In this document: positions 1 to 60,283 of the stretch, piece after piece
Position numbering within the stretch: position 1 is the stretch's first letter
Layout: every line of letters begins with the position of its first letter
DNA from: Negaprion brevirostris
Taxonomy: Eukaryota
Assembly: GCA_030324005.1 (NCBI GenBank)
Contig: JARDVH010000121.1
Coordinates: 9,326,438 to 9,386,720, forward strand
DNA: 60,283 bases
Direction: 5' to 3'
Made by a program: the position numbers and the translations under genes
The notes under the pieces: generated by a model
Seen by the model: the letters and a program-made list of their open reading frames with translations, nothing else
What the model was told of the DNA's origin: nothing
Databases searched by the model: none

Positions 1-194
1 TTGGCGTGTAGAATGTGATTGCGGCAACCTGCAGGAAATATTGGAACAAAAGCTTCAGTTTTAACATATTCATAGAGCTTAGCACCCATGGCCAGACGGC
101 ACGGTTCAACTTATCCTGCGAAAATAAACAAAACACAATCTTTGAAAAAATATGTTAATTAGGTCGTATATTTTTTTCTTGCCATGTCTTTCTT

Positions 195-905
195 CATTAC
201 TGGGACATGGGCGTAGCTGACTGGCCAAAATTTATTATCCATTCCTAGTTGCTCTTGGGAACGCGGTATTGAGCTGCCTTCATGAATTGTTGCAGTCCCC
301 GTACGGCAGGATGAAGTAAAATGCCGTTATGAAGGGAATTGCGAGATTTTGACCCAGTGACTGTGAAAGAACGGCTGCATTAGTCCAAGAGTGGCTTGAA
401 GCGGAACATGCAGGTGGTGGTGTTCCCATGCCTCTCCCGCCCTTGTCCTTTGGGTTTGGAAGGTCCTGCCGAAACAAAAAAAAAACTTTGTGAATTGCTG
501 TAGTGATTCTTGTCGGCAGTGGCACACTGACGCTGCTGAGCGGAAATGGTGGAGGGACTGAAATTTGTACATACTTTGACAAACAAGTAGGCTTTTTTAA
601 AAAAAATCCTGGATGGCGTCAAGCACCTCGAGTGTTTTTGAAGCTGTGCCCACCCAGATAACGAGGACGTATTTCATCACAATCTTGGCCTGCCACTTGT
701 ATAAGGTGGATAGGACTTGGGGAGTCTGGAGATGAGTTACTCGCCACAGTACTCCTCGCCTCTGAGTGCTATGTAGTTACTGTGTTAATGTGGTGAGTCC
801 AGATGAGTTTCGGGCCAATGGTAACCCCAGCATGTTGATATGGGGATTTCAAGGGGCAGTTGTTACGGTGCTTCTTTTTGGTCCTGGTATTTGTGTGCCA
901 TGAAT
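195..905 (-). mobile_element. CR1/L2-group LINE 3' remnant (ORF2 C-terminus and 3' tail)
   Basis: ORF 327-572 SLHHFRSAASVC...RTRAGEAWEHHHLHVPLQAT resembles an elasmobranch LINE ORF2 C-terminus; tail gggacatgggcgtagctgactggcc. Confidence 0.8.
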
Positions 906-1169
906 GTTTCCTTTTGTTCATTCATTCTTCATTTATGCTCCAAACCACACTGGTGCGAAATCGGCCCAAGCCTGCTTAAATTGAATTGCTAACTTTCGAT
1001 GTTTCACATATCAAGGAACTGCTTGGAACATATATTAAAAAAAAATGCATCAGCGTTTCGAAGTCGTTCAAGTGGCAACTGCATTGTTGTACATCACATT
1101 ACACATTTTAACCATATTTCCTACTATAAACTGCAAACCAGATGGAATGTTATGCCAATACATAATGTT

Positions 1170-1305
1170 TTCTTGGTCGTTGTTAGAATTCTAACTTAAC
1201 ATTTCTATTTAATTCGAATTGCACCACCTGCCACGTTTGGAATCGAACGCTGTATAACCCTTCATTTAAGAATGCATGCCCAATGATAAGACCATTACCC
1301 CAACC
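1170..1305 (-). mobile_element. Degenerate tRNA-head SINE fragment (paralog at ~4530-4665)
   Basis: ttggtcgttgttagaattct...aattcgaattgcaccacctgccacgtttggaatcgaac resembles the SINE copies at 29040 and 37060. Confidence 0.5.
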
Positions 1306-1868
1306 ACTCAGAAAATCGACACACCTCTACATATCTCCTTGCCAACAATTGAATAATTATTCTTAGTATGCCATAAACTTTCCTTTCAATAATTCACGGA
1401 TAGATTTGTAAGTACATTAGGACGACCTTCAAGAGCCTACTTGTTAATTTCCGAAAAGAAAAGCATCACTCTTATTTAGCATCTCCAATTTTCATCAATG
1501 CCACTGGTGTTAATCATTATTAATAAACCAACGCCGCTCCCGCCATCCCAGAATACTGAGTACCCATCCAATCGCAGATTCAGCACTGCAATCTGGCTAT
1601 CCGAACTTTGATGCAGAAACTGATAGTCTATTAAGTATTATTCTTTTTGGTATTTTCAGCCTAGGACGGCAATTTGGAATCCCATCTCCCCGACCAATGC
1701 ACAACCTGTACGCTGTCGCAATCGCAGTGGATTGGAATGTAAATACCTGAACTCCCCCGTTGAAAAGCGATTTTGATCATCCTACAGATTTGTTTTTCCA
1801 TCCGGCGAACAACACGTGCTGTTTCGGCTCATGTCAAAGATGCCTTGTTCTGTTTAGTAGCTCGTTTA

Positions 1869-1986
1869 AGAACGTAAGAAAAAGAAGCGGGAGTAGGCCA
1901 TCTAGACCTTCGAGCCTGCCCCACCATTCAATATGATCATGGCTGATCTGAAGTGGATCAGTTCCACTTTCCCACTTTCTCCCCAT
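1869..1986 (-). mobile_element. Young CR1-type LINE 3' end, cut by an assembly gap
   Basis: aagaacgtaagaa...ggagtaggccatctagaccttcgagcctgccccaccattcaatatgatcatggctgatct; absent from the paralogous site at ~5233. Confidence 0.85.
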
Positions 1987-3527
1987 NNNNNNNNNNNNNN
2001 NNNNNNNNNNNNNNNNNNNNNNNNNNNNNNNNNNNNNNNNNNNNNNNNNNNNNNNNNNNNNNNNNNNNNNNNNNNNNNNNNNNNNNAATGTGAAAACATG
2101 CTCAATGACGCATTTGTCATATTGTTTCTCCTGTACAGGCATTTCATTTGGTCCTAACTCTTTGTACCGAATTGCAACAAAGGGATAGCATTTCATGGCT
2201 TTTGCTGCACTGTTCCATTAAGATGTGTGACTTTTTTTTTCAGAAGTATGACCTGTCGTCTTTACTCCTGCAAAGATACTGCATAAATGGCTGGTGCAGT
2301 GGCTGATGGCTTAGCATTATGAGAACACGATACTGAAATATTCTGTGTTCCCTGGACTTTACCTCAGCAAAAGAACCTCCTGGGTTACACTCGAGAAATA
2401 AACGATTGCATTGTGGAATAAAATGGTAACATTGGACTGGGTCAGAGCTTTGCTGGTTCAAATCAAATCGACTGAAAAAGTGCCGTTCGTTACATCAGAG
2501 TGTGCATAAATGCCCATTGGGTAAACCTATGATGGGTGTACCAGGCTGGCCTGTGAGATTGTAAAGAATACGAAGACTGAACTCCATTTTGGAGTGATCA
2601 CATAATACGTGTATTTATTGCAACTGGAGATGATTGGATCGTCATCTCTGTCCAGCATTAAAAAAAAATGATGATGTTAGATTTCACATCGAGAAATGCC
2701 AGTATGTTTATTTCGGATGAAATATCAATGAGTTATTTGATCCAGAATAATTGTTTCGGAGTGGGTTATCAGATCTAAATTCATTCTGGAAACGATGTCA
2801 ATGAAGTAATTCTAAATCGGGTAACGTAACAGAAAATATTCTCATCAACATGAAAAATCTCGAGAGATGCATTAAAATTGGAATCTAAAGTTTGGTTACA
2901 TGGAAAATGTACAACAAATTGAGAAACCCCGTCCACTGCACAACTTGGTATCTATAGGTTCAAGTGATACAATGCAAGTGTGTTCAACGGAAATTAAGCA
3001 ACAATCAACAACAGCATATTAAAAGAGTTTCCACGTTTTTTTGGAAACTCATCCCAACGCTTTCTCATTCCTACATCAGTGGAACTGTAATTACTTGAGA
3101 AGGCTTCGTTAACCATCACTCAAGCTTGCACATCTTCCTCGCGGATTCTTCAGGGTTTCTACGCGAAGCTATGCCAGTTGAATTAATTTCTAATAAACGT
3201 AAAAGAAACAAGAGCAAATGTTTTTTCTTTCATAATGAACAATTGATACATGAGAATCACGATGTATTCTGCATCGTGGTAAGTTGCGTGGTTACTGGTT
3301 TGGCGCGTAGAACGTGATTGCGGCAACCTGCAGGAAATATTGGAACAAAAGCTTCAGTTTTAATATATTCACAGAGCTCAGCCCCCATGGCTAGACGACA
3401 CGGTTCAACTTATCCTGCGAAAATAAATCACAATCTTTGAAAAAAAAAGTTAATTATACAGTATATTTTGAGCCCCGTCTTATTGCAAGTCCTCCTCCTG
3501 ATTTTGTTTTTTTGCCATGTCTTTCTT

Positions 3528-4275
3528 CATTACAGGGACATGGGTGTCGCTGACTGGCCAGCATTTACTGTCCATCCCTAGTTGCCCTTGGGAACGCGGA
3601 ATTGATCTGCCTTCGTGAATTGTTGCAGTCTTCGTACTGCAAGTTGAACCACAATGCCGTTATGATGGGAATTGCAAGATTTTGAGCCAGCTACTGTTAA
3701 AGACCGGCTATATTATTCCAAGAGTGGCTTGAACTGGAACGTGCAGGTGGTGGTTTCCCCATGTATCTCCCGCCCTTGTCCTTCTGGATGGAAGTGGTCG
3801 TGGGTTTGTACGGCTCTATCGAAAAATCTTTGGGAATTGCTACAGTGCGTCTTTTCGTCAGTGGCACACTGCCGCTACTGAGCGTAGGTGGTGGAGGGAC
3901 TGAAGTTTGTACATACTTTGCCATCAAGTAGGCTTTTTTTTATATATATACTGGATGGCGTCAAGCACCTTGAGTGTTTTTGGAGCTGCACCCATCCAGA
4001 TAAATAGGGCGTATTCCATCACAAACTTGACTTGCGACTTGTATATGGTGGATAGGACTTGGGGAGTCTGGAGATGAGTTACTCGCCAAAGTATTCCTCG
4101 CCACTGAGCGCTATGTAGTTACTGTATTAATGTGGTGAGTCCAGTTGAGATTCTGGCCATTGGTAACCCCAGCATGTTGATATGGGGAATTCAGTGATGT
4201 ACCATCACTGAATATGAAGGGAAAGTTGTTACGGTGCTTCGTTTTGGTGATGGCATTTGTGCGCCGTGAATGTTA
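3528..4275 (-). mobile_element. CR1/L2-group LINE 3' remnant, paralog of 195-905
   Basis: Same sequence and position within the duplicated unit. Confidence 0.8.
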
Positions 4276-5869
4276 ATTTTTGTTGCGTCATTCTTCACTG
4301 AAACACTAAATCACGCTGGTGCTAAATTGGCCCAAGCCTGCTTAAATTGAATTGCTGACTTTAGATGTTCCACATATCACAGAGCTGCTTCAAGTATGAA
4401 AAACAAGAATCAGCGTTTCGTGGTAGTCCAAGTGTCAACTGCGTTGGTGTACATCTCATTACGCATTTTAACCATAGGTCCGACTATGCATTGCAAACCA
4501 AATGGAATGCTGTGCCAATACATACTGTTTTATTGGTCATAGTTAGAATTCTAACTTAACATTTCTATTTATTTCGAATTGCACCACCTGCCACGTTTGG
4601 AATCGAAACGCTGTATAACCCTTCATTTAAGAATACACGCCCAATGATAGGACCATTACCGCAACCACTCAGAAAATCGACACTTCTATGCTTATTTCCT
4701 TGTCAACAGTTGACGAATTATTCTTAATATGCCGTAAACTTTCCGTTCAATGATTCATGGATAGATTTGGAAGTTCATTGGGACTACCTTCAAGAGCCTA
4801 CTTGTTAATTTCCGAAAAGAGAAGCATCACCCTTATTTAGCATCTCCAGTTTTCACTAATGCCACTGGTGTTAATCACTATTAATAAACCAACGCCGCTG
4901 CCGCCATCCCAGAATACTGAGGACCCGTCCAATCGCACATTCAGCACTCCTATGTGGCTGTCTGAACATTGATCCAAATACTGAAAGTCTGTTCAGTATT
5001 GTTCTTTATGGTATTCTCTGCGTAGGACGGCAATTTATAATTCCATCTCCCCCAACAATGCACAACCTGTACGCTGTCGCAATCGCAGTGGAGTGAGATG
5101 GATACACCTGAACTCCACAGTTGACAAGTGGTTTTGATCATTCGACAGGTTTTTTTTTTATTTGCGTCCGGCGAAGCACACGTGCTGTTTCGGTTTATGT
5201 CAAAGATGCCTTGTTCTGTTGACTCGCTCGTTTATAACAGATTCTGCATATTGTTAAACTGCAGATTGGCCATTTCTACTCACCTTTTCGACATGGCAGT
5301 CGCCCAGAAATTTAAAATTATCAGGTCATGCACTTCAACATGCTGAACATTTAACTGTGCAATAGCACATTCGTTCCCATCTTCATGCTGTGTTTCACTT
5401 TCATAGGTCGGGCCTCCTTCGCATTCCTCTTGAAATGCCACCTCGGCTGACTGCTAAATTAAGTGCGTCATTCACACAGACTCTGCCAATCGGCCGGACA
5501 AAATCATGTAGTTTTACTGTGCTTCATAATGAACTGTTCTTTTTGTTTAAAGCAATGCACTATCTAACTCAGAATTTGATTTGAATAGAATAACTGAATC
5601 TAAACATGAACGTATGTTTTTAACACTGGAAAAATTCGAAAATTATTCTGATGGTAGAGATTAATTCTTACGGAACAATTGCTTCACTTCTTAGCAACAA
5701 TCACTTAAAGTTCGTTGAAAAATGAAAAGAACATATCGATTTCCTTGTAACGAGGCATGCAATCGTTATTAAATACGTACCCGCTGATCTTAAAACTTCA
5801 TTGAACCTTTCCAGCTCTGAAACACACATCATAGCATTCTGTCAGAGAGTCATACTGTCATAAACGTTT

Positions 5870-6230
5870 ACTCAATGGAAACAGGCCATTCAGTCCAACT
5901 TGTCCATGTCGGCATTTTTAACCACTAAACTAATACCAATTGCCCGCCTTTGGCCCTTATCCCTGAATACGCATCTTACCCAAACACAAAACACAAAATT
6001 GCACCCTTCCTACCACTACCTCTGATAGCTTGTTCCAGGAACTCACCGCCCTCTGTAGAAAGAAATTGTCCCTCTGGACACTTTTTCTTGTCGCCCTTCT
6101 CACCCTGAACCTATGCCCACTTGTTGTAGACTCCACTACCGTTGGACAAAGACAGTGAATATCTTGCTGATCGTTACATTATGGCATTCTGTAAGAGCCT
6201 CCTATGCTCCAGAGAGAGAGAAAAAAATGA
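5870..6230 (-). mobile_element. CR1-type LINE 3' remnant (paralog at ~9755-10130)
   Basis: acaggccattcagtccaac tail; paralog ORF 9724-10083 has KTSGHRFRMRREK...NFFTQRVVNVWNQL, the CR1 ORF2 C-terminal motif. Confidence 0.8.
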
Positions 6231-8868
6231 CCCAGTCAAACTCCAAAAACACTCTCACACCGTCAGGCAGCGCTCACCCTGTGGACAGACCAGCAATAAT
6301 TCGTATCTGTTTTTCTATATATGTATTTTTTCAAACCTGTAATGTCATGGAACTCGTTTGAATCAATTCTAAGATTGGACAGACGGAGTTGAATACCTTT
6401 TAGTCTCAGAGTAAGAAACAATAGACATTATCTTGTCGTAGAACGTTTGTCCATTGGGACATTCCAAGGCCAGGCTAAAATATAGAGCAAAACCACCCTG
6501 ATATATTGCAGATCCAGATATGCGGGCGCAATGAGACGATGCAAAGAAGTGAGGACCAGAGGGCCATCAAAGGAAAACTGTAAAAACATTGGTTGAAATG
6601 ATCTGCATTTAAAGTGCCCTCTCTTAATTTCTGTCAGATTAAAGTTGAATAGATGATTTATAAGAAAGTAAATAAAAAGGATAAACTTTAATAGCAAATT
6701 GAAACATAATCAAAGTATTGATTCGGGGTCATTTGACGATCTGTACGTGAACCATATGAAACTTCTGTACACCATCACCGTTCCGTATGAGTAGGCATTA
6801 TGCAGGTGTTGCATTATCGAGGAACTGTGGCTAAGAATCATGATTTGGTGCCAGATCCACAGATATGGTGATGCGTCAGGTTAGGAGAGAGTTCAATTGA
6901 TGCTACGTTTCAGAAGACAATCAAACCACAAGGAATAACGACCATGAATTCGGCAAGTAGTCATGGGAAGGATGCAGCGATTACAATTCAAGCTTTTAGA
7001 GAGATCCACAGTCATGCGTTCCAGGAGACTTCGCCCTTGTCCATGTCAAAACGTGTTGTGTTTCGTGGACACTGTTTGCATAAATCTGAGCATAATGTCC
7101 TGAAATCGGGGAAAAAAAAATCACGTCGGGTTAGAAAGGTGAATTATAACTTAATTAGTGATCTGTTAGTCTGAGGTAGAGACACTATCCACTTTGGCCC
7201 TGATAGAGATTCTGTTCATACTGTTTGGCCACTGCAAGTGTTCAGAACATCCGAGATGAGGCTCAGAGAACTGAAGAGGGATGAAAATATGGATTGTTGT
7301 TATACTGAAGGAATGCGAGCAGTCAGGAACCAAATTAAGTAACGTAACCGAAACGATAATAATGTCTGAACCACGAGATAATTGGCATGAGCCACGAGAT
7401 AAGTGCCATCTGCCTGTAAGTATACAGAGGCAAATGCGTCGCTCACACGTTCGCGTAGGGGAACTATGCTCTATTTATTCATTCATTAGCAACTGAACAT
7501 TTCCTTCAGGTGCATTCCAAATGAATCATGTTGGCACAAGTGTCCGGGTAAATCGCAGAACTCTGATCAGAGAGATTTTTTTTTGCTAATGGTTGTGTGT
7601 GTGTATGTTTGTGCGTGTGTATCGTATCAGGGCGTCAGGGTGAAGTAAAGTTGCATGTGACAATCAGAAGAATAACCTTTAAGGGGAGGGTAAAAATGAA
7701 TGTTAGTGATTAGTCTCATTATTAGCAATAAATAAAATGAAATGACAGAAAATGTCAACATTGTTTGACATCAGCGAATCAGGCAAGTGAAATGAGTTAT
7801 GGTCATTAAATAAAGTGTAAAGGCTCTGGGCCAGAATTTTGGACGCATTAGGGAATAAAAGGAAGTCAGTTAACACGATAAAAGTAGGCACATGGATTGT
7901 TTCCCAGATCTTCACTGAGAGGCCATTGCCGGAAAACTAGGTTTGACATTTACGTATCCAGAGGTGTTGAGTACCTCGTAAGCATAGACTCATATCAATG
8001 TGAGGCTGTGCTGATTTGGTAAGGAATAAAGAGAGCAATTTTGTAGCGAAAAATTACAAAAAAGTTCCGGAGAGCAAGATGCAGAATAGTTTTGGAAGTG
8101 TTAAAATACATAACAGACACACTGTTCTACTTTGGAAATAGTTGCCAAACTCTGCAATTGATTTTTATACGAAGGCGAGGAAATAACGTGTTTCACTTGT
8201 CCTCTTATACATAACTTAGAACACGTATACAATATATTAAAAAAAACTACAACGTTACAAATAAATTAAACTTTGACCTTGCAATGTATAATCCTGAGTA
8301 ATGTTCAATCTTTATGTTTCCTATGTGCAGCAGTCCATGTACACGATCCTATTTCTGGAACAAGTTTGCATATGAAAATAAATGTTTACTTTGATGCTGT
8401 ATATTCAGTTTGTTTGTATGATTATTACTGCTGGACAGAGAAATTTTGAAAGCAGAAGCTCTCGCAGAAAAATCCACACTCATGGAACAGAATTTCAGCG
8501 GAATACACGGATTCCCTAACACGCTCCAATGAGAAACTTCAGAGGAGGCGGGAGGGCGGGCGGAGTCGCGAGGTGGTGGTGGGGGGCGGCGGGGTGCCGA
8601 GCGCAGTTGTTTCTCAACTGGAATTGGGTGGAGAATGGACTTTTTGAAGACATCTGCCTAGATGCGACACTAAAACTTAATTCACATGATAAGATCACGT
8701 GGAGTTAGGTTGGGATATATGGGCCTTTTTTTTCGGTTGGCAAGGAGGACCACGTGAGGGATCATGATNNNNNNNNNNNNNNNNNNNNNNNNNNNNNNNN
8801 NNNNNNNNNNNNNNNNNNNNNNNNNNNNNNNNNNNNNNNNNNNNNNNNNNNNNNNNNNNNNNNNNNNN

Positions 8869-9113
8869 ATCCTTCTACACTCCAACGAGTACAAACCTAG
8901 TCTCTTGCGACTCTCTTCATAGTCCAACCCCCTCATCTCCGGTATCAGCCGAGTGAACCTCCTCTGCACTCCCTCCAAGACCAATATGTCCTTCTGTAAG
9001 TGCGGCGATCAAAACTGCACACAACACTTCAGCCGCGTCCTCACCAGTACCCTGTCCAGTTGCAGCAAGACCTCCCTACCTTCATATTCTATCCCCCTCG
9101 CTATAAAGGCCAA
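8869..9113 (-). mobile_element. Young CR1 ORF2 fragment, 5'-truncated end of an insertion
   Basis: ORF 8682-8984 LEGVQRRFTRLIPEMRGLDYEESRKRLGLYSLECRR; host sequence resumes at ~9114. Confidence 0.9.
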
Positions 9114-11623
9114 GTCTATTACAGATTCTGCATATTGTGAACTGAAGATTGACCATTTCTATTCACCTGTTCGACAAGGCACTCGCCCAGAAATTTAAAA
9201 TAGTCAGGCCATGCACTCCGACAGACAGAACGGTTATCTGCTCAACAGCACATTCGTTCCCGTCATCATGCTGTGTTTCACTTTCATAGGTCGGGCCTCC
9301 TTCACATTCCTCTTGAAATGCCTCCTCCGCTGTCTGTTACATTGAGTGCGTCATTCACACAGACCCTGCCATTCGGCTGGATAAAGTCATGTAGTTTTCC
9401 TGTGCTTCAGAATGAGCTGTTCTTATTGTTATAAGCAATGCACTGTCTAACTCAGAATTTGTTTTGAATACAATAACTGAATCTAAACATGAACGTATGC
9501 GTTTAACACTGGACAGATTCAAAAATTATTCTGATGGTAGAGATTAATTCTTACGGAACAATTGCTTCACGTTTTAGTAATAGTCAGTTAAATTCGTTGA
9601 AAAATGGAAAGAACATATCGATTTCCTTGTAATGACGCATGCAATCATGATTGACTACGTACCCACTGACTTTATCTCTTCATTGAACTTTTCCAGCTCT
9701 GAAACACATGTCATAGCATTCTGTCATAGATTCATAGTGTCAAAACCGTTTACTAAATGGAAACAGGCCCTTCGGCCCAACATGTACATGTCGGCCTTTT
9801 TAACCCCTAAACTAATCCCAATTGCCCGCATTTGAATCTTATCCCTGAATACGCATCTTACCCATGCAACTTTCTGAATGTTTTTTAAAGGACAAAATTG
9901 TACCCGTCCTACCACTACCTGAGACAGCTGGTTCCAGACATTTACCACCCTTTGAGTAAAGAAATTGTCCCTCTGGACACTTACGCTTTTCTCCCTTCTC
10001 ATCCTAAACCTATGCCCACTTGTTTTAGACTCCACAAGCATTGGAGAAAGATACGGACTATCTTGATGATCCGTCCCCTTCATTATATTATGACACTCTG
10101 TAAGAGCCCCCTATGCTCCAGAGAGAGAAAAAAAAGTCCCACTCACACTCCAAAAACACTCTCACACCGTCAGGCAGCACTCCACCCTGTGGAGAGAGCA
10201 GCAATAATTCGTTTCTTTTTTTTTTCTATTTTTTTCATCTGCAATGCCATGGAACTCGTTTGAATCAATTGTACGATTGGGCAGACAGAGTTTAATCCCT
10301 TTTAGTCTCAGAGTAAGAAACAATGGACTGTATCTTGCTGTAGAACGTTTGGAGAGTTAAGAGTTGTATTTAGAAAATGTTTGAGAATATTGTTGAAACA
10401 AAGAAGGGTTTGAACTTTAATGGAAGCCTCAAAACTTGCATCTGCATGTACGCACTGCAGCGGAGTATGGTGATCTGGAGTTGAGGTAAGTGTGGGAGTT
10501 GAGCAAAGTGGAGGAGGAAGATATTACTGTTTGCTGTTCCCTACTTTGTCGATAGGGACATTCCAAGGACAGGCGAAAATATAGAGCAAAACCACCCTGA
10601 TATATTGCAGATCCAGATAGGCCGGCACAATGAGACGACGCAAAGAAGTGAGCACCAGATTGGCATCAAAGGAAAACTGTAAAAACATTGGTCGAAATCA
10701 ACTGAATTTATAGCGCCCTCTCTAAATTACTCTCAGGTTAAGGTGAATCGATGATTTATGAGAGGGGCCAGTTGACGATCTGCACGTGAAGCATATGAAA
10801 ATTTTGTACACCATCATGGTTCCGTATGAGCAGGCATTAAGCAGGTCTTGCATTATCGAGGAACTATGGCTAAGAATCATGATTTGGTGCCAGAACCACA
10901 GATATGGCGATGCTTCAGATAAGGGGGCAGTTCAATTAATGCTATGTTTCAGAAGACAATCAAACCACAAGGAATAACGACCATGAATTCGGCAAGTAGT
11001 CATGGGAAGGATGCAGTGATTACAATTCAAGCATTTAGAGAGATCCACAGGCATGCGTTCCAGGAGAGTTAACCCGTCTCCATGCCCAAACGTTTTGTGA
11101 TTCGTGAACATTGTTGACAGAAATCTGATCATTACGTCCTGGTGTCGGAGAGAATTCAGGTCGGGTTAGAAAGGTGAATTATAACTTAATTAGTGATCTG
11201 TTAGCCTGAGGCATAGACACGATACACTTTGGACCTGATAGAGATTCTGTTCATATTGCCGGGCCACTGCAAGTGTTCAGAACATCCAACATGATGCTCA
11301 GAGAACTGAAGAGGGATGAAAATATGGATTGTTGTTATACTGAAGGAATGCGAGCAGCCAGGAACCAAATTCAGTAACGTAACAGAAACGATAATAATGT
11401 GTTAACGACGAGATAATTGACATGAGCCACGAGATAAGTGCTATGTGTCAATAAGTATACAGAGGCAAATACGTGGCTCAAACGTTCGCGTATGGGGAAT
11501 GCGTTCTATTTATTGACAAATTAGCAACGGAACATTTCCTGCAGGTGCATTCCAAATGAATCATGGTGGCACAAGTGTCCGGGTAAATCGCAGAACTCTG
11601 ATGATCGAGTTTTTTTTTACTAG

Positions 11624-11680
11624 TGTGTGTGTGTGTATATGTATGTGTGTATGTGTGTGCGTGCGTGTGTGTGTATGTGT
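11624..11680. repeat. Imperfect (GT)n microsatellite (paralogs at ~7594-7620 and ~16586-16636)
   Basis: Direct reading of the sequence; length differs between copies. Confidence 0.9.
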
Positions 11681-11866
11681 CGTATTCAGCGCGTCAGGGT
11701 GAAGTAAATTTGCATGTGATAATAAGATGAATAACCTTTCTGGGGACGGTAGAACTGAATGTCAGTGATTCGTCTCATTGTTTGCAATAAAGAAAATGAA
11801 ATGACAGAAGATGTAAACATTGTTTCACATCAGTAAATCAGTCAAGTGGAATGAGTTATGGTCATT

Positions 11867-11983
11867 AAAGAACAAAGAACAGCGCGGGAAATAGGCCCTT
11901 CGGCCCAACGAGCTCGCGCCGCCATTATATCATTACCAGCCCCCCACTCCACCCATGACCCTTATCTATGCTTATGGCAATCC
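11867..11983 (-). mobile_element. Short 5'-truncated retroposon 3' tail specific to copy B
   Basis: aaagaacaaagaac...aggcccttcggccca sits between gtcatt and taaagtgtaa; copies A (~7808) and C (~16822) are empty. Confidence 0.75.
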
Positions 11984-13089
11984 ATAAAGTGTAAAGGCTC
12001 TGGACCAGAATTTTGGATGCTTTAGGGAATAAAAAGAAGTCAGTTAACACGATAAAAGGAGGCACATGGATTGTTTCGTAGATTTTCACTGAGAGGCAAT
12101 TGCCGGAAAACGAGGTTTGATATTGAAAGATCCAGAAGAGTTGTGTACCTCGTAAGCATAGACTCAAATCAATTCGAGGCGGTGCTGCTTTGGTAAGGAA
12201 TAAAGACAACAATGTTGTGTTGAAAAGTTATATTAAAAAAATACCGGAGAGCAAGATGCTGAATAGATTTGGAAGTGTTAAGATACATAACAGGCACACT
12301 ATTGTACTTTTGAAATAGTCATCAAACTCTGCATTTGATTTTTATACGAAGATGAGCAAAGAACGTGTTTAACTTGGCCTCTTACATATAAATTAGAACC
12401 CATATACAATATATTTTAAAGACGCTTTAACGTTACAGATCAATTAACTTTTGACCTTGCAATGTATTATCCTTAGTAACTTGCAATCTTTGTTGATTCT
12501 TTGTCCAGCGGTCCATACACATGATCGTAACTCGAGAACAAGTTTGCATACGAAAATATGTGTTTACTTTGATGCTGTATAATCCGTTTTTTTATTACTG
12601 CTGGACGGAGAAATTTTGAAAACAGAAACTCTCGGAGAAAAATCCACAGTCATAGAACAGAATTTCGAAGGAATACACTGATTCACTAACACACCTCAAT
12701 GAGAAACTTCAGGGGGGCGGCGGATGGGGGGATGGGGGGAAGGAAGCGCAGCTTTTCTCAACAGGAAATGCATCATTCGTGCTTGAACATTCTCTGTCAA
12801 CCCAACTTCCACGTCACATTGCTGGAAATGCAAATAATATCATCAAGCCTCGCAGGACAATAGCTCAGCGGAAAAGAGCAGTACAACTTGAGTTCAGGTC
12901 AATATTGGCATTCGAGAGAGTTGGAGAAATTGTGATGCTGCAATGAAGGAAGAGATGGGTGCTGGTCGACAGAAAGACTCAGATTGCATCCGGGTACGAC
13001 AACAAATCCTGTTCAACACATATCTCAAATTCTCTTCGAAAATATGCAGTATCGTTTCAGTCCCCCCAAAAAGATACATTCCTGATGGT

Positions 13090-13470
13090 AGAAAGATATT
13101 AAGCTGGAAAAAAATAAGATCTGTAGCGGTGTAGATCATAGATTAGGAATTGTTAGGGATTTGGAGGAAAGGTAGGCCAATAATTATGGCTGATTTTAAA
13201 ATGTGGTCAGATTAGTTAAACAGCTATGAATGACAGTTTTGATGTAAGTACATTGAATGCTTTGAGGATTGGTTGTGTGAGAAAATGAACCACGGAACAA
13301 ACTGCTCTAGATTTGGTATCGTATAATGAGGAGGGATCAATTCATGACATTATAGTTAAATGTCACCGAAGGGCGAATGGTCATGACATTCTGGAGTTGA
13401 AAATTTCAATGCAGTGCTCAAACTGAGATTTCCACATTAGTGTTCTGGTCTTAATCATAGGCTATTGCAA
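13090..13470 (+). mobile_element. Old CR1 APE-endonuclease relic (paralog at ~17935-18310)
   Basis: Reads IIMADFK (MGDFN-like) and EQTALDLVSYNEEGSIHDIIVK...GHDILE (LDL...SDH-like). Confidence 0.7.
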
Positions 13471-14469
13471 AACATTGCGGAAGGATTGGACACCAGGTCC
13501 CTACATATTCAGTACCACTACACTGCTTTAGAATTGTTTCATCGATATCCTCTTGTTTATCTTATTGGCACCTCCAATTTCTATCTTCTTCCAATTTTTG
13601 TATTAATCCATTTCCATCTTTCCAGCTGTCAGACCCTCGATGATCCGTGTATTTGCCTTCAGCAATCAGGACAGTAAACAGGGGAAATGCATTCCAAAGC
13701 ATGGTGTTCACTCAGATCAGATGACGTTATTTCCAAAATTTGGTTCTTCAGGGAAACGTCGGTCATGCTTTGTTGCATTTTAACATTTTCTGATAACTGC
13801 AAATGTTTGATGGACAACAGTAATATCAGTAATTTGCGTGAGTTTTCACAGTTCAATTCCAGACTAACGCAAGATTGTAAGACAAAACAGGTAACAGAAA
13901 TGAAGGAAATACGAACAATTATTATCATATGCTTAAAAATCGGCACTGAACGATCTGTTGAGATTGAAAGCAAACAAGTTCACAGAGCTGATTGCCTAAA
14001 TCTTCCATATTAGATGAAGACTTTCCAGACATGATGGATTCCTTAGTTTGACTATTCCAAAATGTTCTGATTTCGGGAAATGCTCCAGTGACCTGGAAAT
14101 AACAGCTCAAATATTTTTCTTTGTCAACGAGCGAGGTTGACGTGAAGTAGAATATTTTCGAGTAAGCATTTTAGCATCTGAATTTGGCCACTTAATAGAG
14201 GAAAAAATAAAGAATTAATAACACGACACGTTGAATTTGAAAACGGAATTCATTAGCATGATAAGCGATATATAAATAATAAATTATGATCCACCAATTT
14301 GCTCGAATCATCACCAAATGTTGCAAACCAAGTGAATAGTATGGATATTGGGTGTAGAAAGGACTTTCTGACGACATTTAACTCCGTGTCACACTAAAAC
14401 TTAATTCACTTGATAAGATCACGTGGAGTTAGGTGTAACCTATTAGCTTGTAAAAAAACAGAACAAGGA

Positions 14470-14830
14470 AGTTGCGATATCTCGGTCTTTTTTTTTCGTT
14501 TGGCAACGGGGAACACGTGAGGGGTCATCGTATTAGTTCTTCCAAATAATTATGCTGCGTTTGGCTGACAAGGAGCCCAGGATGTAAGATAGCACAGCTA
14601 ATTTGTAGATGGCACAACGAAACAGGGAATTGAAATTATAAAACAAAGTTGCATGTTGGTTTTAAGAGTCTTGCTTGATGGGCCAAAATTAGACGCATGG
14701 AATTGAAAATTGAGGCATATGAGTTTATCGATTTTGGTCAGAAAATTACAATGGAAAGGCAGTTTAACTGTAAACCGAAAGAAACTTCAGAGTGGTCGGC
14801 TGCAGGTATTTTGGTTATGTTCGTGTATAA
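14470..14830 (+). mobile_element. Old CR1 reverse-transcriptase relic (paralog at ~19330-19680)
   Basis: tttgtagatggcaca (FADDTK-like); paralog ORF 19550 MELEIETCEFIDFGRKN resembles CR1 MEFNxxKCEVxHFGRKN. Confidence 0.65.
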
Positions 14831-14849
14831 TTTGCAACAAGCTTGTAAC

Positions 14850-15925
14850 CAAAAGAAAAAATAAGGTGGAAAATCTCAGCAAGACTGGCAGCACCTGCAA
14901 GGAGAGATTAAAAAAAAACAGACGTTTGGAGTCCAGGTCCCGAGTCAAAGGTAACATGCTTACAAAATGGGAGTTGTTTATACTGCAGGGTGAAGAAATA
15001 TGTAAAAAAAAAAGAATCATAGGCACAAAAAAGGAGGAAAGACTGCTAATGAAAGCCCATGGTAAATTAGAAGATGTGGTTGACCAAACGGAAAAAAAAA
15101 GTTGAAATCAGAGAGTTAGGTGTGGCAAATGATGATTTATGGAGTGGAGGGTGTAAAGTTGTGAAAATGGTGAAAAGGAAGCAAAAGGGGAGAAATTATA
15201 TGGAAAGTGGGGACAAGGGAGCTGGGGAGGGAATTGTAGCTGGAAGAAAGTAAAGAATGGGAAGAATGAAGGAAAAGTAAGGAACCGTTAAAATATAAAA
15301 AAAAGAATGGGCTCGACATGGGGTAAAACCAATCATCAGAACGTGTTGAAAGTTGTAATATGCCGAGCTGGAAGGCGTAAACTATTTATTTATTTTTTTC
15401 CCTGTATGTGTTGAGCTTCACATCAACATTGCAGCAGACCAATGACAGGTATGTGGGCATGGGAGGAAGATTCCGTGTGAAAATGTGAAGTCAGAGTCAT
15501 GATTGTACATCGACCAAATGTGCTCAGAAAAGTGATCACCCTGTCGACGTTAAGTTTCTCCAATATGGAGGAGACAAGATGAGAAGCAGTGAATGCAATA
15601 GGCCAATTTGAAGGAGCTGCAAGCCATGGTGAAACTTGAATGAGTAGTCTGAAACTTGAATGATACGTATTGAAGAGGTAAAGGGGCAGGCACTGTAGCT
15701 TTTGTGATTCAGTGGGAAAATACCACGGGTAATGGGAGAGTTGTTATTTTTCGTGGAGGACTGAATTAGGGTATTTTGGATGGAACAATCTCTGTGGAAA
15801 TCTGATAGAGGGAGTGAAGTGAAGGCGCGTTTGACAGTGGCATCACACTAGTTGAGCAAAAATGGTGGAGGATTATCCTTTGCATGCAGCAATTGGTTGG
15901 ATGAAATGCGAGAACAATGGGGACT
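14850..15925 (-). mobile_element. Penelope-like element 3' part (GIY-YIG region), truncated by a different insertion
   Basis: Paralog of 19700-20781. Confidence 0.8.
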
Positions 15926-18900
15926 TTATATATTCTTATATATATTATACATATATATTATGTTCTCTTTTGTCTTCACAGGTTTTAAGTCGGTCCGCCT
16001 TGTTGTCCAAACACGCGATGGGTCGTACTTGGGCTGCCCTTGAAGGTTCGAGAGTGGCCTAGTGCTTCATGTCGTTAGGGGGTGCTTAAACTGGACCAGA
16101 TGCTGGGCAACACGACAGCTCAGTGACTATCACTGTTTGCTGTGCAGACACATGGATTNNNNNNNNNNNNNNNNNNNNNNNNNNNNNNNNNNNNNNNNNN
16201 NNNNNNNNNNNNNNNNNNNNNNNNNNNNNNNNNNNNNNNNNNNNNNNNNNNNNNNNNNAGAGAACTGAAGAGGGATGAAAATATGGAGTGTTGTTATACT
16301 GAAGTACTGCGAGCAGCCAGGAACTAATTTAAGTAACGTAACAAAAACAATAATAATGTCTGAACCACGAGATAAGTGGCATGAGCCACGAGATAAGTGC
16401 TATGTGTCAACATGTATATAGAGGCAAATGTGTGGCTCAAACGTTGGCGTAGGGGAAATATGTTCTATTTATTGATAAATTAGCAACTGAACATTTCCTT
16501 CATGTGCATTCCCAATGAATCATGTTGGCACAAGCGTCCAGGTAAATCGCAGAACACTGATGAAAGAGGATTTTTTTTTTACTAGTGTGTGCGTCTGTGT
16601 GTGTGTGTGTTAGTGTTTGTGTGTTTGTGTGTGTGTCGTATTCAGGGCGTCAGGGTGAAGTAAAGTTGCATTGACAATCAGAAGAATAACCTTTAAGGGG
16701 AGGGTAGAACTGAATGTTTGTGATTCGTCTCATTGCTGGCAATAAATAAAATGAAATGACAGAAGATGTCAACATTGTTTCACATCAGTGAATCAGACAA
16801 GTGAAATGAGTTATGATCATTATATAAAGCGTAAAGGCTGTGGACTAGAATCTTGGACGCATTAGGGAATAAAAGGAAGTCAGTTAACATGATAAAAGTA
16901 GGCACATGGATTGTTTCATAGATCTTCACTGAGAGGCCATTGCCGGAAAACGAGGTTTGGTCTTTATTTATCCAGAGGTGTTAAGTAGCTCGTAAGCATA
17001 TACTCAAATCTATTTGAGGCTGTGCTGATTTGGTAAGGAATAAAGTGAGGAATGTTGTGGTGATTTTTTTTTTTAATACCGGAGAACAAGATGCAGAATC
17101 GTTTTGGAAGTGTTAAGATATATAACAGACACACTATTGTACTTTTGAAATAGTCGTCAATCTCTGCATTTGTTTTTTATACGAAGGTGAGCAAACAATG
17201 TGTTTCACTTGGCCTCTTATACATAACTTAGAAGACATATACAATATATTTTTAAAAAAGCTTTATCGTTACAAATAAATTAAGCTTTGACCTTGCAATG
17301 TATAATCCTTAATAACTTTCAATCTTTGTTGTTCCTATGTGCAGCGGTCCATATACATGAACCTATCTCTGGAACAAATTTGCATATGAAAATAAATGTT
17401 TACTTTGATGCTGTATATTCAGTTCTTTTATATTATTATTACTGCTGGACTGAGAAATTTTGAAAACAGAAACTCTCGGAGAAAAATCCACACTCATAGA
17501 CAGAATTTGAAAGTAATACACGGATCCCCTACCACACTCCAATGAGAAACATCAGAGCCGGGGCTGGGGCCGGCCGAATGGAAGCGCAGCTTTTTCTCAA
17601 CTGGAATTGCAGAATTTGTGCTTGAACATTCTCTGTTAACACAGCTTCCACGTCACACTGCTGGAACTGCAAATAATATCATCAAACCTCACACGACAAT
17701 AGCTCAGCGGAAAACAGCAGAACAACTTTAGTTCAGATTAATTGTGGCTTTAGAGACAATGGGGGAAATTGTGATGCTGCAATGAAGAAAGAGATGGGTG
17801 CTGGTAGACAGGAAGATTCAGAGTGCATCCGGCTACTACAACAACTCCTCTTCAACAATATATCTCAGGTTGTCTTCTAAACTATACAGTCTCATTTCAG
17901 TAGCAAAAAACATGAGACATTCCTGATGGTAGAAAGATATTAAGCCGGAAAAAAAAAATCTGTAGCGGTGCAGATCAAAGATTAGGGATTGTTAAGGATT
18001 TGGAGGAAAGGTAGGACAATAATTATGGCTGATTTTAAAACGTGGTCATATTAGTTAAACAGCTATGAATGATAGTTTTGATGCAATACATTGAATGCAT
18101 TGAGGATTGGTTCTGCGAGAAAATGAACCACGGAACATACTGCTCGAGATTTGGTATTGCATAATGAGGAGGGAACAATTCATGATCTTATAGTTAAACA
18201 TCACCAAAGGGCGAATAATCATGACATTCTGGAATTTAAATTTCAATGTAGAGCTCAAATTGAGATTTCCACATTAGTGTTCGGCTCTTAATCATAGGTA
18301 TTGCAAAAGTTTGTGGAAAGATTGGACACCAGGTACCTACATATTTAATACCACTACACTGCTTTAGAACTCTTTCATCGATATCCTCAAGTTTATCTTC
18401 TTGACAGCCCCAATTTCTATCCTTTTCCCATATTTGTATTAATCCATTTCCATCTTTCCAGCTGGCAGACCCTCGATGATCCATGAATTTGCCTTCAGCA
18501 ATGTGGGCAGTTAACAGGGGAAATGCATTCCAGCGCATGGTGTTCACTCACATCAAATGACGTTATTTCTAAAGTTTGGTCCTTCGAGGAAACGTCGGCC
18601 ATGATTTGTTGCATTTTAATATTTTCTGTTAATTGCAAATGTTTGATGGACCACATTAATATCAGTAATTTGCCTGAGTTTTCACAGTGCAGGACCAGAC
18701 TAACGCAGGATTGATAGACAAAACACGTAACAGAAATGAAGGAAATACGAACAATTATTATCGTAATCTCAAAAATGTGCACTGAAAGATCATTTGAGAT
18801 TGAAAGCAAACAAGTTCAAAGAACTGATTGCCTAAATCTGTGCGTCTTAAATGAAGTATTTTCAGACATGTTGGATTCCTTAGTTTTAGTATTCCACTTT

Positions 18901-19699
18901 TTTTCTGATTTTGGGAAATGTTCCAGTGACCTGGAAATAACTGCTCAATTATTTTTTTCTTATTCAAGCAGCGAGGTTGACATGAAGTAGAATACTTTCG
19001 AGTAAGCAGTTTCCAATCTGTGTTTGGCAACTTATTAGGAAAAAACATAAAAGCACGAATAACATGACACGTGGCATTTGAAAGCACAATTCCAAGCACA
19101 AAGCCTGACCATAGATATATGAATGATAAGTTATGATCCACAAATTTGTTTGAATCATCAACAAATGTTGCAAGTAAAGTGAAGACTAAGGATATTGGGT
19201 GGAGAATGGACTTTTTGAAGACATTTTACTCGGTGCCACACTAAAACTTAATTCACATAATAAGATCACGTGGAGTTAGGAATAACCTACTAGCATGTGA
19301 AAAACAGAACACAGAAAGTTGGGATATATGGATCTTTTTTTTCGGTTGGCAAGGGGGGACACGTGAAGGGTCATAGTGTTAGTTCCTGGTCCACTAAATA
19401 ATTATGTTGCATATAATTGACATGAAGCCCAGGATGTAAGATAGCATAACTCATTTGTAGATATCAAAAACGAAATAGGGAATTGAAATCATAAAACAAA
19501 ATTGCATTTTGAATTTTATAGTATTGCTGGATGGGCCAACATTTGACGCATGGAATTGGAAATTGAAACATGTGAATTTATCGATTTTGGTCGGAAAAAT
19601 ACAATGGAAATGCAGTTTAATTCTAAACTGAAAGAAGCATCAAAGTGTTGGGCTACGGGGGTTTTGGATATGCCCGTGTATAAATTGCAACAAACTTGT

Positions 19700-21935
19700 A
19701 ACCAAAAGTTTAGAAAAGGTGGAAAATCTCACCAAGTCTGGCAGCATCTGCAAGGAGAGAAAAAAAAACAGACGTTTGGAGTCCAGGTCCCTTGTCAAAG
19801 GTAACATGCATACAAAATGGGAGTTGTTTATACTGTACGGCGAAGGAATATATGTATAAAAGGCACAAAACAGGAGGAAAGACTGCTAATGAAAGCCCAT
19901 GGCAAATTCGAAGATGTGGTTGACCAATCGGAAAAAAAAAAGTTGAAATCAGAGAGTTAGGTGTGGCAAATGATGATTTATGGAGTGGAGGGTGTAAAGT
20001 TGAGAAAATAATGAGAAGGAGACAAAAGAGGAGAAAATATACGGAAAGTGGGGATAAGGGGGCTGGGGAGGGAATTGTAGCCGGAAGAAAAATGAAGAAA
20101 GGCAATAATGAAGGAAAAGTAAGGAACAGTTAAAATAAAAGAAAAAATAAAATAATGGGTTCGAGATGGGGTAAATCCAATCATCAGAATTTGTTGAACG
20201 CTGTAATGTGCCGAGCTGGAAGGTGTGAGCTGTTTTTTTTTTGTTTCCCTGAATGTGCTGAGCTTCACTTGAACATTGCAGCAGACCAATGACAGATGTA
20301 TGGGCATGGGAGGAGGATTCCGTGTTAAAATGTGAAGTCAGAGTCATGATTGTGCATAGACCAAATGTGCTCAGAAAGTGATCACCCAGTCTACGTTAAG
20401 ATTCTCCGATAAGGAGGAGACAATATGAGAAGCAGTGAATGCAATAGGCCAATTTGAAGGAGCTGCAACCCATGCTGCAACTTGAATGAGTAGTTTGAAA
20501 CTTGGGTGATAAGTATTGAAGAGGTAAAGGAGCATTTATTGTAGCTTTTGTGATTCAATGGGAAAATATCATGGGTAATGGGACAGTTGTTATTTATAGT
20601 GGAGGACTGAATTATGTTATTTTGGATGGAACACCCTCTGTGGAATTCTGATAGAGGGAATGAAGTGAAGGCGCGTTTGATAGTGGAATCACACGAGTTT
20701 AGGCAAAAATGGTGGAGGATTATGCTNNNNNNNNNNGCATGCAGCAGTTGATTGGGTGAAATGCGAGAACAATGGGGACTTGATCGTTGTTTTGGGAGGC
20801 AGCGGAGGGGTTGAGGGTCGGAGCGCAGGAAATGGATCTCCTGCTGTTGAGAACCCTGTCGACTACTGTAGTGGGAAACCATGGTTGTGGAAGGAGCGTA
20901 TATCAGATGCATCAATTTGAAAATTGACATCGGCTGGACAAATGTGGCAGATGCAAAGGAGCTGAGGGAAAGGGTTAAGGAATATTCAGAGCATAAAGGA
21001 TGCGATGAATGTGGTCCAGATACCTCCAGGTGTGATTGTGCTTTTAATGAGTATTGATAGAAAGAGTGTTGGCAGGAAAGGACGCAGAAATGTCAAGGAA
21101 GGGAAGGCAAGTGTCTCAGATGAACCAGTTGAAGGTGCTAGATGGGTGGAAACTGGAAGGAAAGGTTTTTTTTTTATTCCCAGGTACAGATAGGAGCATG
21201 AATCAGCACCAAAATAGTAACTGATGTACTGTTAAAGGAGCTGTGGGAGCGGAGGCCTGAAACAAGCAATGTTTCCCGCACCACATAAGGAAAAATGACA
21301 AACGTATCTAGGAACTAGCGGGTACGCAACGCTTCGCCTTTGATTAGGACGAAGAGGGATGAGTTGTAGGAGAAATTCTTCAGAGAAAAATACGTTTGGC
21401 CAGGCGGAGGAGACTGGTTTTGGATGGGAATTCTTCAGGCTTCTTTTTCAAAAAGAAATAGAAGCGAAAAACCCTCAGGTCATCGTGGTGTGGGATGGAG
21501 GTGTAGAGCGATTGCACATCTGTGGTGAAAAGGAAGTGCTGAAGGCCTGCAAACTGGAAGCTGTCAATGTGACGTGCAGCATCCGAGGAATCCCAGACGT
21601 GGGTGGGGAGGGAATGGACCAGTGGAGTGAGGATGCAGTCAAGACAAGAGGAAATTAGTTTGGTGGGGAGGAATGTGCTCGCAGAAATGGCCTGTCAGAA
21701 CAATACTGCTTTGTGGATTTTCGGAAGTAAGTAGGAACAGGCAGTCCAGGAATGGGAGAATGTGCAGCTGAACGCTGTGGGGGGAGAGCTGCCAGAGGAA
21801 AGGAGGCTGCTCACGGCGCTGAAGATAAAGCTTGACGTTCAGTGGCGTGATCTTAGTCCAGGGAAATGAACAATGAATTATTTGAGAGTTGGCGCTCAGC
21901 TTCTGCGAAATGGTGGTCAGCTGACAACAGCATCC
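19700..21935 (-). mobile_element. Decayed Penelope-like element (RT and GIY-YIG endonuclease)
   Basis: ORFs IILHHF...FPLSEFHRGCSIQ...DIFPLNHKSYNKCSFTSS and SHFNTESSSHAHTSVIGLLQCSSEAQ...FQLGTLQ resemble shark PLE C-terminal domains; terminal repeat gaaaatctcaccaagtctggcagcatctg. Confidence 0.85.
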
Positions 21936-21939
21936 CCCT

Positions 21940-22620
21940 TACCTGCAGCAAACGTGCATATACATTGACCAGATAATGAGGAAAGAAAATTGAATTTTGA
22001 CATTCGATGCTAAAGTAATGTAGGAAGAAAGTGGTGGAGTTTTGACGCAAAAAAGTAGATAAAGTTACTAACAGCGCACGTGGAGAATTGTGCACATTAT
22101 TGGTGATCACACCTGTTACTTTGTAATTGTATTGGATGCATTTCAGAGAAGGCTCACCAGATTGAATTTCAGAGATGGCTGAAGTGTGTATTGGCTACAG
22201 GTTGAGCCTTGTCTCCCTCCAGGTCGGAAGTGAGGGACAATTTCATCTCGATCGATCAAATTCTGAAATGTCTTCGAGGGTTTATGCAGAGAGGATATTT
22301 CGCCTTGAAACAATTCTATCAATCTCGAAACAGACGGTGTAGTTTTAGCATAAGCCCTAGAAAGCTTTAAAACATAGATCATGTGAAATGAATTCAGTCA
22401 ATTCGCATGCAATGCTTCATTTAATACCTCAAACGTCAGGAGGATGTCGGGACAGTCAGTAAATGTAAGGAGGGAACAGATATTTAATTCGTTTTTGATT
22501 GAAACGCAATTTTCAAAGAGACGACATGTCGTGCAGAGGCCAAAAGAAGATAAACCATGATTTTATTGAATGGCGGAGAAGCTTCTACGCTTAATCTCGC
22601 TCATCGTTACTTTAAATGTC
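21940..22620 (+). mobile_element. Old CR1 ORF2 C-terminal relic (paralog at ~24550-25240)
   Basis: ttggatgcatttcagagaaggctcaccagattg reads LDAFQRRLTRL, like the CR1 VQRRFTRL motif; followed by RDNLIxIYQIL. Confidence 0.7.
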
Positions 22621-23080
22621 TGACCTCAAATTACGTTTGCTGCAAAATGCAAGAATCATGTGTTCCATTATGTTAAACAATTTATTTGGCTATTGATAAT
22701 TACCTCTTAAGCCACTGTTGTCTTTCCTCAAAGATGCAATTGAATTGTCAGCTAAGGAAAGTTAAAAAAAAGAAGACAAATATGGTTTCGCTCCTCAATC
22801 ATTTCATTTCCATATGCTAGTGATTGCATCAAACGCTGTTTCCAGACTATATATTCTTCAGTACGAACACCAGCACAAAGCGGTTGTTCTTCAAACTTCA
22901 GTCCATTTCACCCATTGAATTTGGCATGCTTCATGATAGCTCCTACAAGAAATTTGTCATAAGTTGAAATTATGTGTCTACAGATTGCTCCTGTGTTGCA
23001 TATACCCGATTCTGTCACAACTCTTACGTGAGCAACATCATTCCGTTCCCGAATCACAAGCCGACATGAACTAATCTAAC

Positions 23081-23125
23081 CTGAAAGCTGCTTTGCAGGG
23101 CCAGTTTGACCAATCAAATTTCTGT
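23081..23125 (-). pseudogene. Candidate 45-nt phase-1 exon, copy C ((D)RNLIGQTGPAKQLS)
   Basis: tttttcttcacag|exon|gttaga; same length as the D and E copies; neighbouring exons in C have lost their AG acceptor. Confidence 0.5.
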
Positions 23126-24130
23126 CTGTGAAGAAAAAAAAACTCGCTGACAACAAAATATGTAAACATTCTGAAATTTCAAATGCAGAGAAGAATTCAT
23201 TTGCTAACAAGAGTGAATATCGAACCCTTACCCATTTTGTTAGATGCGTCGAAAGTTAAGTTATAGTATTGCAGAGGTGACTTCAAATTTCTGTCGTTGG
23301 CATTCTTGTTACTTCGGTTCACTGACAGAACGTTAACGACCAGACCAATGTGGTTATCCCAATTGAAGGGTGCCTTTGGCACCTATTCGACTTCGCACAC
23401 ATAACTTTGCAGAAGATCAGAGACCACCAGAAAGAAAACATCCCAAATTTGACTCGCTATTCAAAGGAAACATCTTCAGGATGAATTATTTGCCATCCTC
23501 TTTCGAGATATTTCGGGTTGTTGTAATGAAGTGGATTAATGACATGATAGGGGCCCAGTATCAGTTCATTTCATGCATATGGCCCGAACATGCTTTAATT
23601 CTCATGCATCAATTGCTTTCAAAATGGAGAAAAATAGCAAGGCAAATTGTACAATGTCATTGACTAAATTAAATATCTTGTTTGTAGATATCCGCAGGAA
23701 ACCTGCAACCCATTGGGATGTTTTCATCCATATTTTCTAGTTCTCCTTACTGAATTATACATTTGTTTTCAACATTTTGCTGTTCAGATATGGGCAATGT
23801 ATTCCAACCTAAGCTGCTCACTCACCTTTTTTGACATTAATTCCAAAAGATGTGTTCTTCGCCCAAACGTTGGCTTTTCGTTGTTGCATCTTCTCCTATC
23901 TGTCAGTATAATTGTTCGGCGTCGAATGTTGTTGACAGATTGAAGAAGGTGGCGTAACAGAAACTCATATCCCGCAAACATTTCCTGCGTGACTTCCTGA
24001 CATTCCACAAACTAAGTTATTGATTGCGTTNNNNNNNNNNNNNNNNNNNNNNNNNNNNNNNNNNNNNNNNNNNNNNNNNNNNNNNNNNNNNNNNNNNNNN
24101 NNNNNNNNNNNNNNNNNNNNNNNNNNNNNN

Positions 24131-24188
24131 TCCCTCCAAGGCCAAAATATCCTTGTGTAAGTGCGGCGACCAAAACTGCACACAGTAC
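24131..24188 (-). mobile_element. Young CR1 ORF2 fragment inserted into the PLE of copy D
   Basis: YCVQFWSPHLHKDILALEG; absent from copy C at ~21580. Confidence 0.85.
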
Positions 24189-24189
24189 A

Positions 24190-26680
24190 ACATCGGAGGA
24201 ATCCGACATGTAGATGGAGAAGGAATGGACCACTGGAGTGAGGATGCATTCAAGGCAAGTGGAAATTAGTTTGGTGGGATGGAACATGCTGGCACAAATG
24301 GCTTACCAGAACAGTCCTGTTTTGTGGATTTTCGGAATTATGTAGAAACAGGCAGTCCAGGATTGGGAGAATATGACGTTGAAAGCTCTGGGGGGAGGAC
24401 AGCCAGTGTAAGTGAGGTTGCTTCCGGCTTTGGAGATAAGAGCTAGACGTTCAGTGGTGTGATCATGGTCCAGGGGAATGCAAAATGAAATATTTGAGAG
24501 TTGGCCCTCAGCTTCTGCGAAATGGTGGTCAGCTAACAACAGCACCCCCTGAAATGTAGCAAACGTGTATGTACATTTCACAGTTAATGAGGAAGGACCA
24601 TTGAATTTTGACATTCGATGCTATACTAATGTAGGAAGAAGGTAGTGGAGTTTTGCTGAAGAAAACAAAAGTAGATAAAATTACTCACAGCGCACATGGA
24701 GAATTCTGCACGTTGTTTTTGTGATCGTACTTGTTATGATGCAATTGTATTGGATGCATTTCAGAGAAGACTCACCAGAATGAATTTCAGAGATGGCTAA
24801 AGTGTTTATTGGCGATCCGTTGAGCCTTGTATCCCTCCAGTTTAGAAGTGAGGGACAATTTGATCGGGATCTATCAAATTCTAAAATATATTAGAGGGAT
24901 TATACAGAGAGGATTTGTCCTTTTCAAACAATTACATCAATCTCAAAACAAATGGTGTAGTTTCAGGATAAGTTCTAGAAAGCTTAAAACCATAGATCAC
25001 GGTGAAATTAATTCATTCAATCCGCATGCAACTCTTCACTTCAATACCTTAAATGTCAGCTGGATGTCGGGACATTCCACAAATGTAATGAGGAGATAAT
25101 CAGATATTTAATTCGTAATTGGTTGAAATGTAATTTTGAAATAAAAAAATGCCATGCAGAGGCCAAAAGAAGTTACGCCATGATCGTATTGAAAGGCCAA
25201 CAAACTTCTACGCTCATTCTCGCTCATCGTTACGTTAAATTTCCCATCTTAAATTATGTTCTTTTTATTCCCACAATTTTAATGGATGTTGCCAGATTTT
25301 TTTGAGCTTTCTTAATTTCACTATTTGCTGCAAAATGCAAGAATCATATGTTACATTATGTTCCACAATTTATTTGGCTATTGCTAATTACGTCTTAATC
25401 TTTTACGTCAAAAAAAAAACTGCTGCATGCCTCAACGATGCAATTGAATTGTATGGTAAGGGAAGGTAAAGAAAAAAAGACAAATATGGTTTCTCTCCTG
25501 AATCATTTGATTTCAAAATGCTGGTGATTGCATCAAACGTTGTTTCCGGACATATAAACATTTATGAACACCAGCACAAAGCGGTTGTTCTTTAATCTTC
25601 AGTCCGTTTCACATTGAATTTGGCATGCTTTATGGTAGCTCCGACATTAAATTTGTCAGAAGTTGCAATAGTGTGCTCCTGCCTTTTACATACCCTATTC
25701 CGTACGTGAGTAGCATCGTTCTGTTCCCGAACCACAAGCCGAGATGAACTATTCTTACCTGAATGCTGCTTTGCAGGGCCAGTTTGTCCCATCAAATTTC
25801 TCTCTGGAAAGTAGAACAAAAAATATCGCCGATAACAAAATATATAAACGTTCTGAAATTTCAACTGCAGTGAAGAATTCATTTGCGAACAAGAGGGAAT
25901 GTCGAGCACTTATCCATTCTGTTAGATGGCTCGAAACTTAAGCTACAGAGTTTCAGATGTGACTTCAAATTTCTGTCGTTGGCATTCATGTTACTTCGGT
26001 TCACTGACAAAACTTTAACGGCCAGGCCAATGTGGCTCTACCAATTGAAGGGTGCCTTTCTCACCTATTCGACTTCGCACGCATGACTTTGCAGAAGATC
26101 AGAGGCTACCAGGAAGAAAACGACCCCAAGTCGACTCGTTATTGAAAGGAAACATATTCAGGGTGAATTATTTACCTTCCTCTTTCGAGATTTTTCGGTT
26201 TGTTGTAATGAAGTTCCACTCATTTGTATACCACTAACATGTTTTAGTTCTCATGTATCAATTGCTTTCGAAATGGAGAAACAAATAGCTCGGCAAATTG
26301 TATAACGTCATTGACGAAATTAAATGTCTTGTTTGGAGATTTCAGCAGAATACCTGCAACCCACTGGGATGTTTTCATCCATATTTTCTATTTCTCCTTA
26401 CTGAATTGTACATTTGCTTTCAACATTTTGCTCTTTAGATATGGGAAATGAATTCCAACCTACGATTCACTCACCTCCTTTAAAATTAATTCCAAAAAGA
26501 CGCGCTCTTCGACGAAACGTAAGCTATCCATTGTTGCATCTTCACCTATCTGGCAGTACAAATGCCTGACGACGAATGTTGTTGGAAGAGTGCAGAACAT
26601 GGCGTAACTAGGAACTCATATCCCGCAAATAAAAACCCTTCGTATTTTCCTGACATTCCACAAACTAAGACATTGTTTGC
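24190..26680 (+). repeat. Duplication-unit copy D (PLE end, CR1 relic and micro-exon segment)
   Basis: Colinear with 21580-24030. Confidence 0.95.
25759..25803 (-). pseudogene. Candidate 45-nt phase-1 exon, copy D ((E)RNLMGQTGPAKQHS)
   Basis: ttttttgttctactttccag|exon|gtaaga; strong canonical splice sites. Confidence 0.5.
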
Positions 26681-27371
26681 ATTTCTATAAAATAACGGGT
26701 GTTCGTTATTGTCTCATTGGATTCTGCAGATTGAGTTATACGTGTACGGTTGTTTCCATAATGCAAGCATGACAATCAACTATGTGACAGTAATATTTAG
26801 TTAAACTCCTTAAACTTTGGAATTTTCAAGTTTCTCCATCTCATCCACTGTCATCCTTATCGTGTTTCGTCCTAAACATCAACGGATAAAGTGCCTGTCC
26901 TAAGTCTACTTTTTGTAGCACTTCGAAGATGAGTATGCAAAGAGCACAAAATGTTATCACTTTAACACGAACATTTCAACAGATTTTTTTTCAGCAGTTA
27001 AATGAAGAGAAGAGCTCAATTATGTTGCCACCAGTCACTGTTGTGCTAATCGCTTAGCTAAGCGGCTAATTGAATTTAGTGCCATCGTTGAAGCAGGGAG
27101 GGGATATTTCCACTGCGTCCACAGACCCGTCTGCTGAATGAAACCACACGCGGAGAGTTCTGAAGAATCGAGACAGACTTCTGGAGCTCTAGAATGAGTA
27201 ATCAAAGTGACAGGCATATGACAGAAGAGAAAACATTGAGTGAGTTTCAGGAGTGTGAACTGCATTTTTTGACACAACGGTCCCCAAATATAAATGATAT
27301 CATGCTCAATTTAAATTTTGCGATCCTAGAAAACTGCAACAAATGGCTAAATTCGCACACATGCACGCAGT

Positions 27372-27374
<3 letters not shown>

Positions 27375-27403
<29 letters not shown>
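27375..27403. repeat. (CA)n microsatellite
   Basis: Direct reading of the sequence. Confidence 0.95.
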
Positions 27404-27406
<3 letters not shown>

Positions 27407-29039
27407 TTGAAGGGATGAGAAACTGATATTTTGCACCAATTACTTAGCAGATTGTTGGAATGTTGGCAGGGGTGCATAGTATTAACTGATTAAACGCGGG
27501 ATGGATTTGACCTGGACTACATAGCAGAAATCTTTTATTTCCGAAAATAATATAGAAGTATTGACAATTTGTTCCAGCGATGGAGATTAAGAATCGAAAA
27601 AGGTGCACAATTCGTAAAGGGTTAGAAGACATGTACTATTGACATAATTTGCAGCAGAGATCGTTTCAGAAGGCATGCCAAAAAAAAAACAGTGCTGAAC
27701 TGCTAAGGAGATAATTTTCCCGATATACGGCTGACTTGCGCTGTCTAATGTAGCATGTGGGCATCCACCAGATTCACATTTATCGCTGACAGATGACTTC
27801 AAAAAAGATATGGGGTGATGAAAAAGCACACACAGTTTTAAACAATTTTACCACAAATTCCTTGGTATGGTGATCAGCAGAGTATTTTATCTCCAAAGAT
27901 GCAATCCCGCCGGGCTTAAAATTGACAGAAGCTGTTTTGTGGAAATGATTCTGTCATACAGGATGAGACGACAGAAGGAATGTTATTTGTGGGCCAATGC
28001 ACCAAAGTGCAAAATGAGCGGAGTAAATTCCAGCATGCCGCGTTTCCACAGCATTGANNNNNNNNNNNNNNNNNNNNNNNNNNNNNNNNNNNNNNNNNNN
28101 NNNNNNNNNNNNNNNNNNNNNNNNNNNNNNNNNNNNNNNNNNNNNNNNNNNNNNNNNNNNNNNNNNNNNNNNNNNNNNNNNNNNNNNNNNNNNNNNNNNN
28201 NNNNNNNNNNNNNNNNNNNNNNNNNNNNNNNNNNNNNNNNNNNNNNNNNNNNNNNNNNNNNNNNNNNNNNNNNNNNNNNNNNNNNNNNNNNNNNNNNNNN
28301 NNNNNNNNNNNNNNNNNNNNNNNNNNNNNNNNNNNNNNNNNNNNNNNNNNNNNNNNNNNNNNNNNNNNNNNNNNNNNNNNNNNNNNNNNNNNNNNNNNNN
28401 NNNNNNNNNNNNNNNNNNNNNNNNNNNNNNNNNNNNNNNNNNNNNNNNNNNNNNNNNNNNNNNNNNNNNNNNNNNNNNNNNNNNNNNNNNNNNNNNNNNN
28501 NNNNNNNNNNNNNNNNNNNNNNNNNNNNNNNNNNNNNNNNNNNNNNNNNNGCACGAATAAATTGGTGGCATGAATTCGGTCAACGTGGCGGGTAGGGGGG
28601 CAGATCTGATCATGTTGTGCGACATTGGGTGGGCTATTACGATGTCAATCGTTCCTTGAAGTCTTCAGTTTGACGGGTGTTGGCTCTGACAAATGTTTGG
28701 GTACGGCAGAGTTTCTCGCGCCTGTTTGGGCTGGGTAGTTTGGGGGTTGGTGCACATGCAGGAGACTGCTAGAGTCATTCACTTCGCGTGAGGCGGATCA
28801 CATAATCGGACTGCGGGATCGGTAGTGTTCGTGCATTCAGGGCAGTGGGCTGTTACGTGGCATATTTGGAAAGCGAGAAGGTTAGAGTTATTTCGATGGA
28901 AGGGATGGGATGCTGAGTGTTATAATCGTTAAGAATATCATCGGGGCCGCGGTGCTCTTTTGCCGAATGTTGACGTTGTGGGCTGAGCACAGCATGAAGT
29001 GTTCAGTCGTGTTTGCTCTTCATTTCAGTAGGCACTCGA

Positions 29040-29330
29040 TATTCAACTGTCTTTTTACGGACCAGGAGTCACATCGGGCGAGACTGGATATCAATGCCAA
29101 AATCACTTGTCTATTGAAGCAGCTTTTTTTTTGTATGTGTGCGTGTGGGTGAGAGGGGGTGGGGGCCAATCGGCAATGATTTTATGTTCATCATTAGATT
29201 TTAAATACATAATGTTTTGTTGAACTATATTGTTTCCACCTGCCATCCGGGGATCGAACACAGTTTCCAAGGCTTAATCTTGGGTGTCTGGATTCTAGTA
29301 TTGTGAAAATACCACTGTGTCACTTCCTCC
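29040..29330 (-). mobile_element. Degenerate tRNA-head SINE
   Basis: ggagtcacatcgggcgagactgg...catcattagattttaa...ccacctgccatccggggatcgaac...aataccactgtg; same family as 37060-37410. Confidence 0.7.
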
Positions 29331-30921
29331 CTGATTGAATTACTGTTTGTTTTTCTGTGGTGATGTGCATGGTCAATTGGATTGTTGCGGAGTGGTGCAT
29401 CTACTAACTATCGCTTGGTGTGTGTGTTTAAATCAAAGGAGCAGTTTGAAACCCAAGCTTTTGCATCTGCATGGGAATGGTTGGGGGAGCCAATGTCAGA
29501 ATTGTGAACCGGGAATACACGATTGTATTACTTCGAGATGGTGTTTGCTTGACACTTTTGACTCCTTTCTAAGCTGGAACATGGATTTCAGACTTTTTTT
29601 TGCATCTGAAAATCGGCCGCTTCACTCCTTGAGGCGTTTGACATAGCATTCAATTTCAACCTCCTTATTTGATGACGTCAACTTAAATCTCTCAGCATTC
29701 CATGTGTAGTTTATTTACGGAAGATAAACATATTTATATCGACGAGATGTTTGGTTTTATCACTTCGTAGGTTGTTCAGCAGTGAAAAGGTAAATACACG
29801 AGCGCAAGATATCGTTCAGCAGTACTGGATCGAGCACCTCGTTGATGAGTTAATGATCCCAGATTCACTCCCACACTTCGACGGCCACATTTTAATTATC
29901 AACGTCTCACCAACAGACCAATGCCACTTTTGCTTCAGAATGTATTGGCAAGCGCATGGTGAAATAAAAAATACTTAGGACAGATTTTATTATCTGCGCG
30001 CACACACCCACCCTAGTAAGTAAAAGGGGAATCAGGAAGAAGGTGGAGACATATACATGTGTGTCGCAGAGATTGTACACTTAGCCGTAAGTGTCCTGTA
30101 TTTATCACGCTACCCCTTAGTTTTGCTTTTATCTGCCATTGAGTGTCGCCAATGGCGACCAATTAAAAGAAAGAACATACGGAGTCTTTTGATCAAAGAC
30201 GACAAAATCTGTGAAAAATAAATCTCAATACATGCATGTGGGGCAGGATGAGCCTGGTGAGGCGCAATGGAACAGTGCATTTGGGACCCATGAATGATGT
30301 CATTATTGATAAAAAGTACAATTCCTTAAATAATTGGTGTTTCAAACTGTCGTGAGAATCAAAGTATATCAATAATGAAAATCATGGAGCTGTGTACGAA
30401 GGGGGAAATAAATATTAATCCCATGACTGCCGCTTTGTATATTTATTACAACGTGGCAGAAGATTTAATTTAAATAAAATATACGCACGCCATGTTCCAC
30501 GGAGAATGCCAGAAATGTGCACCTCAAAACAGGAAAGCTATTTTTTTTTTCTATGTTTCTTTTTTTTTGCTAGTTTCCAGTAGTGCATGTATTTCTGACA
30601 GGTATTTACATGCAATAATCGGGAAATTGCGGAATCNNNNNNNNNNNNNNNNNNNNNNNNNNNNNNNNNNNNNNNNNNNNNNNNNNNNNNNNNNNNNNNN
30701 NNNNNNNNNNNNNNNNNNNNNNNNNNNNNNNNNNNNAGCAGTCGGTACTTACAAGAAAGTTAATGATTTGTTTTTTTTTTCAAAATTTTTTTGGCAATAT
30801 TTCTCCTCATAAATGTTGTCGCAAGTCTGTAAGTAAATTCGGTACGAGATGTGCTGCTCCAACTCATCTGGATCAAATTGTGCCATTTGAGAAGAAATCA
30901 CATTTCGATCATGGGCACATT

Positions 30922-32100
30922 AAATGTGAAAACATGCTCAATGACGCATTTGTCATATTGTTTCTCCTGTACAGGCAGTTCAACTAGCCAGAACTCAAAT
31001 CAGATGAGTCGTGTTGTACCGAATTGCAACAAAGAAGGGATAGCTTTTCATGGCCTTTGTTGCACTGTTCCATAAAGATGTGTGACTTTTTTTTATTCTC
31101 AGAAGTACGACCTCTCGGCTTACTCCTCCAAAAGTACTGGATGAAAGGCTGGTGCAGTGGCTGATATCTTAGCATTATGAGAACACGATGCTGAAATATT
31201 GCCTGGACGTTACCTCAGCAAAAGAACCTCCAGGGTTACCATCGAGAAATAAACGATCGATTTATGGAATGAAATGGTAACGTTGGGCTGAGTCAGAGCT
31301 TTGTTGGTTCAATTTAAAACGACTGGAAAAGTTTCGTTCATTACAGAAGAATGCACATAAATGCCCATTGGGTAAATCTCGGATGGGTGTACCTGGCTGG
31401 CCTTTCAGACTGTAAAACATATTGAAGACTAAACTCTATTTTGGAGTGACAACACACTCCATGTAATTATTGCAACTGGAGATGAGTGGATCGTCATCTC
31501 TATCCAGCAAAAAAAATGACGTCAGATTTCACATCGAGCAATGTCAGTATATTTATGTCGGATGAAATTTCCATGAGTTATTTGATCTAGAATAATTGTT
31601 TTGCAATGGAATATCAGATCTAATGATTCATTGTGCAGACAATATCAATGAAGTACCAGAAGGTATTCTCATCAACATGAAAAATCTAGAGACATGCATT
31701 AAAATTGGAAGCTAAAGTTTGGTTACATGGAAAATGTACAACAAATTGTACAACTTGGTATCTATTGATTCAAGTGACACACTGCAAGTGTGTTCAACGG
31801 AAATTAAGCTCTAATCAACAACAGCATATTGAAAGAGATTCCACTCTTTTTTTTGGAAACTCATCCCAACGCTTTATCGCTCCAACATCAATGGAGCTTC
31901 AATTACTTGAGTAGGTTTCCTGAACTGTCACTCAAACTTGCACATCTTCCAAACGGATTCTTTAGGGTTTCTACTGGAAGCTAGGCGTGTTGAATTCATT
32001 TCTGACAAATGTAAAGGAACAGGGGCAATTTCAGAATGAACAATTGATACATGAGCATCACGATGTATTGTGCATCGTGGAACGTTGCGTGGTTACTGGT
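30922..32100 (+). repeat. Paralog of 2087-3300
   Basis: Starts aatgtgaaaacatgctcaatgacgcatttgtcatattg in both copies; colinear to gttgcgtggttactggtt. Confidence 0.95.
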
Positions 32101-32185
32101 TAAGAACATAAGAGCATAAGAAGCAGGAGCAGGAGTAGGCCATCGAGCCCTTCGAGCCTGCCCCCCCCCTTCAGTAAGACCTTGG
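32101..32185 (-). mobile_element. Young CR1 3' end, cut by a gap
   Basis: taagaacataagagcataagaagcaggagcaggagtaggccatcgagcccttcgagcctg. Confidence 0.85.
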
Positions 32186-33762
32186 NNNNNNNNNNNNNNN
32201 NNNNNNNNNNNNNNNNNNNNNNNNNNNNNNNNNNNNNNNNNNNNNNNNNNNNNNNNNNNNNNNNNNNNNNNNNNNNNNNNNNNNNTTCGTTTAGATCACG
32301 AATACTGAATCTGAACATGAATTAACGTATTTAAAACTGAACTGATGAAGGAACGATTCCGATTGCAGCGATTATTTTTCTTCCCTAACCAGTGCCTCAA
32401 TTCATAGGAATTAATCGCTGAATGGAAAAAAAAATGCAAAAGAAATAAAATGTCAATCTTCTGCGAACGAGAAAGACAATCTTTGTTTTCTTTTTGTTTA
32501 AATACCTTTTGATCTTAACTCTTCTTTCAGATTTTTCGGCTCTGAAACATGGGCCATAAAATTCTTTCTTTTTTTTTGGTTGTGTTAATCCGATATCTAC
32601 GTTGTCATGTGTGTAAAATACACGGCTGTTAATCATCACTATTCCCAATAGTGTTCAACAGGGTTAGGTTGCGTACACAAATTATGAAATATGTTGTCTT
32701 AAAATTAATATTCCCTTCAACAAATTAAGAGAAAAAATGAAGAAACATTTTAGCATTGCGCATAAACTTCAACTGAATAGTCAGACGATAATTTGTACCT
32801 GAACGAAAAACTCAATGCAAAGTTATAATGCAATGCCAGACGCTGATTTCAACGAGAGACGTGTATTGTTAAGTAGCTCACACAGGTCTCTCATTGAAGG
32901 AGTCATTCAGTGTAAAAATTCAAATTGAGGGCCAGAGTGTGTATGTATGGCTGAGAAATGCGCGGGATTTCCAGAAACAAGATTCTATTATTTTGCCAGA
33001 AGATCTTCCTAAAATTGATGACAGTTGAAAGGTGAACTTCATTTTTCCTTCAGGCGAAGGATCGTACAAGAACTAGTATTCCTCGTTGCACAAACCAAGG
33101 AAATTGATTCGGAGAGATGGAAACTGATTTAAAAGGTAAATATAGATGAGGACATGAACAGCACAACCTGCTCGTGAGTGTTCAGTGAACGATGGTCAAT
33201 CGGAACTCGATATATTAATTGGTGGAAATACACATAGCTCGCATAATTATCTCAGTATGTAGTAATCATACTATTTTTTACGCGTGTGCTATGGTTGAGA
33301 ATGGATGCACTGAGCTGATGTTAGTGGGAGCGTTGAACAAATTAAATGTTGAAATGATGCCTTAAAATTTAACACATATTGTTGATAATTGACAATAGAC
33401 ATTTAAGTGTTTTTTTTTGCAAGCTGTGTGAAGTTAAAGCAAAGGGAAATATTATTTCTCTCCTGATTAATTTGACTTCGATTACCTGGTGATTGCATCG
33501 CACGGTTATTCCAGACCTGTTATCATTTGTTTTGATTTTGATCTGAACATCAGCACAAAATGTTCGTACTTCAATCTTTAAGACGTTTCAAACATTGAAC
33601 TTGGTGAAAGCTTCATACTAGCTCTCACAAGGCACTAGGCATAACTTGCGATAATGTGACGACAGATGTTACCTGCGTGCCAGATACCCTGCGTTTTTCA
33701 AAACAAGCACGTGAGCAGGACTGTCTGTTGACAAATCACATGGCGAGATTAAGTATTCTTAC

Positions 33763-33807
33763 CCCCATACGGTTTTTTGGGCCCCGGCTGCCTCACGGAA
33801 TTGTTTC
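33763..33807 (-). CDS. Candidate 45-nt phase-1 exon, copy E ((G)NNSVRQPGPKKPYG)
   Basis: tttttcccttttcag|exon|gtaaga; length and phase identical to the C and D exons despite high divergence. Confidence 0.5.
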
Positions 33808-34187
33808 CTGAAAAGGGAAAAACAAATGTCAGCACTTGTCAACAACACAACTATACTTCCTTCATGTTACTGGAGACAAGGATTCATTTGCTATCAGTGG
33901 TGAATGTCGAGCATTGTCCATTGTACTACATTGTTTGGAACTTGAGCGATAGAACGGCAGAGGTGACTTCGAATTTGTGCCGTCAGTAATCTTAGCTCAT
34001 TGGTTCACTTGGAGAATGTTAACGGCAGAGCACAATGGCGCCCAGTATGGCTTACCCAACTGAAGATTGCATTTGCCACCCTTTCAGAGCTACACATATA
34101 ATTTTGCAGCCGATCAGAGGCTAACATGGGGGAAATGTCCAGATTTTGTTTTCGGCATGAAAGAAAAATTCTGCAAGATTCATTTAC

Positions 34188-34214
34188 CATCCTCTTTCAA
34201 GATATTGTTTTTTG
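34188..34214 (-). CDS. Candidate 27-nt phase-1 micro-exon, copy E ((A)KNNILKED)
   Basis: cactaat branch-like motif, then tgttttattgcag|exon|gtaaat; 27-nt homologs at 23494-23520 and 26176-26202. Confidence 0.45.
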
Positions 34215-34565
34215 CTGCAATAAAACATCGATAAATTAGTGTCGTGATAGGTAAGTTATATCAGTTGCATTTTGCTTAGCCTTTATTTCAATTTGAATGT
34301 AACAATTGAGTTAGAACGCGTGCTTTTCCTTTAAAAACTCATCTTTTAGAAAGCATTATATAAGTTTCGGAAACATGACAAAATGTCATGCAGTCTTCCA
34401 TTTCTGGATTCGCGCAGAAGCACATCACCACATTGGGAGTGTTTAAATCCATATCCTCCAGTTTCGCTTCATGATGACCGGCCCTTGATGAATTGTCCAC
34501 CTGTTTTCCACATTATGTATTTATGCAGGAGAAATACACTCCGACCCCTGGCGTTCACACATCAC

Positions 34566-34579
34566 CTTTAACATTGATA
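34566..34579 (-). CDS. Candidate 14-nt phase-2-to-1 micro-exon, copy E (INVK)
   Basis: atcttttag|tatcaatgttaaag|gtgatg; 17-nt homologs at 23826-23842 and 26475-26491 with gtgagt donors. Confidence 0.35.
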
Positions 34580-34699
34580 CTAAAAGATTGCTTCTTTGAC
34601 TAAATGTATGTCACCAATTATTGCATATTTAGCTGACCGATAACTGCAAATGTTTGACGGCGATAGTTATTCGCAGAGCAAAACCGATGGCTTAGTTGA

Positions 34700-34970
34700 T
34701 CGGCACAGTGGCACAGTAGTTAATACTGCTGTTTTACAGCGCCAGGGACCTGCATTCAATTCTCAGATCGGATCACTGTTTGTGTGGATTTTGCACATTA
34801 TCCCCGGGTCTGTGTGCGTTCCCTCTGGGTGCTCCGGTATCCTCCCACAGTTGAACAGATGTGCTGTTTGATGAATTGACCTGAACGGGTGTCTTCGTGT
34901 GGCGTCTAGGGGGATTTCGCAGGAACTTCATTGTTGTTAATGCAAACCGTACTTATAACTAATAAATAAT
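34700..34970 (+). mobile_element. HE1-type (V-SINE) element inserted into copy E
   Basis: ggcacagtggcacagtagttaatactgctg...cagcgccagggacc head, ccctctgggtgctccggtatcctcccacag core and aataaataa tail. Confidence 0.85.
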
Positions 34971-35119
34971 ATCCAAAATAACTCAGATCCAGCCCAATGT
35001 AACCGCAAACATTACCGTATTTCCCAACGTTTCTTTATCTCAGTCATTGAACACGTATTATAACGCATATAAAGCTCTGTAGACTCAGTTTGACCAGGCA
35101 GATTGACTTAAAACTGTGT

Positions 35120-35340
35120 TTCCAGTCAACCTGCAGAAAATGCTGTAAAATTTTACATTTCTAGAGGCAATGCTGGAGCAAAAATCAGAGTTAACATTTG
35201 GAGTCCGCATGAATTTGTCATATCGATTTTGTAGCATTCATATCTGTTTCTACAGATGTTGACAGACATGCTGCGAGTTTGCCAGCGTGGTCTGATTTGA
35301 TTACCGATTTCCAGTAGTTGAAAGGTTTTCTTTGCACCAA
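35120..35340. mobile_element. Penelope-like terminal-repeat relic with inverted arms
   Basis: cagagttaacatttggagtcc and ctgtttctacagatgttgacagacatgctgcgagtttgccagc resemble the PLE terminus at 19720-19790 on opposite strands. Confidence 0.5.
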
Positions 35341-36789
35341 TCTAGCCTTCATTTAATATCAAGATGTCGGCTCGCAATTAACAATAGCCACACAGGGTGA
35401 TGAAGAAGATCGACGTGTTGTGTGAAGTAGCAGTGTTTTTTTTTTCTAGAGGAACTGTAATTAGTTATAGGAAATCTAAGAGAATGACACCTCTGGGATG
35501 GCGCAGCACGTTGGGGGCAGTGTGGGACAGCAGGAAGGTTGTAGGTTGTGTATGCTCATTCAGAGCGATAAATTTCTCAAGCTATGAGCATACGACCCCA
35601 TACAATTCATTGTGAACTTAGGGTTGCATGTCAGCAGGTGCACACGTCTTCAAAAAAAAACGCGTGGGGAATGCAACAGAAACACAATTTTGTCTGTCAA
35701 AGATATGAAAAACAAACTGTAATTTGGAAGGAGGTGCTAAACGTTATTGGAATATTAAGGAACTAGGCAGGACATCATGTGATGTTATATGTTTGGATGG
35801 CTTTCTTATCGGACCGATCGAANNNNNNNNNNNNCTTAGCGAACGCCAAAAGGAAATATGTGCCCCTCGTCTAGGCCTATGAGAATACAGTACTTCAATT
35901 GGGCACTGTGTGAGCTGGGCTTATAAAAGGATAATAAGAAGTATCATCCAGCGACAGAAAGAAAAAGGAACGACAATAAATGCGACTTCAGGAAGCAGCT
36001 ATTACCGAAATTCCTATCTCAACGGTATGTGTATTTGGTATTATTTGGACCGAGCGGTTAGTGCAGTGGAGGAAGGAATGCTTTGTTCTCGGGTTTCAGA
36101 GGTCTTTAGGAGACTTATATGCATAATTTGTTCCATCTGACGGTGATTTCTCTTTAGATATTCCTGGAACTTCCCCGTTAAACTTGAATGATGCTAAAAT
36201 TTGCCAACAGTCTATTTAAAACAAAACTAAAATGAAAAAAAAAATGCACTTGTGGTGCAATTCGACATGGTCTTTGAAACTCACTGGTGGGGGTTGTATG
36301 TTGGGGACAATGAGGAAGGGTAGGGAGGGACATAGATTGTGAATGTTCATCCAGAGCGACAATTTAGTGGAAAGCGAGATATACTGTCTAAAGAAACGAA
36401 CGTCCCCATGCAATTCACAATGAAGTGTTGCAACCCATGATTCTTTTTAAATGTTTCTGACAATAAATTATTTGGCACCTGTTTGTTCATCCTTATAATT
36501 ATGATTTCTGACACTTTTCCGGCCCTTTCCATGTCTCGAAGCTCTTCCATTCAAGATATGCTTATGGAAGACTTTATGATTTCCTTTCATATTAGATATT
36601 AGACCACACTGGTGGAAAACACTTATATTTTTAAGTTTGGACCCCTTTGCCAAATGTCTTCTGATTGTTACTCTGACAGAGATAGAATGTCACTTCTAAA
36701 CCTACCTTAAGTATCTAAACAGCCTGATACAACCATAAAATGGTCCATTACCTCTGCATCGTCTCAAGTCCAACGGTCACTGTGAATCT

Positions 36790-39480
36790 GATCCACTTCA
36801 TCCTGTCACACACACACAGTGCTATCCCCAGTGGATTTCCCCTCCCAGACTGAATCAGCATCATATTGCCTCTCTGGTTTTAGTCTGACTTCCCCTGCAT
36901 GCAACAAAAGAATCTTGCTCAGGTCAATCCTCCCCCACCCTGCTGAAATCTGGATGGTGTATGCATCAAGCCTTTCTGTCATCAGTCGAACACCCACTCC
37001 AGGCCTCATGCTGATTCCGACTCTGGGGCACTTTCTCTCCAAATATTTTCGTTTTCGTGTTAATGGTAGAATATGGACGTCGTTGTCTGGCCAGGATTTA
37101 TTGCCCTTCCTTGTTGCCTGAAGGTATTTTAGAGTCAAGCACACTGATGTTGTTCTCGAGTCACATGTGGGGCAGACTAGGGAAGGGTAACAAATTTCTT
37201 TCCCGAAAGAAGAAGGACAAATCAGACTTTCTTTTTCAACAATCGATAATGGCTTCATGGTCAAGAATAAGTTCTCAGTTAGAGATGGTTTTCACTGAAT
37301 TTTGATTCCACAAGCTGCCGTGGCAGCATTTGAACCCAATTCTCCAGAACATTGGTTGAATTTCTGCAGTTATAGTCTAGAGATAATACCACTAGGCTAT
37401 GAACTCCCCGATGTGATGTGCTTCCCCATACCGTCAGCCTGATTTGTCTGCCAATGAAGTCCAACACTCCCAACCATAATCCTCCACCTCCAGCCTGACC
37501 GCTCTGCAAGCTATGATGTTCATCTACAATTCTGAAAGCCTATTGTTACAATCCAATTCTACTTCTCAGGCAAACAGCCAATTGTGCTTCAACATCTCCA
37601 GCTCTGGTTAGACAAGCCCCAGATAGATACCGCCCAACAAATCCAGCCTAACACTGCCGTCCAACACGGATCTGTTTTTTTTTCCAACTGCCCTTCATTC
37701 CCATTTTGTGAACGCACACCTTCTCCCAACCGAACTCGGGCTCTGTTCCTCCTTCCAGTCCAACCATCTCCTCTTCTGATTTGATTATGCACCACCCTTT
37801 TGGTTTAATACTGCACCCAGTCACACCTTGAAAATCCCCTTCAACTTTCATAAACTCCGACTGAACTTATTCTCCTTTAGATACTGCCTGAAAGCTTGTT
37901 GGCTCCGTGTCCATCCTTTTCCATCCTAGCAAAGCAACATTCCCTAACCTGGTCCAAAATCCACTTCCACCTGTGTATCCATCTGATATGACAGCATCTT
38001 GCACTCTGCCTGGACCCAATCCCTCTCTGCATAATCGCCCAGCTCTTTTTTTTTTTCTGCAGATGTGCTTTGGGTTGAACTCTACAAACTGGTCACATCC
38101 CGCCCGGTCTCCCGTCCCACTCAGGGAGACCCAAATTCACTCCATTACATCACTGCTTCCTCTGGGACACCCATGCCCTCTGTCCAGCCCTTTCCAGGGT
38201 TTCCCAACTTTCACAATCATTGTCTCACTTCCGGCTTCCACCCCACTCGTCCTTTAATTGCCTAACACAGAAAAAAAAATGTCAACGTATCTGTGCATTT
38301 ATAGGCAGCCATTACAGCAGGTACAGCTCCAGAAAAATCCAAAATATGTGACATCGCTGCACATCAGTTACTCTGAACTTACGCTGCTAAGGGCACCATG
38401 CACATTTTTTTTTTCCAGACTGAGTCTAGAAGTTTGGCCAAGGCAGGTACTGTGCAATTACAGCAAAGGTAATTACTTAATGTTTGCCATTCGGATGGAG
38501 GTGGCCATTTTGCTGAAGTTACAGAGAAGAAACTTGAGCTGGAATGTCCAAGTTTTGCCCTGTTAGGTACAGCTAACAAAAAAACAGTGGAAAAATAAGT
38601 AGGCAAACACCAGATCAAAAATCTAAGCACTCAGGCCCAGCGTCACTAATCATCTCCTCTTCTCGTTGCAAGACCCATCATAGCACACATATCTCAAAGG
38701 AAGACTGGAACCGCATCAGTATACTATCATAGACCAACTCCAGCTCCAATCCTCTAGAATCAGTATCCCTCTCTAGCCAGCGGAGCTGCTCTGCCTCTGA
38801 CACCCGACAACGGACACGCTCCTTCCGCCTCTACATCCGCCTTGAGTCTAAAAAAAAAACGCTGGGTTGCGTGGCATTGGCACACGTTATCTCACGCTCC
38901 ANNNNNNNNNNNNTCTATGGGCACTTACCCTCCTTCACACCCGTACAAATCGTCTTACCTCGTTCGCCTCAAACAAAAAGAGGTACGTGGCCAACTTTGG
39001 CCCTAGACACGCAGTATGATTGGATCGACGCAAGACATGTATTTCTCTCCACACCACACCATCCCCACCACAACATCCCCTACCGTGCCTCAGTCGGGAA
39101 ACACCACTGGCAAAATCTGTACACTTCCCACTCCAGGTTGTGGGCAGGTCCCTCCTGTTTTGATCGGCTAGCCGCATCTCCTGTTCCATACGTAAATTTC
39201 TGGTGTCAAGAAAGCACATGGTGTGCTTCTGCTAAACCTAATAACCTTCGACGGTCCATCTGTCCCTTCTTTGCATCCTTGATGCTATGCTCCACACGGC
39301 AGCGCACCTTACTCCTGGTCTCCATAACTACCAGTTTCTCCTGCGCAGTATTCTGTCACCGTTCTTCAAACTTATTCTGCCGACAATCTCGATATCCTAT
39401 CCCTTCCTGGTTTCGTTCCTCATTCTCATTCTCCCGTCCCAACTGCCTGGGAAATACGGACATTAGAAGTTTTCTCTTCC
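36790..39480 (-). mobile_element. Highly decayed LTR-retroelement or ERV gag-pro-pol-like region
   Basis: Minus-strand reading gives a charged gag-like N-terminus, a degenerate zinc knuckle (GKP...GHGCPR, ~38160-38220), CKML...MDT (protease-like, ~37970-38005) and KPERQY (early RT-like, ~36860-36880), in the expected order; many stops and frameshifts. Confidence 0.45.
37060..37410 (-). mobile_element. Near-full-length tRNA-head SINE sharing its 3' tail with the LINE at 195-905
   Basis: ggacgtcgttgtctggccaggatttattgccc tail, gagtcacatgtggggcagac core and ataataccacta head. Confidence 0.8.
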
Positions 39481-40049
39481 ATTATTCCGGTAAATAACAC
39501 CATTATGACAGATCCTGCTGTAAAACGCGGGAGTGTTTTTCATCATTGTATCAGTTAGTTTTATCTGATACAGCTGAGGGCACGTTGCAAAGCTTCTGTT
39601 ACAAAGAGCCTGGGTGGGGATTTTTCGTCGATGAAGCTTTTTTGAAACTGCAACGATAAAAGTATGTAATATTGCACCATAAAACACTTCCATGGCATCG
39701 CTTCAAAATTTAACACGGTGATACAATTTGCTGGATAAAGTGCATAATTCATTTCAGAAATGATAATCATTTACTTTTGATGAAGTGGGTTGAAATGGCT
39801 TCATTTGGCTCTCTCACGCGTCACGCAGTCAAGGTTCAAGATGATGTCAAGGAGATGGAATTGTGGCACAGTCAAAGGCACTGCTGTCTAACATCGTCAG
39901 TATGGGGGGTGGGGGGGCACTAATAGTTTAGACAGTAATGCACTGACAGAACTACTGACATTACGTTAACTGACGGTTTAAACAAGCTTATGAGCTAACG
40001 ATTACTCAGTTACACATATGAGGTGCATTAAGGAATTTTTAGGTGTGTT

Positions 40050-43000
40050 TTTTTTTATATAGCTCGTATGCTGATATCGTAATTTTAATATGTTTAAGGC
40101 ATATTGTTCATTTTAGCTCAGAACAAATTGTTGTAAAGAATCAAACTAAAAAGAATTACGGCGAAGTCATATTCCTAGAGAACGTTTAAACGTTGGGAGC
40201 AATCGATCTAATTTCTTGATTAAGGTTTGTTCGCTGTCCAGACCATATGATAGGACGTGTTTATCTGATTTGGCAGTGACCTCTAAGGGAACCCATAAGA
40301 ATGTTCAATTGAACTTTGAATTTATGTTTTAGGTTACTATGCAACATGGGACGTAGGTTCAGCCAAGACAAGGGTTCAAGGTTATGCGCTAAATTAAAAT
40401 GTAATTATGCCAGTCGGTATGACGCATTTGGTTAAGAAATGTGACATGCATTATTGTTGATTTGTGTATATTACGGATGTTTTATTTTTATTTTGCTTAT
40501 AAAACATGGGAACAATTGATAAAACAATAATCACTTCACAAACAGTCACAGTAAATCTGGTGTGGAAGACTCCGAAGGAATGTCCATAGCGGCGGTAGTA
40601 ACAATTTCGGTGTATCCTCAAACCTCAGAGTAGGCGGGTGAGGATGAAACAGTTAGGAAAAAAAAAATATATATATATATACAGAAGGTAACTCAGGAAG
40701 ATGGGGATCCCCTTGTAGTCGGACGACGGCATTGGCTGTTCTGGTAACACCACGCCATAGAATAATAAAACCATCTAGTACAGGGAGAGGAACGCCGACA
40801 ATAACTACTGATGATGACCGTTATCGATGAAAGATGAACATCTGTTGATTGAAAAATCAGGNNNNNNNNNNNNNNNNNNNNNNNNNNNNNNNNNNNNNNN
40901 NNNNNNNNNNNNNNNNNNNNNNNNNNNNNNNNNNNNNNNNNNNNNNNNNNNNNNNNNNNNNAAAATCAGGCCGGTTACCTCGCAAGCTCCAAAAATTGGC
41001 TTTGTGAGAAAGCATGAGTGAAGAGTGAAGAGATTTGAGATGTTCATCTTTTTTTCCTTTTGATGGCATAATGATTTTAATAAATTAATAATTACATGAG
41101 CCAAAATAGTAAATATTACGCGATTCCTTGTCAGGAAACGATTGAATATTTGCAGCCGATGGTAGTGAACAACAAGTGTATGAGGAATTTAAATGGACGG
41201 AAGAGTGAGTGGCACGCTAATTGGTTTAAGGTAGTCTTAGTTAAACAATAGCCCAAATAATCTGCAGCAGAATACAGAGAATGAAAACCCACGGTTTATG
41301 TAGATAATAGACGGATCGGAAATTGTACTTGGGATTAAAATATGTTCAGTGCATGTTCAAAGAGGGATTTAGCCCAACTAGAACTCGAATTATAGATGTA
41401 GGTGTTTCAACAGGAAACAGCTATTTGATGTTGCGAACTTGCCAAGAAAGCAGAATCCAATTATTATTGTAAACCCCAAATGAGTTCAATACAGATTGAC
41501 CAGACGCAACCTAGTTTCTTAAAACGTGTTCTGTGTGAAGAAAGCAAGTAACATATTGTTAAGGATTGCTGACGCAGGCCCACGATAAATAATCAGAGTA
41601 GAAAAAGACAAGACAACAAAGGGAAGTTATCATATCCAAACTTTTTGTGCGAAAATTGGGGGTAGATTAGAGAAGGCCAGTGTCCCAAGAAGGCAAATTC
41701 ATCCTCCGAAGGTCAAACCCAGAAATCCGTAGGAACACATCATTTGCCAATGACAGTATTTCAGATTTCAGCAGCAGAATTAGAGAAGATCTTCAATCTC
41801 AAATGACAAGTAACAGCTCTCGAACTACACTTAGAGATCCCTGAATGCATGTTGAAGCATTTTCAGAGGGTCACAACTGCACGACTTTTGTGGACACCTG
41901 GGCATCTCTGTCTATGACGGATGTAAATTTGCCGACATATGATCAGAAAATATGGTTGCAAGGAATAAGCGAGGAGATTAAGTTTCAGTTATTGACCGAA
42001 CTTACTGGGTGAAGAAGAACCGGCCTTGATTTGGATATGTTCGACGGAGCAGGAAAATCCCCAAAAAATAACAACTTTCCACTGGATATGCAGATACCGC
42101 TAGGAGAAGGGTGTGACATAATTCGTGTCCTCAGAAATGAATTTCAGAGTGCGGCCCTACAACGTTTACGTCCACTACTCAGGAAGGGAGGTAGTCATAT
42201 TGGCAATGTGTTCACGTGTATGTTTCTGATATTTTCAGAGATAGTAGAAGTCAGTATTTTGGAAGAACTTGTCAAAATATTTCAGAGACCTTCAAGACTT
42301 TATTTGGCAAGCCACGAGTAGTGTGGACGAATGAATTGTGTTTTCCAAACGTGAACAACATACAGACAAACGTATCTCCAGGGTCTTGGATGTATTTCTT
42401 CAATGCTTTAGGAAGAACACGCTACGAATTAAATGGAGGAAATTCAATCCACCTCCAGAATTCGGCCCAGTGATGGTGAGGAGTTTTTCGATAGTAAGAA
42501 GATATTTGTGGCTTAATGTGCCAAGTTTCTTATCAATTCGAAATGTCACATTATCAATATCGTTGGAACAGTTCGATTTATGCCGAACCGTGAAGCGTCG
42601 GACGGAAATTAGTTGGGGAGTCATCGAAGGCAATAAATTTGTAAATGTCACACTAGAAGAGATACTTTTACTCTTCTTCAATAAGCCTGTTGCCTGAAAA
42701 TTGTGTGAAATGAATCTTCGCTGATACTTCTAAACTCGACTCTGATTGTATTGACGTACTTTGCAAGCGATTATGAACAAATTGCATAACTGTGGGTCGA
42801 ATAACATTGTTATTCTGAACGCCGTCTTAATGAAGAAAAACTATCAAGTTCCGATTCACAACTAATTTCAAGGAATTGTTTATATTCTGCAGCATTGGTC
42901 ATTTCAAAAATCAGCCAAAATCCCAGCCCGTACAACAAATAAGACGCTGAACGCTACTAACAGCTGACATAATTCAGAAGGGCCACTGTTTATCGAAGAC

Positions 43001-43050
43001 AGAATTGTCCAACGACATAAAACAATATAAGACAACACCTGCAGCTTATT
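40050..43050 (+). mobile_element. Decayed env-like region, possibly with an integrase C-terminus upstream
   Basis: CSKR|DL (RSKR after one CpG decay) at 41354-41371, then IIDVGVSTGNS (fusion-peptide-like), KIWLQGISEEIKFQL, IPLGEGCDII and spaced Cys; frameshifted throughout. Confidence 0.4.
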
Positions 43051-44349
43051 CGCGAAGGAAGGAATATATCATTGCCTTTTTATTTCGTTAGTATGCCGTG
43101 GTGATAAACACGGTTGAATAATTTGAGTAAAATGATAGCATTTTAGATTTTCCTTCCGTTCCCAATGAGACTTTTAATCAAAACGTGGCTCAAATACGGC
43201 AGCATTTGGCACTGAAGGTTAACCTTTTATATGTGTGTGCTGCGTTCTTCAATACCACATAATTCAAAGAATTTCAGGTCAGCCAGATATCGTTCGATTA
43301 AATGCACAGCCAATCGCCAAATGCCATCCCAGGGAGTTGCAGAGAGGAAGGCATGCTTGTGGCGAATCTGCCACATGCAATTTGCAAATAAATATAAAGG
43401 AATATTCCGTCCACGTTGATATTCCTTAAAAAGTGAATGCCCTAAACTGTCTACATTGAGTGATTTCAATAACTAAAATTGAATGTGCAAGTATAAGAAA
43501 CAAAAAATATATGGCATATATGTATATATATCCCTGGAGTATCTCCTGATAAAGTTGCACCTGCAGCAAACAGTACAAACGAGATCAGTAAAAAGACGAA
43601 TGACAATATTTCAAGAAAGCAAAAACAAAAAATCTGACGTGGAGCATCTTATTCTACCCCCCTCCCCACTTCCCACCCGCCTCGCAACCTGCGCCCCGCA
43701 AATAAAAGTGTCCAACAGGCAGGAACATTGGAGATGTTCTCTTTTTGGGGCGTTCATAGTAGACCGAATCTCTGGAACTACCTCTGAGAAATATATGTCA
43801 AAAACAGCGGAGCGACCTTCCTGATTACGCGCGCCCATCAACCGCCTGCTTTCCGAAGTCCAAATCACCCCATTGCACAATCTGTCATGCAACTTTTTTT
43901 TGCAAAAAAAAAACAAAAACCAAATGTTTAAAATGCAAGGTTTGAGAAATATGTTGCCAATTATTCGGTCTGCATGCCACAAGTACATATCCCGGAGGAG
44001 TGCTTCCCTCTCTGTAGGTCTCAGATTGATCAATAATTCATACTAATCAATATTTCATATTTCATCTCAAATCAATAACTCAAATTTCCAATTGCTCTGT
44101 GATTCAGAGCCGAGGTGTCTAAACCATTACGTCATTCACTGAAGAAGCATTTGACAGCCATGGGTCATTGACTGGGTATGTGAGAACTGTGGAGTTGCAT
44201 GGCCGATGAAGAGCCTGCATCCCTGACTGCATGAGTAATAATTATGGGGGATTGAATATTGTTATTATTCAATCTGTATTGAACTCATTTGGGGTTTACA
44301 ATAATAATTGGATTCTGCCTTCATATGTATTAATTAATATTAATTCATA

Positions 44350-44507
44350 TACCCACCAATCCGTCTAACCCATGCATCTCAGGACACTAAGGGGCAATTT
44401 TAGCATGGCCAATCAACCTAACCTGCACATCTTTGGACTGAGGAAACCCACACAGACACGAGGAGAATGTGCAAACTTCACACAGACAGTGACCCGAGCT
44501 GAGAATC
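44350..44507 (-). mobile_element. HE1-type SINE fragment
   Basis: gacactaaggggcaattttagcatggccaatcaacctaacctgcacatctttggactg...cacacagacagtgaccc. Confidence 0.9.
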
Positions 44508-44511
44508 ACAC

Positions 44512-45158
44512 TGTTATTGGACAACAAATTTTATGAAATTGGGCACACAAAATCGAAGCAAACTAAAGCTATCCTCAGAGACCTCCACTGAAATCACGAA
44601 CTAACAGACACTGATCAGTAGGCAAGAGCATGCTTTTAGAATGCAGATGAGGGCTAGCACACAAGGGAAATTGGACAGGGTGGCACCTACAGGAACTAAA
44701 TTAAAGAACACATCCTCACCTCATCAAAATCAGCCCTTCTAAACCAGTCAAACAACCCATGGAGACACCTAAAATTAACACAGTTAAGAAAGCGTCCCTG
44801 GCCCCTCAAAACTCTTGAGATCAATAACACACCTATGGTTCAAACCCCAGAGATTCCAGACCATTGATAACCAACCAGACAAAAACGATTAACACACACT
44901 TAAAACAATTGCTCCAACACTCGAAAACATCGAAACAGGATGGCTGAAGTCAAATACTGTAAATAAAGGATTAGCATTTGAAACGCGAAGTTCAGGTATA
45001 ACTATAGCCCGTTGTGGGGGAGTCTTTAGAGCACTTTTGGGACAGTCCGATTGTATGTCCTGACTGTGTTACTCCGTCGACGTAAAGAAAATAAAGCTGT
45101 GCCGTCACTGAACTTCACCCTGAGTCCGTAGTGGTCGTTTCGCCCACTCGCGCTAACA
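44512..45158 (+). mobile_element. Solo LTR (647 bp)
   Basis: TGTTA...TAACA termini, TATA-like ggtataactat near 44996 and AATAAA at 45090-45095; second copy at 46766-47137. Confidence 0.85.
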
Positions 45159-45445
45159 CCAGAATGCCGTGAAGATCTCCACGGTCAGCCTGTCCAGCCC
45201 CGGGGGTCCAGCCCCTGGAGAGGCTGTTGAATGCACTGGGAAGCTCCCCCAGGCTGATAGGGGCATCAAGCTTTCCGGCACCCTCTGCAGCAAGCCCTCA
45301 GACAAAACTCTGCAAGCATCCTCACTGGATGGTTCTAGCGAGAGAAGGGCAGTGTAGAAATTTTGGGCATGGGCCCTGATGCCCTCTAGCTCTGAGGCAA
45401 CGATTCCATCGTCAGCCAGCAGCATAAGGGGTAGGGTCAGACTCG
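45159..45445 (-). mobile_element. Tx1 (L1 clade) ORF2 fragment
   Basis: LLADDG...EGIRAHAQNFYTALLSLEPSSEDACRVL...PGLDRLTVEIFTAFW (PGxDGLTVEF motif). Confidence 0.85.
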
Positions 45446-45627
45446 CATTATGATTCTTGTCAGTATGAAGGATGGACAACCAATTAGCTGACCTTGTCAC
45501 TGGCAGGAGATGGAGGTGGCACTCTTAGTGGGCATCCATCCTTCAATTGACAGATTGAAGGACATGCAACACTCAGTTGAGAGCGGGAGGCACAAAGATG
45601 GCACTTCTGTGGTAACAAATTCCACAG

Positions 45628-45760
45628 GCTTCTTCAGATAAGGAGACCAAAACTGCACACAATATTCTAGGTGGGGCCTCATTAAAGCACTGTATAATTG
45701 CATCAAGACATCCTTGCTCCGACACTCAAATCTTCTTACTATAAAGGCCAACATACCATA
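45628..45760 (-). mobile_element. CR1 ORF2 fragment
   Basis: MLAFIVRRFECRSKDVLMQLYSALMRPHLEYCVQFWSPYLKK. Confidence 0.9.
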
Positions 45761-45789
45761 TTATGTCATGACAAAGTAAAATAATTCAA

Positions 45790-46320
45790 CAACTTTAAAA
45801 AAGTCTGTTGTATTTCATTTTTTTATATTGTTAATTTTAATTTACTGCTCATGCATTTTGGTGATCACAGTCATAGCCAGAGTGTAGAGAAAGATCAACT
45901 TAATGCAAGGTAAGTCCATTCAAAAGTCTGACGGCAGCAGGGAAGATGCTGTTCTTGACTCGGTTGGTATGTGATCTCAGACTTTTGTATCTTTTTCCTG
46001 AAAGAAGAAGGTGGAAGAGAGAACGTCCAGGTGCTTGAGGTCCTTAATTATGTTGCTGATTATGGTGCTTTGCCAAGGCAATGGGAAGTGTAGACAGAGT
46101 CAATAGATGGGAGGCTGGTTTGCATGATGGATTGGGCTACATTCATGACCTTTTGTAGTTCCTTGCGATCTTGGGCAGAGCAGTGATACAACCAGAAAGA
46201 ATGCTTTCTATGGTGCATCTGTAAAAGTGGTGAGAGTCATAGCTAATATGCCAAATTTCCTTGGTCTTCTGAGAAAGTATAGCATTGGTGGGCTTTCTTA
46301 ACTATGGTGTCGGCATGGGG
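45790..46320 (-). mobile_element. Rex1/Babar-type LINE 3' remnant
   Basis: Minus strand reads IVKKAHQ.YFLRRPRKFG...FYRCTIESILSGCIT...SAQDRKELQKV...LPSIDSVYTS, with frameshifts. Confidence 0.85.
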
Positions 46321-46494
46321 AGCCTCTATTCATCCAACAAATTTGCCTGTAAGTTTACAGTTAACGAAATGCTCTTATTAAACTACTGATCATGCAAGAA
46401 CCATTGGTTATTTTGTATAGTGAATAAAGTCAAGAGTTACTGAACTAATCTTTAACACTTTGGTCCTAAAAATCCAATCATAGTCACAGAACCT

Positions 46495-46665
46495 TAGAAT
46501 CACTACAGTGCAGAAGGAGGTCATTCAGCATATCGAGCTTGCACCGACAACAATCCCACCCTAGCCCTGTCCCCATTACCCCATGCATATATCCTGGTAA
46601 TCCCTCTGACACTAAGAGGCAATTTAACATGGCCAGACAACCTAACTGTACATCTTTGGACTGTG
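46495..46665 (-). mobile_element. HE1-type SINE 3' half, cut by a gap
   Basis: tagaatcactacagtgcagaaggaggtcattcagc tail; gacactaagaggcaatttaacatggcc...ctttggactgtg. Confidence 0.9.
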
Positions 46666-46765
46666 NNNNNNNNNNNNNNNNNNNNNNNNNNNNNNNNNNN
46701 NNNNNNNNNNNNNNNNNNNNNNNNNNNNNNNNNNNNNNNNNNNNNNNNNNNNNNNNNNNNNNNNN

Positions 46766-47137
46766 GAAAGCGTCCCTGGCCCCTCAAAACTCTTGAGACC
46801 AATAACGCACCTATGGTTCAAACACCAGAGATTCCAGACCATTGATACACAACCAGACAAAAACGTTTAACACACACTTAAAATAATTGCTCCAACACTC
46901 GAAAACATCGAAACAGGATGACTGAAGTCAAATACTGTAAATAAAGGATTAGCATTTGAAACGCAAAGTTCAGGTATAACTATATCCCACTGTGGGGGAA
47001 TCTTTAGAGCACTTTCGGGACAGTCCGATTGTATGTCCTGTCTGTGTTTCTCCTCGACGTAAAAAGAAAATACAGCTGTGCCGTTATTGAACTTCACCCT
47101 GAGTCCGTAGTGGTCGTTTCGCCCACTCGCTCTAACA
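46766..47137 (+). mobile_element. Second LTR copy (5' part lost in a gap), followed by a plus-strand CR1 tail (47138-47170)
   Basis: Close match to 44788-45158, ending in ctaaca; followed by gcctatttctgatcctagtccttatgttcttat. Confidence 0.85.
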
Positions 47138-48329
47138 GCCTATTTCTGATCCTAGTCCTTATGTTCTTATTCACTCGACTGCTCACTCAATTCAGATCCA
47201 TCAAGTGACTATACATTCATTGTTATACCAAAATCATAGCCATCTTTTCACTCCAAATTATCATTCCTTCATTGCTATGTCAATCCACGATAATTATTCC
47301 TCAAGCAGTAAGTAATGCAGGCTCTTCATCGGTCACGCAACTCCACAGTTCTCACGTACCCAATCAATGACCCATGGCTGTCAAATGCTTCTTCGGTGAA
47401 TGACGTCATGGTTTGGACACCTCGGCCCTGAATCACAGACTAACTGGAAATTTGAATTATTTTGGCACATAATGAGAGTCTGATCAGTCGCTTAACAACG
47501 CCTACTTTGGAAAATCGTTCAGACATATAAAGCGAATCATCATATGCTCTGAAATTGCATAACAACGTTCCTAATTTAAAAATAAGCAGATCTTGTGGTA
47601 ATTGTGTAATCTATTCCATCCGAACGTACAGAACATCTGATACAAAACATCAGTATTTTATCTCCAAAAGCAATATATGCCTGGAAATAGAGATGCAAAA
47701 AAAAATGATAATTGCGACTGCATCAAAGAAAAGAAAAATCCAGGGTGCAATTGAACGGCAATTTGGCAAGTGCGTTTTTGCAGAGATCGGCAGGTAACGA
47801 CGTTTTGCGTCAATGGTTTTCCTTCCCACGTTGACAAATTCTGACTCGATTTTTTTTTCGAATGTGGTGTTTACATTTCGTATCAGTGAAGAGATTGCAC
47901 GCAGGAAAAATAATCAGGATTTTCCTGTGCGACACTACCATAGTGGTGGCAATACAGCAGGACGTCCTGTGGTATCTAAATTAGTTTCCTTTGTTTCTGT
48001 CCACTTTTTCACTGTGAAGTCACGTTCCACTCGCTGGAGCGAAAAAAAAAGGCATAGCGTGCAATTTCTTTTCTAATGCATTGAGAATTTCTTGCCATGA
48101 CCTATCATTTCTTTAAGTTTTTATATTTGTCAAACAATGGGAAATAAAACAACACTCCACATTGAAGAGAATACTCGTAAAGCATTTCGAAAATATGCGC
48201 TCCATACCAGGCTAAGAGGTCTATAAACCTTGCGGTCTCTCCAACGTAGAAGAAAAAAAAATGTCATTTGTTCCAATGCACCTGCACTGATTCTCCAGTG
48301 ATTCTCGATAAATATATCCGTGGCTAATC

Positions 48330-48530
48330 AACGGTACCTACACATCCTTGGATACTGCAGGAAGAGTTGGCGAGGCTAAAATGCCTCATATGCAGATCTT
48401 TGAAATGTGGGCGGAAACAAGAATGCTTGGAAGAAATCCAGATATTGCAAGATCACGCAACTTTCATAGGCACAGTCACCCAAGTTTGGAATCGAACCTC
48501 TGCCACACATCAGTGTTAATCGCTCTGCAG
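48330..48530 (-). mobile_element. Degenerate HE1-type SINE
   Basis: atctttgaaatgtgggcggaaacaagaatgcttggaagaaatcca...acagtcacccaagtttggaatcgaacc. Confidence 0.7.
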
Positions 48531-49130
48531 CAGCGATGGTTTTAATAATTCTAAAATTCATATAGCATTTAGCGCGCTGACAGAATTATACACATAACGT
48601 GTCACCTCTCCACAAATTTGCCCCAAGCTCCGATATTTAATTCCAGCCAATTCATCTCTTCTCCCACGTGAATTTCTTGATTCGAATGCCGTAAAACACA
48701 GCTCCTGATTGTGCACCTCAGATCGTACGGGTTCATTTTGTTGAGGTACAAATGCGCATGTCACAACTGTGCATTGTGCCAGTTGAATTACACAATGCAC
48801 CCCTCTGTTGTGTAATCTAAACACGGTTGAGCACGTTTCCTTTTGTCTACTCTATGGAGAACCTGATATTTTCTATCCCACTATCGTATGCCATGTTCTG
48901 CCTGATATTCACAACAAAATACACCTGACTTCTCCAAGCTCTTGATGCAAATATATTTTCTCATTGCAAGTACAATTCTCGTGAATCTTCATTTTGTGCA
49001 ACATTTTCAGTCTGCTTTCTTATGCATGAATCAGAGCCAAGCACTAACACCAGATGATATGTAAATCATGCACGCACCTTCTCCCAGTCTATGTTAATTC
49101 AAGTAGCCACGACTGTATTATTTTTCGTAC

Positions 49131-49208
49131 CTGTTAATCTCCTCTGGTACATGAACTGCCCCATCGCACGTGCACTTTCTGTCCGTAAATCGGATTCTCT
49201 TTTCAAAA
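49131..49208 (-). CDS. Candidate 78-nt phase-1 exon ((V)LKRESDLRTESARAMGQFMYQRRLT)
   Basis: ttgttgttgcaatattgttag|exon|gtacga; open reading frame in phase 1; no homolog recognised. Confidence 0.25.
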
Positions 49209-49231
49209 CTAACAATATTGCAACAACAAAA

Positions 49232-49377
49232 TTGAAGCTGGGAATGGAATTAAAAAGGAGAACCGACAAGGTAGTTATCTCTGGGCTACTGCCCGTACCA
49301 AGTGCAGACGGGCCTAAGGTTGATGAGATTAAGGAAGTGAATGGGTGGCTCAGGGATTGGTGTGGGAGGAATGGGTT
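49232..49377 (+). mobile_element. CR1 ORF1 (SGNH esterase-like) fragment, cut by a gap
   Basis: KLGMELKRRTDKVVISGLLPVP...EIKEVNGWLRDWCGRNG. Confidence 0.85.
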
Positions 49378-52090
49378 NNNNNNNNNNNNNNNNNNNNNNN
49401 NNNNNNNNNNNNNNNNNNNNNNNNNNNNNNNNNNNNNNNNNNNNNNNNNNNNNNNNNNNNNNNNNNNNNNNNNNNNNNNNNNNNNNNNNNNNNNNNNNNN
49501 NNNNNNNNNNNNNNNNNNNNNNNNNNNNNNNNNNNNNNNNNNNNNNNNNNNNNNNNNNNNNNNNNNNNNNNNNNNNNNNNNNNNNNNNNNNNNNNNNNNN
49601 NNNNNNNNNNNNNNNNNNNNNNNNNNNNNNNNNNNNNNNNNNNNNNNNNNNNNNNNNNNNNTTTTATAAAGCTTTTTTCTTCGAAGTCCATGATGTTTTT
49701 TTCTTAGTTTCCCTGTCTGCACCCCATGACACATCTCCTTGTGTCATGAAACCTTGTTTCACCAAGCCAAGAGGCGGAATAGAAATAATTCTTATCCCCT
49801 TGACCCCCTAGATTCCACAATGTTATCTTTCATTGTGTAAACATAACGATGGATGAGTCATCTTATGAAATTTAAATCCAGACCCATGCTCCATCTGATC
49901 CAATGGCACTTCCCATTTAAGCGTTCGATTAATCACATCCGGCCCTACTGTTAACCAAATTAAAGGGAGGCCATTGAATACCTTGTCCCATTATATTGAA
50001 CTGTTGAACTACCTGCCTTACTTCGTGATGTTACTACCAGTGGTGTGCACTTAATGCACACAAATTCCCTCTGCAGTCGAAATGACTTACCTTTGCGTGT
50101 CGGCAATTCTTTTCCATCCGAACTTTCACCATGAGGTATGGCGTGAGCACTCGACTCATATATTCCAAATCAGCGCAATCAGCGACATGTAAGTCATAAC
50201 CACAGGGGTTCAAATATATTTTCGGCTCCAATCAAGTTTCAACATAATCGACAACACGACTGTAAAGGCTGAATTCGGGACGTTGCGATCCTGTCTGCCC
50301 TGGCATGAAGACTCGGGGTCAGTGTACGTCCTAAGCAAAGGCGGTGAGTCTGGAAATATGTCTGGTCTTGGGATTAGAGGTGAAGTTGCTATCTATTTCC
50401 ATTCTTAACGGGATGTAGTGGAGTCGATCTGTCCTCGGGTAGGTCTGGCCATGCGTGGCCGGTACGTTTTTTTTTTCGGTGAGGCTGCGAAGGGAATTTA
50501 AGTGACTGCTATTGGATCAAGGATATCCAGACGTCAGAAAGAGCGGACTGACCCATTTGTTTATTTAAATGCTGCTATAAGATCGTACTTTCTTTCGGAA
50601 TTGTATTTTTAATGTGGAGCGTCGCCCAGTATTTTGCAGAAGGTTGGACATTTCACGTTAGAATGATGTCATGTTCACTACAATCCAAATGGAGTTTTAC
50701 CAAATGCAATACGTCACTGGCTCAGAAGCTAGACTTGGTTTTGAATCTTGTCAAGTGTTATGCACAACTATTGTTGTTGTACAAATGGAAACATTTGAAC
50801 CGTCCAATAGATGGCAATTATAATCTCAATTTTGTACTTTGGACGGTGCAATTTTTGTTTTCAAAACAGGTGTAACTTCATATTATACAAACTTATTTTC
50901 CTGAGGCGAATCGTCTCCAATAATCCCGTGAAATCTTCTGCAGTCTGTGGGGGTGATTTTTTTTTTTTCTGAATCTGCCTGTGGGTTGAGGACGGTCCCG
51001 ATCACAATTGTCGGCGAGGCAAACGACGCTCAGCGCTTGGCCAGGTATATGTTGCACTCTTATATTTTACCATGGACTAAAATCTGCATAAATAGTAACG
51101 CCAGTTCACAAGTATATGAATCGTGCCCAGTTTTGACGTTCGTATCTATTCACTGCCATTGACTGCTTCTGGGGATTTTTAACGTTTGCTTCCAAGTCAA
51201 TTTCACATTTCCCTAAAATACTTGATGCTCACTTGTGGGCTATCTTAATAACACAATATTAGTTGTGTTGCTCGCTTACTTAGACGAACTCCAGATTGCT
51301 TAATTATTACAGGACATGCGATAAGACATGCGATTTTATCATTTGGCTCAACCTGTTAAACTGTTCGTTGTTTTTGTATTTTAGTTCATTCTACTTGTAA
51401 CATTTTCTGGAAATGGAGCTACACTGTCACACAACTATATTCATCTTAACAATATTTCATTAATTAGTTGGTATTTCGTGTTCCCTGGCATATTTGGTTG
51501 CAGATACGAGGTTCAAATCGCATTTAACTATAACAGATGACTTCCCACCACCTCATGGTCAATAATCCAGGACCATTATCCCCAGTGTTTACTCTCGAAT
51601 GCCATTTGTAGTTTCTCAGAATAAACCTGGTCTTTTTTATATTCCAGAATTGACCCGTAAGTAATATCTAACGATTTGCTGCGGTACATCTGCATTTTAG
51701 GAGGATCACAACTTGTTTTTTTTAGCAAATGCTGATACATAAAAAAAGGATCAAACCTACAGGCTGCCTATCCTTCACTCCGGCCGCATCCCAATGCATC
51801 TCACACTAATGTTTTCTTCCGCTACTCAATGATTGAGATTGTTATCTGTGGTAGCTTAGAAGCAACACATCGATCTGGAATTAGAAATAAAGGAATAATT
51901 CATTTACCAATTTAAATTACCAGAAACACTGTATTTCCTGTACTTTCTGAACAACCCAGGAGCAGATCCGGTTCACCCTCACCTTCAACACCGACCCCCG
52001 CCACTAATCATAACTGTATCCCTGAATTTAAGTTGTGCAAGGGAATTTGCTTTGACTGCATTCACCAGGAAGAAACATTGCTGGCACCAG

Positions 52091-52155
52091 TGCGCGCGCG
52101 CGCGCGTGTGTGTGTCTGTGTCTGTGTGACTGTTTGTGTGTGTACGTGTGTGTGC
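52091..52155. repeat. (GC)n followed by imperfect (GT)n alternating purine-pyrimidine tract
   Basis: tgcgcgcgcgcgcgcgtgtgtgtgtctgtg... Confidence 0.95.
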
Positions 52156-52815
52156 CTTTCAAGAGAGAACAAGGCCCCGCTGTAATTAAGCCCTCAATCA
52201 CCTGTTGTCTCTGTATCACAAATACAAGCATGGTGAGAATTCTCTAAACGAATTTGTTGATGAATGTCTGCATGTCTTTACCAAGGAGTTCATTCTGTTA
52301 GAGTCTAACGTGGGAGTGTCTTTGAATCGGTGATCCCCTGCACCCTAAGTCATTCAATATGTTGGAACATTACATTCCGGAATGAGAAACTCGTATTTGT
52401 CTCAACCTTCGAAAACAAGTGCAACGTTTTTTTTTGTTTCCCAAGCTATGCACAAACAAGCACATAGGCGCACACACCTGTATTTTCTTTGGCACTACAG
52501 AGAAACACTGTTTTATAATCTCCATAATCAAGCCCATTTGTGTTCTGAAAGATTAGTTCTGATGTGACCGCTTTTAATATTAAGCATCACCAATGCATCG
52601 CTGCATTCAGTAATACATTTCGAATCGGCTAGAATAAGGAATTTTGTAGCCAGTGCAATTAACCTTTCCCTTAAAAATCACTGATCTTCGCAAATGATAC
52701 GAGTTCTTTATTTCTCCTCTGAAGGGAAACATGGATAATATATGAGTCACATTTGGTTTGTGACTAAATAGTTTTAAAAAAATCATTCCAGAAATAACAA
52801 AAGGTATTGAATTAC

Positions 52816-52845
52816 CTTTATTGCGTCCCTTTTCTCTCATTCTGT
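52816..52845 (-). CDS. Candidate 30-nt phase-1 micro-exon ((D)RMREKGRNK)
   Basis: cttttgtttctcgggaatag|exon|gtaatt. Confidence 0.2.
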
Positions 52846-53099
52846 CTATTCCCGAGAAACAAAAGCCAAAAGGGACAGTTGAATTCACAATTATCAATTG
52901 TGGAAATTTTGAGGGCTCCAAATAAGCACTGTATGTCCGTTAGTTGCTGAATGACATTACGATGCGTGCCCTATTAACACAGTGACTGCCATTAAACATA
53001 ACTCTGTATAAACCATTGAAGAACGACGTAAAACTTTGATACTATTGGTATCCTGCCTTGTGTAACCTTTTGTCTAATATGAAAAAATATGGTTTGAGT

Positions 53100-53300
53100 G
53101 AGCGACACGATGGTAACATGTTTCACACTGCAGCTTCACAGCGCCAAGGACCCGTGAACAATTTCAACCTTTGTTGACTGCCTGACTGTCCATAGTTTTG
53201 CACGATGGACCATGGTAAATTATCACTTAGTCCCCCAAGATGAGTAGCTGAGAGGGGTGACAGGGATAATCTTGTGCGTTCATGGATTCTTCTGTTGGAA
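53100..53300 (+). mobile_element. Degenerate HE1-type SINE
   Basis: gcgacacgatggtaacatgtttcacactgcagcttcacagcgccaaggaccc head. Confidence 0.65.
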
Positions 53301-54593
53301 AATCGGTGCATATTGGAATGGTTTCCTTCCGGAGTGTGTTGATTCTACGAAGTCAACGTGTTTTGAGTAAAAAACTTCGTTGGGAGTTAAAGCATCGGGA
53401 GAATATATTATGATGCACAAATATATATTTGTTTTTTTATGTGTGGGATGAGAGGGGACTGGAAGCTGCAGTTGAACATAGGGAGTGACAAATTTAAACA
53501 GAACATGATCGAAAACTGAAAATAAATTCATTTTTGATAAACAGCAGAATGGAATCCAAGGCTCCAATCGTATGGACGACTCCAATATATACCAATAATA
53601 CTAAACAGGTCACTTAAAAAATGAACAGTCATGACTGTCAAGTAAAATACATTTTCTATAGGCTGACGCGTGTTATCATCGATCACATGATGCGTGAGTG
53701 GGCATATTGTCGTTGAATGTCATGTTATAGTTCCCACTCGTACTATGATCAACTGGAAGACAGAACAGGGGGAAGGGGTGCGTGGGTGGAATCAGAGGGT
53801 CTATCTCCTGTGTATGCACGTTTGACAAATGTGTAGCCTTCATGTTCTTTTTTTTTAATTTCACGATAAATCTCCACAGGATTACAGTGGAATCTTGAAA
53901 GAAATACATGAAATAATGTTGTTTGCCTGAATCTGTCTCGTCAATGGGCAGCTTTGCATGTGCATATGATGTGATCATAACGAGCATTCTTGCATGATCC
54001 TTGCTCCGCTGGCATTTTGGAAAATGTGTCTGTTGCATTACTAGATTCCTAATTCAATCCGCTTTTAAAACTAAAACTGGTTAATTCAAACGCTGAACTC
54101 AAAGCAGTTAACTCAGTCCGTCTCACATAAAATACTTCTGAAACCTGCGATTCTGCAAGATTGGATGCAAAGTGGACAATGGTTGTCCATTCCAGGCATC
54201 TCTCTGCAATTTATGCAAGTCAACTGGTGTTACACAACATCTGGTTTAATCTAGCAGAATGTGCATAAACTTCGGACGAGACATACCCTTTCGAATGAAA
54301 AAAAAACTATCATCAACAGATGGTCAAACTGCATTCCTAAAAACAAAACACATTACCGCAGCTTTGTTCAGATTGAACAATAAGCAAATAGCCCCACAAA
54401 AATAGGAAAACCTTTTGCCAAACCATCGATGAAACCCAATTCAATTACGAATCTCGGTCCTCGTTGAATGAAAGTATATTCGACCTAAATAAAAAGTAAT
54501 TCCGACATTTTGAAGCGTACTGCACCCTCGATAATCCAGCATTTCTTTGCGCTATGGTGCACTATGTCCAAACTGATACACATTTTTTCTTAC

Positions 54594-54623
54594 CTGAAGG
54601 AGTGCGAGGTGCTTTTGGTCCTG
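54594..54623 (-). CDS. Candidate 30-nt (or 27-nt via NAGNAG) phase-1 micro-exon ((A)GPKAPRTPS)
   Basis: ttttcaatgtttctag|caggacc...ccttcag|gtaaga; strong donor. Confidence 0.3.
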
Positions 54624-57004
54624 CTAGAAACATTGAAAACATTTATAAATGCAGGAGCTAACATAGGCATATGAAGAGACCATGATAACAGTGAAATAGT
54701 TTTATTCTCTGATGCATCGAAGATTCTAAGTGCCTCGGCGGCTGAAATATGCCATTGTCAGGAACGACGAAAAATAGTAATTTCTTCGGATATTGAAGTT
54801 GTTGCAGAGCGATGCAAACTAATCTTAGACATCAGCAATTTATGAATGAATGTGGGATTTACCATCCTACCCAAATGAAAGAAAAATGGTAATGACACAC
54901 TAAAAGAAAACAAAACCGGTTTTGCTGTATTTTCCTTTTTGTTTTGTAAAACTTCAAGGAACAAGTAAACAGTTAAAGTAGGGAAAAGGATATGTGCATT
55001 TTGTACCTGAAAGGAAAGGGGTAATGGACTTTGTACCTAGAATATGTCACAAACATAACCCATCATCGTTACTGATCTCCTTGAGTTTATATTGTTCCTG
55101 GCATTTATATAAGTTATTTGTTCATGTCTTGCATGTTTTAACTTTCATTTGTATAATGACAGATAGTTTAATGTGGCTGTTATGTTGTTGACTTTGTAAA
55201 TCGTACCTATTTGTGTTAGTTAGACATTGTTACACAGATGGTAATTTACGATACCGGCTTTTAACAGCTGCTGATGGCAGATCACGATATAGGCTTTTAA
55301 CAGAAAGAGTCCTGCTGGGGCTGCCACGGTCGCACAAGTAACTTCAAAGAAGAGATGCCGGGACTGATGCAGAAGGGGTCGCCTATGTCCTGATTAACTC
55401 TGGGGTTGCATCACGACCGAGGAAGGAAGAACTGGAGGTCTGGCAGGATTTGTAACTTTGAGTCGTGATTCCTGCTGAAGCTCATATTGTATAAATGTCC
55501 ACTTGTGTTTGTGTTCTATGAGCAGTCTGGTAAACCTTAATCGGAGCCAATTTCTCCCCAAAGCTTNNNNNNNNNNATTTTACCTACAACACTATTATCC
55601 ATTCTTGAGGAAATTGTTTTACATTATGGTTTGAGAGAATACATATATTTTAATTTAATTACACTAGTTTGGACATTGTTTGCATCAAAACTGATATCAT
55701 TCCACAAAGGTTATCTTTCTCATGGAACAACCTGTCATATTTAGAACAATTTGCTTGGAATTTCAGTTCCCTCACCAGTTGATATCAAGCACTTGTGCAC
55801 TCATTAGACATAGTACATGGTTTGACTTTTTTGAGCTCGATGAAATTTTAGTAAGAAATAACCTTGGTGCTGAAAATCATAATAGTGGAATAGTTTGGTG
55901 TTGGATGCACACGAGCTTCCCTTGTTCATGCATTTCAATCATTTTAATGTCTTTTTTTTTGCAGAGACTCCTTTTTTTCAGGATGATACAAATGCACAGC
56001 TTTAATCTTTTGTGTTACTCATATCAAGCTTGTGTATGTTTGCCCTGAACTCTACCGGTCATTATACAGACAAGATCATATATTCACATCATGTAGAACG
56101 TTCCGTTTCACGTTTAATTGATTTCAATTCTCTTGACACGATGAAAATTATTATGTGCATGATTATATGATTACACGGCTACAAGAAATGTATATTTATG
56201 TTTGAAAATGAGGATGAAGTAAGGGCATACAAATAAATATCAAGTGGCAAAATTGTTATCTTGCTGCAACAAAATACATGTTGAGGGGGTACAAGGTGCT
56301 GCGGTGAGAAAAATACGTTCAAGCAAAATAAATATTGGGGGCAACTCCTCCAGAAAACACCATTAATACCAGATATATGAAAGTGTTTTTTTCTCAGAAT
56401 TGATGGAATAATTGAATTAAATATTTATATATAGATTGGTGCTTAGAGCTGCTGAGCGTAAATATCTTTGAAAAGAGAGGTTTTTTTTTCCGGAAAATCA
56501 AACGTTCGATTTGAGAACATGTTTAACAGCATTTCGGCATTTTAAAATTCTCCGTCCTGTTTTCTCTCCTCAATTTCAGGAATGAAAAAGTATAGCTTAA
56601 ACAGTATTAAATGTGCATATGAACATATTGCTGCATTTGCACTAAAAGTGTCCCACGATTTGCCTTGTTTCAGAATTGCAGTAATACGGTTTTCTTAAGC
56701 ACACGCAGAAATGCCTGAATAATGTAATGAAAACTATGATTTCACTTATTTTGGAGAACTAAAATGATTGATTTATACTCGTGTTTGCACAAACAGTCAT
56801 GGGTTTGATCAATAGTTTTCACAACTCTTGATACACGTTTAAACAAGACGAGAAGATAATAACAAATCCTTCTATGTCGCGGACTACTTTGCAGTTGGCA
56901 CAGTGCCACGTTTATTGGCACAACTGCCTCTGTGTGTTAGGGACCACTTTGATTCTAGCCCTGTTTGGTGGTTGTATGTTCATGCCATGTTTACGTGTAT
57001 TGCC

Positions 57005-57200
57005 TTAGGGTGTTCTGGTCCTCCCCCACAGTGCAAAGGTGTGCAGGCTGGGTGGATTGGTAGGGGTTAATTGCTTATTAGACTCCAACGATGACAGAAT
57101 TTCGTGGATTCCCCATACTGATTTGTGGGCTAATATTGATAAGGTGGCAGGGTGGTTTGGATTATATACTGTTTCGAAAAGTCGACTCTGATTTGATGTT
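57005..57200 (+). mobile_element. HE1-type SINE fragment
   Basis: gggtgttctggtcctcccccacagtgcaaaggtgtgcaggctgggtggattgg. Confidence 0.7.
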
Positions 57201-59879
57201 CGAATTATGGCTGCATTGATGATGTACGGAACGCATTGCGATGCATCACTGTTGAAGCAAGATAACTGGTGGAGGGGAGAATTGTTGAGCTGGAGACGGT
57301 CAAAATCATTGTGGCTTAACATGTAATTGGGAACATAGACATTCGTGAGCAAATATTCCGAAAGAGAGCAGTCTTCATATAAAAAGAAAGGGCAAGGTGC
57401 AGTGTAGGAAACGATNNNNNNNNNNNNNNNNNNNNNNNNNNNNNNNNNNNNNNNNNNNNNNNNNNNNNNNNNNNNNNNNNNNNNNNNNNNNNNNNNNNNN
57501 NNNNNNNNNNNNNNNNNNNNNNNNNNNNNNNNNNNNNNNNNNNNNNNNNNNNNNNNNNNNNNNNNNNNNNNNNNNNNNNNNNNNNNNNNNNNNNNNNNNN
57601 NNNNNNNNNNNNNNNNNNNNNNNNNNNNNNNNNNNNNNNNNNNNNNNNNNNNNNNNNNNNNNNNNNNNNNNNNNNNNNNNNNNNNNNNNNNNNNNNNNNN
57701 NNNNNNNNNNNNNNNNNNNNNNNNNNNNNNNNNNNNNNNNNNNNNNNNNNNNNNNNNNNNNNNNNNNNNNNNNNNNNNNNNNNNNNNNNNNNNNNNNNNN
57801 NNNNNNNNNNNNNNNNNNNNNNNNNNNNNNNNNNNNNNNNNNNNNNNNNNNNNNNNNNNNNNNNNNNNNNNNNNNNNNNNNNNNNNNNNNNNNNNNNNNN
57901 NNNNNNNNNNNNNNNNNNNNNNNNNNNNNNNNNNNNNNNNNNNNNNNNNNNNNNNNNNNNNNNNNNNNNNNNNNNNNNNNNNNNNNNNNNNNNNNNNNNN
58001 NNNNNNNNNNNNNNNNNNNNNNNNNNNNNNNNNNNNNNNNNNNNNNNNNNNNNNNNNNNNNNNNNNNNNNNNNNNNNNNNNNNNNNNNNNNNNNNNNNNN
58101 NNNNNNNNNNNNNNNNNNNNNNNNNNNNNNNNNNNNNNNNNNNNNNNNNNNNNNNGCTAATCTCATTTACTGCAACCTCGCGAAGAGATGAGGTCTACCT
58201 GTATGACAGCTATTCTAAACATACATTGAGAGAAGAAGGAGAATCGTTAACTAGAATCTATATGTGATTTAATACGATCTACAACTGGCATTTTTTTTCC
58301 TCACAATTCAGTTAGAAGTATCAAATCGCATTCAATTTACATTTTCAAATCGTTTCCCTTGCAAAACAATTCAGATCATTTCTGCAAAGTGCCGCTCAAT
58401 CTTTATTTCGGATCAACTGAGGGGTGCGAAACAGATTGAGATGGTTCTGCAGCGCGAAATTATCTTGTTAATGATTGAATTACTGTTGAGATATTGAATT
58501 CAATCCTGGCAAGAGACAGGGAAACTGACGAAGTTAACGGAAATCCATCCATGAAGATGTCTTTCAGCTCCACTTCCAGGAAGGGTAGTGTTAGAGAAGA
58601 TCCATATAAATTTAGTACGGCACATCGAAAGATAAATAGTTAATGGTGAAAAGAAAAGGTGACGCTATGGTTGATGTCATATGAGTAAGAAAATAATACA
58701 ACAACCACGCCTAATAAACGGTTTTAAGATGTGAATGCAAAAAAGTAGAATGACACACAACGTAAATGGGAATTCAAAAGTTTTCAACAGTTACATCGGT
58801 AACAATCTCTCGGTGACTCCCTCGCTGCAGGACTCTGAAACATTGGGGTAATTCTGGTCCCAAGACATCGAACAACATGTTGCCGCAAAGTTCAACTTTA
58901 TTTTGTGCTATTGCTGTTTACTGAGAAGATTTCAAAAAGACATACCTCTCGAAATGATTTTTGTTTAAAAATCGTCTAACTTCTTCGATTTTGTTGCAGT
59001 AAGAAATGCCTCGAAGAAAGCCTCAAAAGTAACTAATTCCAATGAATTGCGCCTACCATATCAAAAAGAGTCTGCGACTGAATTCACTGAATATGGCTTA
59101 AAAAACAACTACAGGCTTTGCAAGGAATGAGTGTGATTGTTGGATGGGATGGAATCTTCGGGATATCCAGGCCATTATTTTCAACTGGAATCGCAAACAG
59201 TCAGGCGAAGTAACGTAGGTACCAGAAGCGTTCCATATTGAGGTGGTGGAGGCATTTAATAGTAGTCGTATCCTTCACTTCAAGCAGGCAGCATAATGGA
59301 ATATGATGCATGCAAGCACCGAAACCGATTATTGACTAGAAATGGCGGGGCAACGGGTGTAATTCTGAAGTCTGCCATGAATCTGATTAGCTCAAGCTGG
59401 CTGAGGAATGACGAAGTTTGCATGATTAAAAGACGTCTTAATATATAATGCCGCATTTGCCGCACTACAGATTATGAAGTTAAGATGTGTACCTTATGAA
59501 ACGTACCGACTGACAGAAAATATACCTGAAATTCGCATTCATGGTTCATACGTTTATTGAAAATGTTGGAGGAAAGTCTATGGTCCATTAACAGAACATG
59601 TTTTTCTCTGATAAGACATTTTTTTCTCTCTCTCATTCATGCATACGTATTGGGAACTTTGTGGAAAGGAAACATTCATTATGAGGAGGCCATTGCTGAG
59701 AGATATCATTTGTACGGAGAGATTGGAGACCTTAGAAGTCGGTATTGTTCTTAGGAAAAAATAAGTCTGAAAATGCTGAAGTGACGCAACAAGGCAGACA
59801 TAGAGAACAATGTTACCATTTTCATTCTAAGTGCTGAATCTGGGTGCAATTCAGATTCGACTGGTAACATATTTTCAGG

Positions 59880-60283
59880 CAAAGCCGTCGGCAGTTTGCC
59901 TTAAAAAGTAATCGCGCCTCCGAACTGCGCTGCGGGCGATGCTTAGTTCGCCCGAAACGAACGCAGCTCTGACCTGCTCATGCGCACTTTGAAATAAATT
60001 GGAAAGCGTGCCTCTGTCACAACGCACCCAGGAGACCCCGAATTGATGGCTCCCCGCAAACATTACAAACACTCCCACAAAATAACTTTCCCCTTGACCC
60101 ACAGCCTCCAACCCCACCCCCGTGCTCAAACCGATCGCGACCTCCTGTCCCCTTCCCACACACAGTTACTGCCGGCCCCCTCCGCTGCACAACCTCGCCC
60201 CCGCGCCCCCCCCCCTCCCACCAATGAGCAATCGGGGGATCGTGCCTCCCCACCACGAGAGAGACATCTTACCCGCCCCATCC
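59880..60283 (-). promoter_or_regulatory. CpG-island-like region with a probable first-exon donor on the minus strand
   Basis: Abrupt GC and CpG rise, C-runs with GC-box-like sequence, catgcgca (NRF1-like) at ~59979; minus strand reads ggATGGGGCGG|gtaaga with the intron GT at 60272-60271. Confidence 0.5.

Follow-up and report, generated by a model that had tools for sequence, protein, structure and literature searches.

Duplicated segments and their candidate exons

The window, the whole stretch of 60,283 bp that was analysed here, corresponds to C121:9326438-9386720 of the 2.69-Gb genome of Negaprion brevirostris. Over positions 1..34700 it is a mosaic of local segmental duplicates, which are 64–87% identical to one another and are interrupted by 100-N assembly gaps. 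The preliminary description had named three of these segments, C, D and E, as homologous, and this is borne out by pairwise identities of 65% (E and C), 64% (E and D) and 80% (C and D). The block that bears their candidate exons exists in five copies, namely C, D, E and those on the small contigs C792 and C13340; no extra copy was found within 200 kb on either side of the window, and the others lie only on small unplaced contigs. Copy E was recovered without a single difference (0 over 32329-34556) as a contig from the DNA run. Elsewhere in the window, 44788-45158 and 46766-47137 form a 373-bp direct duplicate that is 94% identical and lies beside a gap, possibly an assembly overlap, and 41500-42050 is a dispersed low-copy repeat with 11 other places at 66–74% identity.

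In the five-copy alignment the 45-nt block is free of gaps, and it has a polypyrimidine-AG acceptor in all five copies and a GT donor in four, with TT in C13340, in keeping with the acceptor and donor that had been reported for C, D and E. As background for this alignment, E has 67 AGs and 76 GTs, of which 18 and 19, respectively, are retained by C as well as D, and of the 1288 windows of 49 columns 188 contain no gap. Only 10 phase-1 candidates in 460 kb, both strands counted, passed a strict cut-off, and the three 45-nt copies were among the strongest. Used as a protein query, the 29-aa frame that surrounds the 45-nt exon matched itself alone. The 27-nt block is also gap-free in all five copies, and its donor is GT in four and GC in C; its presence in all copies thus holds for length (five of five), but the acceptor AG is confined to E, the other four copies having AA at this place. 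We regard the 27-nt and 45-nt blocks as likely real exons, and the 27-nt exon of copy E is probably live.

A 36-nt exon that had been overlooked earlier lies downstream of the 45-nt exon of E, 1.2 kb away, and its local score was 84, compared with 40 for the best of 300 shuffles. Because it has intact homologues, at 9698, at 5816 and on contig C14251, the duplicated unit would be a 27+45+36 cassette. The remaining candidate in Table 1, upstream of E, is off the heptad profile described below and is present as a single copy. Splice scores given here come from matrices that were heuristic or were trained on the array itself.

Table 1. Candidate micro-exons and exon remnants in the window (positions of the window; array, the micro-exon array described below)
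Feature	Position	Strand	Basis and remarks
Putative 45-nt phase-1 micro-exon, copy E	33763..33807	-	Acceptor in top 0.04% of AGs; looks like a Gly/Pro-rich hinge
Putative 45-nt exon, copy D	25759..25803	-	AG/GT, open; acceptor 10.3, donor 11.4
Putative 45-nt exon, copy C, weak donor	23081..23125	-	AG/GT, open; donor exceeds just 3% of array exons
Putative 27-nt phase-1 micro-exon, copy E, heptad-type	34188..34214	-	AG/GT; splice scores inside array range
27-nt exon remnant, copy D	26176..26202	-	Alignment; acceptor AG lost
27-nt exon remnant, copy C	23494..23520	-	Alignment; AG lost, donor GC
Putative 36-nt phase-1 micro-exon, copy E	32506..32541	-	AG/GT, open frame in 4/4 homologous copies
Putative 36-nt heptad micro-exon, duplicate	9663..9698	-	AG/GT; aligned with 32506-32541
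Putative 36-nt heptad micro-exon, duplicate	5781..5816	-	AG/GT, open; profile 2.8, 1/27 controls as high
Weaker candidate: Pro-rich linker exon of 30 (or 27) nt, upstream of E	54594..54623	-	Strong donor, modest acceptor
'14-nt exon', likely what remains of a decayed 18-nt phase-1 exon	34563..34579	-	Weak acceptor, mutated donor, length not 3n
18-nt remnant, copy D	26475..26492	-	Alignment; GTGAGT donor, no AG
18-nt remnant, copy C	23826..23843	-	Alignment; GTGAGT donor, no AG

The exons had also been described as conserved across the paralogs, and this stands for their length, frame and splice sites but not for their identity, which is not above that of the introns. The 45-nt block of E is 47–51% identical to the other copies, compared with 64–67% for intron 2, the intron preceding it, and the p-value of 0.012 for this low identity was obtained post hoc for one pair. 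The 27-nt block of E is 74–85% identical to the other copies (p 0.11), and among C, D, C792 and C13340 exon identity is not significantly higher than intron identity (p 0.39 and 0.35). No excess of synonymous change or of identity was seen in the exons among the copies.

The smallest block, of 14/17 nt, was rejected as a working exon. Its AG is present only in E and has no pyrimidine tract, and the acceptor score of -3.7 is attained by 63% of all AGs and is lower than that of all 105 array exons. Where C, D and C13340 have the GTGAGT donor, E and C792 have AT, and the GT of E lies 3 nt upstream. An exon of 14 nt would moreover disrupt the array's phase-1 frame. The in-frame splice of three exons that was proposed to begin with this block therefore fails, since the acceptor is weak, the homologous donor is mutated and 14 nt shift the frame. 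The third-codon differences quoted in its favour (att/atc and gtc/gtt) are present, but they amount to just two sites. The aligned copies suggest an 18-nt phase-1 exon as the probable ancestor of the block. A longer form of this upstream exon, of 70–75 nt, was discarded too, with stops or length changes in most copies.

False micro-exon calls do occur in this DNA: a common repeat, at 19733-19747 and ~14880-14900, has an end that at 19747 looks like a strong 15-nt exon, and the duplicate has lost the donor. Candidates at 19747, 9127 and 6052 were set aside as lying inside what we take, from their motifs, to be repeats, that at 6052 having dispersed homologues.

A strand-biased array of phase-1 micro-exons

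A scan for short AG..GT blocks was made over 1.26 Mb around the window. The flanks are rich in 27- and 36-nt phase-1 candidates with K/E/L-rich peptides, whose strand changes from minus, below ~73 kb, to plus, above ~82 kb. With the strand switch set by eye at 78 kb, the strand and length test over 860 kb gave 38 versus 5 candidates at 27 nt and 27 versus 2 at 36 nt, the mean being 5.9 per length, and 62 of the 65 candidates of these two lengths are open in phase 1, compared with 23 and 37 in the other phases. The 45-nt length is without enrichment in the array (6 versus 6). The bias was repeated in DNA added later, with 3 and 2 candidates of 27 and 36 nt versus 0 and 0 at -476 to -400 kb, and 6 and 16 versus 2 and 4 at 460–660 kb. 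These statistics of strand, length and phase uphold the earlier proposal of a phase-1 micro-exon gene that ORF finders cannot see. The minus-strand span of 554 kb holds 80 candidates versus 10 on the other strand; because some of the 80 overlap or are false, we estimate the rod at ~60–70 exons and 600–800 residues.

The peptides follow a heptad pattern. Among 47 exons of each size from outside the window, hydrophobic residues occupy positions 1, 4, 8 and 11 of the 36-nt exons, with Cys at position 4 in 17/47, and position 3 of the 27-nt exons; in the joined 36+27 pair, positions 1, 4, 8, 11, 15 and 22 of the heptad series are hydrophobic and position 18 is not. K/E/R/Q/L/D make up 62% of the array peptides, and Pro and Gly account for 12 and 19 per 601 residues. 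Against a profile built from 47 array exons that lie beyond the window, the 27-nt peptide of E scores 7.6, more than 27 of those 47 exons when they are held out and more than every one of the 36 controls from the opposite strand; it is a typical member of the array. The 36-nt peptide of E scores 2.1, with 2 of 27 controls equal or higher.

Further arrays surround this one. On the plus strand, a second micro-exon array occupies C121 ~9.41–9.98 Mb (window +82 to +660 kb) and extends further, head-to-head with the first; it may terminate in the SPRY matches at 10361023 and 10951939, its length then being ~1 Mb. A third array at C121:8726438-8805680 (L140-L147), also on the plus strand, ends in a B30.2 exon at 8805323 and lies tail-to-tail with the gene studied here. 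Fragments at L034:9596-L035:5470 (window ~+140 kb) bear motifs typical of endogenous retroviruses and may be a remnant of one.

A B30.2/SPRY exon at the 3′ end of the array

At the 3′ end of the array, 476 kb below the window's first position, lies an intact minus-strand SPRY exon (C121:8849747-8850064), which scored 57.8 bits in Pfam at a cut-off of 26.3. PRY was not detected there by Pfam, and a separate PRY search gave no match near the locus among the 150 scored of 155. The exon matches BTN3A1 at an E-value of 5e-19, and its best solved relatives are BTN3A1 and TRIMs. Scaffold C121 carries five further SPRY exons, with related B30.2 exons at 8311556 and 6228247; two of its six B30.2 exons (L168:541-999 and L169:406-816) stop early, at 153 and 137 aa compared with ~182, and may be broken.

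The SPRY exon is 75% identical to Scyliorhinus canicula XP_038668997.1, and residues 111–192 of this catshark protein map, in order, to six micro-exons just upstream of the SPRY exon; of 1087 candidate matches to these residues, the four best are among the six, and one 7-residue stretch of the protein has no matching exon. The predicted gene model of another species thus lends independent support to a junction of array exons with B30.2. A second catshark relative, XP_038671249.1, of 945 aa, consists of a rod, Gly/Pro linkers and SPRY only. The 45-nt peptides of C and D match one of its linkers weakly (scores 21–22), and that of E matches the protein poorly (score 8). Longer relatives in Atlas clusters, of 1277–1802 aa, have SPRY/PRY without Ig or RING families.

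Interpretation of the array and its cassettes

We consider it probable that the 27-, 45- and 36-nt blocks form a cassette near the 5′ end of a micro-exon gene of ~550 kb, which encodes a predicted coiled-coil rod and likely ends in the B30.2/SPRY exon 476 kb downstream. Splicing of the blocks, and a single transcript from the window to B30.2 across 60 scaffold segments, are what we infer from this arrangement. Because the span crosses 60 segments with 100-N gaps and is 15% N, the window exons could be part of another gene. Rather than separate genes, the neighbouring copies are likely to be duplicates of a single exon block that arose locally. Hence the repeated duplication that had been noted did occur, but its unit is most likely a cassette inside one very large gene and not a family of small genes.

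In the proposed mechanism every exon would be a multiple of 3 nt with the codon split identically. Duplication, loss or skipping of exons would thus leave the frame intact, and the rod could grow, shrink or be alternatively spliced in frame through its symmetric exons. A 36+27 pair would give 21 residues, that is three heptads, and the 45-nt Gly/Pro exons may provide hinges. One cassette may have been copied about five times and then have decayed exon by exon, the 27-nt exon being retained in E and presumably silenced in the younger copies by the AG-to-AA change, with the 45- and 36-nt exons mostly retained. By analogy with the tails of BG and butyrophilins, the product would most likely be a cytoplasmic dimeric rod of adjustable length with paired B30.2 binding domains, which might serve in sensing or as a scaffold; in view of its cysteines, it might also be disulfide-linked or secreted.

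The gene of the array might be real and yet all cassette copies in the window, E included, be dead intronic duplicates. This would agree with the decay seen among the copies, in which the 27-nt acceptor is lost in four of five, the upstream remnant is dead in five of five and the 45-nt donor is lost in one of five, and with the absence of a purifying signal among them. Copy E, however, has three exons that are still open and flanked by AG/GT, although its introns diverge by ~35% from those of the other copies, and its exon scores are typical of array exons, so we judge this reading unlikely.

If instead the rod were the cytoplasmic tail of a BG/butyrophilin-type receptor, the window exons would still be real, and the signal, Ig and transmembrane exons would lie in gaps near 69–87 kb. 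Heptad micro-exons followed by B30.2 are the plan of butyrophilin tails in two accounts (PMC5938342, PMC12841164), the solved relatives of the B30.2 exon point the same way, and near the strand switch the assembly has gaps at 69–70, 73.6–74 and 83–87 kb that could hold such exons. Against this, a tblastn of 145 proteins, including butyrophilins and TRIMs, over 1.26 Mb (15% N) gave only B30.2 exons and LINE-like pieces, no V-set match was found near the locus among the 150 scored of 927 candidates, and the long relatives are without Ig families. Neither tblastn nor a motif scan nor the V-set search gave an IgV/IgC ectodomain in this region, which is 15% N, and no Ig, transmembrane or RING exon was seen in the assembled DNA (15% gaps). 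Four hydrophobic stretches at 34–140 kb are not convincing as a signal peptide or transmembrane exon, and XP_038671249.1 has no signal or transmembrane segment by eye, in a model that may be 5′-incomplete. We give the receptor tail little credence. The immune-receptor stalk or tail suggested at the outset was nevertheless the nearer of two guesses, through the heptad exons of BG and butyrophilins, though no Ig or transmembrane exon accompanies it in the DNA searched. On C84, at ~85–101 Mb, PRY/SPRY exons are densely clustered and accompanied by a few V-set matches; this is probably the principal TRIM/butyrophilin region.

Duplication here of a set of independent small genes, whether elastin-like or encoding receptor stalks, would account for the five homologous copies and for the Gly/Pro content of the 45-nt exon, but it is very improbable, given that no copy has a start, terminal or domain exon, that the 27- and 36-nt exons match the array profile and that all window copies lie on the strand of the array. 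Searches for domains were negative around the window: Pfam placed none of 110 window ORFs above its cut-off, and neither the long-ORF lists nor a generic exon finder over the flanks yielded a domain exon. No first exon of the array gene was found either. Chance AG/GT motifs within neutral segmental duplicates, which do explain the 14-nt block and of which the repeat end at 19747 is a warning, are hardly credible for the rest, in view of the few strict phase-1 candidates in 460 kb, with the 45-nt copies among the strongest, and of the excess at 27 and 36 nt.

Comparison with known systems

The preferred reading, a long rod built from micro-exons and likely ending in B30.2, has its closest parallel in exon design in chicken BG, where a long coiled-coil is made from many tiny split-codon exons of variable number and the heptad crosses exon borders (PMC5938342). 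The likeness lies in heptad repeats carried by symmetric split-codon micro-exons. BG has 27–37 exons of 21 nt behind Ig-V and transmembrane exons, and B30.2, the typical end of mammalian butyrophilin tails, is absent from the BG parts listed in that source (PMC5938342), whereas the exons described here are mostly of 27 or 36 nt, extend over ~550 kb and likely end in B30.2, with no Ig or transmembrane exon found in the assembled DNA. In butyrophilins, Ig domains and a membrane segment are combined with heptads of variable number and a C-terminal B30.2 (PMC12841164). Mammalian and reptile members (BTN3A1 and relatives) thus share heptad repeats followed by B30.2 with the present gene, but they have few heptads together with IgV, IgC and a transmembrane segment, unlike a rod estimated at 600–800 residues at a locus where searches returned no such domains.

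TRIM proteins with B30.2 (TRIM39, A33-like), from which the automatic names of the catshark models derive, resemble the gene in combining a coiled coil with B30.2. They differ in their RING/B-box, for which the assembled DNA gave no match over 1.26 Mb and which is missing from the Pfam columns of both XP_038668997.1 and XP_038671249.1. Because Ig and membrane exons were not found and RING/B-box is absent, we place the gene in neither the butyrophilin/BG nor the TRIM group.

Elastin-like proteins alternate Gly/Val/Pro hydrophobic exons with Lys cross-link exons. The array peptides, rich in charged residues and leucine, do not follow this pattern, and the elastin-like protein that had been considered gives way to a coiled-coil rod of a family ending in B30.2. 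The enterophilins of guinea pig, which are soluble and combine B30.2 with a long leucine zipper, may be comparable to the product of the gene described here.

The nearest relatives are the two catshark proteins. XP_038668997.1 is a probable orthologue, given its identity over B30.2 and the six exons in order, and XP_038671249.1 is a paralogue with rod and linker motifs in common; both are automatic predictions with misleading names, and the former covers only the last few micro-exons. RefSeq already contains automatic models of family members. A literature search, with most subscription papers and supplements outside its reach, returned no description of a coiled-coil/B30.2 micro-exon family. 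The locus hints at a large gene family that annotation recovers in pieces or under misleading names, and for which exact candidate junctions are given here, and within what is most likely one gene it displays exon-cassette duplication and exon-by-exon loss in progress.

As a tentative extension, which we think possible though doubtful, cartilaginous fishes may possess an undescribed cluster of giant B30.2 genes (0.5–1 Mb, several of them on a single chromosome arm) without Ig or RING, encoding ruler-like rods tuned by birth, death and skipping of 27/36/45-nt cassettes, with rapidly evolving hinge exons under diversifying selection; next to TRIMs and butyrophilins, these would be a third class among the immune sensors that carry B30.2. 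If the N-terminus is truly without Ig and RING, the gene bears on the origin of the BG, butyrophilin and TRIM architectures in jawed vertebrates.
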